Assembly (NCBI GenBank): GCA_023139045.1 | Contig: JAGLOJ010000017.1 | Span: 11,245 to 75,244, forward strand | Source of the DNA: Candidatus Sabulitectum sp. | GTDB taxonomy: Bacteria; Fermentibacterota; Fermentibacteria; Fermentibacterales; JCC-6 | Reading direction: 5' to 3' | DNA: 64,000 nt | Shown: positions 1-64,000 of the stretch, piece by piece | Layout: each line of letters begins with the position of its first letter | Numbering within the stretch: position 1 is the stretch's first letter | The notes under the pieces: model-generated | Seen by the model: only the letters and a program-made list of their open reading frames with translations | Databases searched by the model: none | Told to the model about the DNA's origin: nothing | Position numbers and translations under genes: made by a program

Positions 1-700
1 ATGCAAAGTCAATGTTTTTTTCTCCATCAACATCATCCATTGACCAGTCGACCTGAATAACAGGTGTAATGAATCTTGGGTAGAATGCTGCTCCAAGAGA
101 TAGTTCAATTGGTAGAACATCCTCTTCGCCGATACCCATATCGGGTGAGATCAGGTTTCTGGCCACCCCTGCAAGAGTGACCCTTCTTCCAAGTTCTGCC
201 TGAAAGCCGAAATCCGCAGAAATAGCTTTTGCACGAAGACCGTTGGCTGCAAAGAGAGGATCGTACGAGGTAAACTCGTTATCCACATAATCTCTGAACA
301 TATAACGTCCGGTAAAACCGAAAGAAACAGGGAATATCCCCGGTCTGAATGCCAGGGCAAGAAGCCCCTCTCCCTGAGTACACTGATCTGATGCGTTGAG
401 GATATCAGCACCCAGACCGAAGGCGGAGAATCTTGTAATCGGCTGAACATATCCCAATGCTCCATAGTTAATGGAATTCAGATCCATATTCGGATAGAAA
501 CTGGTGTACTCCGTTCCCACCATCATCCTTCCGGACCTGAGAAGACCCGCAGGATTCCACCAGGCAGCCCAGGCATCATCGGCAAGTGCAACGAAGGCTC
601 CGGCCATCCCCATCGCCCGTGCACCGGGATTGAGAACATCGGCATGAGCTATCGAGGTCAGGAAAAGAATCACTGCAAAAATTATTATCTTGCTACGCAT
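1..700 (-). CDS. PorV/FadL-like outer-membrane beta-barrel protein (N-terminal ~233 codons; gene runs off the window start)
   Basis: Absent from the ORF track because there is no stop in the window. ATG at 700 gives signal peptide MRSKIIIFAVILFLTSIAHA, then DVLNPGARAMGMAGAFVALADDAWAAWWNPAGL, the N-terminal signature I associate with PorV/FadL-type barrels. I checked codon by codon that the frame stays open to position 2. The listed ORF 151..465 is in another frame. Confidence 0.6.
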   Translation of the reverse strand, partial: MRSKIIIFAVILFLTSIAHADVLNPGARAMGMAGAFVALADDAWAAWWNPAGLLRSGRMMVGTEYTSFYPNMDLNSINYGALGYVQPITRFSAFGLGADILNASDQCTQGEGLLALAFRPGIFPVSFGFTGRYMFRDYVDNEFTSYDPLFAANGLRAKAISADFGFQAELGRRVTLAGVARNLISPDMGIGEEDVLPIELSLGAAFYPRFITPVIQVDWSMDDVDGEKNIDFA

Positions 701-3700
701 ACTGTTCCCGTCACCTCCCCTGCAGGAGCCATTGCATGGAAAATATATATTCCCGATGGCACTGCACTTCCCACATTATCACGTCCGTCCCACACAGGTT
801 CAGAACTTGCAATGTTTCTCACAGGAACACCTTCGATATTCAAAATTATCAGATTAATAGTTGCGCCCTCCGCTGCCAGCCATACAAACGAAGCAGTGTC
901 ATTTATTCCATCACCGTTTGGAGTGAACGGCGTTGGTATTACGGTCATTCTAAGCGAGAATTCCCGGATAAGACCTATATTAAACTCAGTGTAGAGGTTC
1001 TCTTCCACCAAAGCGGTATCAGAAAAAACCAGATAAGGATCCTGATCAACTTGCAGCGGTACAAACCCCACTGGAACTTCCTCAAAATAGTAATAACCGG
1101 TATTGTCGGTTGCAGCAGTTACTCCAAGGCCAAAAATAGAGACGACTATATCAGCCAGATTCCTTCCTGTATACACATCTGTAAGGATACCTCCAAGGGA
1201 TCCTGTAGGACCCTGAGCCGTAGCAGACGCCATGTTGCCGTAATCACTCTCCCCATTGGGATCTGTGTAGACACATGTTGCCCAGTAGTAATAAGCTATT
1301 CCGTTAACAACCTGGGAATCAGCCCATGCAACCGTATCCGTACTGAATTCAGCAATATGATCAGGTTCCGGAGCAAGAGGGCTAATGGATCTGTAAATTC
1401 TGTAAGATGAAATACCCCTGCCATCAACAGTAGACTCAGGAGGATCCCAGGTCAGGGGTATGAAACCGTCATTACCGCTTTCAGCAACAAGATTCTGAGG
1501 AGGTGCAAATTCACCGGTTACATTGAATGGACCGTAAACGGATGAATTGTTGGTCTCGTCATGCTCAATAACAAGACCATCGGGATCGACCACAGATATC
1601 TGGTATCTGCTACCCGTATCAAAATAGGTGAACCTGTAGCTCCCTTTGAATGAAGCTGTTTCTCCGCTCTCAAGTGGCGGAACATCGAAAAGCACAACCG
1701 GCTGAAAAAGAGTATCCGGATCATGTGTAATGTAGTAAGCGAGCTGAGTTGCCGGTGACGGACCCTCACCATCGTTACTGACAATTACGCTGAAACCAAC
1801 ATTCTGGCCCACAGCGAACGGCGGAGGTGTGTCAGGAGAAGCAATCGACACACTGAGATCGGGATATGCCAGCACAATGGTGAACTGGCTGGATGCATCA
1901 TCAAGCCCTCTGTTGCCGGCACCGGCAACCACATCAACGATATGGGTTCCCGACTGGTTGGGGCACTGCAGTTTGAATTCTGCCGATGCAGTAGAGCTTT
2001 TATAAACCAGATTGCCCAGAAATGCAGGAATGTTAACATCTCCGGAAAACTCTTCCGGTGGATTGAGGGTTGCCCAGGCGCCAACTGCAACATACCCTCC
2101 GCTGTTTACCACTGAAACCGGGATTGTCAACTCACCACCGGGAGGGGCATAGATAGTAGTATCCACGGGGAAAGAAATTGTGAGTTCCGGATCTCTGGCA
2201 AAGCGGTAGACTGCAATGGAGAACTGCTGCTGCTCCGATGGATTGCCGGGATCTGCCCAGGAAATACCGGAAACTCGCACAGTCCATGCTCCCGGCTCAG
2301 GACTCTCCACCACAATCCTTTCAATCGGACTCTGTGAAGTAACACCGGAAGGAAGCTGATAATTGTATTCCACACTGGTGGGTGAAATCAGAGTTATATC
2401 AAGATCGACCTGAATATCAGGGGATGCTGAAGGAACATCCGAGTATCCAAGACCCAGAGATATCCAACTTGTGTATGCGGGAACATACAAAGTCCATTGT
2501 CTGAATCCGGCTCCTTCCACGACAACTCCATTTATCCACAATAACCTATCAACTTCTTCCGAGAAATAGGTTCCGGGAAGGTGGTATCCGTCCAGGAGAC
2601 CATAACCACTGGTAGCTGTTGCATAACCTGATTCAGGAGACCCCGTGTTGCTCTTCAGTGGAATTGCACAGGCTGCTATTATGGCCATTGCATCCTCCGG
2701 ATTGAAAAGCTCTCCGTACTTCTCCTCGCATATTGCCAGAGCAGCAGAGACAAATGCTGCAGCCATGCTGGTGCCTGTAAACCGGGTATATGAAGGTTCG
2801 CCGGGCCACCGGTTCAGCGGATCATCAAGCCACTGGCCTCCATACTGTGCATTTGTTGTTGCAACTCCGTTCTGCATAGTTGACTCAAAATATTCCCCTC
2901 CAGGGGCAAGTATCTCAGGTTTAAGCCGCCCGTCTGCCGTAGGACCTCTTCCGCTGTACGAGGCAACAAAAACATTGCCGCCATTATCCGGCAGGAAGGA
3001 AACAGCTCCTACGGTAATTGCATTTCTTGAAATTGCCGGAGATGGAATCGCACCCGGAGCCGGGTTGTTACCGGAACTGAAAATAGAAATTCCACCGCTT
3101 CTTGCATGGGTATCTACGATCTGACAGAATTCATCGTAAGAAGTTGAACCGTCAAAACCCCAGGAGTTGTTAAGAATGAAGCAGTCGTTTGAGAAAAACT
3201 CAGTGTAGAATCCGGCAAATTGAGCAGCAGTCATTGACTCCGGTCTCCGAATCACATAAAGCCGGACATCCGGAGCGCCACCGCTTCCGTTAAATTCACA
3301 CTCCAGATCAACGTCTCCTCTGGAAGCAATAACACCGCAAACGGCGGTTCCGTGACCATCAGTATCAACAGGCCCGACAATCACTGCACCTGCCAGATCG
3401 GGATGCTCTGACCAGACACCGGTGTCGAGAACACCAACCCGCACACCCAGACCGGTGTAGTAGGTCCACAGATCCGGTAATCCGGTTACCTGGCGGCTGT
3501 CGTCAGCCTGGGCATCGAGAGAGTGAGAATAAGCGGTTTGCGATCTGTCGGGAACTGCAGAAAGGGCGCCCTGCTCAACTGGAGTCGAAACCAGCCACCA
3601 TTGATCCAACATAGCAGTGCCTCCCGGCGGGATAAAACCTGGTGCCATCCTTACCAGCCATCCGCCGGTCCAGTGACGATCTCCGGGAAGAACTGCATCT

Positions 3701-4113
3701 TCCCAGGACCATTTCGCAATGGTTCTGGCAAATCCCGAACCTCTGAGAGCAACAACAGCCGGATTTTCCCCAATGACAGCCACAAAGCTATTTTCAGCCG
3801 GTGCAAAACCAACCGGCCACAGCCCGGCTTGATCAAGAACAGCAAGATCGTATGGAGTTAGAGATCGATAGACTTCAACGAGCACAAGGTCTCCGGGGGA
3901 ACCGGGAATAGAACCGGTTAATAACGGACCGGATACATTGTCTGTGGAAATGGATATGTAGTGGCTGTCTGACTCCCTGAGTAGGCTCTGCCGATCCTCA
4001 TTACCCATAAGTGACAAGTCTTCAAGGGTAAGCAGATCAATCGATTCGGTAACCGGATAATCAGCAGTTGAAAAGAATGCCAGCAGCAAAATAGAAAAAA
4101 CAGTCATAGCCAC
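685..4113 (-). CDS. Secreted multidomain subtilisin-like (S8) serine protease with C-terminal sorting-type domain
   Basis: Signal peptide MAMTVFSILLLAFFSTA. Subtilase triad motifs GVLDTGV (Asp), HGTAVCGVIAS (His), GTSMAAAFVSAALA (Ser). CARDB-like, Fn3-like (PPQNLVAESG..YRIYRS) and CarboxypepD_reg-like (GILTDVYTG..YYYFEEVP) segments follow. The last ~85 aa carry FTPNGDGINDT...WDGRDNVGSAVPSGIYIF (FlgD-Ig / T9SS type-B-like CTD). Confidence 0.9.
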   Translation of the reverse strand: MAMTVFSILLLAFFSTADYPVTESIDLLTLEDLSLMGNEDRQSLLRESDSHYISISTDNVSGPLLTGSIPGSPGDLVLVEVYRSLTPYDLAVLDQAGLWPVGFAPAENSFVAVIGENPAVVALRGSGFARTIAKWSWEDAVLPGDRHWTGGWLVRMAPGFIPPGGTAMLDQWWLVSTPVEQGALSAVPDRSQTAYSHSLDAQADDSRQVTGLPDLWTYYTGLGVRVGVLDTGVWSEHPDLAGAVIVGPVDTDGHGTAVCGVIASRGDVDLECEFNGSGGAPDVRLYVIRRPESMTAAQFAGFYTEFFSNDCFILNNSWGFDGSTSYDEFCQIVDTHARSGGISIFSSGNNPAPGAIPSPAISRNAITVGAVSFLPDNGGNVFVASYSGRGPTADGRLKPEILAPGGEYFESTMQNGVATTNAQYGGQWLDDPLNRWPGEPSYTRFTGTSMAAAFVSAALAICEEKYGELFNPEDAMAIIAACAIPLKSNTGSPESGYATATSGYGLLDGYHLPGTYFSEEVDRLLWINGVVVEGAGFRQWTLYVPAYTSWISLGLGYSDVPSASPDIQVDLDITLISPTSVEYNYQLPSGVTSQSPIERIVVESPEPGAWTVRVSGISWADPGNPSEQQQFSIAVYRFARDPELTISFPVDTTIYAPPGGELTIPVSVVNSGGYVAVGAWATLNPPEEFSGDVNIPAFLGNLVYKSSTASAEFKLQCPNQSGTHIVDVVAGAGNRGLDDASSQFTIVLAYPDLSVSIASPDTPPPFAVGQNVGFSVIVSNDGEGPSPATQLAYYITHDPDTLFQPVVLFDVPPLESGETASFKGSYRFTYFDTGSRYQISVVDPDGLVIEHDETNNSSVYGPFNVTGEFAPPQNLVAESGNDGFIPLTWDPPESTVDGRGISSYRIYRSISPLAPEPDHIAEFSTDTVAWADSQVVNGIAYYYWATCVYTDPNGESDYGNMASATAQGPTGSLGGILTDVYTGRNLADIVVSIFGLGVTAATDNTGYYYFEEVPVGFVPLQVDQDPYLVFSDTALVEENLYTEFNIGLIREFSLRMTVIPTPFTPNGDGINDTASFVWLAAEGATINLIILNIEGVPVRNIASSEPVWDGRDNVGSAVPSGIYIFHAMAPAGEVTGTVCVAR

Positions 4114-4182
4114 TCCTATTTGTAGTTAATCGTACACGTAGAAATACTATAAATAGTATTGGCTCGTCAAGCACTTACAAGG

Positions 4183-4219
4183 AAAAAACAGGAGCAATCT
4201 GCTTTTTGTTGCCCCTGTT
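4183..4219 (-). terminator. Rho-independent terminator downstream of folD
   Basis: Minus-strand hairpin AACAGGGGCAA-N11-TTGCTCCTGTT (11 bp with one G-U pair) followed by TTTTTT, about 20 nt after the folD stop. Confidence 0.6.
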
Positions 4220-4239
4220 CCCGGTAAATTAGTGGTATT

Positions 4240-5085
4240 TTATTTTACCGGCAGCTTGCTTCTGGCTTTGAAAGTATTTTCAAGAAGAAAAGCAATTGTA
4301 AGCGGTCCCACGCCTCCGGGAACCGGAGTAATTGCGGAACAGATGCTGGAAACTTCGTCGTAAGCAACATCTCCAACCAGTTTTCCGTCACTGTTTCTGT
4401 TCATTCCAACATCCACAACGACTGCACCATGCTTAACCCAGCCCCCTTTTATCATTTCCGCCCTGCCAACGGCAACAATAAGGATGTCTGCCCTGAGACA
4501 CTGTTCCTTCAGATCAACGGTACGACTGTGCGCGACAGTTACTGTACAGTTTTCCCTGAGAAGAAGAGCGGCCATGGGTTTTCCAACAATGTTGGACCTC
4601 CCCACAATAAGGGCATTTTTGCCGGACATGGCGATGTCATGATGGTGGAGAAGCTCCACGATACCAGAAGGAGTACACGGGAAAAGACCGTCTTCACCTC
4701 TCCACAATCTTCCTACATTAACAGGGTGAAAACCGTCAACATCTTTTTCAGGCAGTACAGCTGAAGCTATCCTGTCATCTGAAATGTGATCGGGAAGAGG
4801 AAGCTGAACCAGAATGCCATGAACTGAATTATCAGCATTGAGTTCATCAATAAGGCTCAGAATATCTTTTTCTGTCACTTCAGCAGGCAGGCAGATTACC
4901 CTGCTGCTATAACCGACCTTCTTACAAGCCTTTTCTTTTGCTCCAACATAAACCCTGCTGGCCGGATTATCACCAACCATAATTACGGCAAGCCCCGGAG
5001 GCGATCCATCAAGCCCGTTGACACGATCTCTCAGTGAAGCTCTAACAACTCTGGCGTATTTCCTGCCGGAAAGAACAAGAGACAT
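4240..5085 (-). CDS. folD: Bifunctional methylenetetrahydrofolate dehydrogenase/cyclohydrolase
   Basis: FolD-like motifs GDNPASRVYVGAKEKA, VGRSNIVGKPMAALL and PVPGGVGPLT. I start it at the internal Met (MSLVLSGRKYA, 5085) because the longer ORF would overlap the rplU stop at 5090. Confidence 0.9.
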   Translation of the reverse strand: MSLVLSGRKYARVVRASLRDRVNGLDGSPPGLAVIMVGDNPASRVYVGAKEKACKKVGYSSRVICLPAEVTEKDILSLIDELNADNSVHGILVQLPLPDHISDDRIASAVLPEKDVDGFHPVNVGRLWRGEDGLFPCTPSGIVELLHHHDIAMSGKNALIVGRSNIVGKPMAALLLRENCTVTVAHSRTVDLKEQCLRADILIVAVGRAEMIKGGWVKHGAVVVDVGMNRNSDGKLVGDVAYDEVSSICSAITPVPGGVGPLTIAFLLENTFKARSKLPVK

Positions 5086-5089
5086 AGTT

Positions 5090-5404
5090 CTAGCCTTTTG
5101 TGATCTTTTCAATAAGAACCCAGGTCTGGTGCTGTCTGTGACCTGTTTTTCTCTGGTATCCCTTGCGTCTCTTGCGCTTGAAAATTACAATCTTGGGCCC
5201 CTTGGACTGCTCGACGATCTTGGCCATAACCTTGATACCATCGATGAACGGGTGTCCCACAACAACTTTATCGTCTTTTGCAACAAGAAGCACTTCCTCG
5301 AAAACGTGAGAAGCACCCTCTTCGCCTGTAAGGCGAGGAACCATCAATTTCATGCCCGGCTCAACTCTTAACTGAGTTCCACCTGTTTTTATGATCGCGT
5401 ACAA
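5090..5404 (-). CDS. rplU: 50S ribosomal protein L21
   Basis: 104 aa with typical L21 N-terminus (M)YAIIKTGGTQLRVEPG and basic C-terminus. TTG start at 5404 is preceded by GGAGG at 6-nt spacing. Confidence 0.95.
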   Translation of the reverse strand: MYAIIKTGGTQLRVEPGMKLMVPRLTGEEGASHVFEEVLLVAKDDKVVVGHPFIDGIKVMAKIVEQSKGPKIVIFKRKRRKGYQRKTGHRQHQTWVLIEKITKG

Positions 5405-5502
5405 ACTGTACCTCCATTTATATTAGCACCAATACGCCAATAATACGTATTCCAATTACTTATCAGAACTGCGCAGACTTATACTAATTCAACCCTTCAA
5501 GG

Positions 5503-7050
5503 TCAAGTTCTTGAATCTGGTGAATACAAATCGGTGACCTCTTCATGCGAATCAAGAGAAAACACCTTGAACTCCGCCTGAAGCAGCCTCTCATCCTCAT
5601 GAACATGGACTGAAAGTCTGTCACTTCTTGTGGTGAGATACTCAAGTCGTTTTCCGTCATCCTCCATAAGATATTTTGCCACAACAGGATTTACAGTGAC
5701 CACAAGATTCGTGTCTTTCTTTCCATTGGCGGCCCTCCCCAGAAAACGCTCAATTCCTGTTAGAACGCTTACCGGCGTTTGAATTCGACCTGTACCGGCG
5801 CAGTGTTCGCAAGAAATTGACATGGATTGAACAAGACTGGGGCGCACCCGTTTCCTTGTCATCTCCACCAGACCCATAGGACTGATCTGACAGGTTTTTG
5901 TAGGAGATCTGTCTCTTCCCAGTTCACCTCTAAGGCAATTTACTACCTTATCACGATGAGATGGGTTGTCCATATCAATGAAGTCAATGACAATTATACC
6001 GCCGAGATCCCTAAGGCGTAACTGGCGGGCTACCTCACTGGCAGCTTCCATATTGGTCTTCAAGATTGTGTCTTCCTGTCTTCGGCGCCCAACATACCGC
6101 TTGGTATTCACATCAATTGCAACAAGAGCCTCAGTGTGATCAATAACAATTGATCCTCCGCTTTTCAACAGAACTTCTCTGCGTACAAGGCCGGAAATTT
6201 CCTTCTCTATACCGAAATGGTCAAAAATTGGTGTCTTGCCCCTGTAGAATTTCACCTTTTTTGCCACATCAGGATCAAATGCTTTCAAATACTTCCTGAT
6301 CTGGTTTGCAACAATCCTTGAATCACACACGATGGAGTTCACATCAGGAGAAACAAGATCCCGTACAGTCATCGTTATAAGATCGTGCTCCTGATGAAGA
6401 AGAGCCGGTGCCTTGGATTTAACAGTAAGAGCACCAATGTCCTTCCACTTGTTCACAATCCTTTCAACATCAGTTCTGAAACTTTCTTCGTCCTTATCGA
6501 TTCCAGCAGTTCTGGCGATAATTCCAAAGCCCTCGGTTCTTACCTGCTGGATAATCTTTCTCAGTCGGCTTTTTTCCAGACGGTCAGTTATTTTTCTGGA
6601 AACTCCCGCAACCGAATCTCCGGGCATACTGACAACATAACGCCCGGCAATGCTTATTCTGGTGCTCACTCTGGCACCCTTTGTTCCGATGGGCTCTTTG
6701 GTCACTTGAACAAGAATTCTCCTGCCCTTCTCCAGAACCTTCTCAATAGGCCTGCGAGTCTCATCAGATTTCGGTGGTTTTCCGTCAATTAAAGCCCTTG
6801 CAAAACTATTTTCGTCTACCAGCTTCTCGCGTACATCAGACACATGGAGGAAGGCACTTCTCTCCAGTCCTATATCCACAAAAGCAGCCTGCATCCCGGG
6901 GAGTACTGCATTGATCCTGCCCAGATAGATGTTTCCGACTATATGCTTGTCGTCTGCCATTTCGACGATAAGTTCCATAAGTCTGCCATCTTCCACAACA
7001 GCGATTCGAGTGACTTCCGGATGCTGGTTGACTATAAAATCAACCTTCAT
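5503..7050 (-). CDS. rng: Ribonuclease G (RNase E/G family)
   Basis: 515 aa. N-terminal S1 domain (GNIYLGRINAVLPGMQAAFVDIG), then an RNase E/G catalytic core (ALVAIDVNT.., GGIIVIDFIDM). Size fits RNase G rather than RNase E. Confidence 0.9.
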   Translation of the reverse strand: MKVDFIVNQHPEVTRIAVVEDGRLMELIVEMADDKHIVGNIYLGRINAVLPGMQAAFVDIGLERSAFLHVSDVREKLVDENSFARALIDGKPPKSDETRRPIEKVLEKGRRILVQVTKEPIGTKGARVSTRISIAGRYVVSMPGDSVAGVSRKITDRLEKSRLRKIIQQVRTEGFGIIARTAGIDKDEESFRTDVERIVNKWKDIGALTVKSKAPALLHQEHDLITMTVRDLVSPDVNSIVCDSRIVANQIRKYLKAFDPDVAKKVKFYRGKTPIFDHFGIEKEISGLVRREVLLKSGGSIVIDHTEALVAIDVNTKRYVGRRRQEDTILKTNMEAASEVARQLRLRDLGGIIVIDFIDMDNPSHRDKVVNCLRGELGRDRSPTKTCQISPMGLVEMTRKRVRPSLVQSMSISCEHCAGTGRIQTPVSVLTGIERFLGRAANGKKDTNLVVTVNPVVAKYLMEDDGKRLEYLTTRSDRLSVHVHEDERLLQAEFKVFSLDSHEEVTDLYSPDSRT

Positions 7051-9403
7051 TATTTATTTCTCCCTCAGTTACGGTCATGAGCGGCACAAATCGCCCCGCC
7101 TGATCCGCAACGTAAATGTTACTTTTGACAATAGACCCCCATCTCACTCCTGCAGCCTCCAAGACCCTGTCAGGTCTGGAACTCCCTTTGTGAGGATCAG
7201 AGACTATACACACCTTACTGCTATTTATAACTTCGATGGATGAAACGAGTTCATTTCCTCTCAGGTAGTCAACCAGCTTAACAGTATCATCAACACCATC
7301 TATAATATACTCTGCCGCAACAGTCAAAGAACCAGGCGATCTGTACTTCCCGGAAATCTTCTTCAAAGCGGCTACCCTGAAGCCTTCAGGAAGCGCCTGA
7401 GAAAGAGAATTCAATACTCTGTGAAGGTCAACAGATTCCATCAGCTGGAAGTCAAGAAACTCGCTGTCACTACCCATACCAAGAGGAACAGGTGGCGAGA
7501 AAACAAGTTTCATCCGCCTTGCAAAACCAGAACTGTAGTATACGGGAAGACCACTTCTCCTCAGGGCTCTTGTCCACATTCTCACCATATCCAGGTGGGA
7601 TGTATATCGTGAAAGACCAGTCTTTGAATATCTCAGGCGAATTCTCTCAACAGGCAGAATCCCGATAGAATGCACATTTGTACCGTCATGAGTGACCAAC
7701 TCAGGAAAAGGCAGCACGTTCCCGTCACAGCCGCCGCAGTCACTGCAACCGGCTTCTCTGCAATCGGGAAGAATCTCCTCTCTAAGAGAACGCTCATGCT
7801 CCCGGATAAGCCACTTTCTGTTTATGCCTGTGTCCACAAAATTCCATGGGAGCCGGTCTTCGATATGGAAGCCAGTCGGCTGCTTTCCACCAATCAGCTT
7901 CTCCCATACATCCCAGCGAAACAGGTCACTCCAGGCGTCAAAAACAGCACCTTCCCGGTAAGCTCTCTCAAGAATATCCTGAGAATCCTTTCCTCCGGTA
8001 CACAGAAAGTACTCTACAACGGAAACTTTCGGGTCGTTCCATGCAACTTTGGCTCTTTTACAGTTACTCCTTACAAGCTGGATTCTTCTCCAGAGTTCTT
8101 CGTGCCCGGGCTGATCAGACCATTGGAACGGTGTATGGGGCTTCGGGACAAATGGTGAAATAGCAGCGGTAACCTTTCTTTTCTTTCCCATGATTTTCGC
8201 TACAGAGTCTGCCAGGGCTGCTATTGCCAGAACATCCTCATCAGTCTCACCGGGAAGACCAACCATGAAATAGAGTTTGATCCCGCGAGCACCCATCCGT
8301 GAAGCAGTCTCTGCAGCCTGGATTATTTCATCACGGGACAGCGGTTTGTTGATGATTCTCCTCATCCGTTCACTCCCGGCCTCCGGAGCCATTGTCAGGC
8401 TGCCCTTGAAGAATTTTCTGCTGCTGAGCCCGGGAAGAGTATCAGGTCTCAGAGATGGCTGGGATATTCTGACATGCATCTCTTCCTCAAGCACGCCAAA
8501 CCCGGCAAGCAGTTCATTCAATCTGGAGTAATCGCTGAAAGAAAGAGTAAGCACCCCCGCCTGTTCCCATCCTGTACTGTTAACCGATCCACTGATGAGC
8601 TCAAGGATGTCTTCCGGTGATCTTTCCCGAACCGGCCTTGATAACTGTGAAGCCTGGCAGAACCGGCAGCCACGAGTACAACCCCTTGAAATTTCAACAA
8701 CCGCCCGGTCATGAGCAACCGTGGCTATGGGCACAATCTGCTTCACAGGAGCATCTTTAATCTCCAGTTTCTCAGCGATTGCCCAGCGGACAGTCTGGCC
8801 GGTATGGTACTTCGGAACCAGCACTGAAGGAAGAGCCGCAGCTCTGATCAGTTTTTCGTCCCGATCGAGGTTGGAGCACAGTATTTTCATCAATGGCAGA
8901 AGTCCTGCTTCAGCTTCACCAAGAAAAAAAACATCAACAAAAGGCATGAGGGGCACAGGATTAGCCAGCCCTCCACCGCCTGCCAGAATGATGGGATCAC
9001 TGTGACTGCGGTGTTCAGAGCGCAGCTCGAGCTTCATAAGATCCAGAAGAGAAAGAACATTGGTAAAGAGAATTTCTGTTGAGATTCCGAACCCGACCAC
9101 AACACTTTCAGAAATGGGATCCCCTGCCTCCAGATCAAGCCATTCAAGATCTCTTTCCCTCATTATTCGATACATATCACCAGCAGGATGAAACCCGCGT
9201 CTTACAGAATATTCTCCAGCTTCAAGCAACAGATGACGAACGACTTTAAGGCCGAAATTGGCAGCTCCAAGCTCGTACGTGTCAGGATACACCAAAGTTA
9301 CGCGTGAACCTGACATTTCAGTGAAAGCGTTGTACTCAAGCCCTATGTACTGCTGCGGTCGATTCACCTCTTTCAAAGCATCAAGCATCATACCTTTTCT
9401 CAA
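7040..9403 (-). CDS. Radical SAM protein of the uncharacterised B12-binding-domain family, fused to its usual DUF2344-like partner domain
   Basis: 787 aa. CxxxCxxC cluster motif GCTRGCRFCQAS. The C-terminal ~230 aa (RLRYSKTG..SHLD..R) resemble the radical-SAM-associated domain usually linked to this family. Overlaps the rng start by 11 nt. Confidence 0.8.
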   Translation of the reverse strand: MRKGMMLDALKEVNRPQQYIGLEYNAFTEMSGSRVTLVYPDTYELGAANFGLKVVRHLLLEAGEYSVRRGFHPAGDMYRIMRERDLEWLDLEAGDPISESVVVGFGISTEILFTNVLSLLDLMKLELRSEHRSHSDPIILAGGGGLANPVPLMPFVDVFFLGEAEAGLLPLMKILCSNLDRDEKLIRAAALPSVLVPKYHTGQTVRWAIAEKLEIKDAPVKQIVPIATVAHDRAVVEISRGCTRGCRFCQASQLSRPVRERSPEDILELISGSVNSTGWEQAGVLTLSFSDYSRLNELLAGFGVLEEEMHVRISQPSLRPDTLPGLSSRKFFKGSLTMAPEAGSERMRRIINKPLSRDEIIQAAETASRMGARGIKLYFMVGLPGETDEDVLAIAALADSVAKIMGKKRKVTAAISPFVPKPHTPFQWSDQPGHEELWRRIQLVRSNCKRAKVAWNDPKVSVVEYFLCTGGKDSQDILERAYREGAVFDAWSDLFRWDVWEKLIGGKQPTGFHIEDRLPWNFVDTGINRKWLIREHERSLREEILPDCREAGCSDCGGCDGNVLPFPELVTHDGTNVHSIGILPVERIRLRYSKTGLSRYTSHLDMVRMWTRALRRSGLPVYYSSGFARRMKLVFSPPVPLGMGSDSEFLDFQLMESVDLHRVLNSLSQALPEGFRVAALKKISGKYRSPGSLTVAAEYIIDGVDDTVKLVDYLRGNELVSSIEVINSSKVCIVSDPHKGSSRPDRVLEAAGVRWGSIVKSNIYVADQAGRFVPLMTVTEGEINNEG

Positions 9404-9909
9404 ATCCAGAAAGAAACCTCCTGAGAAACAGGATTACTGAACAAACCACCTGCTCTTGTATTGCTCACAGAGAGATCCAGAGCCATTTTCTTTGTGAGAG
9501 CTTCATCTGTATCCTTCAGATATCCAAATCGCCAGAGAACGCTGTAACGCAACGATTCCACAGGAAAACCTCTGCGCTTCAGAAGATCTGTCCAGTTCTC
9601 ACTTACACTGTCAACATAGTCACGAACAACAATCCCTACCCATTGCAGTTCCGGATCCTCCCCTGCCAGAGAGAAATCTTTCCCGGTGAAGAGCCATAAT
9701 TGCTTATTGGGATTTACGATGTCGGTAAAATGACCGATCAACTCGGAAACGGCATTCCTTCCACCGCTGGAGACTTCAAACTCCCACAGATCATGCCGTT
9801 GGAGTTTCAGTGGAGGAAGCTGAAGCCTCATTGCCCTGATTGCATTGAGAGCAGTTACTGCCTGGGGATCAGGTGTTTTCAACCTTATCGCAATCTGAAT
9901 ACTATCCAT
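9400..9909 (-). CDS. purS: PurS-like protein, apparently a tandem duplication of the ~80-aa PurS fold
   Basis: 169 aa directly upstream of purQ and purL with overlapping or abutting junctions. Both halves show a PurS-like pattern (IRLKTPDPQAVTALNAI...VNPNKQ and VVRDYVDSVSENW...FSNPVSQE). The assignment rests mainly on context. Confidence 0.55.
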   Translation of the reverse strand: MDSIQIAIRLKTPDPQAVTALNAIRAMRLQLPPLKLQRHDLWEFEVSSGGRNAVSELIGHFTDIVNPNKQLWLFTGKDFSLAGEDPELQWVGIVVRDYVDSVSENWTDLLKRRGFPVESLRYSVLWRFGYLKDTDEALTKKMALDLSVSNTRAGGLFSNPVSQEVSFWI

Positions 9910-10721
9910 TATTCCACCCCCAGATACTTCGCAAGACTTTTAAAAATAATCGCCCCCGGTCCCGGCTGATCCTCGAGATCTTTCATTGAGGAATTCCGTC
10001 TCATATCTCCCCATGGACCCTGCATGTCAGGAGGGACCTGCCACAGGTGAAAACTTCGTTCAGGGTGAGGCATCATGGCAAGCACATTGCCGTCTGCATT
10101 CATAAGGGCAGCTACATCAAGCAAAGAACCGTTGGGATTCCCGGGCCAGCCATGAGGAGCTGAACCATCAACACCACAGTAGGTAAGGCCAATATGGCTC
10201 ATCACTCTATCCAGGTCTTCTTCCCGGAAGACAAATCGCCCCTCTGCGTGGGCAATGGGTACTGGAATTGGTTCTTCATTCATGGCGCAGAGCCAGGGGC
10301 ACTTTTCAACTGCCTCAGGTGCCGCCTTCAGGTGAATCCATCCCGACAGGTAACCGCTTCTGCCCGGTGCAAGATTTCCGGCCAGTGCTGCCTGTACAGA
10401 CCCGGGCTTCCAGCCGGGAACCAGGCCGCTTTCCAGCAGCACCTGTGCTCCATTGCAGATACCCAGAATTGGTTTCCCGTTAACCGCCTCTTCAAAAACA
10501 AGATCCATTATACTCTCCCGGGCAGCAATTACACCTGCTCTGATCCGGTCCTGAAAAGAGAATCCGCCTGGAAGCACATATGCATCAGCTCTGTTGTCTG
10601 AAAGTCTTTCAATATCGTTCCAATTGTAAATCCGGGCATCAATCCCCGAGTTCCTGAGTACTCTGGCAGTTTCAAATTCACAGTTGGATCCCGGAAATCT
10701 GATAACAGCAGCACGTGGCAT
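9909..10721 (-). CDS. purQ: Phosphoribosylformylglycinamidine synthase I (glutaminase subunit)
   Basis: Class-I amidotransferase with nucleophile motif ILGICNGAQVLLE and MMPHPERS. Adjacent to purL. Confidence 0.9.
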   Translation of the reverse strand: MPRAAVIRFPGSNCEFETARVLRNSGIDARIYNWNDIERLSDNRADAYVLPGGFSFQDRIRAGVIAARESIMDLVFEEAVNGKPILGICNGAQVLLESGLVPGWKPGSVQAALAGNLAPGRSGYLSGWIHLKAAPEAVEKCPWLCAMNEEPIPVPIAHAEGRFVFREEDLDRVMSHIGLTYCGVDGSAPHGWPGNPNGSLLDVAALMNADGNVLAMMPHPERSFHLWQVPPDMQGPWGDMRRNSSMKDLEDQPGPGAIIFKSLAKYLGVE

Positions 10722-13000
10722 CAGACGCCCTCCTCTCTCCAGATAACCGAAGCCAGTTTATCTGACCACTCTTTTCTTAAAGACTCCAGATCAACTGACC
10801 ACCCATTGCCCGAAACTGAGCATCCCATGCAAACCTTTCCGGCAACCGAAACAAATTCCGGCAGTGTAACATCTTCAACGAAACGAGAATCAACTTCCAC
10901 AAGATATCCCGGCGTCTCAGAGAAAAGAGTAACAGGATTTGAGTCAAGAGAAAACTCAATGCCAAGCTTTCTACTTGCAAGAGCCATCTCCGCCCCGGCA
11001 ACAGCAAGACCTCCTCCGCTGATATCGTGCACGGAATAAGCTCTCCTGTCATGAATCACTCCGAGAATCCAGTCAGCCATCCTTTTTTCCAGCGAACCCC
11101 TGAAAGTTGGAACTGTTCCTCCGTGATGACCAAGACAGGTGCGGTAGAAAAGACTTCCACCAAGTTCGTCTTTTCTGGTGCCTATAAGTAGAACAAGATT
11201 CCCTTCTTTTCGAAGTACTATATCAGTGGCTTTCCTGTGGTCATGAATCTTTCCGAAAACCGCAACAATCGGAGAGGGGGGAATGGCCTTTCCCCCGGTG
11301 GACTGATTGTAAAAACTCACATTGCCTGAAACAATAGGCAGTGGATAATCTCCTCCACTGAATCCCAGTGCGTTGCAAGCTTCTGCAATGCCTGCTACAG
11401 CCTGTTTGAACTGCCAGAAGGCTTTCGGATCTTCCGGGTTCCCGAAGTTCAGGCAGTCAGTGGCGCAAATTGGAGTAGCTCCGGTTGCTACAACATTTCT
11501 AACAGCCTCACCCACAGCGTGGGCTCCACCCAGGAATGGATCAAGTTCACCATACCAGGGATTACCATCTCCGCTTACAGCCAGCCCTGCACGAGAACCC
11601 TCCACAGGAACAGAAACACATGAATCAGCCTCTCCGGGTCTGAGCCTTGTAACGCCCTGCACCTCGGAATCGTAGTAAGACCAGATGTGTTTTCTGCTGC
11701 ATCCTGAAATAGAAGTCAGTATTCTGGTCAGGTCTTTCGAGGGATCACAGGGTCTTTGTGCAGGCTCCGGTGCTGCGTTGTCCATCGGACATTCTTCCCG
11801 CTGGTAAACAACACCCTCCGTTATGTAGTTGATAGGGGTTTCTGCAACATTCTCTCCCCGACATATGACGTTATACACAGGTTTGGAATTGAATCTTCCA
11901 ATAACCGCCGCCCGGCAGTTTGGAAAGAGCCTGGGTAATTCAAACTTTTCATTGTACACAGAAAGAATATCATCCACCACAGAAACTGGTACAGCCAGCC
12001 CGTATCTTTCCTGAGTTTCGCTGCAGGCAATCACCTCAGGTGGAAGATTCTTTATTGATACAGGCACCGCATCCAGATCCACATCGATACCCAATCCTCC
12101 GTGGGCTGCCAGCTCACTGGTAACACAGGCAATACCTCCGGCACCCAGATCCTTGAATCCGAATTTGACTCCTTTTTCAAACAGCATGTCAAGAACCGCC
12201 TGGTTAGCCTCTGAAAGCACTCTTTTCAGAAAGGGGTCAGCAACTTGAACAGATCCCATTCCCTGTTCACCATCCAGATCTGCACTTGCAAAAGTAGCAC
12301 CACCAAATCCTGTATTATCAGTGGGTTTGCCTGTAAGGACAAGAACGTAAGGTTCCTTGTGTGCCTCCTCTGGAACAAAACTGTGAATTATCCTGTCGTG
12401 TGGCACAACACCGAAAGCAACTACATTAACCAGACAGTTATCATCGTATCCAGGATGAAATTCTGTATCTCCGCCCATGTTGGGAACGCCAAGGGCGTTT
12501 CCGTACTTCCAGATACCCTCTACAACTCCTCTGACAATTCCCCGGGTTGCCTCACCCTTACTGCCCTCAGGATCACCGAAACGAAGCAGATCCATTGAGC
12601 CGGTAACCCTGGCACCCATGCAATAAACATCTCGGACGATTCCACCCACACCGGTTGCTGCTCCCTCGACGGGGAGAACCTGTGAAGGGTGATTGTGACT
12701 TTCGTGTGCAACAACAAGATCCCATTCTATGCCGTCCTGGTGGCAGAAACTGACCACACCGGCATCCTCTCCAGGTCCGATAACAACCCCTGGAGAATCA
12801 GTGGGCAGAGTGTTCAATACAGATTTAGAACTCTTGTAAGAACAATGCTCACTCCACATTGTGTCAAACAGATGAAACTCAAGCGGAGTCGGCATTCTAT
12901 CCACATAGCCGGCAAGTTTTTCTGCCTCTTCCACGGTCATCGCAAGACCGCGAGAGGATATGACATTCCTTAACTCTTCCCTGTCCGGTATTTTTGACAT
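10721..13000 (-). CDS. purL: Phosphoribosylformylglycinamidine synthase II
   Basis: 759 aa. PurL motifs VVAHESHNHPSQV and duplicated AIR-synthase-like domains (DLGAGGIACV.., DISGGGLAVA). Confidence 0.95.
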   Translation of the reverse strand: MSKIPDREELRNVISSRGLAMTVEEAEKLAGYVDRMPTPLEFHLFDTMWSEHCSYKSSKSVLNTLPTDSPGVVIGPGEDAGVVSFCHQDGIEWDLVVAHESHNHPSQVLPVEGAATGVGGIVRDVYCMGARVTGSMDLLRFGDPEGSKGEATRGIVRGVVEGIWKYGNALGVPNMGGDTEFHPGYDDNCLVNVVAFGVVPHDRIIHSFVPEEAHKEPYVLVLTGKPTDNTGFGGATFASADLDGEQGMGSVQVADPFLKRVLSEANQAVLDMLFEKGVKFGFKDLGAGGIACVTSELAAHGGLGIDVDLDAVPVSIKNLPPEVIACSETQERYGLAVPVSVVDDILSVYNEKFELPRLFPNCRAAVIGRFNSKPVYNVICRGENVAETPINYITEGVVYQREECPMDNAAPEPAQRPCDPSKDLTRILTSISGCSRKHIWSYYDSEVQGVTRLRPGEADSCVSVPVEGSRAGLAVSGDGNPWYGELDPFLGGAHAVGEAVRNVVATGATPICATDCLNFGNPEDPKAFWQFKQAVAGIAEACNALGFSGGDYPLPIVSGNVSFYNQSTGGKAIPPSPIVAVFGKIHDHRKATDIVLRKEGNLVLLIGTRKDELGGSLFYRTCLGHHGGTVPTFRGSLEKRMADWILGVIHDRRAYSVHDISGGGLAVAGAEMALASRKLGIEFSLDSNPVTLFSETPGYLVEVDSRFVEDVTLPEFVSVAGKVCMGCSVSGNGWSVDLESLRKEWSDKLASVIWREEGV

Positions 13001-13018
13001 ACTACCTTCCCATTTCGG

Positions 13019-14179
13019 TTATATCTCATAATAACCTTCAAATTCCATTAATTCCTGCGATCTCAATCGGTCGAGAAGACGCCTGGCGTCAAATCTGCTG
13101 CCCCCCTCGACTACAATGCTTCTCATTCCAATAGATCCCACATGGGTTCCGTTCCCGGCCTTCAGTATGGGCAGTTCTCCTCCAAGTTTTCCTGTCACCG
13201 ATTTCATTCCGTCGGCATCTGTTCCCGGGAGAAGAAGAATTATCGATCCCCTGCCCGTTCTGATACCAATATCAATATTACGAAGAGAGGCAATGAGATG
13301 TTTCGCAGCAACACCAATAATTTGTCTGGAAGTCAGAGTATCCATTTCAGCAGAATAGAGATTGAGCTCAATAACCGTTAGATTGCTCCCAAATCGCTCA
13401 ACCCGCTCAAGCTCATTTTCCAGAGTAGGCTCAAGAGCTGTTTTCCCCGCAAAACCAGTTTCAGGATCCAGACTTGAAGATCTGCCTAATCTTTCGAGTA
13501 CTCTCACATTTTCAAGTGCAGCAGCGCCTACAGCGGCAATAGCCCTCAGGGTTTCTTTTCTCAATATGCCGGCAGTCTCGAAAGAACCCGCAGTAATAAC
13601 ACCGTAGAGAACACCTTCCACCTGCATGGGGGCTGCATACTCCGGTTTAAAATCGGGAATATCGCTCATGATTATTTTTCTTCTAACAAGAACGCTTTCT
13701 TTCTCTAATTCATCTCTGAATAAAAGTCTTCCAGTCTCAGCGGCCATGCCGACAAAACCCTCACCAAGCCCCAGGTTTACATGTTTGTCTAATACATCTG
13801 AAAGCCCGGTAGATGCAGAAAGACTAAGTCGAACACCGGTTCGGTCAGCAAGAAAAACAGCCGATTCATCCGCCTTCAACAAATTCTGACAAGCCCTGTT
13901 AACGAAGCTCACCACTTCATCGCTGTCTCTACCGGCAAAAATCTTCTTAATGATATCTGGAAAGAGCAATATCAAGTCGCTTCCATCGCGCTCCAGCTTC
14001 TCGAGCACCTGCACTTGCAGCCTCAGTTTTGATACTTCACCGGTGGCTTTTCGGGCGGCACTTGTGAGCGCAGTTACAACTTCGGAGGTTGCTTTTCCCT
14101 TCTTTCGCATCAGATTCCAGCAAATAAAGTACACTACTGTAGCTCCCGAGACAAATCCGGCAATCAGTCCAACAACCAT
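13019..14179 (-). CDS. Membrane-anchored GAF domain protein with degenerate GGDEF-like C-terminal domain
   Basis: N-terminal TM helix (VVGLIAGFVSGATVVYFICW). GAF-like core (AVFLADRTG...GEGFVGMAAETGR). The C-terminal domain has GGDEF-fold spacing (LDPETGFAGK...ELERVERF...), but RTGRGSIILLLPGTD replaces R.GGDEF. Confidence 0.6.
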   Translation of the reverse strand: MVVGLIAGFVSGATVVYFICWNLMRKKGKATSEVVTALTSAARKATGEVSKLRLQVQVLEKLERDGSDLILLFPDIIKKIFAGRDSDEVVSFVNRACQNLLKADESAVFLADRTGVRLSLSASTGLSDVLDKHVNLGLGEGFVGMAAETGRLLFRDELEKESVLVRRKIIMSDIPDFKPEYAAPMQVEGVLYGVITAGSFETAGILRKETLRAIAAVGAAALENVRVLERLGRSSSLDPETGFAGKTALEPTLENELERVERFGSNLTVIELNLYSAEMDTLTSRQIIGVAAKHLIASLRNIDIGIRTGRGSIILLLPGTDADGMKSVTGKLGGELPILKAGNGTHVGSIGMRSIVVEGGSRFDARRLLDRLRSQELMEFEGYYEI

Positions 14180-14207
14180 GATTCCCCCTTCCAGCAGTCC
14201 AAAAAGG

Positions 14208-15503
14208 TCAACTGAGCCCCAGTCTTCCCAGAATATATCCCTCGTTCCGCAGATGATTATCTATAGTACAGATATGACTAAGTTCGCCCTCAGGAACAAC
14301 CCCTTTTACTTCTCCCTGAGAAAGGGCGGCATCAGCAAAGGATTCACCGCTCTCCATGGCTCTCATGGCAATCTTCTGAACAAGAGCATAGGAGTCTTCT
14401 CTGGTAAGCCCATGCCTGACCATTGCAAGCATTATTGCCTGGGAAAAGTATCTGTCCCCGGCTTTCTCAACATTCTCTGCTACAGCATTCTCCATTATTC
14501 TCAGTCCGGATGCCAGATCTGCTGCTTTACGGAGACCATAAAGGGTCACACCACAGGCATCAGGAAAAATAAACCGCTCGGCAGCTGAATGACTTATATC
14601 TCTTTCATGCCACAAGGGTGTATTCTCCAAACCAACCTGAAGGTAGCCGCGCAAAAGCCGAGCGAGGCCGCAAAGCCTCTCGCCTACAATAGGATTCCGC
14701 TTGTGTGGCATGGCACTGGATCCTTTCTGACCTTTGCCGAATCTTTCCTCTACCTCTCCAACTTCCGTTCTCTGAAGGTGTCTGCACTCTGTGGCAAACC
14801 TTTCCATGGCACAGCCAATAGCAGCCAGAGCATAGAGGAACTGGGCGTGCCTGTCCCGTGCAACCACCTGTGTGGGTACTTCCTCCACACCGAGACCCAA
14901 TTTCTCACACACATATTCCTCAACTGAAGGATCAAGATATGCATAGGTGCCAACTGCACCTGAAACAGTGCCCACACATGAGGATGTAATGCTGCTCTCA
15001 AGTCTCTTCAGACAGCGCAGGTATTCGGAATAGTGTCCCGCAAATTTCAGCGCAAGGGTTGTAGGCTCTGCATTCATCCCATGAGTTCTTCCCATGCAGA
15101 CAATCCCCTTTGAACGCTGAACAAGCCCTTCAAGAGCTTCACCGTAGCTAACAAGGGCTTTCCTGATAAGGGCAGCTGAATCACGTATCTGCATGGCCAT
15201 ACAGGTATCAAGAATATCACTGGAGGTCATACCGTAATGAATATGACGGCTCTCAAGGCCCAGAGATTCTGAAACAGATGTAAGGAAGGCAATTACATCG
15301 TGCCGTGTTACTTTCTCAATTTCGTTGATTCTTTCCGTATTGAAAGATGCATTTTTTTTGATTCCTTCGAGATCTTCCTGAGGTACCAGACCTGCTCTGC
15401 ATCTGGCTTCCACTGCCAGAATCTCGATTTCAAGCCATCTGGAGTATCTTGCTTCTGTGGTCCATATCTCTGTCATTTCAGGTATAGCATATCTCTCTAT
15501 CAT
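14208..15503 (-). CDS. purB: Adenylosuccinate lyase
   Basis: Fumarate-lyase signature GSSAMPHKRNP. PurB-type N-terminus MIERYAIPEMTEIW chosen as the start; the longer ORF to 15554 would overlap the upstream gene. Confidence 0.9.
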   Translation of the reverse strand: MIERYAIPEMTEIWTTEARYSRWLEIEILAVEARCRAGLVPQEDLEGIKKNASFNTERINEIEKVTRHDVIAFLTSVSESLGLESRHIHYGMTSSDILDTCMAMQIRDSAALIRKALVSYGEALEGLVQRSKGIVCMGRTHGMNAEPTTLALKFAGHYSEYLRCLKRLESSITSSCVGTVSGAVGTYAYLDPSVEEYVCEKLGLGVEEVPTQVVARDRHAQFLYALAAIGCAMERFATECRHLQRTEVGEVEERFGKGQKGSSAMPHKRNPIVGERLCGLARLLRGYLQVGLENTPLWHERDISHSAAERFIFPDACGVTLYGLRKAADLASGLRIMENAVAENVEKAGDRYFSQAIMLAMVRHGLTREDSYALVQKIAMRAMESGESFADAALSQGEVKGVVPEGELSHICTIDNHLRNEGYILGRLGLS

Positions 15504-15516
15504 AAGAACTCCTAAA

Positions 15517-15840
15517 CTAATGCGGCATAACCGCACCGGAAGTGAGCCCGGCATAAATCCAGGCGAATAATGACTTTTCAGGAACGTAAATTCTGTACCA
15601 GTCCGGCGCCTCGCCTGTGACTAAAAGGCTGTCTCCAGCACAGGCTGAACCAACTATGGCATACTGGGTACCGGGTCCCTGCCTCAGATTGACCACCCTT
15701 CCTGTAACAAGTACCGTCTGAAAGGGATTGGATACGGGAACGATCTGACCTGTATTTTCAGCAGTATCCTCTCCGGTAAGCGTTTTGCCGCACCCGCCAG
15801 AAATGGTCATAATAGATAGCATAATTAAAAAAAACTTCAT
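15517..15840 (-). CDS. SH3b-domain lipoprotein
   Basis: Signal/lipobox MKFFLIMLSIMTISGGC. SH3_3-like VVNLRQGPGTQYAIVGSACAGDSLLVTGEAPDWYRI. Confidence 0.6.
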   Translation of the reverse strand: MKFFLIMLSIMTISGGCGKTLTGEDTAENTGQIVPVSNPFQTVLVTGRVVNLRQGPGTQYAIVGSACAGDSLLVTGEAPDWYRIYVPEKSLFAWIYAGLTSGAVMPH

Positions 15841-15848
15841 TGATCCTC

Positions 15849-17579
15849 TCAAAAACTGCAAAGCAGATATGGTATGAGACCGGCAATTGCCAGACTCCCG
15901 TCAGAAATTACTCTTACCGATAATTCAGATGGAAATGATTCTTTTTCCAGGTGGATGTATTCCCATACAAGAAGAACCGGGGCAAAGACAAAACCCAGTG
16001 CACATGGTGGGAACTTCCCAAGCAGTACTGCGGTTATCTGCATCAATCCACCGGCTGTAGCGCATGCAAGCAGGATCTTCCTGCACCTTACTGCCCCGAG
16101 GTACAATGGAAGAGTATCCATTCCGAGAAGTGCATCCCCCTGCAGATCCACAAGATCCAAAAACAAAGACCTGCTGAAAAACAGAAAGGCAAGAGATACC
16201 GGCCAGATGAATAATCTCAGGCTGAAGTCTAATCCTGCAAGAGACACCGCCGGAAGAATACAGACAAGAAAACTCCATGCAAGAGTAAACAATATCTCAC
16301 GAGACCCTGGTATGGTGCGAAGCAGATCAAAGAAGTGACTCTCCCTTAGAAGAGGCAGAGCGTACAGGAAGCAGAAGAGGGAAGCCACTGCGGTCCACAA
16401 AACCCAGGCAGCACCAAGCATAAAGGAAAAAACACCTGCACCGGTAAAACTCAGAGCAGCAAGGATGAGCATGCATCGTTCATGTGCACTGATGAATTCC
16501 TGCCTTTTCTGGCTTGTCATAGTCACCTGTCTGCATTCCAGAACGGCGGTGAAATTGGTGAATGACCACAAAAGAAGACCTGCAGCAAGACCTGCTGTTC
16601 CCCAGCCGGTGCCACCCAGTGTATTCCCCTGAGCCATGGCAATCACTAAGGCGATAAATGGAATATGCACGCCGCTGAATATCAGACTTCTGAATATTTT
16701 GCGGATCCATCCGGCACCTGTCGACTCCCCCTGAATTTCCAGTAAACGCTCACGAACTTTTCTTATACTCCAGCCGGGAGTAGAGGCACCTGCTGACAAA
16801 AGAACCCGTCGGTACTGTCCCAGAGATTCTGCATCCAGTTCATTATGTGTTTCTATTTTAAAGACCGGCAGGCCTGTCTCACCGGCAATGGATGCCAGTC
16901 TTTCTGTATTCGCACTGTGGCGGCCTCCAACAATAACAACAGCATCAACCTTTCCGAGAAGTTCTCTAAGCTCCTTCTGGCGTCTTGCGGTTGAATCGCA
17001 GATTGTGTTTGAGGATTCAATTTCCGGCCATCTCTTCTTCAGTACTGAGAGAATTTCCGAGAATGCCTCACAGTTCTGCGTTGTCTGAGAAAGAAGAAAG
17101 GGTTTCTCAAGATCAGGAAGTTCATTGACATCATCAACTGATGAAATAACCCTTCCGGCAGAACCGGCAGATGAGAGGATTGCCTTTACTTCGTGGTGGC
17201 CGGAGTCACCGAAAATTATAACATCAAACCCGCTATTTGACATTTTGGCGGCAATTGCCAGAGCTCTTCCAACCCGTGGGCAGGTAAGATCCTTTAACTT
17301 GAGCGGAAGCTTTCTCAGTAGAGAACGTTCTTCCACGGTAACTCCGTGGGTTCTCAAAAAGAGAGTGCCGCCACTCTCATCCCACGGTTCCGGGGATGTA
17401 CCCACTCCTCTGTCTTTCAAGGCTTCAATAACCTGGGGGTTGTGAACAAGGGGGCCGTAAACGCGAAAGGGGCCTTCACCCCTTTTAATTTCAGTAACAA
17501 CACTGTCAACAGCCCGGCGCACCCCCCAGCAGAAACCTGCTGTCTTTGCAACTATGACACTCATAGGGCAAAGATACAA
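15849..17579 (-). CDS. ispH: 4-hydroxy-3-methylbut-2-enyl diphosphate reductase (IspH/LytB) fused to a C-terminal polytopic UbiA-like membrane domain
   Basis: N-terminal ~285 aa carry the three IspH cluster cysteines in context (GFCWGV, LTCPRV, NTICDST) plus HSANT and GASTP. The C-terminal ~290 aa are hydrophobic with an Asp-rich motif DLVDLQGDALLGMDTLPLYLG. The start may be the Met at 17564 (MSVIVAK..). Confidence 0.85.
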   Translation of the reverse strand: MYLCPMSVIVAKTAGFCWGVRRAVDSVVTEIKRGEGPFRVYGPLVHNPQVIEALKDRGVGTSPEPWDESGGTLFLRTHGVTVEERSLLRKLPLKLKDLTCPRVGRALAIAAKMSNSGFDVIIFGDSGHHEVKAILSSAGSAGRVISSVDDVNELPDLEKPFLLSQTTQNCEAFSEILSVLKKRWPEIESSNTICDSTARRQKELRELLGKVDAVVIVGGRHSANTERLASIAGETGLPVFKIETHNELDAESLGQYRRVLLSAGASTPGWSIRKVRERLLEIQGESTGAGWIRKIFRSLIFSGVHIPFIALVIAMAQGNTLGGTGWGTAGLAAGLLLWSFTNFTAVLECRQVTMTSQKRQEFISAHERCMLILAALSFTGAGVFSFMLGAAWVLWTAVASLFCFLYALPLLRESHFFDLLRTIPGSREILFTLAWSFLVCILPAVSLAGLDFSLRLFIWPVSLAFLFFSRSLFLDLVDLQGDALLGMDTLPLYLGAVRCRKILLACATAGGLMQITAVLLGKFPPCALGFVFAPVLLVWEYIHLEKESFPSELSVRVISDGSLAIAGLIPYLLCSF

Positions 17580-17804
17580 AAAAACCGGTTGTTTCCGTTA
17601 ATCGTGCGTGCCAGGCAAGGCCAGTCCAGACCAGACGCAGCACTAGAAGCGTGTCTGACAATGGGCGTTGAGTAGAAAGGCTGCACGGTCGAGTTAGAAT
17701 TCTTGGAGATTTGAGGAGCATAGCACCGCTATTTGACAATAATCTACGAGGATTATAGCCGACTGTGAAGCTTTTATGCCGATGCTGCATTCCCGGTCAC
17801 GCTC

Positions 17805-18419
17805 CTAGAATGTCGCTTTAAGCAAACCCCATGTTATGTCTTCAAAAGAACTGCCTGAGGCTGTGGCCAGAACAGAAATCAGGTAGTCACCCATTTCGCC
17901 CCAGGGTTCCCAGGCAACGAAATCGTCACTGTAAAAACTGTGAGTTCCCGGAGTAGAGTCACCGAGAACAGCAGGCCATCCGCCGGAACTCATCTCGGTG
18001 TTCGCAAGTACCCAGAAATTACCGCCGGCCCCTACCGGTGTTGAATAAACAGTGCCGACTGGTGCAAAGTGAACAGCTGTGACCAGTGTCTGATCAAGCT
18101 GGGTAAGAGGTTGTGTTGCATCGCCGTCCCATATCTCGATGTAAACATCGGATGTATCCCATGGGTACATTGAGTGGTGAAAAAACCAGAATTCTGATTC
18201 TTCAATAAGAGCTGTATTTGTTCCGGAAACGAAACTACCGGTATTGAACCACACACCCCTGTACACACCTCCCCATGTGAGCCAGGCGGCAGTACCATCA
18301 TCATAAACGAGCCAGTCGGCATCTGTTCTCTGGATTGGATCGGAATTAACTGGAACCTGAACCTGATCTGCCGAAGCGACCAGAGAGAGAACAACAAGAA
18401 TAGCAGTTGCCAGCCTCAT
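17805..18419 (-). CDS. Small secreted protein, paralogue family A, C-terminal TWGLLKATF
   Basis: 204 aa with signal peptide MRLATAILVVLSLVASA. Clearly homologous to 18542..19183 (DADWL.YDDGT..W...G.YRGVWFN, PWD.SDVY.EIWDG). AGGAGAGTC-ATG ribosome-binding region identical to the paralogue's. Confidence 0.7.
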   Translation of the reverse strand: MRLATAILVVLSLVASADQVQVPVNSDPIQRTDADWLVYDDGTAAWLTWGGVYRGVWFNTGSFVSGTNTALIEESEFWFFHHSMYPWDTSDVYIEIWDGDATQPLTQLDQTLVTAVHFAPVGTVYSTPVGAGGNFWVLANTEMSSGGWPAVLGDSTPGTHSFYSDDFVAWEPWGEMGDYLISVLATASGSSFEDITWGLLKATF

Positions 18420-18486
18420 GACTCTCCTTTCTTCTCTGTTTTGTAGCAGAAACCTGCTGCCCGGTTGTTTTTACTTATAACGGAGA

Positions 18487-18510
18487 GGCCGGCTCCCGAA
18501 GGAACCGGCC
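18487..18510 (-). terminator. GC-rich hairpin between the two family-A paralogues (possible terminator or attenuator)
   Basis: GGCCGGCTCC-CGAA-GGAACCGGCC forms 9 of 10 bp with a tetraloop, about 30 nt after the stop at 18542. No clear U-tract, hence low confidence. Confidence 0.35.
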
Positions 18511-18541
18511 AGAACAATTCACTTTATTCCAGCAAGTATGA

Positions 18542-19183
18542 CTAGAATATAGCCTTGATTGAACCCCAACTGGTGTTGTCGAAGCTCATGGGGATGAGGT
18601 CGGCATAAACGCGCATCATGAAGTTGAGTGGATCGTCAGGATGGATGAAGGGTTCCCAGATGATCATATCTTCACTGCCAAAGGAGTGGGGTGTCTGCCC
18701 AACATTGGGACCCTTATCCATGTAGCTTGATGGGTATCCGGCACCGCTCATCTCGAGATTGATAACAGTCCAGAAATCGTTGGCAACTGTAGTAATCGGG
18801 GCTGATGCGTAATCTACGTACATAGCAGTATTATGGACGGCTGTGATAGTTGTCTGGTCGCGCCGACCGGTAGGACTCGGACCTGTTGGTACTCCATCCC
18901 AGATTTCAAAGTAGACATCTGATATATCCCATGGCCTTGTTGATCCATGGCAGAACCAGACCTCGGCCTTAAGTATTTCAGCCTGCCCCATACTGGTATT
19001 AAAATCTTCTACGTTGAACCAGACACCTCTGTACATACCGCCGGTCAAGTACCAGTGAGGCGTTCCATCATCGTACGTAAGCCAATCAGCGTCTGTTTCG
19101 ATCGGGCCGGAATTACATACGGCGAACTCGCCGGCGAAAGCCGCAAATGAAAGTACAGCAAGAATTGCTATTGCCTTCTTCAT
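18542..19183 (-). CDS. Small secreted protein, paralogue family A, C-terminal SWGSIKAIF
   Basis: 213 aa with signal peptide MKKAIAILAVLSFAAFA. Tandem paralogue of 17805..18419. Confidence 0.7.
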   Translation of the reverse strand: MKKAIAILAVLSFAAFAGEFAVCNSGPIETDADWLTYDDGTPHWYLTGGMYRGVWFNVEDFNTSMGQAEILKAEVWFCHGSTRPWDISDVYFEIWDGVPTGPSPTGRRDQTTITAVHNTAMYVDYASAPITTVANDFWTVINLEMSGAGYPSSYMDKGPNVGQTPHSFGSEDMIIWEPFIHPDDPLNFMMRVYADLIPMSFDNTSWGSIKAIF

Positions 19184-19289
19184 GACTCTCCTTTCTTCTT
19201 TAGTTTGAGTAGCACGAACCCCTTTAACTTCTGCATCACGGTCAAAACATTCTGCTTATTTCCAACCATGTCAAGCCCCTGAAACAGGG

Positions 19290-21263
19290 TTATTTTCCAT
19301 GATTGAGCAGCTTCTTCATGATATCGCGATATCTGGCCGCCTCCTCAAATTCCAGATTATCTGCAGCTTCAATCATCATTTTTTCCACCTCTGTAATTCT
19401 GTCGACAGTATAGGATTCGGCCTTTCCGGAAGCCCTTTGTGACTTCTTCTTACCCATGATGTCGGCGATACCGGTTGATCTGATTATCTCATCCCGACTT
19501 TTTACAATAGTGACAGGTGTAATCCCGTGGATCCTGTTGTACTCCACCTGAATTCCACGACGACGGTCAGTTTCATCCAGTGCAAATTTCATGGAATCCG
19601 TAACTCTGTCCGCATAGAAAATCACCTTACCCGCATTGTTTCTTGCAGCCCTTCCCGCGGTCTGAACAAGGCTCGTTCTTGATCTGAGAAAGCCTTCTTT
19701 GTCTGCATCCATAACCGCCACCAGAGTTACCTCAGGGAGGTCCAGACCCTCTCTAAGCAGGTTGACTCCCACAAGCACATCAAATTCCGCAAGTCTCAGC
19801 TCTCTCAAAATGGATACCCGCTCAAGAGCGTCTATCTCGCTGTGAATGTACCTTGTTCTGAAATCCAGCCTTCCCAGATAATCAGTGAGTTCTTCAGCCA
19901 TCTTTTTTGTAAGAGTGGTGATAAGAACCCTTCCCGATTTTTCAGTGGCTGTTCTCACCTGTTCCACAAGATCATCCACCTGCCCCTCGGCAGGCCTGAC
20001 CTCAATAACCGGATCAATAAGCCCTGTTGGTCTTACAATCTGCTCAACGATCTTACTGGAAATGTCCAGTTCGTAATTTGCAGGAGTGGCGGACATGCAT
20101 ATTTTTCTGCCGGTTATTTCGGTGAACTCCTCCAGAAACAGAGGCCTGTTGTCAAGAGCAGAGGGCAGTCTGAAACCGTAGTTTACCAGTGTCTGCTTCC
20201 TGGATCTGTCTCCCTTGAACATGCCTCTTATCTGAGGCAGTGTTCGGTGACTTTCATCAATAAATACAAGATAATCATCCGGAAAGTAGTCCAGCAGACA
20301 TGACGGCCGTTCCCCTTCTTTCCTGTCACCGATCAGTCTGCTGTAGTTCTCTATACCTGAACAGTACCCGGTCTCACCCATCATCTCCAGGTCAAAACTG
20401 GTCCGGGATTCAAGACGGTGTGCTTCAAGCATTTTACCGGCAGCGCGCAGTTCAAGAAGCCTTTCATCCAGCTCTCTGCGAATTCTTCCCATGGCAAGAT
20501 TCAGCTTTCTTTCCCCGGTGACAAAGTGCCTTGCGGGGAAAATCGTTGTTCTTTCCATGGTGTTCATTACATGTCCGGTGAGATGATCCATCTGCTTTAT
20601 GCTGTCAACTGTGTCACCGAAGAACTCAATTCGAATTCCTGTACTGGCGTAGGATGGAACCAGGTCAACAATATCACCTCTCACACGGAAGTATCCTCTG
20701 GTAAGGACAACATCATTCCGCCTGTACTGCATCCCCACCAGTTTCATCAGAAGCAGATCCCTGGAAAGAGTAACGCCTGTGATTATCTGAAAACCGGTAC
20801 CCATGAAGTCCTCAGGCGAACCCAGTCCATACAGACAACTCACCGACGCAACCACAATAACATCATCTCTGCTGAGAAGGCTGGCAGTTGTTCTGAGACG
20901 GAGCCTGTCCAGTTCCTCATTCAGACTGGCATCCTTCTCTATGAACATGTCTCTTGCTGGTATATAGGCTTCCGGCTGATAGTAATCGTAGTAACTCACA
21001 AAATACTCAACTGCATTTTCCGGAAAAAAGCCGGAAAGTTCTCCAAAAAGCTGGGCGGCAAGAGTTTTGTTGTGGCAGATAACAAGAGAGGGCAGGTTCA
21101 TCCTCTCAATAACATTCGCCATGGTAAAGGTCTTACCGGAGCCGGTAACACCAAGAAGAGTCTGCCATTCCATTCTCTTCTTCAATCCATCCACAAGCCC
21201 TTCTATGGCCCGGGGCTGATGCCCGGCCGGGCTATAGGTGGCTTTCAGAGAAAAACCGGACAG
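19290..21263 (-). CDS. uvrB: Excinuclease ABC subunit B
   Basis: GVTGSGKTFT Walker A, FIDESH, beta-hairpin region YYDYYQPEAY, C-terminal UVR domain NLEFEEAARYRD. The 5' end is extended past the track's GTG (21194) because the conserved N-terminus FSLKATYSPAGHQPRAIEGLV is encoded in frame upstream. The start codon is uncertain (CTG at 21263?). Confidence 0.85.
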   Translation of the reverse strand: MSGFSLKATYSPAGHQPRAIEGLVDGLKKRMEWQTLLGVTGSGKTFTMANVIERMNLPSLVICHNKTLAAQLFGELSGFFPENAVEYFVSYYDYYQPEAYIPARDMFIEKDASLNEELDRLRLRTTASLLSRDDVIVVASVSCLYGLGSPEDFMGTGFQIITGVTLSRDLLLMKLVGMQYRRNDVVLTRGYFRVRGDIVDLVPSYASTGIRIEFFGDTVDSIKQMDHLTGHVMNTMERTTIFPARHFVTGERKLNLAMGRIRRELDERLLELRAAGKMLEAHRLESRTSFDLEMMGETGYCSGIENYSRLIGDRKEGERPSCLLDYFPDDYLVFIDESHRTLPQIRGMFKGDRSRKQTLVNYGFRLPSALDNRPLFLEEFTEITGRKICMSATPANYELDISSKIVEQIVRPTGLIDPVIEVRPAEGQVDDLVEQVRTATEKSGRVLITTLTKKMAEELTDYLGRLDFRTRYIHSEIDALERVSILRELRLAEFDVLVGVNLLREGLDLPEVTLVAVMDADKEGFLRSRTSLVQTAGRAARNNAGKVIFYADRVTDSMKFALDETDRRRGIQVEYNRIHGITPVTIVKSRDEIIRSTGIADIMGKKKSQRASGKAESYTVDRITEVEKMMIEAADNLEFEEAARYRDIMKKLLNHGK

Positions 21264-21264
21264 G

Positions 21265-22914
21265 CTAAACCCTCAAGCTTTCCAGAGGCAGCTCAAAACC
21301 GGCAACAGGTACTGTGATTCCCCATGCCTCCAGAACACCGGGATGAAATTCCCCGAGAATGCCGACTTCTTCACCGTTTATCAGTATGGCTGCGCTTCTT
21401 CCGGGAATAAACCTGGAATCATCAAGGGGTTCAAGGGAAAGGTCAAGTTCCCTTAAGTGGCAGATGATACCAAGTATGGAATGTACCGCACCGAAATCAC
21501 CATCACCTGTACTCACTGCAAGATTTATCTGTGTCTGGCAGAGAGCTTCACCGGTTCGACGGAGTACCTCACCCACCGTAAACAGCCTGTGAGGAAAGGC
21601 GGCATGACCGCTTGATGACTCTACCTCAAGAAGAGCGGGAAGAAGGGTGCTGGATACCACTCCGTATTCAGCAGTCATGGGGTTGCTTATCCTGATGGGT
21701 AGCTCTGGAGTTCTTGTACGGGTTGATATCTTGTCAAAACTTGTAAGGATGGGTCTCATGATCTCTTCACACCCGGCACCAACAAGCAGAGATTTTACTG
21801 AACGGGCAAGAATCTCAACAGGTGCTGCTGACCCCACTGTATACTCTGATGGGAGGATGGGTTCCATGTTGTTGAGCCCTATGGCAATGACGATGTCTTC
21901 CATAAGGTCTCTGGGATGTATTCCGTCCCTCCGGTAGGGGGGCATAACTGCAGTAACGGAATCTTCTCCAACTTCAATCCCGCAGTAGTCCATCTTTGAC
22001 AGCAGTGCTTCAATATCCAGTTCTTCAGCATCAGTTCCGATCATCTCGCTGATCTCTTTGAATGTTGCGGTAAGGGTGTCTCTGTAAATAATGGGGGTTA
22101 CAGTCACATCTCCATCAGGATATCGAATCTCAACCGGGCTGATAACAGCTCCTCTGTCCTCGAGATTACAGGCAAGAATAGTAGCGGTAAGGTTAACGGT
22201 GTGCCAGTCAGTTCCGGTTACCTCGCAGAAGAGACGGCTGTCTCCTGAAACAACCCTTCCTGTGGCATGGCTGTTGAGAACCGGAGGGAAAGAGAGTACT
22301 GCACCGGTGTTGTCTGTGAGAACAGGGTACTTTTGAAAACCGCTTAAAAGTCCTGCGTACTTCATCCCTGCCTCGGTCTTCTCAAGAACCTCTGACAGTG
22401 TCATTTCAGTTTCCTCCCCCAGAGGCTGGAAGCTGGTTTCAGGGGATGTGACGGAGTAACTCACAGGAAAGCAGATCCCGTCAAGCGGATAGAAACCTAT
22501 GGCTGCTGTTTTTCTCTCTTTCCCAAAACCGGAGGCAATCTTTTCCTGAGCAGTTATCAGTGATTCCAGCCCGTCATCATCCACCTTCCACCCGATCGCG
22601 GTAAATGCGGCGATGAAGGGTCTGATACCCTCCAGATCGCTGTGAACATCAATATGCACCACAGGATCAGCCATGGAATCAAGATGAGACTCTGCTCCGT
22701 TCCTCCAGCATCGCAAGCCTCTGGCCACACCTTCAGTGGTCCACAGGTCCGGCCTGTTCGTATCATTAAGTTCAATTTTTACGGTTTTTTCATACAAACC
22801 ATCAAGCTCTGCCTTGAGAGATTCAAGAAGCTTCTCCAGATTGTCTGTGTTCTCTAGTTCTGCCAGAGGAAGGAAATCGCCCAGAGGTATCTCTATTTTA
22901 GGCATTGTTGCCAC
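21265..22914 (-). CDS. pheT: Phenylalanine--tRNA ligase beta subunit, archaeal/eukaryotic-type (short form)
   Basis: 549 aa, versus roughly 800 aa for typical bacterial PheT. B3/4-type N-terminus (ELNDTNRPDLWTTEGVARGLR) and no N-terminal tRNA-binding domain. Overlaps pheS by 17 nt. Confidence 0.85.
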   Translation of the reverse strand: MATMPKIEIPLGDFLPLAELENTDNLEKLLESLKAELDGLYEKTVKIELNDTNRPDLWTTEGVARGLRCWRNGAESHLDSMADPVVHIDVHSDLEGIRPFIAAFTAIGWKVDDDGLESLITAQEKIASGFGKERKTAAIGFYPLDGICFPVSYSVTSPETSFQPLGEETEMTLSEVLEKTEAGMKYAGLLSGFQKYPVLTDNTGAVLSFPPVLNSHATGRVVSGDSRLFCEVTGTDWHTVNLTATILACNLEDRGAVISPVEIRYPDGDVTVTPIIYRDTLTATFKEISEMIGTDAEELDIEALLSKMDYCGIEVGEDSVTAVMPPYRRDGIHPRDLMEDIVIAIGLNNMEPILPSEYTVGSAAPVEILARSVKSLLVGAGCEEIMRPILTSFDKISTRTRTPELPIRISNPMTAEYGVVSSTLLPALLEVESSSGHAAFPHRLFTVGEVLRRTGEALCQTQINLAVSTGDGDFGAVHSILGIICHLRELDLSLEPLDDSRFIPGRSAAILINGEEVGILGEFHPGVLEAWGITVPVAGFELPLESLRV

Positions 22915-24463
22915 TTCCTAACAATTTTTCCGGTGTTGATTTCATTTCTCTCAGTCTGGCCAGATCGGGGTTCAAAAGATCTCTTATGTCTGAAAGGCCA
23001 AGAGCAAGCAGAGCCATTCTGTCCAGCCCAAGCCCCCAGGCTATCACCGGTACATCAATTCCCATAGGTTCACATACCTCACGGCGGAAGAGCCCGGCTC
23101 CGCCCATCTCAAACCATCCCAGTGTGGGGTGTTTTACATGAAGCTCTACAGATGGCTCTGTAAACGGGAAGTAAGCGGGAACGAACTTGTACTCGGTTGC
23201 TCCTGCGACTTCTATTGCAAAAAGCTTCAGCAATCCGAGAAGGTGTCTCATGTTGATTTCCTCACCAAGCACAATCCCCTCAACCTGAAAGAAATCGGGC
23301 AGATGGGTTGCATCGACCTGGTCGTACCTGAAGCATTTTGCTATTCCGAAGTACTTACCGGGAATGTCTGGATTCGAGCCCAGAGTTCGTGCAGAAAGAG
23401 CTGTTCCCTGAGATCGCATTATTGCTTTCAAAGAACGAGCCCACTCAAAAGTGTATTCCCATCCTCTGCCTCCAGTGCTTCCACCGTTCTCGTGCGCTGC
23501 CCTGACCTTGTCACCAAGATCGCGGGAAGGAGGTTCCACTTCGATCCCGTCTTCCAGATAGTAAGCATCGTGAATATCTCTGGCAGGGTGAAACTGCGGC
23601 ATGAACAGTGCATCGTTGTTCCAGAACTCACTCTCTGCCAGTGAGCCCTTCATCTCCTGAAAACCCATTGCCTGAAGCTTGTTTCTTACGGAATCAAGAA
23701 ACATGGCGTAGGGATGAAACCTTCCAATGTGGATTCTGGAAGGGGGAATATCCACCTGGTATCTTCTGAAGGAACTGTTTTTCCACTCACCGGAGGCAAG
23801 TATCTCACGGGTGAGAATGCCGATTGTATTTTTACCTCTGGCACTTTCAAGAGCTTCTCTTCCAGAGGAGGTAATCTCAATAACACTGCTTCCAGTCTCA
23901 TTGATCACGAATTCTGCTCTGGACTTTCCTCTTTTCGGTGCCCTGTTTGACACCTCCGCAGCCACATTTTCATCCAATGTGGAAAGATGAAGGGCCTCTC
24001 CCCTGCCAATCACCGAGTAAACACTGCTCCATATTAGAGGAAACACTCCTCCTGAAGGATCATTCAAGGACAGTCCATCGGGGTCTTTTTTCAGTATTCG
24101 CGCCTTGACAAGAGCACCCATGGCACTCCCCCACTGAGCTCTGTCAAAGAGCCCGTTCTTCTGAATTTCCGGCAGTGACGATGTTCCATTTTTCACCGCT
24201 TCAAGCAGTGCCAGCTCTGGTGTTGTGCCCTTATCAGCGTAAACAGCACCCACAGGCCCCAGCTCAACAGTGACAGTCTTTTCACTTGAAATTACAGAAG
24301 CCATCTCTCTAGACAGAAGCCACTGAAATGCTCTTCTGTAGGAACCCTCATCCATTCCGGTACCCGCCATGGCTTCCATATCACTGCCCGGGCCGTGTTC
24401 AGACAGCCAGTTCAGCAGTGTTTTCTCCAGGGGGTGCAGATCTTTAGATACAGTCTCTGACAA
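22898..24463 (-). CDS. pheS: Phenylalanine--tRNA ligase alpha subunit, archaeal/eukaryotic-type (long form)
   Basis: Class-II core motifs CFRYDQVDATHLPDFFQVEG and AWGLGLDRMALL after a ~250-aa N-terminal extension. I place the start at TTG 24463 (AAGAAGG upstream, giving MSETVSKDLHPLEK). The longer ORF to 24562 would overlap the upstream gene by 86 nt. Confidence 0.85.
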   Translation of the reverse strand: MSETVSKDLHPLEKTLLNWLSEHGPGSDMEAMAGTGMDEGSYRRAFQWLLSREMASVISSEKTVTVELGPVGAVYADKGTTPELALLEAVKNGTSSLPEIQKNGLFDRAQWGSAMGALVKARILKKDPDGLSLNDPSGGVFPLIWSSVYSVIGRGEALHLSTLDENVAAEVSNRAPKRGKSRAEFVINETGSSVIEITSSGREALESARGKNTIGILTREILASGEWKNSSFRRYQVDIPPSRIHIGRFHPYAMFLDSVRNKLQAMGFQEMKGSLAESEFWNNDALFMPQFHPARDIHDAYYLEDGIEVEPPSRDLGDKVRAAHENGGSTGGRGWEYTFEWARSLKAIMRSQGTALSARTLGSNPDIPGKYFGIAKCFRYDQVDATHLPDFFQVEGIVLGEEINMRHLLGLLKLFAIEVAGATEYKFVPAYFPFTEPSVELHVKHPTLGWFEMGGAGLFRREVCEPMGIDVPVIAWGLGLDRMALLALGLSDIRDLLNPDLARLREMKSTPEKLLGSGNNA

Positions 24464-24476
24464 TTTATACCTTCTT

Positions 24477-26804
24477 CTATTCCCAGACAAGCTCGTCCGG
24501 GTTGAGGAAAAGTCCCTGTTCCGGCCTTGCAATTCGACACTCTCCCTTGAGGACCGTTCCACAATCGGGACACTCAGTCATTCCTTCGTTAACTACCGAG
24601 TCGCAGACCGGGCAGATTCTCGCCATCATTCCATCCACATAATCAACAAGTTCTCCGGCCGTGATGACTCCATTGCCATCACTGTCAGCAGCTCCTCTGG
24701 AGCCTTCAAGAAGTATCGGCGTAAGAACTCTCTCGCTGACGGATTTGTCTTCTCTTGCTGCTGTGAGGATAAGAATGTTGTCTTCCGATGAAAAGTCGTT
24801 TACAAAGCCTCCGGAGTTGCATGCGTCTGCAAAGAGGTAAACAGTACCGGGAAAGCCCGCCAGTAATTCGCGCATCTCATCATCGGAAATATCCTCGTCG
24901 TAAAAACAGAGAACTTCGTTCACGCCATCAGCTTCCTCGCTTCCGCCTGACCCGGGTGGTTCCTGAGATCCGTGACCGCTGTAGAAAACCACCAGACGAT
25001 CTTCTGAGTCAGCTCTGCGGGATATATCATCCAGTGCATTTCTGAACGCATCAGCAGTTGCCTCTGCGTCCACAAGAAGCACCAGGCGGTTCGAATCAAT
25101 ACTTTGATCATCTCTGAGAAACCGGTAGAAGTCGATGGCATCCATGCTGGCCCGGGAAAGAATGTCAGCCCTGGATTCATATCCGCTGATACCGGAAACT
25201 ACCGCCCAGGTATCCACGGAAGCCGGATCTCCGGCTGAAAGCCTTTCAGAAGGGATTCTTTCCGCTTCAATAGTAAAAGTACCCTGTCCTCCCCTGGAGT
25301 AGGCGTAAACAGTAACACCGTAAACTGCATCTTCCTCGCAGTACATGGTAACTGATTCGTCTGCAGCATTGTCGGCATTGCTCACACCACCCTCAGCTTG
25401 AAGAACGTATCCCGGTCCACTGACCAGCATATCCAGATCAAAGTCTCTCTGGTCTCCGCGAAGTTCAATAACAAGGGTGCTTCCAGCTTCTCCGTGAACG
25501 GTGTAGAACCTCTGGGCTGAAGTTGTCTCATCAATCCGTCCATGTACCAGACCAACCACCGGCTCTGCAACGGTGGGTTGCACAGCGACTTCACACACCC
25601 CTCCCCTTTCTGAATTCAGGAATCCGGGAGCTATCCACAGGGTATCCCCCCGCTGGGTCCAGAGGCAGAATCTCTCATCTCCCCTCTCTGTCATCATGAA
25701 TGCAGAGGGCTCACCGTAACTGCTGAACAGTCTGACATCCCCATCTCTCAGTTTGTCAAACACTCCCGAGACGGTATAAAAACCGGAAGAAGGTGCAATG
25801 AATCTTAACAGAGAAGACTGACCGAAACCAGTTTCCACATCCACCGGACAGGATTGACGGATATCTGCAACAGGGTGAATCAGGTTAAGTCTGTAGGGAA
25901 ATTCCTCCAGATCATCTCCAACATCGTATGGATGAATCTCCACAACAACTGGAGAATTTCCGGCAGGAATCAGAAGCCCCTCTGAATACAGATAGGTATT
26001 TGATGAATACAGCGGTTCGCCGGCAGCATTACGAACTATCAGGTCAAGATCACCCTCGTTTTCGAAGGTCAGCTCAAGAAGTGCCTCGTTGGGAAGCTCA
26101 GGAAGCCTGTAACGCTGCACATCACCTTTTATGGCGTCTGCCATAATGGATTCGGAAAGCACATCCATTTCACCGGATCTCATGATCTCAAGGGTGTAAT
26201 CTCCACTGCCGCCTTTGTTGTATCTGGAAACTACAATCTGCAGACTCTCACCCTCCAGAAGGCCGATTGACAGCTTTTCTGTTGAATTATTGCTGTAGCT
26301 TCCAGCCCACAGGCTGTTGCCTGCTCCGTACAGCTCAAGATCGAGATCAGCAATGTCATCAACTCCTCTTATAAGGAAATTCCATTTGCCCTCTTCATCC
26401 GCTGTAAAAGTCCATATATCCGCCATTTCTGAGAAAGAGAGTGAAGATGAAACGCAATTGCTGCCAACAGGCTTCGGATCACGGTATCGCACCGTAAATT
26501 CAACAGAATCATCACTGACAGCCTTGATCCAGAACCAGTAGTCACTATAGGCAGACAGTGCCAGAGCTTCTCCACTTGTTGAAAATGCAAGTGGTTCTCC
26601 TGCATTGTCATATGCAGTCATCGGAACAGCCGGCGAAGAGACTACCTCAATGACCGTGTAGTCACTTTCCAGAATGCGAATCCACTGATAACCTCCGAAT
26701 TCTGCGCTCTCTACTGTCTCGCCTTCGTTGACACCGGGAATTGTTACAGCATCAGGAAGCGTCACTGCAAGTGCAGCAACCAGAAAAATAATAGACCCAG
26801 CCAA
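24477..26804 (-). CDS. Secreted protein with repeated pre-peptidase C-terminal (PPC)-like domains, a caspase-fold (C13/C14-like) peptidase domain, an EF-hand/dockerin-like loop and a C-terminal zinc ribbon
   Basis: Signal peptide MAGSIIFLVAALAVTL. PPC-like repeats (DLDLELYGAG...GDYTLEI; DFDLDMLVSG...GTFTIE). Caspase-fold dyad context VVFYSGHGSQ and LFADACNSGGF. Also DSDGNGVITAGELVDYV and CPVCDSVVNEGMTECPDCG. Confidence 0.7.
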   Translation of the reverse strand: MAGSIIFLVAALAVTLPDAVTIPGVNEGETVESAEFGGYQWIRILESDYTVIEVVSSPAVPMTAYDNAGEPLAFSTSGEALALSAYSDYWFWIKAVSDDSVEFTVRYRDPKPVGSNCVSSSLSFSEMADIWTFTADEEGKWNFLIRGVDDIADLDLELYGAGNSLWAGSYSNNSTEKLSIGLLEGESLQIVVSRYNKGGSGDYTLEIMRSGEMDVLSESIMADAIKGDVQRYRLPELPNEALLELTFENEGDLDLIVRNAAGEPLYSSNTYLYSEGLLIPAGNSPVVVEIHPYDVGDDLEEFPYRLNLIHPVADIRQSCPVDVETGFGQSSLLRFIAPSSGFYTVSGVFDKLRDGDVRLFSSYGEPSAFMMTERGDERFCLWTQRGDTLWIAPGFLNSERGGVCEVAVQPTVAEPVVGLVHGRIDETTSAQRFYTVHGEAGSTLVIELRGDQRDFDLDMLVSGPGYVLQAEGGVSNADNAADESVTMYCEEDAVYGVTVYAYSRGGQGTFTIEAERIPSERLSAGDPASVDTWAVVSGISGYESRADILSRASMDAIDFYRFLRDDQSIDSNRLVLLVDAEATADAFRNALDDISRRADSEDRLVVFYSGHGSQEPPGSGGSEEADGVNEVLCFYDEDISDDEMRELLAGFPGTVYLFADACNSGGFVNDFSSEDNILILTAAREDKSVSERVLTPILLEGSRGAADSDGNGVITAGELVDYVDGMMARICPVCDSVVNEGMTECPDCGTVLKGECRIARPEQGLFLNPDELVWE

Positions 26805-26886
26805 TGGAACCGCCTTTCAATTCCTGAAAAAATGTGTACGACCCTGATCCTGATGTGGTAAGATAACAGAATATGGAAAAATGGGT

Positions 26887-27594
26887 TCAGAACTTTTCCG
26901 AGAAAAGAGAAAAGGATGGGGAGGTTAATTCAACACTCCGGTTTCCGACAGAAATGCCTGTTGCAAGATCCCACAGGCAGAGAAGACCGTACCCGAAAAG
27001 TTTTCTGCTGAATGAGATCACAAGGGGGACTGATGAATCGTCAACTGAAAGGTGAAGACATACCGTATTCTCCCCTGGACGCCATGCATCAGGCAGTCTT
27101 CCCCCCGTGGGCCATACCGAAAATACAAGTTTCAGTTCAGGAGCAGACGGTTCCGGTCTGTCCAGCATATCAATAAACCTGGTCATGTCACCACCGAGAT
27201 GATGAATTGCTGCTCTGATCTGAGAAGTTGTTCGAACGGGGTTGCACGCAGGATCTGGAAGCGCTGTGACAAAATCAATACCATCTTCCCGCCTGTACCC
27301 GAGTTCCAGAAGGGAGGATGCTTCTTCAGCACATGCAGCAAAAAGAGCAGAAGCACCGGCCGGTGGCAGAATTGTGCTTGACACCGATTCATCCGTCCAG
27401 AGATTGACCTGTCGGAAAATGCCCTTGACTCTTTCTCCGGATGGAGTTCTGGAAATGTCTGTAATTGTCTGATGAAGCCTCGGCAGCTGAGGAACTCGTA
27501 CACCTGATCTGCCCAGGGCAGAACGGGAGGCAGCACGCAGGAAGAGGGCTTCCAGATCATCCAGTTTATGCAATTCTGCGGGAAATTTTACCAA
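26887..27594 (-). CDS. Hypothetical protein
   Basis: 235-aa ORF overlapping the xerC/D-like stop by 7 nt. No motif recognised. Confidence 0.4.
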   Translation of the reverse strand: MVKFPAELHKLDDLEALFLRAASRSALGRSGVRVPQLPRLHQTITDISRTPSGERVKGIFRQVNLWTDESVSSTILPPAGASALFAACAEEASSLLELGYRREDGIDFVTALPDPACNPVRTTSQIRAAIHHLGGDMTRFIDMLDRPEPSAPELKLVFSVWPTGGRLPDAWRPGENTVCLHLSVDDSSVPLVISFSRKLFGYGLLCLWDLATGISVGNRSVELTSPSFSLFSEKF

Positions 27595-28478
27595 GTTCCT
27601 GTCCCCCTTGGATGGTATTTATTTACAGCATCGGAAAGTCGCTTCCGGCTCACTGAAGTATAAATCTCCGTGGTTCGAATGTCAGAGTGTCCCAGAAGGT
27701 CCTGTACTACCCTCAGTCCTGCCCCGCCCTCAAGCAGATGAGTAGCAAATGAATGCCTGAGAGTATGAGGATGTACCACTGATGTTATTCCCGCTTTCAA
27801 AGCAGAGGTGCGCACAATGTTCCAGACGGTCATCCTGGAAAGGTGATTGCCGTTCCTTGTAAGAAACACTGTTTTCCCGCTGTGGTTCCTGGATATGGCA
27901 GTTCTCCACCTGTCCAGATAGAGTCCCAGCCACTGCACAGACGGCTGGCTCATAGGAACCATCCTTTCTCTGGCTCCTTTGCCCAGGGGCCGCACCCAGC
28001 CATCATCCAGACTTAGTCTGTCAACTGTCAGAGAAACAAGCTCACCTTCCCGCAGGCCGGAACCATAGGCAAGTTCCATGAGAGCCCTGTTCCTGGCGGA
28101 GAGCGCATCTTCTGCAGTCCAGACCTCGATAAGCCGGGTTACTTCTTTCACTGATATGCAATGCGGTACCCTGAATATTGCAGCAGGAGGTCTGATTTTT
28201 GCTGCGGGACTGCATGTAATTACTTCTCTCTGTGTAAGATATGAGTAGAATGCTCTCAGTGAAGAAAGCTTCCGTGCAATTGTTGCGGGAACCAGCTTCT
28301 GCTTTGAAAGATGCTGAAGCCACTGTCCAAGCTCTGCTGAATCAGCTGAAACAAGATCATCAATGAACACTGCGGCTTCAATCAGATCCCTTCTGTATGC
28401 AGAAACAGTATTGGGGGAGAGATTTCTTACAAGCACTGCCCATGCAAGGAATCCATCAAGGTGTTCGTCCGTGTCCAT
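27588..28478 (-). CDS. Tyrosine site-specific recombinase XerC/XerD family
   Basis: 296 aa. N-terminal SAM-like domain, then catalytic region LAYGSGLREGEL...HPHTLRHSFATHLLEGGAGLRVVQDLLGHSDIRTTEIYT (R..HxxR..H..Y). Confidence 0.85.
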   Translation of the reverse strand: MDTDEHLDGFLAWAVLVRNLSPNTVSAYRRDLIEAAVFIDDLVSADSAELGQWLQHLSKQKLVPATIARKLSSLRAFYSYLTQREVITCSPAAKIRPPAAIFRVPHCISVKEVTRLIEVWTAEDALSARNRALMELAYGSGLREGELVSLTVDRLSLDDGWVRPLGKGARERMVPMSQPSVQWLGLYLDRWRTAISRNHSGKTVFLTRNGNHLSRMTVWNIVRTSALKAGITSVVHPHTLRHSFATHLLEGGAGLRVVQDLLGHSDIRTTEIYTSVSRKRLSDAVNKYHPRGTGTW

Positions 28479-29544
28479 TCAGCCATCCAAACAGTGATCT
28501 TCCTGGAGATGGATCCATACTGGAGGAAGATCCCGGAACAAGAGATACTGGGATTCCATGATCAGTAAGTTCTGACATGGTCACAAGGGCGTCTATCCGC
28601 TCACTGAAACCTGCAAGAGCAACGGGAGCATTCTTGATGAGCTTCTGTACTTTTTTCTGGGAGAGCTCAAGCGATTCACACAATATGCTTTGAACTTTTT
28701 CACTATCCTCAGAAGCCACCGGGAAAAGATAAACCAGAACTGTTTTCTGCATATGTACCGGAGGAGTGAGAACAGGCTGTTCAACTGAAATTACTGCGGG
28801 AATTGAAACAAAAGGCACGGTAAACTCAATAACATGCGGACCGGAAAAAACAGATTCGTCAACTGCTTCCTCTTCTGCCGGCGGGGGAATTTTCAACTGA
28901 ACTGAAGGAGGTTGCTGGAAATTAACAATACCCGGCTGAACATCATCATTCTGTTTTCCAGTACTGTAACCGGTATTAGACATCACCGGAGAAGAATCTC
29001 CGCAGGCATCGGAAGGTATGGGTTCTGCTCGTTTTTCCTCTTTGCAGACAGTTGTTTCGCGGGAAGGCGCGGAATAATTCTTTCTGCTGGATACTCCGAT
29101 CAAATCCTGTGGAGACCGAATCTCCACAATTCCTCCAGCTCCCTCAAGAATCCTTTTTATTGACTCTGCTGCGGCCCGGTCTGCATCCAGTTTAAGCGCG
29201 ATAGGAATACGTGCCAGGAATCTTATCACCTCTTCGGTGGGAAGTCGGCTCAGTTTTTGCAGAGCGATTCTGAGTCTGCCCCGACTACCCGGACGATACC
29301 CCATAAGAACAGGAACGCAGACTACCTCATCCCGCTGCATATAAATCTGTATCGAACCGTCATTGGGAAGTTCAGAAGAAAGAGCCTCAGCTCTTTCCCT
29401 GGAAAGACCTGCCTGCAGAAGCATGCCCTGGTGAGAATCAAGCATCCGGCGAACAGAGTCAATTGCCTCCCCGGTTCTAGCATACAGAACAGCTAGAACC
29501 CTGCCTGAAGGGTTGCTCCCCCTTAAAACAATTTTCCAGAACAT
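28456..29544 (-). CDS. Hypothetical protein with three L7/L12-C-terminal-domain-like repeats
   Basis: Start set at MFWKIVLRG to avoid overlapping the LysM gene. Segments such as LKLDADRAAAESIKRILEGAGGIVEI resemble the ribosomal L7/L12 CTD. Weak, by-eye call. Confidence 0.4.
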   Translation of the reverse strand: MFWKIVLRGSNPSGRVLAVLYARTGEAIDSVRRMLDSHQGMLLQAGLSRERAEALSSELPNDGSIQIYMQRDEVVCVPVLMGYRPGSRGRLRIALQKLSRLPTEEVIRFLARIPIALKLDADRAAAESIKRILEGAGGIVEIRSPQDLIGVSSRKNYSAPSRETTVCKEEKRAEPIPSDACGDSSPVMSNTGYSTGKQNDDVQPGIVNFQQPPSVQLKIPPPAEEEAVDESVFSGPHVIEFTVPFVSIPAVISVEQPVLTPPVHMQKTVLVYLFPVASEDSEKVQSILCESLELSQKKVQKLIKNAPVALAGFSERIDALVTMSELTDHGIPVSLVPGSSSSMDPSPGRSLFGWLNGHGRTP

Positions 29545-29566
29545 CCCGGTAACCTTAACCTCAGCC

Positions 29567-30571
29567 TTAATCGACCTGACTTCGACTGAGATACAGTTTG
29601 TCTCCCAACTCAATCAGGTTTGCAGTTCTGGTGCTCACTATCAAAGCAGCACAGCTCCTTGCCTCTGCGGTAAGAACTACCACATCGGCAATGGGGATTT
29701 CCGCAGTGTAAACCAACTGGTCATTAGCATCCTCCACCTGTTCACTGGCAGAGTAGGCGGTAAATACATCTCCGGGAGTGATTCCCTGAGAACTGCCGGC
29801 ACTTAGATAAATAACATCATAGGTGTAAGCGCAATTTCTATCGGGATCTCTAAAACCAAGTACCCAGAGCAGACCTCTGTCAACTCCAGGTTCGTTCTGG
29901 ATCCAAATGTCACCTGCAGCCTGGTAGGGTACAAGGCAGTCACCCTCTGCAATGAGAAGATAACCGTGCTGTACTTTGGCAATTGACGTAGAGGGTGTAA
30001 TGCTCTCGACCTGACAAACTCCGGCCACTCTGATAACATGCCCCTTGTCACCGGTTTCGGGGTCTTCAATTTCCTCACACTTGCGAAGGATGTGGTAAAC
30101 TTTGCCAACCTCAACACCCTGATCCGCACCAAAATCAAGCTCCAGTAAATCACCGGGAAGTGCGGTAAGATGTCTGTAAATGCCCTCTTCTTCCGCATTT
30201 GTAGCAAGGACATATCCCAATGGATTCAAAGCAGAATAGCTGATAAATCCAGCCGATTCTCTTTGTATACGAGAAAGGATGGGCTCACTGGATCTGATCA
30301 AAACCGCCCCGGCAGGTATTTCAGTCACATATCTTGTAGAACCGGATACCGAGGTCACTCCAGTAACATCAGGAATTCGAAGTACCATTCCCGGAACCAG
30401 GTACTCGGCACCCCTCAGGTCAGGATTGGCTTCAAGAATATCTACCCATTTCTCCCACGTACCGTAATAATGTACGGAAATATCAGAGAGAGTATCACCA
30501 TAACCAACAACATACTCACTTGCAACCGATGCAGTTGCAAGTAAGGCAAACAAAAGAGTAACACGCTTCAT
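29567..30571 (-). CDS. Secreted LysM domain protein
   Basis: Signal peptide MKRVTLLFALLATASVA, then LysM motif YVVGYGDTLSDISVHYYGTWEKWVDILEANPDL...LVPGMVLRIP. Confidence 0.7.
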   Translation of the reverse strand: MKRVTLLFALLATASVASEYVVGYGDTLSDISVHYYGTWEKWVDILEANPDLRGAEYLVPGMVLRIPDVTGVTSVSGSTRYVTEIPAGAVLIRSSEPILSRIQRESAGFISYSALNPLGYVLATNAEEEGIYRHLTALPGDLLELDFGADQGVEVGKVYHILRKCEEIEDPETGDKGHVIRVAGVCQVESITPSTSIAKVQHGYLLIAEGDCLVPYQAAGDIWIQNEPGVDRGLLWVLGFRDPDRNCAYTYDVIYLSAGSSQGITPGDVFTAYSASEQVEDANDQLVYTAEIPIADVVVLTAEARSCAALIVSTRTANLIELGDKLYLSRSQVD

Positions 30572-30667
30572 CAGCTAACCTCCAGCTCTTTAGCAGTAAT
30601 TAATTCTCCAATATCATAACTTCATAAATTCTAAACTAAGAGCCATGGGTAAGTCAACCTGCTTGTT

Positions 30668-31387
30668 TTACCTGCCGGCAGGATAAAAGACAACTGTACC
30701 CGCTCGGTTACCGGATGAACCAGCATTTACTGTTACTGTATAAACCCCTCTAGACCCTGAACTGCCTTCCAGAGGCACGTTAACAGCAAGCAACAGTGTT
30801 CCGGCATCTGGCGATTCGCCAACCCAGCTGCAGCCAGCCGCGACAGGCTGACCGCCTTCTCCTACTTGAAATACAAGCTGACCCGAAGTTGCCCCGGGGA
30901 CCAGAGAGACTGAGGAAGAAAATTTCTCCTGCCCTTGTGGAGTGGCAGTACCGGTCTCCGTAACAACTGTTCCTGTGCCGCGAAGGGAAAATATTTCTCC
31001 CTGTTCCAGTAAAATACCTGTATCCTGCCATCCCAGAGAAGCATCAACGGTGAATGTTTCCTGATGAACATCGGAGTTTCCCCATACAATCATTAAAACA
31101 GAATCCTCTGGAACAGAACAGGAATCTGATCTGAAAACCCCACCGGAAGCTGTTATCTCACCGGCAAAAGTACTTCCGTCAAGGCACCAGACAAGTCCAT
31201 GGTCAGGTACATCAATCGTTCCACCTGCAAAAACAGCTTTTCCATATTCAATCGTTTGAAGCTCGCCGGTTAAAACTGTTCCGTCTGCAGCTACCAGAAC
31301 ATCAACCGGTTTGTCAGCGCATGCAACAGAAATGAGAAGAACTGAGACTGCAATCAAAATTGAATGTATTTTTGTCATGCTAGTCAC
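30668..31387 (-). CDS. Lipoprotein, possible PA-IL/LecA-like beta-sandwich domain
   Basis: Lipobox LLISVACA. The C-terminal half (GWQDTGILLEQGEIFSLRGTGTV...GTLLLAVNV) resembles LecA-type lectin folds. Low-confidence functional call. Confidence 0.45.
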   Translation of the reverse strand: MTSMTKIHSILIAVSVLLISVACADKPVDVLVAADGTVLTGELQTIEYGKAVFAGGTIDVPDHGLVWCLDGSTFAGEITASGGVFRSDSCSVPEDSVLMIVWGNSDVHQETFTVDASLGWQDTGILLEQGEIFSLRGTGTVVTETGTATPQGQEKFSSSVSLVPGATSGQLVFQVGEGGQPVAAGCSWVGESPDAGTLLLAVNVPLEGSSGSRGVYTVTVNAGSSGNRAGTVVFYPAGR

Positions 31388-33674
31388 CCCATATGATTAA
31401 GTGATTCATTGCCTGACCAATCTCAGAAATGGGTACAAACTTCACTGCATTTCTCTGTGCTTCCGGAACATCTTCAAGATCTCTCATGTTCTCCACTGGA
31501 AGCAAAATCGTTTCAATGCCCGCAGCAAGAGCTCCGAGAACCTTTTCCTTAACACCTCCAACGGGAAGAACAGCCCCCCGAAGAGTTATCTCGCCGGTGA
31601 CAGCAGTTCTGTTCTGAATCGGTTTTTCGCAGCAGGCGCTGAGAATTGAAGCAGTTATTGCTACTCCGGCGGAAGGTCCATCCTTGGGTGTCGCACCGGC
31701 AGGAACATGAATATGTATGTCAAATTCAGCAGGATTGTTTCGCAGATCTCTCCTGTTTGATCTAATCCAGCTCAGTGCAGCCTGGGCGGATTCCTTCATG
31801 ACATCACCAAGCTGACCTGTGAGAATAAGTTTGCCGTTACCCGGGAGCAGAAGGGTCTCTATCATCAGGATCTCGCCTCCAACGGCAGTCCATGCAAGTC
31901 CGGTTGCAACTCCAACTGAAGGTTCAGGAAGACTCGATTCCCTGGTATACTTCCAGGAGCCAAGATAATCAGGAACGTTTTTTTCTGTAACAATTACCAG
32001 CGTCTGTATACCGCCCGCCACTTCTACTGCATGCTTGCGGCATATGGCACCAATTGAACGCTCAAGCCCTCTTACGCCTGCTTCCCGAGTGTATCGCTTT
32101 ACAATGCACCGGAGACCGCTTTCCCGGAATCGTATAAGTTTACCGGAAAGACCCGTTCTGTCGACCTGTCTTTTCACCAGATATCTCCGGGCAATCTCAT
32201 ATTTGTCATCCTCTGTGTATCCTGGAATACGGATGATCTCCATCCTGTCCAGCAGGGGGCCTGGAATTGTGTCCAGCGTATTTGCTGTTGTGATAAACTT
32301 TACGGCACTAAGATCGAATGGTGTATTCAGGTAGTTGTCTCTGAATGAAAAATTCTGCTCAGGGTCAAGCACCTCCAGCAGAGCTGAGGTTGGATCACCC
32401 CTGAAATCTCTTCCTATTTTGTCTATCTCATCCAGCATGAATACCGGATTGGATGTCCCGGCTTCCTTCAAACCCTGAAGAATTCTTCCAGGCATTGCTC
32501 CTATGTAGGTCTTCCTATGGCCCCGGATTTCCGCTTCATCGTGAACTCCTCCGAGGCTCAGTCTGATAAATTTTCTTCCAAGAGCCCTGGCAATGGACCT
32601 GCCCATACTGGTTTTGCCAACACCTGGAGGTCCCACAAAACAGATAATAGGTGCCTTGCCGGTTGGATTGAGTTTTCGCACAGCAAGGAACTCCAGAACT
32701 CTATCCTTGACATCCCTGAGGTCGTAATGATCCTCGTTAAGAATTCTTCCAGCCTCATCAATCTCAAGGCGATCTACGGTTCTGTCCATCCATGGCAACT
32801 GAAGAATCCACTCAATGTAGGTTCTGGCAACTCCTGCTTCAGGAGAGCCGGGGTGAAGCTTTGAGAGGCGTTTCAGTTCCTCTTCAGCAGCATCCGCAGC
32901 AGATTTCGGTAACTCTTTCTTTGCCAGTTTTTCAGAAAGCTCAACAAAATCAGGATTAACCGATGCTCCACCGAGTTCTTTCTGTATAACCTTCATTTTT
33001 TCCTTGAGGTAATACTCTTTCTGATCCTGCTCCATCTCCATCCGGACCTGACCTTCAATGTGTTCTCGAAGCTTCAGTCTCTGAATCTCATAGTTCATCA
33101 TTGATCTGAGCAATCGGAACCTGAGGATAATATTGTTCTCCTCGAGAAATATCTGCTTTCTGAATATCGGTGCCTCCAAACCACTGGCAGCAACAAAACC
33201 CAGTCGTTCCGGATCACGGAGAAGTGTAATAAGCTGAAGCTCATCCGGTATTCCCGGAGTGAGTTCCATTATCTTTCGCAATTGTACTTCGATAGACCTG
33301 CGCCAGGCTTCAAGTTCATCAACATTATTCGGGTAGGTAGTGCTGAGTCTCTCGACCCTGGCACTGACAACATTGTCAATTTCCAGATCCTCTATGATCC
33401 TGAATCGGTACAACCCTTTAAGGGTTACTCTAACCACATCCCCCGGGAATCGATACAATTTCATTATACCGGCTGCAGTACCCACAGAATACCGCTCACC
33501 GGCTGGAGACTCAGCCACAACTCCGATGATCTTATCTCCATTCACTGCGTGATCTATCATGGTAATCATATCCGGGTCAGTTACTGTGAGTGGCAAAACC
33601 GTATAGGGCATGAGAATGCCCTGGCTGAACAGATGAATCGGTATGATTTCGGGTATATCCCCACTTCTTGTCAT
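31380..33674 (-). CDS. lon: ATP-dependent Lon protease
   Basis: LON N-domain, AAA+ Walker A GPPGVGKTS and proteolytic site PKDGPSAGVAI. Confidence 0.95.
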   Translation of the reverse strand: MTRSGDIPEIIPIHLFSQGILMPYTVLPLTVTDPDMITMIDHAVNGDKIIGVVAESPAGERYSVGTAAGIMKLYRFPGDVVRVTLKGLYRFRIIEDLEIDNVVSARVERLSTTYPNNVDELEAWRRSIEVQLRKIMELTPGIPDELQLITLLRDPERLGFVAASGLEAPIFRKQIFLEENNIILRFRLLRSMMNYEIQRLKLREHIEGQVRMEMEQDQKEYYLKEKMKVIQKELGGASVNPDFVELSEKLAKKELPKSAADAAEEELKRLSKLHPGSPEAGVARTYIEWILQLPWMDRTVDRLEIDEAGRILNEDHYDLRDVKDRVLEFLAVRKLNPTGKAPIICFVGPPGVGKTSMGRSIARALGRKFIRLSLGGVHDEAEIRGHRKTYIGAMPGRILQGLKEAGTSNPVFMLDEIDKIGRDFRGDPTSALLEVLDPEQNFSFRDNYLNTPFDLSAVKFITTANTLDTIPGPLLDRMEIIRIPGYTEDDKYEIARRYLVKRQVDRTGLSGKLIRFRESGLRCIVKRYTREAGVRGLERSIGAICRKHAVEVAGGIQTLVIVTEKNVPDYLGSWKYTRESSLPEPSVGVATGLAWTAVGGEILMIETLLLPGNGKLILTGQLGDVMKESAQAALSWIRSNRRDLRNNPAEFDIHIHVPAGATPKDGPSAGVAITASILSACCEKPIQNRTAVTGEITLRGAVLPVGGVKEKVLGALAAGIETILLPVENMRDLEDVPEAQRNAVKFVPISEIGQAMNHLIIWGD

Positions 33675-34024
33675 ATATTTTTGTTTCCCTCGGACTGTAC
33701 AGGTACAACAACTTTCACTGACTTTTGTCTCACAAGCCTGATGTAAAGCACACCGGACTTCAGTTCAGCGGAAACACTTGTTGTATCCACCCTGTATGGA
33801 AGGTGAATCTCCCTTTGAAACCTGCCTGTTTGAATTTCGATAGCCAGTGCTGTTGCGCCCTGACTGGGCATTTTTCTCACTCCCCATACTTTTACAACAA
33901 GGGGAGTAACCTCCAGCTCAATATCTTCACGTTGAACCCCCGGCATCTCCACAAAGACATCAAACCCGTCAGCAGTCCCGTAAACATCAGCATGGAGAAT
34001 CCAGTTGTCTGTGTTTCTGTACAT
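33671..34024 (-). CDS. Hsp20/alpha-crystallin family small heat-shock protein
   Basis: 117 aa with an ACD pattern (FDVFVEMPGVQREDIELEV...REIHLP..VD...V.AELKSGVLYI). 4-nt overlap with lon. Confidence 0.8.
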   Translation of the reverse strand: MYRNTDNWILHADVYGTADGFDVFVEMPGVQREDIELEVTPLVVKVWGVRKMPSQGATALAIEIQTGRFQREIHLPYRVDTTSVSAELKSGVLYIRLVRQKSVKVVVPVQSEGNKNI

Positions 34025-34025
34025 A

Positions 34026-36230
34026 CTAATCTACATCGAAACGAACTTGAACCCGGGTCGTTATCTCAATGGGGGCTCCACCCTGTGAAGCAGGATTAAA
34101 CACCCACTGGCTCACAGCAGCTTCCGCTGCGGCTCCGCATCCCAACCCAAGTTCATCGTTCACAATTGTGACATCAAGTACCGATCCGTCAGTTCCCACA
34201 AGAACATCCAGCGTAACATAACCGTGAACATCACCCATATCACTGGCAAGACCAGGTACCTGAGGTCCAACCTGTGAAATGGGGAACGGAGGTATCACCG
34301 GCTGCTCCTCTACGATCTCCTCGGGCTGGTCAGGTTGAGCTTCTGCAGCAGTATACCTTACACTTGCATCTTCACCTGCGGTGATAGTAACAGTGCTTGT
34401 CTGATCTTCATAGTCAGGGCTGGTGAGCAGTACCGTGTGTGAACCTTCTTCCAGCTCGATGGGTGCCATGGGCGTCTGACCCATACCAACACCGTCAATT
34501 GTCACATTGGCCCAGGGTTCCGGTGCAATGAGAAGCCTGCCTGTAGTGACTATTTCAACTGGAGACACTGTTGCACTGTACCCACCGGAATCCAGTGTAA
34601 CAGTTCTTGCCCAACTTTCGTGGTTCTCCACTTCCACCCGAAGTAAATATGTACCGAATGGAAGAACTTCGCTGATTCGGCGAACACCTGCACCAACTCT
34701 GTTGCCATCAATGAAGAATAAAGCAGAGCCTGGAATGTCTCCGGCAAGGGCGAGAGTTACCTGTGACTCCTCCTGGGAATACAGCGTAAGAGATATCTGA
34801 AGTGCTTCAGCAGAGTAATCCACAAGGATTGATTCCGGAAGGGAGTTAAAACCCTCCAGAACTGCCTGGAAAACATGGACACCGGTGAGAAGATCTATTG
34901 AGTTCTCTGATTCCGCACCATCAACAAGCCAGGCAACTTCACCGTCGTCGACTCCGACAGCCTGCAAGACAACCTGTACAGTGCTGGTTCCAATTGAATC
35001 AAGAGTTATGGAGAGAGTTGATTTCTCACCACTCTCAAAAAGTACATCTTCTCTGTAGGTCTCGAATCCTGACGAGCGTACTTCAATTGTTCGAACGCCC
35101 TCCGAGGTACCTTCAATGAGGAAGGAACCGTCCAGAAGAACGTTCACTGCCTCGCCGTCAACCGCTACCGAGTAGGTTTCAACACCATCCACGGTATAAG
35201 ATACACTGTATGGATGTAAAACTTCATCTTCCTCCACCGGGACAGCTTCAGGTTCTCCGGCAAATGGCTTAACAACCACAAACACAACAATCAGTATTAT
35301 TGCAACCAGAACAGCAGCAATAAGTGCTACCGGTTTTTTCTTCTCGGGTGTTTCTTTCAGTTCATCAGCCTTGGCAACAGGGGCAACTGCCGGCTTCCCG
35401 CTCTTCTTTCCTGAAAGCTTTTCAAGCCTGCTCAACAGTTCTTTTATGGTTTTGTTCTCCGGATGGCTTTTTCTGGCTTTCGTTGCTTCTGTAAGGGCAC
35501 TGGAAAAATCACTTCGTGATATTTTTCCTCTTATGGAGATAATTGCAGCGTCTGCAGGAGATGTTTTCTCCTTCTCCGGAACAGGGGCTGTACCCTCTTC
35601 AGCTTCGACAACATCCTCAAGCTCAATATCTTCAATATCCTCAATTTCCTCGACATGCTCATCAGCTTCAGCGGGTTTGAATTCCTCAAGCTTGTCAAGA
35701 AGATCTGACAGAACTGGTGCTCCGGGCCATGTTTTGAAAATCGCCCTGGCATTTTTTGTGGCAGTAACAGGATCTCCTTCATGAAGTTTGGCAAGTGCCA
35801 GATCATATAGATTATCTGTTTTTATCTGCCGTCTCACTACGATAATTTTGCGACGAACAAGCTTGTTATCAGGATCATGTCGCCTGGCTCGTTCCAGTTC
35901 CTGAAGAGCACGAACTTCATCACCCTGCCTGAATGCATCCTCGGATCGTGCAATACACTCTTCCACGAAGTCACCGGAGCTGACTGATTTCCCGGTTTTG
36001 TGTGTTCGGGAGTTCCGGGTTTTTCTGAAGTTGCGCATTGCGGCAATTTCCCGTTCAATTTCCGAGATTCTTTTCTTCACAGACCCGTTGCCCGAGTCAA
36101 TATCAAGAACTTTGTGTAATTCGGTAAGCGCTTTCTGCCTCTCGCCCTTCTGGACAAGTTCCTCGGCAGAATTGATAAGTCGCTGAATCCTAGCATTCTC
36201 GCTTGCTGCCATGCCCCCCCCAGTGACCAC
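34026..36230 (-). CDS. TPR / single-TM / PEGA-repeat protein with TonB C-terminal domain
   Basis: N-terminal TPR-like helices, TM (VALIAAVLVAIILIVVFVVV), repeated PEGA-like beta domains and a TonB_C-like end (GYVTLDVLVGTDGSVLDVTIV..AAVSQWVFNPA). The start is ambiguous: GTG 36230 or ATG 36213, which lies immediately after a G8 tract. Confidence 0.7.
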   Translation of the reverse strand: MVTGGGMAASENARIQRLINSAEELVQKGERQKALTELHKVLDIDSGNGSVKKRISEIEREIAAMRNFRKTRNSRTHKTGKSVSSGDFVEECIARSEDAFRQGDEVRALQELERARRHDPDNKLVRRKIIVVRRQIKTDNLYDLALAKLHEGDPVTATKNARAIFKTWPGAPVLSDLLDKLEEFKPAEADEHVEEIEDIEDIELEDVVEAEEGTAPVPEKEKTSPADAAIISIRGKISRSDFSSALTEATKARKSHPENKTIKELLSRLEKLSGKKSGKPAVAPVAKADELKETPEKKKPVALIAAVLVAIILIVVFVVVKPFAGEPEAVPVEEDEVLHPYSVSYTVDGVETYSVAVDGEAVNVLLDGSFLIEGTSEGVRTIEVRSSGFETYREDVLFESGEKSTLSITLDSIGTSTVQVVLQAVGVDDGEVAWLVDGAESENSIDLLTGVHVFQAVLEGFNSLPESILVDYSAEALQISLTLYSQEESQVTLALAGDIPGSALFFIDGNRVGAGVRRISEVLPFGTYLLRVEVENHESWARTVTLDSGGYSATVSPVEIVTTGRLLIAPEPWANVTIDGVGMGQTPMAPIELEEGSHTVLLTSPDYEDQTSTVTITAGEDASVRYTAAEAQPDQPEEIVEEQPVIPPFPISQVGPQVPGLASDMGDVHGYVTLDVLVGTDGSVLDVTIVNDELGLGCGAAAEAAVSQWVFNPASQGGAPIEITTRVQVRFDVD

Positions 36231-36316
36231 TCACGGCCACAAAAAATAATCGTTTGATAATACCCGCACTGCAATACGTAAAAGTAACAGTCTGAGAGGC
36301 GGTGTCAAGCCCCTGC

Positions 36317-38356
36317 TTATACGCCGGGAAGCTCAATGCCGCAGTATCTCCACAACTGGCTTTTCAACAGCAAATGAATTTCTTGTAACTGGATGGGAGG
36401 CATGCTACTAACAGCCCTGAGCAGATGTCCGTCATTTGTCAGGTCAGCAACCTTGAATTTGGGAATTCCGTGCTGAGCTGTTCCCAGCACCTGGCCGGGA
36501 CCCCTGATCGAAAGATCCTTTTCTGCAATTGCAAAGCCGTCTGATGTGGAAGCAAGCAGATTCAGTCTTTCCAGAGAAGTATGAGATGCCTTCTCTCCTG
36601 GAACAAGAAAACACCAGGCATTTCCCCCGCCTCTTCCCACCCTGCCCCGAAGCTGGTGAAGCTGACTCAGACCGAATCGCTCTGCATTGGCAATGACCAT
36701 TACCGTAGCGTCTGGAATATCAATTCCAACTTCTATCACGGTTGTGCTGACAAGAACGGCTATTTCACCTTTTCTGAATTGCTGTGTAATTGCCATTTTT
36801 TTTCCTGGAGGCATGCTGCCATGCAGCAATCCAGTTCCAAATTCAGCCATCGGCCCGTACCGAACAGTTTCATAGGCTGTAGCGGCATCCCGAAGATCAC
36901 TTTGTTCCGAAGCCTCTTTCAGGGGGTAAACAAGGAATATCCTCTCGCCCTGCTGCAGTCTTTCCATCATAAACACGAAAACATCACTTTTTTCTGATCT
37001 ATCAATAACCCGCGTTTCAGTAAATCCTCGACCGGGAGGCATTCTGTCAATAACTGAGATGTCAAGATCACCGTAAAAAGTCATTGCCAGTGTTCGTGGT
37101 ATGGGAGTTGCCGACATCACAAGAGCATGTGGCCTGGGGCTTCTGTTGGTAAGAAGTTTCTCCCTCTGGACAACACCGAAACGGTGCTGCTCATCAATAA
37201 CGAGAAGTGCCAGTTCGTTCAGAGGTACCCAGTCTTCCAGTATGGCATGAGTACCTACAAGGATGGATTGTGGCTTTTCCTGAAGTTTTTCGGCAATCTT
37301 TTTTCTCTCAGAATCGGTTGTACTTCCAGTGAGAAGAAGAACTTCCAGATCGAACCTGCTGCAAAACTCACCCATACTGGCGTAATGCTGAGCAGCAAGT
37401 ACTTCGGTAGGGGCAAGTACGGCAGCCGTTTTTCCTGCCAGAGCGGTAACAACACATGCGAATGCAGCCACCACTGTCTTACCGGAACCGACATCTCCCT
37501 GTATCAACCTCCTCATTGGAGAATGACTCGACATATCAGTACACACATCCAGGCATACGCTCTTCTGAGCCGATGTAAGAGGCCACGGCAGTGTGGACTC
37601 AAAGACTTCAAGAGAAATGGAAGTAAGTGGAATTCCCGGCTCCATACTGCTTTTCTTCCTGACAGCGGTCAGCACGGACCTGTAAAGAAAAAGTTCTTCA
37701 AGAGCCAGTAAATCCCTGGCAGATCCAGCCTCTTCCGGGGAATCAGGGCTGTGGGCAGCTCTAAAGACATCCCACCGTCTGGAGAATCCTGCTGCTTCAA
37801 CAACATCCACAGGCAGGATATCAACCAGTGAATTCTTTACCGCATCAAGGGCCGAGGAGGTCATTTTCCTCATGGCATTCTGCGTCAATCCGGCAGTAAG
37901 ACTGTATATTGGAAGCATTCCAGGTGCATCCACTGCTGCTGCAGCTTCTTCTGAGAAATAGAGTTCGGGATGAACGATGGTGTAGCCCTTGAAAGATTCA
38001 ACAGTGCCGCACGCTACAACTCTCATTCCATTTTGCAGCTTTGATCCGGGAAAGCCTGATCTGAAAAACGTCAGTGTGATGCTGCCGGTTTCATCAGACA
38101 GCACTGCGGAAAGAGATGGCCCTCTTCCACGTTGTCTTCTTGCAATGCTCGTTATCATTCCACTCACTACGGCGTCTGTTCCCCGTCGCAATTCAGCTAT
38201 GGAAATTATTGATCTTCTGTCCAGAAACCTGATAGGAACATGCATAAGCATATCTCCAATAGTTCTGATGGAAAGACGCTCCAGAAGGGCTTTTCTGGCT
38301 ACCCCAACTCCACTCAGACAGCAAATACTCTCATCAGTTCTCAGGCTATTCTCCAA
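36317..38356 (-). CDS. recG: ATP-dependent DNA helicase RecG
   Basis: Wedge domain plus SF2 helicase motifs GDVGSGKT and DEQHRFG, and RGRVGRG. Confidence 0.9.
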   Translation of the reverse strand: MENSLRTDESICCLSGVGVARKALLERLSIRTIGDMLMHVPIRFLDRRSIISIAELRRGTDAVVSGMITSIARRQRGRGPSLSAVLSDETGSITLTFFRSGFPGSKLQNGMRVVACGTVESFKGYTIVHPELYFSEEAAAAVDAPGMLPIYSLTAGLTQNAMRKMTSSALDAVKNSLVDILPVDVVEAAGFSRRWDVFRAAHSPDSPEEAGSARDLLALEELFLYRSVLTAVRKKSSMEPGIPLTSISLEVFESTLPWPLTSAQKSVCLDVCTDMSSHSPMRRLIQGDVGSGKTVVAAFACVVTALAGKTAAVLAPTEVLAAQHYASMGEFCSRFDLEVLLLTGSTTDSERKKIAEKLQEKPQSILVGTHAILEDWVPLNELALLVIDEQHRFGVVQREKLLTNRSPRPHALVMSATPIPRTLAMTFYGDLDISVIDRMPPGRGFTETRVIDRSEKSDVFVFMMERLQQGERIFLVYPLKEASEQSDLRDAATAYETVRYGPMAEFGTGLLHGSMPPGKKMAITQQFRKGEIAVLVSTTVIEVGIDIPDATVMVIANAERFGLSQLHQLRGRVGRGGGNAWCFLVPGEKASHTSLERLNLLASTSDGFAIAEKDLSIRGPGQVLGTAQHGIPKFKVADLTNDGHLLRAVSSMPPIQLQEIHLLLKSQLWRYCGIELPGV

Positions 38357-38432
38357 TCAGGGGTTGACGATGGCTTCCCGAATGTATAATTCAGGCCATA
38401 ATGCAAAGCCACTCAACGGAGGTAAAACCTTG

Positions 38433-38948
38433 ATGAGCGACCTGAAATCCATTCGGATTGAACTGAAAAACAAGATAGCGAACGACAAGGAAGATGTCGA
38501 TGCCAGACTCAGCCTTGCACAAATCTACATGGCGGATAATAATCCCGATGCTGCTTTTCCACTTTATTACGAGATTCTCAACTTTGATCCAGAGAATGCA
38601 GAGGCCTACATGGGACTTGGGCTGGCCTGGGGCTTCTCAATCCTGGAGAACATCCCTGCCGCTGAACTCCATGGAGAAGATGTGGATGAGGAAGAACTGC
38701 TGATAAAATCCATTGAATATCTTGAACGTTCCATAGAACTTGATCCGGAAACAACAACCTCACTCAATGCCCTTGCTCGACTTTACATAGTTAGAAGTCT
38801 CGAGGATGAAGCAATTGATATGTTCAAGCAGTCTCTACTGATCGACCAGGCACAGCACGATGTTCTTGAGGAGCTTCAAAAACTCACCGGAACGCCAGTC
38901 TGGAAGCTTCTGGAGAAAGATGTGTACATGGGAGACCTGGAGGAGTAG
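38433..38948 (+). CDS. Small TPR-repeat protein
   Basis: ATG 38433 is preceded by GGAGG at ~9 nt. TPR-like repeats (AAFPLYYEILNFDPENAEAYMGLGLAW). The 5' part of track ORF 37989..38948 lies antisense inside recG and is discarded. Confidence 0.6.
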   Translation: MSDLKSIRIELKNKIANDKEDVDARLSLAQIYMADNNPDAAFPLYYEILNFDPENAEAYMGLGLAWGFSILENIPAAELHGEDVDEEELLIKSIEYLERSIELDPETTTSLNALARLYIVRSLEDEAIDMFKQSLLIDQAQHDVLEELQKLTGTPVWKLLEKDVYMGDLEE

Positions 38949-38957
38949 ACAATAAGT

Positions 38958-39821
38958 TCAAAGGAAAAGTAATAACTCATCTTTTCTCAGGCTTCTTCCT
39001 GCATATCTTTTGATCTCTGACACCAGCTGGCTGGTTACAGGGCATTCGATGCGTGATCCTGTCTCACGCAACCCGGTCAGAAAATCAATTTCAGTGGGCA
39101 ATCCCTTCTCAATATCCTGAAGCATGCTGCACCTGTTGGATGAGTGCTCCAGCAGCCATTCAAGAATCCTCCGACCTTCAGCAAGTGCTCTGCGGGATGG
39201 CATGAGCACAGCAATCTCCCGGGATAGTTTGTCTATCAGTGGACGCAATCCCGCTTCGACAATTCTGTTGTTCTCAAGCCCTGTGAGAGCACCAATGGGA
39301 TTGATGATGCTGTTCGCATACCATTTAGCCCATCTTAACTCGCTTATGTCCCCAACCTCTTCCACAGACATCCGGGAGGAAGCGAAAATACCGGCTGCCG
39401 CACTGCCGGGTTCACAGTAAACAACTCCATCAGTAGTGAGCACTGTGATCGGATCTGTTTTTCTGAAACCCATTGACAGCACACTGTACTCCACCCTGCC
39501 GGCCAGATCTCCCCATTCTTCGTCAAGCCCCATTCCATTGGACAGGCAGATTACTTTCCCGTTACTGATTTCTTTTATGTCTGGAACAGCATCCCGTATG
39601 GAATATGCTTTCAGAGCAACTATCACAGATTCTCCGGCTGAAATTCTGTCTATAGCCGTATGAAGAATCTCTGCCGATAGCCGAAGATGACCTTCTGTAG
39701 AAAATACTCGTTTTTTCTCAGGTGTTCCCCGCGGACCCGCGAGAATTACCTCCCCGTCGGAACCGGAAAGGGCAACAGCAACTGCGATTCCCACAGCACC
39801 GTCGCCCACTACAACAAACAT
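38958..39821 (-). CDS. panE: 2-dehydropantoate 2-reductase (ketopantoate reductase)
   Basis: Rossmann N-terminus VVGDGAVGIAVA and KPR C-terminal motif SMLQDIEKGLPTEIDFLTG. Confidence 0.75.
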   Translation of the reverse strand: MFVVVGDGAVGIAVAVALSGSDGEVILAGPRGTPEKKRVFSTEGHLRLSAEILHTAIDRISAGESVIVALKAYSIRDAVPDIKEISNGKVICLSNGMGLDEEWGDLAGRVEYSVLSMGFRKTDPITVLTTDGVVYCEPGSAAAGIFASSRMSVEEVGDISELRWAKWYANSIINPIGALTGLENNRIVEAGLRPLIDKLSREIAVLMPSRRALAEGRRILEWLLEHSSNRCSMLQDIEKGLPTEIDFLTGLRETGSRIECPVTSQLVSEIKRYAGRSLRKDELLLFL

Positions 39822-39830
39822 GATCTCTGT

Positions 39831-40154
39831 TTAAACCTCGGAGTCAGCCTCTGCCGCAGGCTCCTCCTCGTGGTGTACTTTGTCTCGGACGTAATCAATG
39901 GTTTCCTCCACCTTGGCACGCCCTTCGGAATAGATTTTTTCGGCTTTTCCTCTACCGTCGTGGTAGATTTTCTCTGCCTCAATTTTGCCTTTTCCGTAAA
40001 CTTCCTCACCTTTGTGATAGGTTTCTTCGGCAGTATCCCGGATTCTCTTTCTGGTTTCCTCGCCCTTTGCAGGTGCATAAAGAAGTGCAATCACTCCGCC
40101 AGCAAGCAGCCCAGCTGTAAATGCCCAGAATTCTCCCTTGCCCTTCTCGCTCAT
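39831..40154 (-). CDS. YtxH-like general-stress membrane-associated protein
   Basis: Start at ATG 40154 (GGGAGG at 6 nt). FTAGLLAGGVIALLYAPAKGEETRKRIRDTAEE matches the YtxH pattern. The longer ORF would overlap the secA stop. Confidence 0.65.
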   Translation of the reverse strand: MSEKGKGEFWAFTAGLLAGGVIALLYAPAKGEETRKRIRDTAEETYHKGEEVYGKGKIEAEKIYHDGRGKAEKIYSEGRAKVEETIDYVRDKVHHEEEPAAEADSEV

Positions 40155-40179
40155 TTGATGCCTCCCATGGAATTGCCGC

Positions 40180-43100
40180 TTACCTACCGCAGCACTGTTT
40201 GTATTTCTTCCCGCTACCACAAGGGCAGGGATCGTTCCTTCCAACTTTTTCTTCATCCCGTTTCACCGTCTGCTGTTTACCCTCAGCATTCTTGCCGGCA
40301 CCGGATCGCGCATCGCCAGTTGGAGCCCGCAAACCCGGATGAACAGCCTTTCCGGCGGGACCCGCTTGTCTTTGTATTTTAGAAGCAGGCCACAAAGATA
40401 ATATCTGCCTAACTGCCTGTTTGTCAATACCGTCAAGCAGCTCTTCGAACATGCCGAAAGCTTCTTTCTTGTACTCAACGAGAGGATCTCTCTGCGCATA
40501 AGCTCGCAGTCCAATACCTGATTTCAGATGATCCAGTGCATAGAGATGATCCCTCCACTTTGCATCAATTGAGCTGAGGACAGACCATTTCTCCAGGTCC
40601 AGAACGAGCTGATCGCCAAGTTTTTCTCTCTTTTTTCCGTAGTAATCCATGACCAGCTCAACAAGTTTCAGGCGTAACTTTTCACCATCCTGAAATTTCT
40701 CTGTTATTCCATCCAATCTGAATACCGCACCTGAAATGTCCCGCAGGCTCACAACCACACCATCCATGTTCCATTCATGCGGTTGAGAATCATCAGGGAT
40801 AAACTCCATAAGACCATGCTCTATCACAGCTTCAATCATGTCGTGGATCTCTTCATCAAGCCCGTCTCCGGTAAGAGCTTGAAGCCGCCTCTCGTAAATA
40901 ACCTCACGCTGACGATTTACAACATCATCGTATTCAAGAAGGTGCTTTCTTATCCCGAAATGGTACTGCTCAACTCGTTTTTGAGCCTGCTCAATTGACT
41001 TTGTAAGAAGGGCATGCTCAATTGGCTCGCCCTCTTTCTCCTGACTTTTCTTGAGGAAATCTATAATCTTCTCGCTGGCGAAAAGCCTGAAGAGATCATC
41101 TTCAAGGGAGAGGTAAAACCTGCTTCCACCGCGGTCACCCTGCCTGCCGCTTCTTCCCCTGAGCTGACGGTCAATCCGCCGGGATTCATGCCTCTCCGTA
41201 CCGATAACAAACAAACCGCCTTCGGTTTCATCACCCTCCGGCGTACTGATTACTTTAACATCTTCCGAGATCTTGATATCTGTTCCTCGTCCTGCCATGT
41301 TGGTTGCTATGGTAACAGAACCCTTCTGACCGGCTCTGGTAATGATTTCAGCTTCCTGCTGATGGTGCTTTGCATTCAAAACGCTGTGAATGATCTTTCT
41401 TCTCTTCAGAAGCTTTGACAGCAGTTCAGAAACTTCCACGGAAACTGTACCGACAAGCACTGGCTGCCCCATTGCATGCCTTCTGGCGATCTCGTCAATT
41501 ATCGCACCGTATTTCTCGCGCTTTGAACCATAAACCCTGTCATTATGATCAATTCTCGCTATAGGTTTGTTGGTAGGTACAACAGCAACATCAATGTTGT
41601 AAATACTGCCGAATTCCTCAGCTTCAGTTTCCGCTGTACCTGTCATTCCGGCGAGCTTGCTGTACATTCTGAAATAGTTCTGAATTGTTATTGTGGCCAG
41701 TGTCTGGGTTTCATTTCGTATCTCCACATTTTCCTTGCACTCAAGAGCCTCGTGAAGCCCGTCACTGAACCGTCTTCCCGGCATTGGCCTGCCTGTGAAC
41801 TGATCAACAATTACAACTCGACCCTCATCCAGTACATACTCCACATCTTTTTCGTAGAGCTGATAGGCTTTCAGAAGCTGATCTATGTTGTGAAGAGCTT
41901 CTGCCTTTGCGGAATGACTCTCGTATATCTGCTTTTTCTTTTCGAGCCTTTCCTGCTCCGAAATGTCCTGAACCTCAAGCTCAGCCATATCATCGCCGAT
42001 ATCTGTAATTAGGAAAAAATCGGGATCCTCCGGGGAAAGAAGTTTTCTTCCCAGATCGGAAACCGAAACAGATTTTTCCCGTTCATCAATTGCAAAGTAA
42101 AGGCCTTCATCGAGTTTATGAATATTCTTATCACGAAGCCTTTCTCCTTCAACGCGCTTTACCGCGGCAACCCTGTCCGGATCACGCATGGCCTTCGCCA
42201 GCCGGCGGTGTTTCGGTGCTCCGCGACGTGCTTTCAGATAGAGAGTTGCTGCACCGTGAAGATCTTCACTGTCCCAGAGGTCGTTGGCATCTGCAGCAAT
42301 GGAGTTAACCAGTTCCGCCTGCTTCCTGACCAGCCTGGCCACAACAGAGCGATATTCGTTGTACCTGTTTCTGTTTCTGGCAACCGGACCACTGATAATC
42401 AGTGGTGTTCTTGCCTCATCAATAAGAACACTGTCTACCTCATCGACTATGGAATAGTGGTACTTGCGCTGAACCCGCTGTTCCAACCTCACTGCCATGT
42501 TATCCCTGAGGTAATCGAATCCGAACTCGCTGTTGGTGCCGTATGTAATGTCGCAGTTATACTGTTCCCTGCGCTGATCGGGAGTCATGCCACCCCGTAT
42601 ACAGCCTACCGAAAACCCCATGAACTCGTAGATCGGACCCATCCATCTGGCATCGCGAAGAGCGAGATAATCGTTCACAGTAACCAGATGGGCTCCGGCG
42701 CCAACTGGAATACCATCAATTGGTTCAAAGACCCACTTGTCGTAATCCTCACCGAATTCCTCAAGTGCTCTTCTCTTCCAATCCGGATTAATCTCGAGGC
42801 CATTCAGATACATTGGAAGAACAGCGACAAGAGTCTTACCCTCGCCAGTTGCCATTTCTGTGATCATACCCCGGTGCAGCACAATGCCACCTTTCAGTTG
42901 AACATCATAGGGCACCATATTCCATTCCGTCGAATGGTCGCTCACATCCCAGAATGCTCCGAGGTTTCTCCGGCAGACTTCTTTTACAACGGCAAAAGCC
43001 TGAGGAAGAAGATCATCAACGATCTCTCCCTCAAGAAGCCTTATCCTGAATTCTCTGGTTTTACCTTTAAGCTCCACATCAGAAAGAGCTGAAAGCTCTG

Positions 43101-43203
43101 CAAAATTGATATTGATCTGATCCACCAGCGGCTCAAGACCTTTCATCAGCTTGGCCTGGCTGTCGCCCATAATTTTTTTGAAAAGTTTTCCAATCATCCC
43201 CAT
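40180..43203 (-). CDS. secA: Preprotein translocase ATPase SecA
   Basis: DEAD-like motor (DEVDSVLIDEARTPLIISG) and C-terminal zinc finger CPCGSGKKYKQCCG. Start set at the TAATG overlap (MGMIGKLFKKIMG), not the 27-codon upstream extension. Confidence 0.95.
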   Translation of the reverse strand: MGMIGKLFKKIMGDSQAKLMKGLEPLVDQININFAELSALSDVELKGKTREFRIRLLEGEIVDDLLPQAFAVVKEVCRRNLGAFWDVSDHSTEWNMVPYDVQLKGGIVLHRGMITEMATGEGKTLVAVLPMYLNGLEINPDWKRRALEEFGEDYDKWVFEPIDGIPVGAGAHLVTVNDYLALRDARWMGPIYEFMGFSVGCIRGGMTPDQRREQYNCDITYGTNSEFGFDYLRDNMAVRLEQRVQRKYHYSIVDEVDSVLIDEARTPLIISGPVARNRNRYNEYRSVVARLVRKQAELVNSIAADANDLWDSEDLHGAATLYLKARRGAPKHRRLAKAMRDPDRVAAVKRVEGERLRDKNIHKLDEGLYFAIDEREKSVSVSDLGRKLLSPEDPDFFLITDIGDDMAELEVQDISEQERLEKKKQIYESHSAKAEALHNIDQLLKAYQLYEKDVEYVLDEGRVVIVDQFTGRPMPGRRFSDGLHEALECKENVEIRNETQTLATITIQNYFRMYSKLAGMTGTAETEAEEFGSIYNIDVAVVPTNKPIARIDHNDRVYGSKREKYGAIIDEIARRHAMGQPVLVGTVSVEVSELLSKLLKRRKIIHSVLNAKHHQQEAEIITRAGQKGSVTIATNMAGRGTDIKISEDVKVISTPEGDETEGGLFVIGTERHESRRIDRQLRGRSGRQGDRGGSRFYLSLEDDLFRLFASEKIIDFLKKSQEKEGEPIEHALLTKSIEQAQKRVEQYHFGIRKHLLEYDDVVNRQREVIYERRLQALTGDGLDEEIHDMIEAVIEHGLMEFIPDDSQPHEWNMDGVVVSLRDISGAVFRLDGITEKFQDGEKLRLKLVELVMDYYGKKREKLGDQLVLDLEKWSVLSSIDAKWRDHLYALDHLKSGIGLRAYAQRDPLVEYKKEAFGMFEELLDGIDKQAVRQILSLWPASKIQRQAGPAGKAVHPGLRAPTGDARSGAGKNAEGKQQTVKRDEEKVGRNDPCPCGSGKKYKQCCGR

Positions 43204-43514
43204 TACGGAAATTCCTCCATGCATATTTCGGCCGTCACAAAACCGCCCGCGGTCGCTCCGGCCATATCCGCTACGAGATCCCACATCTGAAATCCGGAAC
43301 CACGCAAGCCATCACAAATTTCTTTCAACAGACCCAGCCCCACAGCAAAGACCACTGATTCTGCAGGTTCAGAAGTCACGGCAGTGGCAATAGATGAAAA
43401 TGAAGCCGAGAAAGCAAAGTGATTCCATTTATCTGAAGCAACAAAAGAACCACACCCACATCCACATGTGAACATAACAAATACGAGAGAACCGATGCAT
43501 ACAGTGAATCTCAT
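43203..43514 (-). CDS. Small putative lipoprotein, unknown function
   Basis: 103 aa with a hydrophobic N-terminus containing Cys run FTCGCGCGS. Coupled to secA (TAATG) and to the upstream TPR gene (4-nt overlap). Confidence 0.45.
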   Translation of the reverse strand: MRFTVCIGSLVFVMFTCGCGCGSFVASDKWNHFAFSASFSSIATAVTSEPAESVVFAVGLGLLKEICDGLRGSGFQMWDLVADMAGATAGGFVTAEICMEEFP

Positions 43515-44311
43515 ATTGGTTCACCGTATCCTTCAGATGTACTTGTAAACTCGTTCATCAGGTCAAGCAGAGAATCAGATTTCATCGCCCACAGGCTGTC
43601 ATTGCTCCACAGCGCAGAGGATTCTCTGAGATGCGGAACAGCGTCCATCATAAGCCCCTCCCGTATGAGATTTTTTCCGTAGAAATACAGCTTCCAGCCC
43701 AGGTCAGCTGCAGATGATGGAATTCTTCGAAGTTCAAATGCCCTTCGCGATGCCTCAATAGCCCCCTGTGAATCACCCAGAGCATCAAGAACCGATGATG
43801 TCGTCTGCCAGAATGACAATCCTGCTGAACCTGTATTCTTAAGTATCTCGAACTGAGCTGCTGCACTTTCCAACTCGGTCGCATCAATCAACTTTTCAAT
43901 GAACAGACTCCTGTAGAATTCCTCATCCGGCATAAGATCAACAGATTTTTCGATGTAACGGAGACCTGCATCCCCATGCAGTATCGAAAGCCAGCATCCA
44001 GCGTCGGCTGCAATTGAATCAATCTCACTCTCAAAAGAATTCTCAAGCCAGGCGCGAGATGGTTTTTCCTGCAGATCAAGGTCAATTTCAGCCCTGGCCA
44101 GCCTGTACCGGCATGTTCCTCCCCCGCTGACAAGGTATGAATACTCAAGAATCTTCTCCGGCTGACCGGAGAGTGACTTCAGCAGTTCAGCCAGGCATCT
44201 TTCACTGGAAGGTTGAATACTGAGGGCCGTTTCAGCATAGAACTCAGCGGAATCCGGAAGATCAAGAAGATTGTAACACCATGCAGCACGGTAAAAGGGC
44301 CACCAGTTCAA
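43511..44311 (-). CDS. TPR-like repeat protein; 5' end unresolved
   Basis: 266 aa from TTG 44311. The frame stays open for 39 more codons upstream (TAFICLFLLLSFSGG..) up to an in-frame TAG, which is the stop of the preceding gene. Confidence 0.5.
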   Translation of the reverse strand: MNWWPFYRAAWCYNLLDLPDSAEFYAETALSIQPSSERCLAELLKSLSGQPEKILEYSYLVSGGGTCRYRLARAEIDLDLQEKPSRAWLENSFESEIDSIAADAGCWLSILHGDAGLRYIEKSVDLMPDEEFYRSLFIEKLIDATELESAAAQFEILKNTGSAGLSFWQTTSSVLDALGDSQGAIEASRRAFELRRIPSSAADLGWKLYFYGKNLIREGLMMDAVPHLRESSALWSNDSLWAMKSDSLLDLMNEFTSTSEGYGEPI

Positions 44312-44428
44312 AGGTTGAATGCCGCACTGAGTACGATAGCTGTTCAGTGCGTCAAGAATGTTCCCGGACTGAACAAGAGAGTCCCCCCCGGAAAACGAAA
44401 GCAGAAGAAACAGGCAGATGAAGGCCGT

Positions 44429-44824
44429 CTAAAACCCTCCGAAATTCAGATTACTCTCTGGAAGCACACCGCGATAAGTAACAGAAAACAGAGAATTCTC
44501 TGATGGTCTCCAGTTCAACTGGAACCCCCCGAGAATTCTTCCAGTTTCCTCACCACCGGAGAACATCATCAACCTGGAATAACCCATTTCCACAGTGGCA
44601 TCGACATCGGGGTGCAGCGAAAAACTCATACTTCCCAGGTAAGTTCCCTCTCCCACAGAACCGTACTGCCCCGAAGAAAAAGAGAAACTTGCCATGCTGC
44701 TGAATTCCGGGTTGAATCCCGAGGCATAGTCGGGATAACCCACCAGATTAAAACTGGAAGGCTGAAGACCATAGGCAAATGAAACGGCAAAGACAATCAG
44801 CAAAATCAGAATACTGTTTTTCAT
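44429..44824 (-). CDS. Small secreted / outer-membrane-like protein, Cys-free, C-terminal Phe
   Basis: 131 aa. Signal peptide MKNSILILLIVFAVSFAYG, Gly/Ser/aromatic-rich alternating pattern, ends ..NLNFGGF. AGGGAG sits 8 nt before the ATG. Confidence 0.5.
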   Translation of the reverse strand: MKNSILILLIVFAVSFAYGLQPSSFNLVGYPDYASGFNPEFSSMASFSFSSGQYGSVGEGTYLGSMSFSLHPDVDATVEMGYSRLMMFSGGEETGRILGGFQLNWRPSENSLFSVTYRGVLPESNLNFGGF

Positions 44825-44851
44825 AACATAATCTCCCTGTTAATGATGCTA

Positions 44852-44880
44852 ATATTACCTATACAAACCAGGGCAGTCAA
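44852..44880 (-). promoter_or_regulatory. Sigma70-like promoter for the 44824 gene
   Basis: Minus strand reads TTGACT-N17-TAATAT about 27 nt upstream of the ATG. It separates this gene transcriptionally from the radical-SAM operon upstream. Confidence 0.4.
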
Positions 44881-44903
44881 TGTTCCATTTTCAAGAATAA
44901 CTT

Positions 44904-45308
44904 TTACCAGAACAGTCTTCTTACAATTCCGCAATGAAGCCTCACCACAAGAGACGGAGAAAGTGCCAATGGTATCAACACCGATCCGATGCTGCGATAA
45001 CTGCCCCTTCTCAGAATAGCTGTAACTCTCTTTATTCTATCTATTGAAGCAAAATGCCACTCTGCATCATCAGGACCAGACCTGTCACCGCCGGATTCAA
45101 CCACGAATTCATTGTTCGACTTTCGAACACTCAGTACCCTGTGAACCACAAACAGTTCCTCATCCGCTTTCAGGAACACCGCAATCATACCGGCCTTGAG
45201 TTCTGTTACCGGAATATTCTCTGCTTTAAGAATATCGCCGGGAATAAGGTTCGGCCACATTGAAAGCCCCTTTACCCAGCCCAGGTCTTTGTGAGTCCGG
45301 TTTCTCAT
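44904..45308 (-). CDS. SipW/ER-type (S26B-like) signal-peptidase homologue lacking an N-terminal membrane anchor
   Basis: 134 aa. Ser motif KGLSMWPNLIPGDIL, His motif FVVHRVLSV, acidic GGDRSGPDD. No hydrophobic segment precedes the catalytic Ser. 4-nt overlap with the HprK-like gene. Confidence 0.65.
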   Translation of the reverse strand: MRNRTHKDLGWVKGLSMWPNLIPGDILKAENIPVTELKAGMIAVFLKADEELFVVHRVLSVRKSNNEFVVESGGDRSGPDDAEWHFASIDRIKRVTAILRRGSYRSIGSVLIPLALSPSLVVRLHCGIVRRLFW

Positions 45309-45817
45309 GGAAGAAAAGCTTTCGGATCTTCCTGAAGCCCGTATCTGACAATGTAAACTGGAAACAACCGGAGAAGCTCTTTAAGAAATGCTTTTGCCTG
45401 CTTCTGTTCTTCCGGCAGAATGCTCCCGAGAGCCATGATTGATGAAAGCTTCACCGCACGGTAGAAAGCGTACTCCGCAGATATCCTGTATCTGAAACCC
45501 GGTGAGCCCTTTTCCACGAAGTAAATGGCTTCAAGAACAGCACCGTCTATTTTCTCTGTTCCCATGTTCTGTTTCATGGAACCGCAGGGCAGGCATCTTA
45601 CTACTCCGTCTGTTCCACGGGCAATAACAACACTGTCATCAGCAATTGCACCGTATCTCTCTCTGGTCAGCTTGCCCATAATGGTTGATTTGCCACCTCC
45701 CGACATGGCCAGAAAAACCGAAGCTGAATCATTCTCAGCCACAGAAGACGCATGAAGAACAACTCCCTCAGGAAGCACTGCCCGGAGCTGGGCTCGAAGA
45801 ATAAATCGATCCATCAT
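45305..45817 (-). CDS. Minimal HPr-kinase-related P-loop kinase
   Basis: 170 aa. P-loop FLAMSGGGKSTI and downstream GAIADDSVVIA match the HprK C-terminal catalytic domain (GxSGxGKS ... ADD). ATGA overlap with the upstream rSAM gene. Confidence 0.7.
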   Translation of the reverse strand: MMDRFILRAQLRAVLPEGVVLHASSVAENDSASVFLAMSGGGKSTIMGKLTRERYGAIADDSVVIARGTDGVVRCLPCGSMKQNMGTEKIDGAVLEAIYFVEKGSPGFRYRISAEYAFYRAVKLSSIMALGSILPEEQKQAKAFLKELLRLFPVYIVRYGLQEDPKAFLP

Positions 45818-46857
45818 CTGTCAATCAGCCTTGTTTCCGGGAAAAGGCCTGCGTCGTACGCACGCTGGCAGAGTATATCCGGGCTGGTAACTGACCCGCC
45901 TGTTTCCATGTTGTTCACCACACACTGTCCTACACATGAGTCTCTGTGCAGGCAGCGATGACAGACTCCTTCAATACTGTCAGGAAGAGAAGACCTGATC
46001 ATCTTGTACACAGGTGAATTCTCCCATGCTTCCCGTACTGAGGTCTCAGGGAACTTGCCCCAGGCCATTTCTTTTCTGGAGAAAGCAACACCGCACAGAG
46101 AGAAAGTACCGTCAGGAAGAACCCCCATAAGATTTCTTACAGGGCAGTACCCGTGGTTCTTCAGTCTATTCACTGGAAGCAGAGCCGCAGGAACAGACGG
46201 AATCACCCCCGGTGGAGTTTCTTTGTCGATCCAGGAGAAAAATTCAAGAATTTCTTCCAGAGAATTATTATCATAAAAGTTATCGCTTTTCCCTCTGCCG
46301 GATGGTGTTATGAAATTGATTTTCAGGGTGTCTGCACCTATTTTTCGAACAAGCTTGATCATGCTTTCAACAGGCTCCCGCTCAACGCTGGAGACAGACA
46401 TAATTATCTGATTGTTTATTCCGTTCTCAACAAGTTTTCCTGCAAAACATACAGTCTCTTTCCAGGCACCGCTCTGCCCCCTGAATTCGTCATGCAGCCG
46501 GGCTTCTGCGTTGTCCAGGCTCACGGAAACATGAAAAGGCTTCTTTTCTGCAAATGCTTCCCACAGCCCTTCCGGCTGCAGAGTACCATTGGTCTCTATA
46601 ACAACTTTTGGAAAGAGGTCTGCAGAGTACCTGTATAAAGGAACAATCTCGTGGAAAAGCAGCGGCTCGCCACCTGTGAATTTCAGGTAACCGCACCCCT
46701 CTGCTTTTGACTGGGAGAGCAACGCTTTCCACTCAGAGAGAGAGAGAAGCTCCCCGGTAAACGAGCCCTCGTTCACCCAGCAGTGCCTGCAGTGCAGGTT
46801 GCAGCCAGCGGCGGGATTGATGTAAAGAGCACCTAGAGCGGGCAGTTGTGATGTCAT
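45814..46857 (-). CDS. Radical SAM / SPASM-domain peptide-maturase-like protein (second of pair)
   Basis: CNLHCRHC cluster motif. C-terminal Cys-rich region (GYCPV..LPDGTFSLCG..GVCHRCLHRDSCVGQC) is typical of SPASM/twitch auxiliary clusters. Start at ATG 46857 (ATGA overlap). Confidence 0.85.
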   Translation of the reverse strand: MTSQLPALGALYINPAAGCNLHCRHCWVNEGSFTGELLSLSEWKALLSQSKAEGCGYLKFTGGEPLLFHEIVPLYRYSADLFPKVVIETNGTLQPEGLWEAFAEKKPFHVSVSLDNAEARLHDEFRGQSGAWKETVCFAGKLVENGINNQIIMSVSSVEREPVESMIKLVRKIGADTLKINFITPSGRGKSDNFYDNNSLEEILEFFSWIDKETPPGVIPSVPAALLPVNRLKNHGYCPVRNLMGVLPDGTFSLCGVAFSRKEMAWGKFPETSVREAWENSPVYKMIRSSLPDSIEGVCHRCLHRDSCVGQCVVNNMETGGSVTSPDILCQRAYDAGLFPETRLIDR

Positions 46858-47903
46858 TTTTCTCCAAGAGCCATTTTCAGGCATGAATGCTTATCAAGAC
46901 CGATATCCTGTTTCATGTTCAGCGGCTCTACCGGGCAACCACCGGTACAGAAATTCAGGTATCTGCAATCAGTGCATTCCGGATAGTCAGATCTCTTCTG
47001 ATTCATGAATTCAGTAAATCTATTCATTTCCCCGCCGGTAAGAATTTCCTCAAGAGACTGCCGGGTAATATCACCCAGTGTAAGATCTGGAAGATGGTCA
47101 CATGGAGTGACCCTGCCATCGGGGAAAACGGCAATTTTCCCCACACCCGCGCCGCATGAATATGCTCTGTCTTTTCTCTTGCGCAGCTTTCCTTCTTTGC
47201 ATTTTAGCATTATGGCCCGCATATCCAGAAGAGTTCCCTGAATTCTGCCGGGGTACTTTACAGCAAGAATACTCAGCGCTTCCGCTGCCTTATTCACCTT
47301 TGCCTGTTCAGGAACCATATCGCGATTCAGTTCCGGACCGGCAAGAAGGAAGTTGTTGAATTTAATCCAGTCAGCGCCAAGGGAAAGAGCAAATTCTGCA
47401 GTTTCAACCACCCTGTCAACGTTAAGACTTGTTGTTGTACAATAGAATCCGAAAGGTATGTCCCCCTGGCGAAGCTTTTCCACGCCCAGAACAAGTTCTT
47501 CAAAAACACCTGCACCTCTCTGGCTGTCAACAGTTTCTTTGTCGGGGCCATCAAGACTTACCATGAATTCATTGAACCTGGAAGAGTACTTCTTTATTGT
47601 TTCAATGATCTCTGTTGTTACAAGGGTTCCGTTGGTGTTAATAGAGAATCTGAAGGGTCTTCTGTACACCTCTCCAAGGAACTGAATGAAATCCGGCCTT
47701 GCAAGAGGTTCTCCTCCTGTGATGGTGAGCTTTAGAAGCTTACTCCTCTGGAGTTCATCCAGAATCTTTCTCCATGCGGAAAGAGGAAGGTCAGTGTTCA
47801 GACCACCGTAACTGGTTACAGAGCAGTGTCTGCATCTGAGGTTGCACTTACCGGTAATAAGCAGATTTGCCTCACGGGGGGAAACCCAGTAGGGAGCCAT
47901 CAA
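46854..47903 (-). CDS. Radical SAM / SPASM-domain peptide-maturase-like protein (first of pair)
   Basis: CNLRCRHC cluster motif, GGEPL SAM-binding motif, and SPASM signature SCGAGVGKIAVFPDGRVTPC...CTDCRYLNFCTGGC. 4-nt overlap with the upstream PAS gene. Confidence 0.85.
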   Translation of the reverse strand: MMAPYWVSPREANLLITGKCNLRCRHCSVTSYGGLNTDLPLSAWRKILDELQRSKLLKLTITGGEPLARPDFIQFLGEVYRRPFRFSINTNGTLVTTEIIETIKKYSSRFNEFMVSLDGPDKETVDSQRGAGVFEELVLGVEKLRQGDIPFGFYCTTTSLNVDRVVETAEFALSLGADWIKFNNFLLAGPELNRDMVPEQAKVNKAAEALSILAVKYPGRIQGTLLDMRAIMLKCKEGKLRKRKDRAYSCGAGVGKIAVFPDGRVTPCDHLPDLTLGDITRQSLEEILTGGEMNRFTEFMNQKRSDYPECTDCRYLNFCTGGCPVEPLNMKQDIGLDKHSCLKMALGEK

Positions 47904-49147
47904 ACCAGAGCACCCTTTTCTTTGAGCTCCTTTATAAAATCATCAAGATCCCGCTCTAGATTCTGCTCTTCCGGGTAGTGCTTCTGTAATTCAGAAAGAA
48001 TATTCTCTCTGTCTTTTCCGTTGTCTATCATGTCACAGATACCGAAGGCAACCCCTTCGGTTACCTGCAGATCACCGGTATCTATGTTGAAAAGAATGCC
48101 TCCTGCAGGCTCTCTTCTAAAAACCACACCCTTTGCGTACTCGAGTTTTTTCATGGTTCCTCCTGTTGGTATTTGCTCCCCGGGCAGTATTTCGCCGTAG
48201 TGCTTCTGGCCACACTCCGGGCAGAGGCCGTGGCTGAACTCCGCCATGGAATGCTGGCTGATGAAGATTTCCAGCTGCTCCCAGTAGCCGGAGTCGTTAC
48301 GTATCCTTTTACAGTGGGCGCATATGGGTATTATACCCTTCAGAGTCTGTATCCTGGATAGAGCAGTTCGGAGTTCCACGATCAGATCCTTCCTTGCAAA
48401 CTCCGCGCTTTTGCGCCTGGTTATGTCCAGATGTGTTCCCAGCGCGCGTACAGGCTTGCCGAATTCATCCCTCTCCACAATCCTGCCCCAGTTATGCACC
48501 CATTTCCATGAGCCGTCCTTGTTCCTCATCCTGTGCTCAACCTCGAAGACTTCAGTTTCGCCCATTTCATGCTTTTTAGCGGCTTCCAGCACATCTGACA
48601 GATCATCAGGATGAATGAGCTCAAGCCAGAACTCCTTCCCGGCGGGAATTTCCCCCGAGGCGTAACCGAGCATCTCGGCCCATTCGTCACTCCTGGTTAC
48701 TTCTCCAGTTCTGAAATTTTCTTCCCACCAGGCGAGATTAGCGCTCTCCATGGTTGCAGCAAGACGCTCCCGGCTATGAAGCAGATCGGCGTACATCTTC
48801 TCGGACACCAGAGTGCTTACATTGTATTTTACAGCTCCCATCAACTCTCCTGAGAAGTTGAACATCGGGTAGCAAGTGATTGTATTAATGCGTCCTTTTG
48901 CGTCCTTTTGCTCCCTGTTGCAGGGCTCGCCACTGGCTAGAACCTGAGAAACCGGGCAGCCACCGCAGGTGGGTTCTGACTTCAGAGAACTGAATGCACA
49001 TTCACGGCAGCCTGAGCCGCAGAGGGGAATACACTCGGGACTCTGGGAACGTTTTTCAGTAGTAGCTAGAATATTGCCATTATTATCAAAGCAGATAACA
49101 GTCCCTGAAAAGACCTGTTCCGTGCAGATAGCTGCGTCATCTGGCAT
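47900..49147 (-). CDS. Cys-rich PAS-like / PAS / Cys4 domain sensor protein fused to a C-terminal PqqD-like RiPP-recognition element
   Basis: 415 aa. Residues 1-100 hold 10 Cys (CIPLCGSGCREC..CGGCP). Residues ~125-245 are a canonical PAS (HPDDL..EHRMRNKDGSWKWV..DITRRK). Residues ~268-320 read IPICAHCKRIRNDSGYWEQLE..FSHGLCPEC. Residues 332-415 (MKKLEYAKGVVFRREPAGGILFNIDTGDLQVTEGVAFGICDMID..) are PqqD-like. Confidence 0.8.
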   Translation of the reverse strand: MPDDAAICTEQVFSGTVICFDNNGNILATTEKRSQSPECIPLCGSGCRECAFSSLKSEPTCGGCPVSQVLASGEPCNREQKDAKGRINTITCYPMFNFSGELMGAVKYNVSTLVSEKMYADLLHSRERLAATMESANLAWWEENFRTGEVTRSDEWAEMLGYASGEIPAGKEFWLELIHPDDLSDVLEAAKKHEMGETEVFEVEHRMRNKDGSWKWVHNWGRIVERDEFGKPVRALGTHLDITRRKSAEFARKDLIVELRTALSRIQTLKGIIPICAHCKRIRNDSGYWEQLEIFISQHSMAEFSHGLCPECGQKHYGEILPGEQIPTGGTMKKLEYAKGVVFRREPAGGILFNIDTGDLQVTEGVAFGICDMIDNGKDRENILSELQKHYPEEQNLERDLDDFIKELKEKGALV

Positions 49148-49254
49148 AGACTGAATCCGTTTTCATATTTTAAGTGACCGGGTGTGCTGCATCCGGCTGG
49201 AAAATAACGACCACATCAATACATCTAAAAGTGTCAGGATGTTCGTCAAGAGTC

Positions 49255-49387
49255 AATTCGATCAGTATAGGTTCTGATCAGGTGTCAGAACTGCCCTCGG
49301 TAATATAGCTTGACCATTTCCGAAAAGGGTATCGTAACACCACCCTCGCAGGTTGATCAGCCAAGAATTCGATCAATTCCGGATCAG
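49255..49387. repeat. Cluster of GATCAG/GATCAA motifs in the divergent intergenic region
   Basis: GATCAG at 49260, 49276, 49355 and 49382, plus GATCAA at 49371. AATTCGATCA occurs twice (49255, 49366). GTGTCAG occurs just upstream at 49231 and within the span at 49283. Confidence 0.6.
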
Positions 49388-49849
49388 TGTGGTAAATTCT
49401 ATCTCAGATTGTACCCAAAGCTTGCAGTTATCGCCTTCATTTATCAGCAAATATCGAAAACGAATATACTCCACCACCGGGAAGAAGCTTTTTATTTTAG
49501 CTTACGAACTGGTATAAGCTTTATAGATTGGCTCTGGATAAGGTATGTGAACCCGATACGGATTACATTCCATGGCAGGATGGTATTCCTGAGATAAAAA
49601 TCGCTTAGGAACAAAGTAATCAGCTTCATGGGTGAGATTTACCCCAATGCGAAGTTTATCATAAGAATCAGAGAGATCTTCATTGACTTCGGAGGAGTTT
49701 GGCAGTATGGTTAGCTTTAGGAAGGGAAATGGTGACATCTGCGAATGGATGAGCTGCTTGGGGAGCAGGTAGTATTACGGAAAATCCAATTTCATATTGC
49801 TCAACAGCTTTCCGCAGAGTAACAGGATACAGAGATAAGGAAGGATAGA

Positions 49850-51322
49850 ATGAATAGCAGAATATTAGCAGTACTGCTGGTTTTAGCAGTTTGCCCGACG
49901 CTTCAGGCAGCGGACATCTGGGTGATGGGTTATTACGTGGGATACCATGTGGGTCTGCAGTCACCGAACGAAGTAGACTACTCAACCATGACACACATAA
50001 TGGTAGGTGCAGCAATTCCCCAGAATGACGGTACTTTTGACACGAATTTCTATATGGGCTCATCTGGACCTGCCTGGGCGCAGGAAACTGTGAATCTTGC
50101 CCATACTGCTGGTATCAAGGCAGTACTGATGGTAGGAGGAGCCGGTAGCCACGCAGCCTTCCAGGCAACACAGAATCCCACAGTAAGAGCTGCCTTTGTT
50201 TCGAATCTTTCTCAGATAGTCAACAGCTACGGATTCGACGGCATAGACCTCGACTGGGAACCCATTCCCGCCTCTGACCGGGACGACATCCTTGCCCTCT
50301 CGCAAGACCTGCGCACTGCCATGCCAGACAAGGTGATGACCATCCCCCTGGGATGGAGCAACAGCAACTTTCCATTGACCGATTCCTTCTGGGGACAACT
50401 CTCTCAGTACTTCGACAGAGTAAACATGATGTCCTACCATATGACATGGATTGGCGGTGGATGGGAGAGCTGGCATTCATCCGCTCTTTATGGCGAGACG
50501 CCGACCACTCCATCCTCAATCGACCACACTGTGAGTGCATATCTGGCATCAGGCATACCCGGGAATAAGATAGGAATAGGAATAGGTTTTTTTGGTGAGC
50601 CATATGAGAATGGCAGCTGGTCGGGCGGTATCTTCGTTCACAATACCAGCCCTCCATATATTACCGAACCGGGGCAGAGCACAACAGAAGCTGCTATACG
50701 CGTCAGCGATAACTGGTTCTCTTACAGCAATATCATCCGCTACGTCTACGACAGTAACGCAAGGGAGTGGGACGACACAGCAAAGGTTCCCTACCTGAGT
50801 TTTGACACACCTTTCGAGAGTCCATGGCCAACGTGGCCAACGCCACCAATCACAACCACCTACGTTACTTATGAGGACGTGGAGTCTATAGCTGCAAAGG
50901 GGCTGTACGTACACAATGAGGAACTGGGGGGCTGCATCATCTGGACCATATCCCAGGGTTATCTGGATTGGCTCTCCTCAGGAGAGAAGGATCCACTCAT
51001 GAAGGCCGTGAAGATCGCCTTCCTGGAAACGACAGCGATCGAACAGTCATCGCCGGCACCGATTGTTTCATCATTCTCTGCGTATCCGAATCCGGTTTCA
51101 TCCCTATCGACTATTCAGTACAATCTTCTTGAACAGTCTCATGTTACGATTGAAGTATTCGACATATCCGGGCGTCCCATGCGAACAGTACAGGATGGTT
51201 TTGAACAGAAAGGAGAACACTCATTCCTGTTCCAGACTGCTGAACTGCCAGCGGGTGTATACATGCTGAGATTGGCCTCTGACTCTCAGACCATAACGCA
51301 GCGAATAGTCATAGCAAGGTAG
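49850..51322 (+). CDS. Secreted GH18 glycoside hydrolase (chitinase-like) with T9SS type-A C-terminal sorting domain
   Basis: Signal peptide MNSRILAVLLVLAVCPTLQA. GH18 catalytic motif FDGIDLDWEP. The last ~80 aa (YPNPVSSLSTIQYNL..VTIEVFDISGRPMRTV...LPAGVYMLRL) match the Por secretion tail pattern. Confidence 0.85.
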   Translation: MNSRILAVLLVLAVCPTLQAADIWVMGYYVGYHVGLQSPNEVDYSTMTHIMVGAAIPQNDGTFDTNFYMGSSGPAWAQETVNLAHTAGIKAVLMVGGAGSHAAFQATQNPTVRAAFVSNLSQIVNSYGFDGIDLDWEPIPASDRDDILALSQDLRTAMPDKVMTIPLGWSNSNFPLTDSFWGQLSQYFDRVNMMSYHMTWIGGGWESWHSSALYGETPTTPSSIDHTVSAYLASGIPGNKIGIGIGFFGEPYENGSWSGGIFVHNTSPPYITEPGQSTTEAAIRVSDNWFSYSNIIRYVYDSNAREWDDTAKVPYLSFDTPFESPWPTWPTPPITTTYVTYEDVESIAAKGLYVHNEELGGCIIWTISQGYLDWLSSGEKDPLMKAVKIAFLETTAIEQSSPAPIVSSFSAYPNPVSSLSTIQYNLLEQSHVTIEVFDISGRPMRTVQDGFEQKGEHSFLFQTAELPAGVYMLRLASDSQTITQRIVIAR

Positions 51323-51351
51323 AATAGCTACTGTCAGAACCAGTTCTCGGG

Positions 51352-51951
51352 CTAGAAAGAGGCTTTTATTGCACCCCAGCTGTTTCGCTGAAGAGCAACA
51401 GGTGTTCTCAGCTCGAAAAACGAATCCCAGCTGTGGCCCTGTTCTGCAAAGGAATGGTACTGTCCACCCTCAAAGTACCACATAGGTGAGCCGAACACCA
51501 CCGGATCCTGGTAGAGTACACAAGAATTGAAAACTACACCGGTAACAAGCCAGTACAAATTACCTGCATCCACTGCAACAGACTGCCCCAGATCAAGTGT
51601 CATTTCATAGATAGGCTGAGCGCTGAGAGAGTCGCCTGTAGCAGAGTACGAGACAGTGAAATTCCCGGAAATGATCGAAGTGGCATTATTGGGATTTATG
51701 TCACCTGTGTCCTGTGTGATCTTCAGGAATACCTCAGTCGGTGGTGATGCATTAAAATACTGATAGATGGTAACATGCCTGAAATACCCGGTAAAATCAG
51801 GAGTGAAATCATCAGCCACACTGGTGTAGCATGTGCCACCGTCTACAGAACCAAAGTCATAACTCTGTGTGAAAATTGCATCGCTGGCATGCCCGGAAAC
51901 AAAAGGAGTCAAAACCAGCGCAACAACAACCGATCCAATAGTACCCTTCAT
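51352..51951 (-). CDS. Small secreted protein, paralogue family B, C-terminal SWGAIKASF
   Basis: Start at MKGTIGSVVVALVLTPFVSGHA (GGGGGAGG upstream). Homologous to 52101..52697 throughout (ADDF, DTGDINPNNATS, YQDPVVFG, WDSFFELRTPVAL). Confidence 0.65.
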   Translation of the reverse strand: MKGTIGSVVVALVLTPFVSGHASDAIFTQSYDFGSVDGGTCYTSVADDFTPDFTGYFRHVTIYQYFNASPPTEVFLKITQDTGDINPNNATSIISGNFTVSYSATGDSLSAQPIYEMTLDLGQSVAVDAGNLYWLVTGVVFNSCVLYQDPVVFGSPMWYFEGGQYHSFAEQGHSWDSFFELRTPVALQRNSWGAIKASF

Positions 51952-52100
51952 ATACCTCCCCCTCGAAATGCGACCCCACAAATCGTTTATCCTCTCTGAT
52001 TATAGTAAACACATTGACCTGCGAACAGTTCCACGAATTCGCTTACAGGGTGAAATCTGAAAGCAAACTTATGTTGCACGAGTCAAGACGGATAAATCAA

Positions 52101-52697
52101 CTAGAACGAAGCCTTTATGGACCCCCAGCTGCTTCGCTCAAGGGCTACTGGTGTTCTTATTTCGAAAAATGAATCCCAGTTATAACCACTTTCTGACAGT
52201 TTATGATATTGACCTGCTGTAAAATTCCACATTGATGTGCCAAAAACAACTGGATCCTGGTAGACCAAGTATGAACCGGAGACAGTGCCTACCTCAAGCC
52301 AGTAGAGCTCGCCAACAATTACTGAGGTAGTTGAAGGAAATGAAAAGGTAACTTCATTGATTGAGTAACCAAACAACGAATCACCTGTAGCAACGATGGA
52401 GGGAACAAGATTTCCGGAAATAAGTGATGTAGCAGTATTCGGATCAATATCACCATTGTCTTCGGTAATCTTAATAAAGATATCCACTGGAGGAGTGCCT
52501 GTAAAGATCATCCACAACACAACAAATTGGCAATCACCAGAGAAATTTGGAACAAAATCATCTGCCAGGCTAGGAGACTGAGCACCCCCGTCTACATTAC
52601 TGAAATTATAAGTTTGTGCAAATATGGCATTGCCTGTCTGGGCAAAAGCAGACAGAGCAAAAACAGATACAACCAACAACAATATGGAAAATTTCAT
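52101..52697 (-). CDS. Small secreted protein, paralogue family B, C-terminal SWGSIKASF
   Basis: Start at MKFSILLLVVSVFALSAFA. Tandem paralogue of 51352..51951. Confidence 0.65.
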   Translation of the reverse strand: MKFSILLLVVSVFALSAFAQTGNAIFAQTYNFSNVDGGAQSPSLADDFVPNFSGDCQFVVLWMIFTGTPPVDIFIKITEDNGDIDPNTATSLISGNLVPSIVATGDSLFGYSINEVTFSFPSTTSVIVGELYWLEVGTVSGSYLVYQDPVVFGTSMWNFTAGQYHKLSESGYNWDSFFEIRTPVALERSSWGSIKASF

Positions 52698-52835
52698 TTT
52701 CAACTCCTTGGAAGACAATACTCAACGCAGCCCTATAATAACAAACAAATTGCTTCCTGCACAGGTTCCACCACAAGCCATTGTCCGCAAGTTCTCAGGA
52801 TAGTATTATTGTACCATGAAGAAAGGAAATGTATA

Positions 52836-53069
52836 ATGTTTTTTCCAGAGAAATACAAGAAGCCTGTTCTGCAGAGCGTCGTTGAAGCATCACAAAATGG
52901 CTGGAACGCAACATGCAGTACTGGAACTACACCTGGATCGGGTGGACTTGATTGTCCTGCCGGTGATGGTGCAGGAGCTGCAAAAGGCGGGTTTGACGGA
53001 CGACTTTACACCAACCCCGACAATTCTTCCAGGCTGCTGAATCCTGAAGATGTGAACAGCGGGCGTTAA
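52836..53069 (+). CDS. Possible small Gly-rich protein (77 aa), unknown function
   Basis: ATG 52836 is preceded by GAAAGGAAA at ~8 nt. Product: MFFPEKYKKPVLQSVVEASQNGWNATCSTGTTPGSGGLDCPAGDGAGAAKGG... No homology recognised. The upstream part of track ORF 52527..53069 is antisense to a real gene. Confidence 0.25.
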   Translation: MFFPEKYKKPVLQSVVEASQNGWNATCSTGTTPGSGGLDCPAGDGAGAAKGGFDGRLYTNPDNSSRLLNPEDVNSGR

Positions 53070-53992
53070 GACTTATCTGTTTTCTTATTCAGAACTGCCA
53101 GGGCTCCAAGCCCGAGTAATACGCTGAACCAGAGTGTGGCGAACCTCATAAGCAGGGTCGTCACTGTTGCTGTTGCCGCTGGAAGGTAATCACACAAAAT
53201 TCCGTCGATTGTCAGTTCTGTTAACCCGAGACCACCCGGAATCATTGATATTGCGCCTGCAACACTTCCTGCAGCATGGGAAAGAAGAGCCACGCCTGCC
53301 GGCAGCTCATACCCCATTGAGGCTGCCACCACGCACAACACAAGTGCCTCTATGCCCCACGACACCATGCCGATCGGTACGGATACAGCAAGGCTCTTTG
53401 CGTCCAGAAGGGTCATCGATGCATCTCTGAAACCATCAAACAAGTGTTTTCTTTTCTCAAGAAATGGTATCTTGTGGGCGATCTTTGAGAAAAGATCCCA
53501 GGCCCACTTGTTCATCAGAACAAACATTGCCAATGCAACAAATACCGCCCCTGCTCCTGCTGCAGGCAGAGCTATTCTACTTTTTACAAGAAGTGCCCCT
53601 GTCAAAGCCAGGAGTACCATGCTGATCAGGTCAGTGAGCCTCTCAGCCACCACAATCGGGCTTGTTTTCTCGATTGGAATACCCCTGCGACTTTTAAGTA
53701 GACTGCACTTGAGCAGTTCCCCCATTTTTCCAGGGGAAACTGTCATTGAAAAACCTGCAATGAATACAAGAAAGCTCTCCTTCAAAGGAACCTTCTCATT
53801 TATTCTGTGGAGGAAATACTGCCACTTGAGAAACCTGATTCCGTAGTTGAGAAGGGGAAGCAGGAGGAATAGAGGTATCCAGTTCAGATTAATGGAATCT
53901 GCTGCTGATACTACCTTCCGGATATCTGAATGGAGTACGAGAACTGTATAAAGAACAATGGCGATAACAATGCCCCAGATAGCCTTCTTCAT
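53066..53992 (-). CDS. Flippase-like / LPG-synthase-TM (UPF0104) family membrane protein
   Basis: 308 aa, polytopic. N-terminal pattern ..LNWIPLFLLLPLLNYGIRFLKWQYFL... and SPGKMGELLK are typical of this family. Confidence 0.7.
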   Translation of the reverse strand: MKKAIWGIVIAIVLYTVLVLHSDIRKVVSAADSINLNWIPLFLLLPLLNYGIRFLKWQYFLHRINEKVPLKESFLVFIAGFSMTVSPGKMGELLKCSLLKSRRGIPIEKTSPIVVAERLTDLISMVLLALTGALLVKSRIALPAAGAGAVFVALAMFVLMNKWAWDLFSKIAHKIPFLEKRKHLFDGFRDASMTLLDAKSLAVSVPIGMVSWGIEALVLCVVAASMGYELPAGVALLSHAAGSVAGAISMIPGGLGLTELTIDGILCDYLPAATATVTTLLMRFATLWFSVLLGLGALAVLNKKTDKS

Positions 53993-53995
53993 AGC

Positions 53996-54790
53996 TCAGC
54001 TCTTTGCCTTCTCGCCTGTGATGGCCAGAAGTTCCTGTTGCAGCTTTTCTGTGCCCGGTTGCCTGTCCAGTGTCTTCAGTGCTTTTGCAGCCAGTCTCTT
54101 TGCCTCACTGCTGTCCTTGAGTTTTACAGAACACCTGGCAGCAAGACCGAAAGCCTGGGCTTTGCCCATTCTGGTAATTGGAGTGTCGGGAAGCAATTCT
54201 GCTGAAGTCATAGCACTGGCTCTGGCTCTGGAATACTGATTCCTCTTCATGTGAAGCATTGCAAGATTAAGGTAAACTCCACTTTTTCCGGCACCCTCAC
54301 GCTGCTCAAGAGCTTCCTCAAGAAGAGCTTCTGCCTCACCCAGCCTCTGATCCATATTGATAAAAAGACCGGCAAGATTGACCTTCATTGTGCCTTCGAG
54401 CTTGGGATCCTGCTCCATAGCCTTTCGGTAAAACTTCTCGGCACTTTCATTCTGCCCTTTCTGCTGGGCAATGTAAGCCATCTGAGCCATGGCAGTTCCA
54501 CTGTTATCTCCGGCATCCATGGCTTCCACAACTATCTTCTCGGCCTTCTCAGTTTCTCCGCTTCGAATAAAGTAGAAAACCAGAGCATTTGTCAAAGGGC
54601 AGGCTACACTCTTCTTCTTCCTGTTTACCTCAAGATAGTCTATCATGTCCTGAACATTTCCCTCAGCGGCCATCTTGGCTGCTTTCTGGAGCTGTCTCTG
54701 CTTCCAGACAGGGGATCTAATAAGTTTGTATCCAAGAAAAATTGCAATTGCCAGACAAACACCGGCTACAACGAATAGTATATTTTCCAA
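53996..54790 (-). CDS. Membrane-anchored TPR-repeat protein
   Basis: TTG 54790 is preceded by AAGGAG at 6 nt, giving (M)ENILFVVAGVCLAIAIFLGY (TM) followed by TPR repeats. The longer track ORF would overlap the PBP1A 3' end by >300 nt. Confidence 0.6.
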   Translation of the reverse strand: MENILFVVAGVCLAIAIFLGYKLIRSPVWKQRQLQKAAKMAAEGNVQDMIDYLEVNRKKKSVACPLTNALVFYFIRSGETEKAEKIVVEAMDAGDNSGTAMAQMAYIAQQKGQNESAEKFYRKAMEQDPKLEGTMKVNLAGLFINMDQRLGEAEALLEEALEQREGAGKSGVYLNLAMLHMKRNQYSRARASAMTSAELLPDTPITRMGKAQAFGLAARCSVKLKDSSEAKRLAAKALKTLDRQPGTEKLQQELLAITGEKAKS

Positions 54791-54791
54791 G

Positions 54792-56999
54792 CTAATCTCC
54801 TTGACCAAAATTTCTGTCGAAATCGCTGAATTCACCAAGGGTTGTGTCAGCGGCGAAACCAATGCTGTCAGTGTGAAGTTCACATGCAGTGGCAGGTGCG
54901 GTTCCCTTCCAGAACATCTCACTTCTTGAATGCTCAGCGCATGCAGCGTTGGCCAGTTGCCCGGTGACTCTGCAGATAATAACTTCCTCAATTTCATCAG
55001 GCTCCGGCCCGGGAAACTCGGGAGCCATGTAAGGGTCGGCATCAGCAAAGACTCTGCGCATGAAGCCGTTCCAGATTGGCAGGGCAATGCTGCTTCCAGA
55101 CTGTCCACGCCCGTTCTTCAATCTCATTCTTATAACATGATTATCATATCCGACCCATACTGATGCAACCAGATCCGGCGTAAACCCAACGAACCATGCA
55201 TCGGCATAATCACTGGTCGTTCCGGTTTTACCGCCAGCCTCTCTGCCGGCAAAGGGGCCTCCCCAGTACCAGTGAGCACCTGTTGCTGTACCTTCTCGCA
55301 GAACAGACTGGAGCATACTGTTCATAAGGTAAGCACCCGTAACACTGAGAACTCTCCTGCCGGGATCCGACTGTTCATTACTCTCCAGAAGATTGCCGTA
55401 TCTGTCTTCAACTTTTAGAATGGCCGTCGAGTTTCTGGCAAGACCTCCAGTGGCAAAAGGTATGTATGCGCGAGCCATTTCAAGAGGATTGGCCATGCAA
55501 CTGCCAAGTGGAAGAGAATGGACAACCGGAAGCCTGGAACTGATTCCCATTACGGTAGCCCTGGCAGCTCCTGTTTCAACACCGACCGCGTGACCAAGCC
55601 TGACTGCACTGACATTAAAAGATCTGGCAAGGGCTTCTCTGAGGGTGACCATCCCGTGAAATTCCTTGTCGTAGTTCCTGGGGCGCCATGATCCGGGATT
55701 AAGTTCAATAACCACAGGTTGATCCAGAATGACACTTCCAGGGGACCAGCCCCGCTCAATCGCCTCGGCATAGAAAAATGGCTTGAACGAACTTCCAGGC
55801 TGTCTTCTTGATTGCACTGCTCTGTTGAATTCGCTGTCCTGAAAGTCTCTGCCTCCGACCATGGCTCTGATGTACCCTGTGGTGGGATCAATGGCCACCA
55901 GGGCACCTTGAATGTAGTTGGGAGCCCCTGAAGTGGTGTCTTCAATCGCCTGCCAGTGAGCCAATGAACTCTCAAATCTGAGCCTGTCTCCATCCTGAGA
56001 CCAGTTGTCTGTAACGGTATCCCAGAAGGGTTCCTTCTCTGTGAGTATGCTGTCAATGGCAAGCCTTGCGCTCTCCTGCATGAAAGGGTCCAGTGTCGTG
56101 TATACTTCAAGACCCTGCTCATAAACTGCGGACCATCCGTACCGGCCGACCAGATACTGCCTTACATACTCTGTGAAGTAATCCCAGTCCTGTTCCAGTT
56201 CATACCGGTGTACATCAACCCCCAGTGGAAGTTCAGAGGTTTCTTCCTTTTGTTCCTCGGTTATTACTCCGAAATCCGCCATCATGAACAGGGCAAGATT
56301 CCTCTGGGCAAGACATCTCTCCGGATTCCGGAGCGGGTTGAAACCGCTGGGGTTCTTCACCATTCTCACCAGCATAGCTGACTGGGAGAGGGTCAATTCC
56401 ACTGCTGTAATTCCACCAAAATATGTTCTGGCGGCAGCTTCTATACCATGGGCACCTGAACCGAAGTAAATCTGGTTCAGATACATCTCCATAATCTCGT
56501 CTTTGGTGAACTGTCTTTCAATCTCCATAGCGATGAAAGCTTCCTGGAGTTTTCGCTGAAAAGTCTGATCCTGAACCAGGAAAAGCCCTCGTGACAACTG
56601 CTGAGTTATTGTACTGCCGCCATGCCTGTCTCCCGTTCTGATGTTGTGAAGCATAGATCTGCTGATACCCTGAAGATCCACTCCCCCGTGGGTGTAGAAG
56701 TTCCTGTCCTCTGTGGCTACAAATCCCCTTATCACCCATGGGCTGACCTGATCGAGAGTTACAGGGTATCTGTTTTCGACGAAAGCAGTGGCCAGTTGAT
56801 CTCCGTAGCAGTCATAGATTCTTGTGGCACTTACCGGCTCACTGCCGCGGAGGCCGGCCACCAGGAGGTTACCTCTGGCCTGACGGAAAGCAACAGCACT
56901 GTCATTCCACACTCGATAAAGAAAGCCGGCACCGAAGGAAACCCCGACTATGACAACAATTACAAGCCAGTAGACAGCTGCGGTTATAATTCTTTTCAT
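54792..56999 (-). CDS. Penicillin-binding protein 1A (bifunctional GT51 transglycosylase / transpeptidase)
   Basis: TM anchor. GT51 motifs EDRNFYTHGGVD, GGSTITQQL and RKLQEAFIAMEIE. Transpeptidase motifs SSFKPF, SFN and KTGTT. Confidence 0.9.
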   Translation of the reverse strand: MKRIITAAVYWLVIVVIVGVSFGAGFLYRVWNDSAVAFRQARGNLLVAGLRGSEPVSATRIYDCYGDQLATAFVENRYPVTLDQVSPWVIRGFVATEDRNFYTHGGVDLQGISRSMLHNIRTGDRHGGSTITQQLSRGLFLVQDQTFQRKLQEAFIAMEIERQFTKDEIMEMYLNQIYFGSGAHGIEAAARTYFGGITAVELTLSQSAMLVRMVKNPSGFNPLRNPERCLAQRNLALFMMADFGVITEEQKEETSELPLGVDVHRYELEQDWDYFTEYVRQYLVGRYGWSAVYEQGLEVYTTLDPFMQESARLAIDSILTEKEPFWDTVTDNWSQDGDRLRFESSLAHWQAIEDTTSGAPNYIQGALVAIDPTTGYIRAMVGGRDFQDSEFNRAVQSRRQPGSSFKPFFYAEAIERGWSPGSVILDQPVVIELNPGSWRPRNYDKEFHGMVTLREALARSFNVSAVRLGHAVGVETGAARATVMGISSRLPVVHSLPLGSCMANPLEMARAYIPFATGGLARNSTAILKVEDRYGNLLESNEQSDPGRRVLSVTGAYLMNSMLQSVLREGTATGAHWYWGGPFAGREAGGKTGTTSDYADAWFVGFTPDLVASVWVGYDNHVIRMRLKNGRGQSGSSIALPIWNGFMRRVFADADPYMAPEFPGPEPDEIEEVIICRVTGQLANAACAEHSRSEMFWKGTAPATACELHTDSIGFAADTTLGEFSDFDRNFGQGD

Positions 57000-58405
57000 T
57001 ACTGATTCTCTCCGCGAAGCAGCGGACTCTCTATGAGCTCATCATCAAAAGAGGCTGAAGTATCTGCGTATATAGAAATTTTCTCAAAAAGCGGCTGATT
57101 ACCCTGATCAAGAGACAATTCATACTCGTACTCTCCTGTATTTCCCACAAGCACAATACTACGATTACCCAGCGGCGATGTCTGAGTGCCGAACTGCCCG
57201 TGATAATCACTGTTAAAGTCCTCCCAGCTCCTCCAGAGAAGAGTATAGCCCGTTGGTGTTCCAAGAAAGAGGTAGAGATCTCCCGCCCAGTAGAGCACCC
57301 GCTCCGGATCAATATCTCCGTTCATGTCAACACCCAGAGCTCTCCAGATCGGGACTCCAATAGCGTTCTCTGTCTTCTGCTCCAGCTGATGAGGATCCAG
57401 ATGCACCATCAAATGTTCAAGAGGCTCACTGTTCCCGCAGGTGAGCAATACGGGGTATACACTGGAGAGTGTATCGCTCTGCTCCACAAGCTCATTTACA
57501 GAATAAAATACATTTTCAAGGAAGGTAATTCTAGCAACCTCCTCTGTAATATCCGGTCCCATCCATGTTCCAGTTTGACGAAGGTTCTGCATTGCCTCGT
57601 GATTTGCTCTCAGAACTGCTTTTCTAAGGTAAGCAAGCTCTCGCCATGCAGCAATCAGCTCTCTAAGCTCAACAGGAACATCTGTTATTTGAAAGGTGGC
57701 TCTGTCCTGAATAATCTGCAGCTTTGCAGCAGTCCTCACATTACTCAGTGCAAGGGTTGCGTAACTCTCGTTTGAAAGCTCCATTATGTAATCAGCAAAA
57801 TCGGCACCGTTCCCTTCCGCAAAGTTCCATGATGCCCAGTTGATACGGCGATCCATTTCACAATCATCCAGCAATATCCTGGCAATGCGCATTTCACGCC
57901 TTATCACAGAATTCTGCAGTACTAAGAACGCCTGGGTCTGCACACTGAGCGAATCAAGAACATCCCTGGGAAGCTCGCTTTCAACTTTCTCTATGAGCCA
58001 CTGTCCGTCAATAAGCACAAAATCCAGGCGAATGACCGGTGGCAACTCTTCCAGCCGGGCGATAGAACAGTAATAACTGGTTCTGTTCAGGTTGTCTTCT
58101 CCTGTAACTGTTTCTGTCAATCGTCCGCCTGAATCAAATCCCCGCCACCGTCCAAATATTTTCCACGGAGAAAGCTGAAGACCCTGCACGGAATCCCTGA
58201 ATGCAGGTTCCAGATAATTGAAACACTCAGGATCATTCATTCCCAGGTTGTTTGAGAATCTGAGCCCCACTGCAAGAGGAGTATCCGGAATTGCTCTTAC
58301 GATTGTTGTGTCTGTGGAAATCTCCCCCTGAGCAGACTCCGGAGCCCTGCTGCACGCTGCCAGTAGCAAAAGAATCACCAGAATCACCAGAATCAGACTT
58401 TTCAT
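56999..58405 (-). CDS. Hypothetical lipoprotein
   Basis: 468 aa with lipobox LLLAACS. Overlaps both neighbours (4 nt and 1 nt). No motif recognised. Confidence 0.5.
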   Translation of the reverse strand: MKSLILVILVILLLLAACSRAPESAQGEISTDTTIVRAIPDTPLAVGLRFSNNLGMNDPECFNYLEPAFRDSVQGLQLSPWKIFGRWRGFDSGGRLTETVTGEDNLNRTSYYCSIARLEELPPVIRLDFVLIDGQWLIEKVESELPRDVLDSLSVQTQAFLVLQNSVIRREMRIARILLDDCEMDRRINWASWNFAEGNGADFADYIMELSNESYATLALSNVRTAAKLQIIQDRATFQITDVPVELRELIAAWRELAYLRKAVLRANHEAMQNLRQTGTWMGPDITEEVARITFLENVFYSVNELVEQSDTLSSVYPVLLTCGNSEPLEHLMVHLDPHQLEQKTENAIGVPIWRALGVDMNGDIDPERVLYWAGDLYLFLGTPTGYTLLWRSWEDFNSDYHGQFGTQTSPLGNRSIVLVGNTGEYEYELSLDQGNQPLFEKISIYADTSASFDDELIESPLLRGENQ

Positions 58406-60105
58406 AGCCCCCCTGCAGTTACTCGAACAAGTTCACTCACTGTAGTAACTCCCTCTAGAACCTTCCTTATACCCGCCTTTCTCAGGGTTACCATTCCCCC
58501 GGCCAGGGCAATATCTCTGATTTCATCAAGCGAAGCACGGCGAACAAGCCCCCGCCTGATATCTTCGTCAATACTCATAATCTCAAATATGGCGATTCTG
58601 CCTCTGTAACCGGTACTCCTGCATTCTCTGCACCCTGCTCCGCGAATCAGCTTTGCAGAGGAATCAATGCCGACAAGATCGCATTCCATACTATTCGGTG
58701 TATACTCTTCCCGACAATGGGGGCAGATTGAACGAACCAGCCGCTGGGCGATAATTCCCCGTAAGGTGCTTACCAGAAGATAGGGTTCAACTCCCATATC
58801 CATCAACCTGACCACTGTGGAGGCAGTGTCATTTGTATGGAGGGTGCTCAGCACCAGATGGCCAGTAAGCGCACTTCTCATAGCACTGATGGCTGTTTCT
58901 CTGTCTCTGATCTCGCCAACCATGATGATATCAGGATCCTGCCGAAGAACATGGCGTAGAGCTGTAATAAATGTAAGATCAATTGCTTTCTGTACCGATA
59001 TCTGATTGAATTCGTCTGTAACAAACTCAACAGGATCCTCAATGGTAACGATATTGTTCTGTTCAGATGAAATGGTGATGAGACTGGAATAAAGTGTTGT
59101 TGTTTTACCGCTGCCGGTGGGACCGGTAACAAGAACCAGACCGTTGGGTGAATTGATCATATCCATGTATATGTTCATCTCACGCTGATCAAAACCAAGA
59201 ACAGAAAGATCCTGCATCAGTATGGCCGGGTCCAGAATTCGGAGAACGATCTTCTCACCGAAGGCAACAGGCACAGTGGAGCACCTGATCTCCACCGGCT
59301 TCCCCTCATAATGAGTTCTTATTCTTCCATCCTGGGGGCGTCTCTTCTCGGCAATATTCAACCCGGCAATCATTTTGATCCTGCTTGTAATTGCAAAGTG
59401 AAGTTTTTTGGGAAGTCTGTAGAGAAGATGAAGAACACCGTCGATTCTGAATCTGACAACTGTATTCTCGCGGTGCGGTTCAATATGAATATCACTTGCT
59501 CTTTCTTCAAAGGCATGCTGAAACAGATGATTCACTGCGTTTATAACCGGCTTGTCTGTTGGCTCGATGGATCTGTCTGCGGTGCTGTCTACAAACCTCT
59601 CAAGATTGCCAATGTCTACAATGTCATCAGTCGAAAGCTCTTTTGTGGCAGCCAGAATAGAACTGTGCAGACCGTAGAATTGCCTTATAACCTTGTCTAT
59701 TGCTCTTGGGCGGCTGAGGTAAAGGGCAATCTTCTTGCCCAGCATATTCTCCATGTCATCAATTTGTACCTGTGTGGGAAGTACACTGACTGCAATGGAA
59801 ATCCTGTCTCCATCTTCCCTGAAAGCCACGATTCCCTTAGCCTGGGCATAGGCTCCCGGAAGACATTCTGTAACAACCTGATAATCAAGTTCAAGAGGAT
59901 CAAGGTCGGTATAAGGCACACCGGCAAGCTCTGCCAGGTGTCTGTACAGCTTCTCTTCGCTGATAATTCCGCTGGAGACAAGAAGACTCAATGGATCTTC
60001 ACTGGAATTTTCAGATAATCTCTGGAATCTTTTGAAAACTGCCTCAGAGATTAAGCCATCTCTTAAAAGGGTATCAGGTACAGCTTTCGGGCTGATCATC
60101 CTCAT
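58402..60105 (-). CDS. GspE/PilB-family secretion ATPase
   Basis: T2SSE N-domain, Walker A VTGPTGSGKTTTLY, His box GHLVLSTLHTN and tetracysteine motif CPHCREEY...CRECRSTGYRGR. Confidence 0.85.
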   Translation of the reverse strand: MRMISPKAVPDTLLRDGLISEAVFKRFQRLSENSSEDPLSLLVSSGIISEEKLYRHLAELAGVPYTDLDPLELDYQVVTECLPGAYAQAKGIVAFREDGDRISIAVSVLPTQVQIDDMENMLGKKIALYLSRPRAIDKVIRQFYGLHSSILAATKELSTDDIVDIGNLERFVDSTADRSIEPTDKPVINAVNHLFQHAFEERASDIHIEPHRENTVVRFRIDGVLHLLYRLPKKLHFAITSRIKMIAGLNIAEKRRPQDGRIRTHYEGKPVEIRCSTVPVAFGEKIVLRILDPAILMQDLSVLGFDQREMNIYMDMINSPNGLVLVTGPTGSGKTTTLYSSLITISSEQNNIVTIEDPVEFVTDEFNQISVQKAIDLTFITALRHVLRQDPDIIMVGEIRDRETAISAMRSALTGHLVLSTLHTNDTASTVVRLMDMGVEPYLLVSTLRGIIAQRLVRSICPHCREEYTPNSMECDLVGIDSSAKLIRGAGCRECRSTGYRGRIAIFEIMSIDEDIRRGLVRRASLDEIRDIALAGGMVTLRKAGIRKVLEGVTTVSELVRVTAGGL

Positions 60106-61382
60106 AAACGAATCTCCTCAAAAATCAAAGGATCAGAAGGCACATCCCACTTGAAACTGTTACTTATGGCTGCAACTGCCTCTGCTGCAGCTTCTCGATC
60201 AGCAGCATGTACTCTGCCCAGAAGCTGTCCGTCCTCAACAGGCGATCCGCACGGTACTTCCTGCTCCCAGCCAACCAGAGGATCCACACAGTCCTCAACC
60301 CTGTATCTTCCTCCACCGAGTTTCCGCACTGCTTTTCCAACGGCAAATGCATCAGGTCCACACCAGTAACCGGTTCTGCCAGCACGCACATCCACAATAA
60401 CCGGTGCCAGCGGAAGTGCTTCAAAAGCAGCAAGATCTCCCCCCTGAGCCTCAACCATTTTAACAAATACTTCCATGGCTTCCCCGTTTGCAAGCTTTCT
60501 CCTGCAAAGCTCTCCGCTGTTGTCAATTCCCGCATGAACAGCCATCTCGGTAACAAGTGCAATGGTGAGTTCTGTGGAGTCGGCAGGACCCTTGTTCCTG
60601 AGAATATTCAGAGACTCCTGAACTTCAAGAGTGTTACCGGTGGTAAACCCAATGGGATGATTCATGGAGGTAATAAGAGCACTGGCCTTTTTCCCTGACA
60701 TTTCAGAAATTTGAACCAGGGTTCGTGCCAGTTCACGGGCATCATCAAGAGTTTGCATAAACGCCCCGGTTCCACATTTCACATCAAAAACCAGAATGTC
60801 CGGGTTCTCTGCAAGCTTCTTTGAAAGAATACTGGCACAGATCAGTGGAATAGAGGTTACTGTGGAGGTGGCATCTCTCAGTGAATACAATATCTTGTCG
60901 GCAGGAGCAAGCTCATCGGTCTGCCCGATCATGCAAACTCCGATATCAGCTATCTGTGCTTTTAACTGCTCAAGGGTCAGATTGACATTAAATCCTGGAA
61001 TCGATTCAAGTTTGTCAAGCGTCCCGCCGGTATGCCCCAGCCCTCTGCCACTGATCATGGGAACTCTGATTCCGATTGATGCTGCAAGAGGTGCCAGAAC
61101 GAGAGACATCTTGTCTCCAACTCCACCTGTACTGTGCTTATCAGCCAGAGGGCTCAGTGATTTGTCCCACTGGACAACTGTGCCACTGTCGCGCATGGCC
61201 ATGGTAAGTGCCAGAGTCTCCTGGGAATTAAGACCATTGATGTATGAGGCCATAAGAAAAGCACTGGCCTGATAGTCGGTAACTGTTCCGTCTGCAATGC
61301 CGGAGGCAAATTTGTAAAGGGCATCCCTTGAAAGAGACTTCGAATCTCTTTTTACTCTGAGTATGTCTGTTATCACATCCAT
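60102..61382 (-). CDS. Thymidine / pyrimidine-nucleoside phosphorylase
   Basis: 426 aa with family motifs DKHSTGGVGDK and SGRGLGHTGGTLDKLE. Confidence 0.9.
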   Translation of the reverse strand: MDVITDILRVKRDSKSLSRDALYKFASGIADGTVTDYQASAFLMASYINGLNSQETLALTMAMRDSGTVVQWDKSLSPLADKHSTGGVGDKMSLVLAPLAASIGIRVPMISGRGLGHTGGTLDKLESIPGFNVNLTLEQLKAQIADIGVCMIGQTDELAPADKILYSLRDATSTVTSIPLICASILSKKLAENPDILVFDVKCGTGAFMQTLDDARELARTLVQISEMSGKKASALITSMNHPIGFTTGNTLEVQESLNILRNKGPADSTELTIALVTEMAVHAGIDNSGELCRRKLANGEAMEVFVKMVEAQGGDLAAFEALPLAPVIVDVRAGRTGYWCGPDAFAVGKAVRKLGGGRYRVEDCVDPLVGWEQEVPCGSPVEDGQLLGRVHAADREAAAEAVAAISNSFKWDVPSDPLIFEEIRL

Positions 61383-62404
61383 GTAACAAAATCCAGTACT
61401 TCGATGTATTCAAGAGCGGAAACGGTCGCCAGAGCGCCGGCCAGCCCCCAGAATATCCAGAATGCCGGGCTTTTCCCGGGTGATCTCAAGCTCTCCAGAA
61501 ACTCTCCCACAGAAACGCTTTCTTGTGTTATTGACGGGTGCCTGATTTCATCATAGCTGAAAATCATTTTCTTTTTAAGGAGGGATTTGAGTTTTGCAAC
61601 AGACTCAATTGCCACTTCGGAATTGCCTGAAATGACGGTATAAGGAACTTCCACGGCTTCATTACCTTCTTCAGTTATGTCTTTAATCTCGCTGAAGAGT
61701 TGCTCAGGTTGGGATGTATTCTCCACCTCAGGCGATTCTTCCTGACGAACCGGTTCATCCTCATCCCCACGGGGAATGTCATCCGGAGTGTATTCCGGCA
61801 TCTTCGGAAGAGACTCTTCCTCAATCCTGCCGTGGGCTGCCAGTGGCCAGTCTTCAAGGTCGAAGAGCCCGCAACTGCTCACCAGTTCCCAATCCTTGCC
61901 CTTGAGAGATATCTCAGCTTCCACCGGAACCCTTGATCCCTTTATCCATTCCCGAATGGTTTCAGTATCAGATGCCGGAAACTCCTGCCCGTCGATTCGG
62001 AGAACAGGACGATCCAGTTTCTTAACGGGCTGGTTTCTAAGATTTGAAGCCAGTGCCGGAAGAGCTGTTGCTCTGACTCCACCTGGAGGAGTTCTGGGCC
62101 CCTCCACAACAGCATCCACTGTGATCCGACCCTCTTCTGCCCATTTGACGATAGTCTCAAAGCTATGGGTTTTGAAGATTCCTGTATTCATGGTTACAAT
62201 CCACTGGTTCTCCGGGTTTAGAATCAACGTAAACTCGGGTTCGTCCATTACGGAAAGCCATTCTTCAGAACCTGCTGCTCTGAAACTGTCTTCACCGGTT
62301 ACTCTGGACTCAAGAACCCATTTTTTCAGCTCACTGAAATCGGAAGTTCTGTAAATCTTACCGCAACGTTTCAGTTCGTAGGCACCGCTTCCAATACTGG
62401 ACAT
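61373..62404 (-). CDS. Hypothetical protein with GYF_2-like repeats and C-terminal TM helix
   Basis: ATG 62404 is preceded by AGGAGGG. Repeated ..F.ELKKWV.E.R.. segments resemble DUF4339/GYF_2. The acidic linker and hydrophobic C-terminus are clear. Confidence 0.45.
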   Translation of the reverse strand: MSSIGSGAYELKRCGKIYRTSDFSELKKWVLESRVTGEDSFRAAGSEEWLSVMDEPEFTLILNPENQWIVTMNTGIFKTHSFETIVKWAEEGRITVDAVVEGPRTPPGGVRATALPALASNLRNQPVKKLDRPVLRIDGQEFPASDTETIREWIKGSRVPVEAEISLKGKDWELVSSCGLFDLEDWPLAAHGRIEEESLPKMPEYTPDDIPRGDEDEPVRQEESPEVENTSQPEQLFSEIKDITEEGNEAVEVPYTVISGNSEVAIESVAKLKSLLKKKMIFSYDEIRHPSITQESVSVGEFLESLRSPGKSPAFWIFWGLAGALATVSALEYIEVLDFVTWM

Positions 62405-62480
62405 TTTCGCCCTCCTGTCAATGCTGCCCAACGAAGGTACTAACCACTCCTAACAGTTCCCTGAAGCCCTCTTGCCAACT

Positions 62481-64000
62481 CTATAAAAGAGAAACAGCAC
62501 CATCGAATATAAGGGTATCTGCTACTGCATCGGAAACAATAGAGCATTCAAGCCATCCTCTGCTGCCACATATAGTTATGAGCCTCTCCACATAAGACTT
62601 CCAGTGAGACGGCAACACACCCTGTACTGCGTACCCGTGATAGAGCTTCGGCCCCGGCAGAATCGACACCAGAAACGCCATCTCCCTGACAGAAAGATCA
62701 GAACCACTTTCGTTAAAATAATACATAGCTGCAGAGTCAAATCCAAACACTCCGGGACCCAGCTCAACTATGTTCGCATAGATCTCCAGAATCCTGTCCT
62801 TGGACAGCCACCGTTCCAGTCTCCAGGTAAGAAAAACCTCCTGCATCTTTCTGGAGAGAGTCTTTTCCCTGCCAAGAAACAAATTCTTTGCAAGCTGCAT
62901 GGAAATGGTGGACCCTCCCCTTATAAACCGTCCCTGTGCCATGTTCGCTCTGATGGAATTCCTGATGTGATATACACTGAAACCGTCATGCCTTCTGAAG
63001 GAAGCATCTTCTGCACAGCGCAGGAGGGGTTCAAAACAGAATGAAAGAGAGTCAAAGAAAACAAAGTCAGGATTCGTCAATGTATCAAGCCCGATACGGG
63101 CAGTGTTCCCCCATGAGTCCCGCATGAAACAATCCGCTCCGGTGTAGTTGCTGATTCTTCCGAATGTAATGGGGCTGTAGCCTACTGTGAGCCTGGAGGC
63201 ATCAATATGCAGATTGATATCACAGCTGTCAGGATTATCCCAGTCCAGGATAAGTTCAGTGTGTATGGACATCTCACCGCCAAGTGAAAGTCCGTTCAGG
63301 CGGCCAAGAAGCTCCGGAGGTATTGACTCGATAATGGCTCCTCCGGAAAGAGCCGGGTTGAACAAAACAAGATTGAGTCTTCGACGCTCTCCCCAGGAAT
63401 ACACAAGATTGAAAGCCAGGTTCAGCTCACCGGAATGAATTGTGCCTGAATCAATAACCACAAGCCCTGATTCCATAAGAACAAAACCCCCGCAGGAAAA
63501 CGCCGCATCAACAGAAAATGTATCTGGGGCAACTGAAGCACTCCAGATGGATAGACTGTCAAATCGCAGATCTGTGGAGAAAAAGACGGTGTCATTTCCA
63601 GAATAGCACACAGATAGAGAACCGGAAGGCACGGCAGTCATTATTGCTCCTGAGGAAAGGCTGTCAAGAAGAGCCATTACCGGGGCGGCAATCTGAGAGA
63701 AATCCATACTTAAGCTGGCAGAAGGGTGCCCACCCTGCAACCGGTACTCGAAAGCAGCGGATGCAGATTCCCCGTCAAGTTCGGTTATGAGACCGGAGAT
63801 GGATAGCATCGGGCTGAGAACTCCTGAACAGCTGCCTGAAATGCTGTACCCCCGGACCGGATCCGGAAGAATTCCCTCCATGCCGGGGATGCCTGAACAG
63901 CTGTTAAAGACAACAGAAATGCTGTCACCGGAATGACTGACAAAAAACTCTCCCCACTTGCCAACCGCGTATCCAATATCAGTTCCATTTGCCCGGGTTC
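62481..64000 (-). CDS. Protein with C-terminal monofunctional GT51 peptidoglycan transglycosylase domain (5' end beyond the window)
   Basis: GT51 motifs EDASFRRHDGF, RGGSTISMQLAKN and RKMQEVFLTWRLERW. I translated the frame upstream of the track's Met (63881) and it remains open to position 64000. Confidence 0.75.
   Translation of the reverse strand, partial: TRANGTDIGYAVGKWGEFFVSHSGDSISVVFNSCSGIPGMEGILPDPVRGYSISGSCSGVLSPMLSISGLITELDGESASAAFEYRLQGGHPSASLSMDFSQIAAPVMALLDSLSSGAIMTAVPSGSLSVCYSGNDTVFFSTDLRFDSLSIWSASVAPDTFSVDAAFSCGGFVLMESGLVVIDSGTIHSGELNLAFNLVYSWGERRRLNLVLFNPALSGGAIIESIPPELLGRLNGLSLGGEMSIHTELILDWDNPDSCDINLHIDASRLTVGYSPITFGRISNYTGADCFMRDSWGNTARIGLDTLTNPDFVFFDSLSFCFEPLLRCAEDASFRRHDGFSVYHIRNSIRANMAQGRFIRGGSTISMQLAKNLFLGREKTLSRKMQEVFLTWRLERWLSKDRILEIYANIVELGPGVFGFDSAAMYYFNESGSDLSVREMAFLVSILPGPKLYHGYAVQGVLPSHWKSYVERLITICGSRGWLECSIVSDAVADTLIFDGAVSLL

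Follow-up and report, generated by a model that had tools for sequence, protein, structure and literature searches.

The SynChlorMet (Scm) cassette, the closest described system to the locus analysed here, is found in numerous phyla of anaerobic bacteria and archaea and is covered by five models: TIGR04248 for ScmD, TIGR04249 for ScmC, TIGR04250 for ScmE, TIGR04251 for ScmF and TIGR04252 for ScmA. We retrieved 80 Scm loci, from Desulfobacterota, Omnitrophota, Planctomycetia, Aminicenantes, Methanospirillum, Methanotrichaceae and others. A canonical locus, L047, has the order ScmD-ScmE-ScmF-peptide-ScmC-S26 peptidase, and its four enzymes score above their cut-offs (625.6 bits for ScmE and 610.2 bits for ScmF as control values). 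The preliminary description of the present locus stated that no precursor is known for SynChlorMet; a precursor model does exist (TIGR04252, named 'SCM_precur_ScmA' in NCBIfam), and an ORF for a Cys-repeat peptide is present in 45 of 72 canonical loci, about half of these ORFs lying within 120 nt of ScmF. An S26-like gene accompanies at least 29 of the 72 cassettes, and such genes are a usual neighbour of canonical cassettes; the peptidase at the present locus is not an extension of the system, as had been supposed. Tandem or extended PqqD proteins also occur in canonical Scm loci. In the searchable literature, we found no characterised Scm family member, product or enzyme chemistry.

Other described systems share part of this equipment. 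Sactipeptide and ranthipeptide systems (AlbA, PapB and SCIFF maturases) also combine radical-SAM/SPASM enzymes having two auxiliary clusters with an RRE and Cys-repeat precursors, but theirs is one maturase with a fused RRE, whereas here there are two maturases, a free RRE, a P-loop protein and an S26 peptidase; none of the corresponding models reaches its cut-off (those of PapB, AlbA and StsB give partial matches of 70-100 bits to the radical-SAM enzymes), and the cross-link chemistry proposed below is drawn by analogy. The HprK-like kinases of lasso-peptide clusters and the HprK_rel_A/B proteins show the same Walker-A and ADD motifs, with a PqqD-type RRE and a peptide substrate nearby. However, the present locus lacks a lasso cyclase and protease, its P-loop protein scores 20-24 bits where 200 are required, and a kinase role is putative. 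GeoRSP (TIGR04302/TIGR04303) associates a PqqD-type protein with a radical-SAM/SPASM enzyme, and kinship with it had been suggested. The locus is not a member: GeoRSP_rSAM (TIGR04303) gives 71-90 bits (70.8 and 90.3) against 400 and geo_PqqD (TIGR04302) 14.3 against 100, and the Scm models score above the GeoRSP models on the proteins of the window, i.e. the whole stretch of 64,000 nucleotides that was analysed.

ORF translation of the window gave five minus-strand ORFs at 44904-49147, encoding, from 5′ to 3′ on that strand, a PAS+PqqD protein (gene 1), two radical-SAM/SPASM enzymes (genes 2 and 3), an HprK-like P-loop protein (gene 4) and an S26-type peptidase (gene 5). Together with a small gene situated 3.7 kb away, they most likely form a six-gene ribosomal-peptide maturation cassette, which would be a compact, highly diverged Fermentibacteria variant of SynChlorMet, rearranged in this genome; we put the probability of this reading at about 0.78. 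The features concerned are as follows.

48149..49147, minus strand: PAS-sensor part of a 415-aa ORF (Pfam PAS_3; free-standing homologues of 230-331 aa)
47900..48148, minus strand: PqqD-like RRE, ScmD counterpart, 82 aa (Pfam PqqD; own AGGAGG Shine-Dalgarno and ATG at 48148)
46854..47903, minus strand: ScmE-like radical SAM/SPASM enzyme, 348-349 aa (TIGR04250 as best NCBIfam match; Pfam Radical_SAM and SPASM)
45814..46857, minus strand: ScmF-like radical SAM/SPASM enzyme, 347 aa (TIGR04251 as best NCBIfam match; homologues mostly 347 aa)
45305..45817, minus strand: mini-ScmC with an HprK/PEPCK-type P-loop domain, 170 aa (weak ScmC match; PF27840 on orthologues; HPr kinase structure match)
44904..45308, minus strand: mini S26B-type (SEC11/SipW-like) Ser/His peptidase, 134 aa (TIGR02228; SEC11A/C profile match)
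52836..53069, plus strand: candidate ScmA-like precursor peptide gene, 77 aa (homologues, hhalign, canonical-peptide HMM, position in relatives)
44895..48171, no strand: inverted PqqD-to-S26 block (tblastx synteny with L008)
48180..51349, no strand: lineage-specific insertion of 3,170 bp, comprising the PAS gene, a T9SS-tailed GH18 gene and 702 non-coding bp (blastn against L094)

The likeness to SynChlorMet lies first in gene content: two radical-SAM/SPASM enzymes, a PqqD-type RRE, an HprK-like P-loop protein and a small precursor, which in relatives form one operon, together with the often-linked cytoplasmic S26-type peptidase. However, no window protein reaches a curated Scm cut-off (ScmE, ScmF, ScmC, ScmD or ScmA), the scores being far under these equivalog thresholds. 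Direct reading and profile searches bore out the motifs and domains noticed at first (CxxxCxxC with SPASM, a C-terminal PqqD, the HprK P-loop and ADD, the Ser/His peptidase), and the RiPP-like, SynChlorMet-related interpretation also stood, ScmE and ScmF being the top NCBIfam matches and ScmC being among the weak HprK-type matches of gene 4. The translations of gene 2 (CNLRCRHC) and gene 3 (CNLHCRHC) both contain the complete 7-Cys SPASM motif, and both exceed the Pfam gathering scores (PF04055/PF13186: 83.7/46.2 bits for gene 2 and 68.6/27.8 bits for gene 3). In the NCBIfam profile search they correspond one-to-one to the ScmE/ScmF pair, with a reciprocal preference: gene 2 spans the full ScmE model with 174.6 bits (88.7 for ScmF) and gene 3 the full ScmF model with 227.3 bits (46.4 for ScmE), both below the cut-off of 400.

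For the PqqD part, Pfam PF05402 gave 31.4 bits (gathering score 23.4) over residues 351-413 of the 415-aa ORF, and ScmD 14.0 bits, below the cut-off of 100 (129.1 for the L047 control). Gene 4 carries SGGGKST...ADD, and its family profile matches HPr kinase structure 1jb1 in the P-loop region (E 7e-5); it scores 17.4 bits with ScmC, below the cut-off of 125 and over model positions 120-184 only, and 23.5 and 20.4 bits with the HPr kinase-related models TIGR04352 and TIGR04355, below the cut-off of 200. It aligns with the C-terminal half of canonical ScmC (270-320 aa), i.e. ScmC is cut here to its catalytic half of ∼170 aa, and its orthologues carry the precomputed Pfam annotation PF27840 (ScmC). 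Gene 5, whose family profile matches SEC11A/C (E 1e-15) and has Ser15, His55-Arg56 and Gly73-Asp74 invariant, gave 38.4 bits with TIGR02228, below the cut-off of 51.85, which is exceeded by the peptidases linked to Scm in the canonical loci L047 and L039 (55-67 bits); at ∼130 aa, it has neither an N-terminal hydrophobic anchor nor the C-terminal domain of those peptidases. The order PqqD-E-F-C-S26 is kept among Fermentibacteria loci down to 34-38% ScmF identity and, when neighbourhoods were compared across relatives as the preliminary description had proposed, the five-gene linkage was found to be kept in more than 12 of them. Judged from the sequences compared, this is a divergent compact Scm variant confined to Fermentibacteria.

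No precursor had been visible at first, and three possibilities had been named for the substrate: that it is encoded elsewhere, is a tiny unannotated ORF or is a domain of the sensor itself. The former statement is true within 44904-49147, but the precursor scan found a homologous 77-codon gene nearby, at 52836-53069 on the plus strand. Its leader (MFFPEKYKKPVL...), which contains the K-Y-x-K-P-x-L pattern of Scm precursors, is accompanied by an invariant GW-x-A-x-C, two C-x-x-G-x-x-(P/A) units (C27 and C40) and a conserved tail (...RLLNPEDVNSG(L/R)); the gene's stop lies within a 4-nt overlap with the convergent LPG-synthase gene. Canonical peptides differ in having 3-8 Cys units, and both the GW-x-A-x-C and the conserved C-terminal tail of ∼25 aa are absent from canonical ScmA. 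Seventeen close homologues show the conserved pattern, and a search of 1.84e9 representative proteins gave 33 matches, almost all of 65-88 aa.

That this maturation system is real and yet acts on something other than the 77-aa protein, a substrate encoded elsewhere or larger, such as the ∼200-aa secreted paralogues, we consider unlikely. Such a view could invoke the loci L001/L002 and L007, whose cassettes have no small gene within 8 kb, and L092, where the gene stays beside the LPG-synthase gene with no cassette within 10 kb. It could also invoke TIGR04252, for which the window peptide shows no match at E<=10 (cut-off 35 bits); the same model matches 1 of 20 compact-type peptides (E 6.6e-4) and gives only 11-24 bits, again below cut-off, with the peptides of canonical loci; matches of canonical peptides to it at 21-24 bits are among the evidence for the precursor assignment. 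In L006, L007 and L094 a gene for a ∼200-aa secreted protein immediately precedes PqqD, and in L012 and the window one is found in its vicinity; such genes are missing, however, near the cassettes of L003, L005 and L008, and their products have signal peptides, unlike the enzymes, which are all cytoplasmic. Against a substrate other than the 77-aa protein stands the likeness to canonical Scm peptides: hhalign aligned the compact-type peptides with them over the leader and two Cys units (96% probability, E 4e-9), and an HMM built from canonical peptides only, thus independent, ranked the 77-aa gene first among 1,822 window segments (E 8e-4; next best 0.15) and matched 20 of 20 compact-type peptides. 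Furthermore, in nine loci with 34-76% ScmF identity (L003/4, L005/15, L008, L012, L013, L014, L016, L018 and L067), the small gene is located directly after the S26-like gene, on the same strand. On the other side, half of ScmC and the peptidase have been lost in the close relative L006, which keeps the small gene. Since this gene remains beside the LPG-synthase gene after rearrangements, it is tied to the cassette by homology and ancestral adjacency and not by strict co-movement.

With the 77-aa protein as the substrate, a route can be proposed, the chemistry of the whole Scm family being considered by analogy. The RRE would bind the conserved leader F-P-x-K-Y-x-K-P-x-L and present the core to ScmE and ScmF; these enzymes, each with two auxiliary clusters, would carry out radical modifications at the Cys of the C-x-x-G-x-x-(A/P) units, thioether-type cross-links being the most likely outcome if they behave as sactipeptide and ranthipeptide synthases do. 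Like the HprK homologues of lasso-peptide clusters, the P-loop protein may spend ATP on a Ser/Thr of the peptide, phosphorylating it or activating it in some other way, and the anchor-less S26 peptidase may cut off the leader in the cytoplasm. That the compact variant makes a structurally new peptide product is unlikely. The idea draws on three features without counterpart in canonical ScmA, namely the GW-x-A-x-C, the presence of exactly two C-x-x-G units and the conserved C-terminal tail; if it is correct, the cross-link could be of a type not yet described, for example one involving the invariant Trp. A cytoplasmic S26-type peptidase and a Cys-repeat precursor are regular Scm partners, and this minimal version of the cassette, with six genes, about 4.5 kb of coding sequence and a short two-Cys precursor, would be convenient for working out the roles of the ScmE/ScmF pair and of the HprK-like protein. 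If the product is indeed structurally new, six small genes would allow a direct test of the first defined Scm enzyme-substrate pairing.

The separation of the precursor from its enzymes is a feature of this genome and results from an inversion. Positions 6687-9975 of L008 correspond by tblastx to 48171-44895 of the window, reversed, while the flanks (811-6698 and 9994-17044) are collinear. The ancestral layout, as in L008, is OMP / PqqD-E-F-C-S26 / precursor / LPG synthase, with the precursor as the last gene of the operon; in the present lineage an inversion turned the five enzyme genes around but did not include the precursor, which stayed next to the LPG-synthase gene. The 3.17-kb insertion came after the inversion and joined the PAS-sensor gene in frame to the PqqD 5′UTR. 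It stands in place of 54 bp of the relative L094, of which positions 46-8462 align by blastn with 39766-48179 and 8517-11953 with 51350-54787. A general trap is illustrated here: what looks like a 'precursor-less' RiPP cluster may be the product of a local inversion, and what looks like a domain fusion may be the scar of a fresh insertion.

The PAS part consists of a Cys-rich N-terminal region, a PAS_3 domain (80.7 bits with Pfam), a C-terminal PICxHCKRIRxD...SHGLCPEC module and a 7-codon linker, which is the translated 5′UTR of PqqD, Shine-Dalgarno included. Its homology to a sister gene in L009 stops at the sister's stop codon. The preliminary description took the sensor-RRE fusion as an extension of the system, and a sensor-gated RRE that couples maturation to a signal perceived by the PAS/Cys-rich domains would indeed be a functional innovation, though a highly unlikely one. 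The ORF is uninterrupted and two independent assemblies agree on its 415-aa product; many RiPP enzymes accommodate a fused RRE domain, and the tandem or extended PqqD proteins of canonical loci could be cited as well. However, the search for PAS and PqqD in one protein returned only this genome's own protein among 5.8 billion, PqqD is free-standing (83-106 aa) in all relatives, and the collinear L094, with 81% nucleotide identity, has a free 84-aa PqqD at the same site. The junction coincides with the position of the lost PAS stop codon and shows a 4-nt microhomology, and the start site of free-standing PqqD is intact. On this evidence, the fusion is the scar of a recent insertion and probably a by-product, not a conserved regulatory device. 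PqqD retains its ribosome-binding site, which probably still yields the free protein alongside the read-through product of the upstream PAS ORF. One possibility is that the fusion could make maturation signal-dependent in this strain.

A non-RiPP role of the radical-SAM/SPASM pair (sulfatase maturation, heme or cofactor biosynthesis) beside incidental neighbours, the outcome that the preliminary description had asked to be checked, has a very remote chance of being correct: the secondary HMM matches to AhbD (106-128 bits), NirJ2 (101-112) and anSME (67.4) are all far under the cut-offs of 500, 500 and 349, no characterised non-peptide radical-SAM family of NCBIfam comes near its cut-off for genes 2 and 3, there is no sulfatase or heme gene among the window neighbours of the cassette, and the tight translational coupling to PqqD, the P-loop protein and the peptidase is conserved across phyla. 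A promoter scan gave no signal above background. As for the 4-nt overlaps reported at all four junctions, reading of the DNA confirmed the ATGA overlaps at 46854/46857, 45814/45817 and 45305/45308, but the first junction reads TTGATG, which gives a 4-nt overlap only with a TTG start at 47903 and a 1-nt overlap with the TGA if gene 2 starts at the ATG at 47900, the start called in the source assembly.

The cassette in the window is a compact, strongly diverged and phylum-restricted variant of the SynChlorMet (Scm) cassette, a set defined bioinformatically and experimentally uncharacterised. Its five minus-strand genes, g1 to g5, were all found where the preliminary description had placed them:

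47900-49147, minus strand: g1, 415 aa; PAS_3 and PqqD domains (Pfam)
46854-47903, minus strand: g2, 348-349 aa; Radical_SAM and SPASM domains (Pfam)
45814-46857, minus strand: g3, 347 aa; Radical_SAM and SPASM domains (Pfam)
45305-45817, minus strand: g4, 170 aa; HprK-type SGGGKST...ADD motif
44904-45308, minus strand: g5, 134 aa; SEC11/SipW-type peptidase boxes (Ser-Met, His-Arg, Gly-Asp)

The motifs attributed to these genes were likewise recovered: the PqqD-like domain of g1, CxxxCxxC together with a full 7-Cys SPASM motif in the directly read translations of both g2 and g3, the P-loop of g4, and the peptidase boxes of g5, which lacks an N-terminal anchor. Of the four junctions, said to be 4-nt overlaps throughout, three are indeed of this kind (ATGA), and that between g1 and g2 is ambiguous, since the DNA reads TTGATG and the overlap is of 4 nt with the TTG start or of 1 nt with the ATG.

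To judge from the named homologues of g3, the organism belongs to the Fermentibacteria (Aegiribacteria/Sabulitectum). The linkage of the five genes is conserved in the homologous loci L001-L008 and, among one-genome-per-species contigs, in L012-L018 and L067, so that the five-gene unit is real. In every one of them PqqD stands alone, at 83-106 aa, and is accompanied by an ScmE-like and an ScmF-like gene, an ScmC-like gene of ∼170 aa, whose orthologues carry the precomputed Pfam assignment PF27840, and an S26-like gene of ∼116-134 aa. L006, a relative whose ScmF identity is 85%, retains intact precursor, PqqD, ScmE-like and ScmF-like genes but, at 9041-9413, has only ∼96 codons of the ScmC-like gene and no S26-like gene; these losses may reflect decay of the cassette or an artefact of metagenome assembly.

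In NCBIfam searches g2 and g3 each favoured their own counterpart, ScmE (174.6 bits) and ScmF (227.3 bits), both below the curated cut-offs. Also below cut-off were the weak matches of g4 to HprK_rel_A, HprK_rel_B and ScmC and that of g5 to archaeal-type signal peptidase I (38.4 bits). None of the models for characterised alternatives (AhbD, NirJ, anSME, PqqE, PapB, AlbA and GeoRSP) reached its cut-off with the cassette proteins. Alignment shows that g4 corresponds to the C-terminal, P-loop half of ScmC and g5 to the catalytic core only of its canonical counterparts, with Ser15, His55 and Asp74 invariant. In profile searches against PDB sequences, g4 matched HPr kinase 1jb1 (E 7e-5) and the g5 family matched SEC11A/C (E 1e-15).

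For comparison, 72 canonical-type loci from many phyla were retrieved with an ScmF alignment. Locus L047 is a bona fide Scm cassette, with ScmD (129 bits), ScmE (626), ScmF (610) and ScmC (287) all above cut-off, in the order ScmD-ScmE-ScmF-peptide-ScmC-S26 peptidase and followed by a 372-aa gene of unknown function. The peptidase had been regarded as an extension of the Scm set; this does not hold, as an S26-like gene is present in at least 29 of the 72 loci and a peptide ORF with Cys repeats in at least 45, both being lower bounds because many contigs are truncated. Peptidase and P-loop protein are ordinary Scm partners. The small ORFs, usually right after ScmF or after PqqD, encode peptides that combine a K-Y-E-K-P-x-L leader with C-x-x-G-x-x-(A/P) units repeated 3-8 times. 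Some of them match NCBIfam TIGR04252 ('SynChlorMet cassette protein ScmA', model name SCM_precur_ScmA) at 21-24 bits, the cut-off being 35; a precursor family has therefore already been defined for this system, contrary to the preliminary description. Canonical-type cassettes, with full-length ScmC, an S26 peptidase of ∼200 aa and multi-Cys peptides of 85-97 aa, were also seen in other Fermentibacteria/Aegiribacteria MAGs (L031, L054, L077 and L082), and hence both variants occur within the phylum.

The compact cassette, too, has a candidate precursor. A gene of 61-91 aa lies directly 3′ of the peptidase gene, on the same strand, in L003/4, L005/15, L008, L012, L014, L016, L018 and L067 (in L013 the corresponding position is occupied by such a gene lacking a canonical start codon). 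Its orthologue is present in the window, outside the operon in which the preliminary description saw no precursor:

52836-53069, plus strand: putative ScmA-like precursor, 77 aa, MFFPEKYKKPVLQSVVEASQNGWNATCSTGTTPGSGGLDCPAGDGAGAAKGGFDGRLYTNPDNSSRLLNPEDVNSGR; predicted leader FPEKYKKPVLQSVVEA

Its product matched nothing in Pfam or NCBIfam. Among 17 close homologues F3, P4, Y7, P10, L12, W23, C27, G30 and C40 are invariant, and when 1.84 billion representative proteins were searched exhaustively with the profile only 33 matched, nearly all of them peptides of 65-88 aa sharing the same layout. Profile-profile comparison of compact-type with canonical peptides gave 96% probability (E 4e-9), the alignment spanning the leader plus the initial two Cys units. 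When all 1822 stop-to-stop segments in the window were scanned with an HMM of canonical peptides alone, the small gene came first (E 8e-4, the runner-up having 0.15), and the same HMM matched all 20 compact-type peptides. Homology, together with synteny, thus identifies the 77-aa protein as the predicted ScmA-like precursor.

Other sources of a substrate in the window were also considered. The Cys-rich N-terminus of the PAS protein was rejected, because separate PAS homologues that have no linkage to the cassette conserve it as well, and the ORFs of at least 20 aa in the 702 bp upstream of g1 (49148-49849) and downstream of g5 (44825-44903) were neither conserved nor matched by ScmA-type profiles. 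The 131-aa gene at 44429-44824 (minus strand) was rejected as a cassette member since it keeps its place beside the SecA block in either orientation of the cassette. Its product always adjoins the cassette-SecA boundary and matches no family; the signal peptide and C-terminal Phe resemble those of outer-membrane proteins, and it is probably a small β-barrel. A rival reading is that the cassette acts on something other than the 77-aa protein. What keeps it alive is that no copy of the small gene lies within 8 kb of the cassette in L001/2 and L007, that in L092, with no cassette nearby, the gene remains beside that for LPG synthase, and that in L006 it persists without part of ScmC and without the peptidase. 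Given the profile matches to canonical peptides, we consider this rival unlikely, and retain the ScmA-like precursor as our reading.

The apparent lack of a precursor is explained by an inversion. Relative to L008, the segment 44895-48171 (PqqD to S26) is inverted, both flanks being collinear. One flank runs from SecA to an outer-membrane protein, the other from the precursor to LPG synthase, TPR and PBP. L006 shares this inverted arrangement, as does L094, which aligns collinearly with the window (81% nucleotide identity) and has a free PqqD of 84 aa. Inverted repeats at the borders amounted to short weak pairs, none at the breakpoints; promoter and terminator counts were not above shuffled background, and no Rfam family was found within the window.

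The sensor-RRE fusion of g1, put forward as a special feature, is explained by an insertion scar. With respect to L094, an insertion of 3170 bp (48180-51349) takes the place of 54 bp; it carries the PAS-sensor gene and a GH18/T9SS gene, with 702 bp of non-coding DNA between them. Homology to the sister PAS gene of L009 stops exactly at the stop codon of that gene (48176 in the window) and homology to the PqqD 5′UTR of L094 starts at 48179, so that the PAS stop codon was lost at the junction, where there is a 4-nt microhomology. The seven linker residues QIPTGGT are translated PqqD 5′UTR, including its Shine-Dalgarno sequence (AGGAGG, 5 nt before the PqqD ATG at 48148). Among 5.8 billion proteins, PAS and PqqD are combined only in the protein of this genome; the identical product recurs in a second, independent assembly (L011), and the fusion is therefore a real allele, but a recent accident and not a conserved architecture. 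Both exceptional-looking features, the absent precursor and the fusion, thus have ordinary explanations.

What remains of interest is the uncharacterised chemistry of the family, to which the minimal six-gene version offers a practical entry point. Beyond the component homologies, conserved catalytic residues, operon structure, precursor identity and rearrangement history documented here, a pathway may be proposed by analogy. The RRE would bind the K-Y-x-K-P-x-L leader; ScmE and ScmF would act on the Cys units by a radical mechanism, the likeliest products being thioether cross-links like those of sactipeptides and ranthipeptides; phosphorylation of a Ser/Thr might fall to the HprK-like protein, as it does to lasso-peptide kinases; and the cytoplasmic S26 peptidase would take off the leader. 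The searchable literature yielded nothing relevant on SynChlorMet, ScmC/E/F or an HPr kinase paired with radical SAM/PqqD/SPASM proteins, and no test of leader binding, radical chemistry, phosphorylation or leader removal for any Scm system.

Several further features deserve mention. The PAS protein (48149-49147, minus strand; residues 1-325 of the 415-aa ORF) belongs to a family of ∼330-aa Fermentibacteria proteins whose N-terminal region is conserved, rich in Cys (C-x3-C-x2-C ... C-x2-C) and may bind a metal, and whose C-terminus carries the module (I/L)PIC-x-x-CK(K/R)IR-x-DSGYW...FSHGLCP(E/D)C. This module, matched by no Pfam model in the window's protein, also ends many response-regulator, GAF, HAMP and PAS proteins in other phyla. 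Within the insertion, a stretch devoid of conserved ORFs and Rfam matches (49148-49849) separates the PAS gene from a GH18 chitinase-like gene (49850-51322, plus strand) that carries a T9SS Por_Secre_tail sorting domain and converges on a 209-aa gene. Two secreted paralogues of ∼205 aa (51352-51981 and 52101-52718, minus strand), with signal peptides and no Pfam or NCBIfam match, share the C-terminus ...RTPVAL(Q/E)R(N/S)SWG(A/S)IKASF; homologues lie directly upstream of PqqD in L006, L007 and L094, near it in L012, and ∼6 kb from the cassette, past the SecA block, in L008. Some canonical loci (L024, L037, L048, L064 and L083) encode a protein of ∼200-220 aa with a PqqD-matching region, and the sequence preceding that region resembles, by eye, a second RRE-like region. 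In the Fermentibacteria MAG locus L001/L002, the Scm genes are followed downstream by those for an ABC transporter and NTP_transf_5, and a second RiPP-like cluster (286-4743) adjoins the compact cassette, encoding a 58-aa peptide with a double-glycine-type leader (…TIRGG|NSAS…), a B12-binding radical SAM enzyme, a 497-aa protein, a 94-aa RRE-like protein and a free-standing C39 peptidase.

Follow-up and report, generated by a model that had tools for sequence, protein, structure and literature searches.

A PAS protein joined in frame to a PqqD domain

The window, by which we mean the whole 64-kb stretch of DNA that was analysed, carries at 47900..49147 (-) an open reading frame of 415 aa that comprises a Cys-rich N-terminal region, a PAS domain, a Cys4 tail, a 7-aa linker and a PqqD/RRE domain. 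All 415 codons are open, no stop codon sets the PAS/Cys portion apart from PqqD, and the in-frame arrangement described in the earlier note thus stands. The two halves were modelled separately with AF2. Alignments of the complete fusion with PAS and PqqD homologues were misaligned (for P0002, 68 identities instead of 198) and were left out.

The Cys-rich N-terminal region (residues 1-111; 48815..49147 (-)) gave no sequence match in Pfam, NCBIfam or PDB, and its AF2 model, in which a Cys-rich loop of low confidence adjoins a beta-sheet of PAS type, resembles tandem-PAS sensors; its CxGCxEC...CxGCP pattern is kept in the homologues P0003-P0005. It is followed by a canonical PAS domain (residues 138-241; 48425..48736 (-)), which is modelled with a pLDDT above 94 and matches Pfam PAS_3 at residues 150-239 (E 9e-23). 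The Cys4 module PICxxCxxxR...W...HxxCxxC (residues 272-317; 48197..48334 (-)), again without a sequence match in Pfam, NCBIfam or PDB, is the usual end of proteins of this family: C276, C279, H306, C309 and C312 are invariant across 25 homologues, all of which terminate 5-25 aa past the motif, and the PAS relatives found with the 415-aa protein are 230-331 aa long. The order of PAS_3 and PICxxC...HxxCxxC, with every invariant residue present, makes the first 324 residues of the fusion a full member of a family of stand-alone PAS proteins with the signature PICxxCKKIRD...HGxCPxC (P0002-P0026), and this part is 86% identical to an Aegiribacteria member. Unlike all other members, which stop shortly past the Cys4 module, the fused frame has no stop there and runs 98 residues beyond Y317 into PqqD. 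The nearest PAS relatives lie in unrelated neighbourhoods, where an O-methyltransferase gene or AT-rich non-coding DNA follows them.

The C-terminal 84 residues (47900..48154 (-)) form a ScmD-like RRE of the PqqD family, which is encoded by the first cassette gene in all relatives. Pfam PqqD (PF05402, cut-off 23.4 bits) matches residues 351-413 of the fusion with 31.4 bits, and the 84-aa segment by itself with 35.2 bits. The AF2 model (pLDDT 81) has the beta3-alpha3 topology of a winged helix-turn-helix domain, with a three-stranded beta-sheet (E10-15, E18-23, E28-32) followed by three helices (H35-44, H49-59, H66-80), and Foldseek superimposed it on the leader-bound lasso RRE TbiB1 (5v1v) with a TM score of 0.90 and an rmsd of 1.4 A; further matches were lasso B1 6jx3, CteB, SuiB and PqqD 5sxy. 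The earlier assignment of this segment as a genuine PqqD/RRE winged-helix domain is confirmed by these results.

The radical-SAM cassette and its candidate precursor

Downstream of the RRE lie four genes on the same strand. The ATG of a ScmE-like radical SAM/SPASM gene (46854..47900 (-); Radical_SAM and SPASM domains) overlaps the PqqD stop codon (TGATG), and a ScmF-like radical SAM/SPASM gene (45814..46884 (-)) has its probable start at 46857, overlapping the stop of the ScmE-like gene. Next come a 170-aa P-loop protein related to ScmC and HprK (45305..45817 (-)), recognised by weak NCBIfam matches to HprK_rel_A, HprK_rel_B and ScmC and a weak match to PF27840 (ScmC), and an S26/S24-type (archaeal/SipW-like) signal-peptidase homologue (44904..45308 (-); TIGR02228, E 1e-9, below cut-off) that is a candidate leader peptidase. 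No cassette gene is truncated or disrupted, so the locus shows no decay.

A candidate precursor peptide of 77 aa is encoded at 52836..53069 (+), 4.7 kb from PqqD and on the opposite strand; in most relatives it is found directly past the S26-like gene. It combines a leader motif, FPxxYxxPxL, with a core rich in Cys, Gly, Ser, Thr and Pro. Residues F3, P4, Y7, P10 and L12, which include YxxPxL, are invariant in its family, which adjoins the cassette in 13 loci. The 37 homologous clusters are all unnamed, and Pfam, NCBIfam and PDB sequence searches gave no match. YxxPxL is a conserved leader motif of lasso precursors (PMC10368454), and the assignment as precursor is based on conservation, position and motif only. 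The RRE is thus accompanied by two overlapping radical SAM/SPASM genes as adjoining peptide-modifying enzymes, and by a conserved precursor in or near the cassette.

Two known types of peptide-modification system can be compared with this cassette. With discrete lasso B1 proteins (TbiB1, PDB 5v1v/5v1u; 6jx3) the RRE shares its size of about 84 aa, its beta3-alpha3 winged-helix fold and, in all relatives, its position as a separate small gene that heads a peptide-modification operon, and the YxxPxL motif of the candidate precursor is typical of lasso leaders. However, no B2 cysteine protease or C (asparagine-synthetase-like) cyclase domain was found in any cassette gene, the partner enzymes being two radical SAM/SPASM proteins instead, and only in this window is the RRE gene reached by read-through from a PAS gene lying upstream. 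SynChlorMet (ScmC, ScmD, ScmE, ScmF; TIGR04248-TIGR04251) has the same gene content, with one operon for a PqqD homologue, two different radical SAM/SPASM proteins and a protein of the ScmC type; the best matches of the window's two radical SAM/SPASM proteins are ScmE and ScmF, respectively. Yet all four window proteins score far below the equivalog cut-offs (ScmD 13.9 against 100; ScmE, TIGR04250, 174.6 against 400; ScmF, TIGR04251, 227.2 against 400; ScmC 17.4 against 125), the ScmC-like protein has only 170 aa, and the window cassette adds an S26-like peptidase and an identifiable candidate precursor. In our searches the window-type cassette was found only in Fermentibacterota. The RRE is part of a conserved radical-SAM cassette that resembles SynChlorMet; a literature search on SynChlorMet, TIGR04250/TIGR04251 and radical SAM in Fermentibacteria returned nothing relevant.

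Orthologues, inserted segment and junction

With the 84-aa segment as query, 58 orthologous PqqD clusters were obtained, all from Fermentibacterota (57-94% identity) and all stand-alone; most are exactly 84 aa long, none exceeds 106 aa, and all start at the equivalent ATG. No fusion was present among these 58 clusters or in about 30 orthologous loci, and in none of the latter is a PAS gene found beside PqqD. The only protein that combined PAS_3 and PqqD in a search of a 5.8-billion-cluster database with the 415-aa query was that of the window itself, and the best 150 PqqD-profile matches in 1.84 billion representatives included no fusion to PAS or to another sensor. A 98-aa sequence labelled as partial (P0123) was considered as a second fusion, cut off at a contig end, and rejected: its 14 upstream codons are intergenic DNA (MECYIGEYKPTGGA), not PAS.

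The window falls inside the Sabulitectum group, its PqqD being 95% and its ScmE 91% identical to those of L016, the closest cassette relative, and its gene order from the TPR gene to secA equals that of a Ca. Sabulitectum locus (L017) except for the PAS gene and a GH18 chitinase gene with a T9SS tail (49850..51322 (+)). Five further loci (L016, L018, L023, L046, L047) agree with this synteny, and more distant loci retain the five-gene core with PqqD first. The GH18 gene and the body of the PAS gene make up a lineage-specific inserted segment of about 3.2 kb (48176..51340 (.), boundaries approximate), which replaces nearly all of an ancestral intergenic region of about 100 nt between PqqD and the gene for a 209-aa secreted protein. 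A transposon origin is unsupported because neither direct nor inverted repeats were found on either side of the segment, and its GC content (0.44-0.53) is no different from that of the flanks. Because the PAS 3' end shows a short similarity (ATAYT...GGGGAR) to the ancestral intergenic region, the recombination point can be placed only approximately. When the ancestral intergenic region and the window were scanned for sigma-70 promoters and for terminators, nothing scored above shuffled sequences. The intergenic region of the relatives also contains a conserved element, GGTGTTATATTGGGG, and the secreted proteins of 205/209 aa had no sequence match in Pfam, NCBIfam or PDB.

The same short similarity could be read in another way, namely that PAS was the original regulator of the cassette, adjacent to PqqD from the start, and was deleted in other lineages; the sequences that resemble each other are the PAS 3' end (GGAGTGT...ATACT...GGGGAG) and the intergenic region of the relatives (GGAGTGTTATATTGGGGAG). 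The similarity is just 5-7 nt per block, however, and since all other members of the Sabulitectum group as well as all more distant lineages have no PAS at the site while the window is nested within the group, many independent losses would be needed. We consider such an ancestral arrangement extremely improbable.

At the junction the window reads GAG-CAA-ATA-CCA-ACA-GGA-GGA-ACC-ATG. The linker QIPTGGT (48155..48175 (-)), which is predicted by AF2 to be disordered, is what is left of the ancestral intergenic DNA, here translated, and it opens with CAA (48173-48175) in place of the stop. The sequence at the same place in L016 is GAA-TAA-ATA-CCA-ACT-GGA-GGA-ACC-ATG, with an in-frame TAA at this bridging codon; in the closest PAS relative (L009) the PAS gene ends with GAG-TGA, with its stop at the same codon; and other relatives have TAT or TGT at the position. 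The earlier note had reasoned that stops between the modules in orthologues would point to a sequencing or assembly error. Such stops do exist, in L016 and in the PAS gene of L009, but they carry no implication of error; they imply a recent, lineage-specific rearrangement.

Since fused and unfused states hang on one base, a base-call error or minority allele must be weighed. With T as the true consensus at 48175, the codon would be TAA, PAS would end in ...ILPGE, exactly as in its 86%-identical relative, and PqqD would form a gene of its own next to it; L016 has TAA at just this codon. On the other side, a Logan contig of 2259 nt (L011, run SRR13892605), which spans 47494..49752 and includes the entire fused frame, and a 129-kb ENA scaffold (L010; 21,248 bases compared) both have 0 mismatches with the window, so two different assemblers agree on the base and the fused allele is not an obvious error. 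As scaffold and contig were probably made from the same reads, their agreement excludes an assembler artefact and leaves room for a minority allele. Consensus substitution errors are rare in short-read assemblies, and in view of the TAT and TGT codons of other relatives a sense codon at this position is not unusual. On balance, an error or minority allele is unlikely.

A Shine-Dalgarno sequence, AGGAGG (48159..48164 (-)), is located 4 nt before an ATG at 48154-48152. The pattern AGGAGGN4ATG occurs once in the window, where about 0.9 occurrences are expected by chance, and its count by itself is therefore not significant. It is conservation that makes it meaningful: wherever an orthologous stand-alone PqqD gene begins, GGAGGA and the ATG are kept. 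The RNA around this start is also less structured than shuffled sequences (z +1.8). Because the fusion is a singleton at a syntenic locus, with stand-alone orthologues and with TAA or TGA at the bridging codon in relatives, the internal site is, by this comparative evidence, the ancestral start codon and ribosome-binding site of a stand-alone PqqD gene. The earlier suggestion that a separate RRE could start here is therefore credible, and a stand-alone RRE is probably still made, the 415-aa protein being probably a by-product.

Origin and meaning of the fusion

RRE domains that are naturally joined to other proteins have been described (RRE-Finder; PMC7470986). One alternative reading is functional coupling, with the PAS/Cys-rich sensor tethered to the RRE and leader binding or radical SAM recruitment answering to a redox- or metal-type signal. 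The reading frame is unbroken, and for each half a well-folded, independent domain is predicted, with a flexible linker between the two. RREs do tolerate N-terminal fusion: in relatives the RRE forms the C-terminal part of radical SAM/SPASM proteins or, among distant PqqD relatives, of Peptidase_S24/S26 proteins, and the PqqD in PDB 5sxy was truncated from PqqCD, which is fused in nature. The insertion probably also brought the cassette under transcription of the PAS gene. Still, natural fusions (CteB and SuiB with radical SAM, PqqCD, peptidase_S24/S26-PqqD), although likewise covalent and in part at the C-terminus of the partner, have a biosynthetic protein as partner and are kept in many genomes, whereas the window joins an unrelated sensor in one population only. 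The linker is merely old intergenic DNA with a ribosome-binding site, a stop-free, in-frame join over 21 nt is likely to arise by chance, and PAS proteins of this family possess a conserved output module of their own at the C-terminus and are usually found in unrelated neighbourhoods. Together with the survey, in which the fusion is a singleton, this makes coupling very unlikely. The proposal of the earlier note that peptide maturation could be coupled to a sensed signal is not supported as a designed arrangement, given the singleton, the stops in relatives and the absence of PAS from about 30 loci. That a very young architecture is already functional, with a Cys-rich/PAS redox or metal sensor tethered to the RRE and a short RRE co-produced from the retained internal start, together gating maturation post-translationally in answer to a sensed signal, we regard as highly improbable.

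It is very likely that the fusion is a one-off accident, in which a PAS gene came to be set upstream of a normally stand-alone PqqD gene and is read through via a lost stop. Nothing in this arrangement points to a new design that couples a sensor to the peptide chaperone, and that the accident was neutral is argued from the lack of conservation. The starting point is a normally discrete 84-aa RRE gene, the first of a cassette conserved across Fermentibacterota that specifies PqqD, two radical SAM/SPASM enzymes, an HprK/ScmC-like P-loop protein, an S26-like peptidase and a precursor of about 80 aa. In one Ca. Sabulitectum-like population the segment with GH18 and PAS/Cys4 was placed directly upstream of the PqqD ribosome-binding site, with the junction at the PAS stop codon, where CAA now stands instead of TGA or TAA. 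The PAS frame now runs through seven former intergenic codons, including the Shine-Dalgarno sequence, and into PqqD, in frame by chance. Internal initiation at the ancestral start, intact in mRNA predicted to be unstructured, would still yield a separate RRE, which most likely serves as the working chaperone; as the YxxPxL-type motif in the leader of the 77-aa precursor suggests, this RRE may bind the leader and present it to both radical SAM enzymes. The fusion may be a tolerated by-product, since the N-terminus of the RRE is predicted to lie far from the beta3/alpha3 peptide cleft. Since little of the conserved intergenic DNA upstream survived the replacement, the promoter of the PAS gene probably now drives transcription of the cassette.

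If the fusion arose in this way, it is of little importance as such, but it presents a case of gene fusion caught in the act, in which an insertion junction removes a stop and a downstream ribosome-binding site becomes a linker, and it cautions that function should not be read into singleton fusions in metagenome-assembled genomes. Of more interest is the surrounding cassette, a radical-SAM peptide system conserved at one chromosomal site across Fermentibacterota, in which a lasso-type RRE and a YxxPxL leader occur together with two enzymes of the SPASM type, an HprK-like protein and a peptidase resembling S26, and for which a precursor family, so far unannotated, can now be proposed.

Sequence support and structure of the fused protein

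The reading of the PAS and PqqD parts as one frame without a stop is confirmed, since 415 open codons run through 47900..49147 on the minus strand of the window. Pfam places PAS_3 at residues 150-239 (E 9e-23) and PqqD (PF05402) at residues 351-413 (31.4 bits, cut-off 23.4), and the C-terminal 84 residues by themselves reach 35.2 bits. The PqqD/RRE identity proposed for this segment also stands. Modelled by AF2 with 47 orthologues, it adopts a beta-beta-beta-alpha-alpha-alpha fold (pLDDT 81) that matches the leader-bound lasso-peptide RRE TbiB1 (5v1v) with a TM of 0.90 and an rmsd of 1.4 A, further structural matches being lasso B1 6jx3, CteB, SuiB and PqqD 5sxy; assignment as an RRE is sound. 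In some distant relatives PqqD is joined to the C-terminus of Peptidase_S24/S26 domains (P0190, P0218, P0242) or stands C-terminal on radical SAM/SPASM enzymes (P0184, P0250), where its usual place is the N-terminus.

The AF2 model of residues 1-331, for which 26 family members were used as input (mean pLDDT 77.6), comprises an N-terminal region that is Cys-rich and PAS-like (approximately residues 17-111, with a poorly predicted loop), a helix, the PAS domain (residues 138-241, pLDDT >94), a long helix (residues 243-270), a small Cys4 module (residues 272-317, window 48197..48334, minus strand) and a disordered tail. In structure it comes closest to tandem-PAS sensors, for example Brucella LOV-PAS-HK. 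Residues 1-96 (window 48860..49147, minus strand) carry 10 cysteines (C..C..CxxxCxxxCxxC...CxxC...C...C) and may form a metal or Fe-S sensing element. This region is common to the homologous proteins P0003-P0005 (CxGCxEC...CxGCP); the closest relative, P0002 at locus L009, is without it as called, the upstream DNA at L009 being in other frames. The Cys4 module (about 50 aa, PICxxCKKIRD..W...HS...FSHGxCPxC), which closes the PAS protein, was found by a full-length search at the C-terminus of other proteins (50-76% identity across 12-20% of the query), in which the other recognised domains are limited to REC, GAF, HAMP, dCache, MASE3 or PAS. It has no sequence match in Pfam, NCBIfam or PDB and looks like a widespread uncharacterised output domain, probably zinc-binding.

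Distribution and origin of the fusion

The PAS-PqqD fusion is a singleton and is not conserved. With the 84-aa segment as query, 58 protein clusters (57-94% identity) were obtained from Ca. Sabulitectum, Ca. Aegiribacteria and Fermentibacteraceae, the majority exactly 84 aa and the longest at most 106 aa in length, and the full 415-aa sequence as query gave no combination of PAS_3 and PqqD besides the window's own. The PAS relatives are 230-331 aa long, and in 25 of the 25 aligned a stop follows 5-25 residues past the invariant Cys4 motif; P0002 (86% identical) ends in ...HYSEILPEE-TGA, followed by AT-rich DNA. The nearest of them lie in unrelated neighbourhoods, with an O-methyltransferase after P0003-P0005. 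Among 1.84 billion representatives, a PqqD profile matched chiefly stand-alone proteins of around 85 aa, and the long matches scanned (RRE-radical SAM/SPASM, RRE-S24/S26 peptidase, tandem RREs and TPR-repeat proteins) included no fusion of PAS or another sensor to an RRE. The TPR-repeat proteins were rejected as RRE fusions, having short matches in multiple stretches and no PqqD domain.

The fusion is the product of a local rearrangement, as follows from comparison of 7 genome loci, 23 metagenome loci and 6 loci fetched by protein identity. In the Ca. Sabulitectum locus L017, genes for a TPR protein, LPG synthase and secreted proteins of 205 and 209 aa are followed by about 100 nt of intergenic DNA, PqqD, the ScmE-like, ScmF-like, ScmC-like and S26-like genes, a 131-aa protein, TPR, a 103-aa protein and SecA; L016, L018, L022, L023, L045, L046 and L047 agree with this order. 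The window differs by about 3.2 kb of extra DNA between the 209-aa gene and PqqD, which contains an opposite-strand GH18 chitinase (49850..51322) and the PAS gene. Distant lineages have different flanks, with PqqD always first in the five-gene core. The insertion is derived, since the window clusters with the Sabulitectum loci (identity to L016 of 95% for PqqD and 91% for ScmE). A repeat search found no terminal repeats around the segment, and its GC content is unremarkable. Within this lineage-specific insert, the chitinase (plus strand) has a C-terminal T9SS (Por_Secre_tail) domain and is divergent from the PAS gene, with about 700 nt of non-coding DNA between them (49148..49849). All relatives of the RRE are stand-alone, and the proposal in the earlier note that the fusion could couple peptide maturation to a sensed signal is not supported.

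At the junction the window reads CCC-GGG-GAG-CAA-ATA-CCA-ACA-GGA-GGA-ACC-ATG, the closest cassette relative L016 reads GGG-GAA-TAA-ATA-CCA-ACT-GGA-GGA-ACC-ATG, and the PAS relative L009 ends in CCC-GAG-GAG-TGA, so that CAA (48173-48175) stands at the stop position of both parental-type sequences. The QIPTGGT linker is the final 21 nt of the former intergenic region, including its ribosome-binding site. One base is the difference between the fusion and an ordinary adjacent gene pair, and a base-call error or a minority allele might explain the fused codon. A 2259-nt Logan contig of run SRR13892605, which spans window 47494..49752, matches without mismatch, as does a 129-kb ENA scaffold over the 21,248 bases compared, so the fused frame is not a single-assembler artefact; we regard such an error or allele as improbable. 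The stop may have been lost in the join itself; alternatively, the junction may at first have carried TAA, which a subsequent T-to-C change converted to a sense codon. A brief similarity of the PAS 3' end to the intergenic region (ATAYT...GGGGAR) may have guided illegitimate recombination, and on account of it the exact breakpoint cannot be fixed.

Sabulitectum-type loci have a conserved element, GG(A/G)GTGTTATATTGGGG, about 25-45 nt upstream of the PqqD start (L016 1437-1496, L017 3690-3750, L012 1-44; also L022, L023 and L046), which resembles an extended -10 box or, in L017, part of a hairpin; in the window it has been replaced by the insertion. The contigs L012, L013/L015 and L014 come from three assemblies, of which two are NCBI MAG assemblies and one is a Logan assembly of SRR13892604. 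They share their first base, which lies 44 nt before the PqqD ATG, and this common start exactly at the window's insertion site may point to structural variation between strains or to a branch in the assembly graph.

Probable expression from the ancestral start

The internal ATG (48154-48152, minus strand), preceded at 4 nt by AGGAGG (48164-48159, minus strand), had been proposed to yield a stand-alone RRE. The intact signal and the relatives' junctions establish it as the ancestral start, whereas the short product is inferred. AGGAGGN4ATG occurs once in the window against a chance expectation of about 0.9, so that the count alone proves nothing and the weight lies in conservation. The Shine-Dalgarno sequence is slightly stronger than that of relatives (AGGAGG versus TGGAGG), and of 200 shuffles, 198 fold better than the surrounding RNA. 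With an intact SD-ATG in poorly folding RNA, internal initiation should still yield the 84-aa RRE, and since the start codon of the ScmE-like gene and the stop of PqqD overlap (TGATG), downstream translational coupling would be unchanged. The 415-aa protein is probably made too, and it may retain leader binding in view of the linker, disordered in the AF2 model, and of natural RRE fusions that carry other domains N-terminal to the RRE. As nearly all conserved upstream intergenic DNA was replaced, transcription of the cassette probably now depends on the promoter of the PAS gene. Sigma-70 promoter scans of the window and of the ancestral intergenic region yielded no signal beyond that of shuffled sequences.

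The cassette and a candidate precursor

The fusion itself is of low interest, and the cassette with a newly proposed precursor family is the more useful result. The closest NCBIfam matches of the two radical SAM/SPASM proteins are ScmE and ScmF, the P-loop protein is near HprK-related/ScmC, and the RRE is weakly near ScmD. All members score far under the NCBIfam equivalog cut-offs, and the cassette is SynChlorMet-like, outside that family proper. The fifth gene encodes an S26/SipW-like peptidase homologue, whose candidacy as leader peptidase is supported by related RREs fused to S24/S26 peptidases.

Checking conserved gaps 3' of the S26-like gene gave a small ORF of 72-115 aa, conserved in 13 loci, with invariant F3, P4, Y7, P10, L12, A18, G22, W23, A25, C27, G30, C40 and G43. 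The candidate precursor has a leader FPxxYxxPxL...GWxAxC, a core rich in Cys, Gly, Ser, Thr, Pro and Asn, and frequently SRLINPGDVSxGL at its C-terminus. Most Fermentibacterota loci carry it directly 3' of the S26-like gene (homologues at L019 4471-4698, L020 10124-10381, L027 8346-8612, L029 8292-8549 and L032 8279-8524); in the window it is detached from the cassette, on the opposite strand (52836..53069, plus strand, 77 aa). Its 37 homologous clusters are all annotated as hypothetical, and it belongs to no Pfam or NCBIfam family. Lasso precursors have a conserved Y-x-x-P-x-L motif in their leaders (PMC10368454), and its presence here fits the closest structural relatives of the RRE. It is plausible that the candidate is the cognate RRE substrate, for which the PAS part is not needed.

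The cassette occupies a constant site, flanked by the LPG-synthase/TPR genes on one side and by the p131-TPR-p103-secA block on the other (L020, L024, L027-L029, L031, L032, L034, L036 and L037 compared with the window and L017), and in most Fermentibacterota its orientation to these flanks is the reverse of that seen in Sabulitectum-type loci. That its chromosomal position is kept over a range of 40-90% identity suggests a core role and not one that varies among strains. The window also encodes two secreted paralogues of about 205 aa, each with a signal peptide (51352..51981 and 52101..52718, minus strand), which have no Pfam or NCBIfam match and share a conserved C-terminal tail, ...FFE(L/I)RTPVAL(Q/E)R(N/S)SWG(A/S)IKASF. 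They might be linked to the cassette, either as its substrate or as cargo for the S26-like peptidase. Their genes lie directly upstream of the cassette in Sabulitectum loci, and a copy is found nearby in other lineages.
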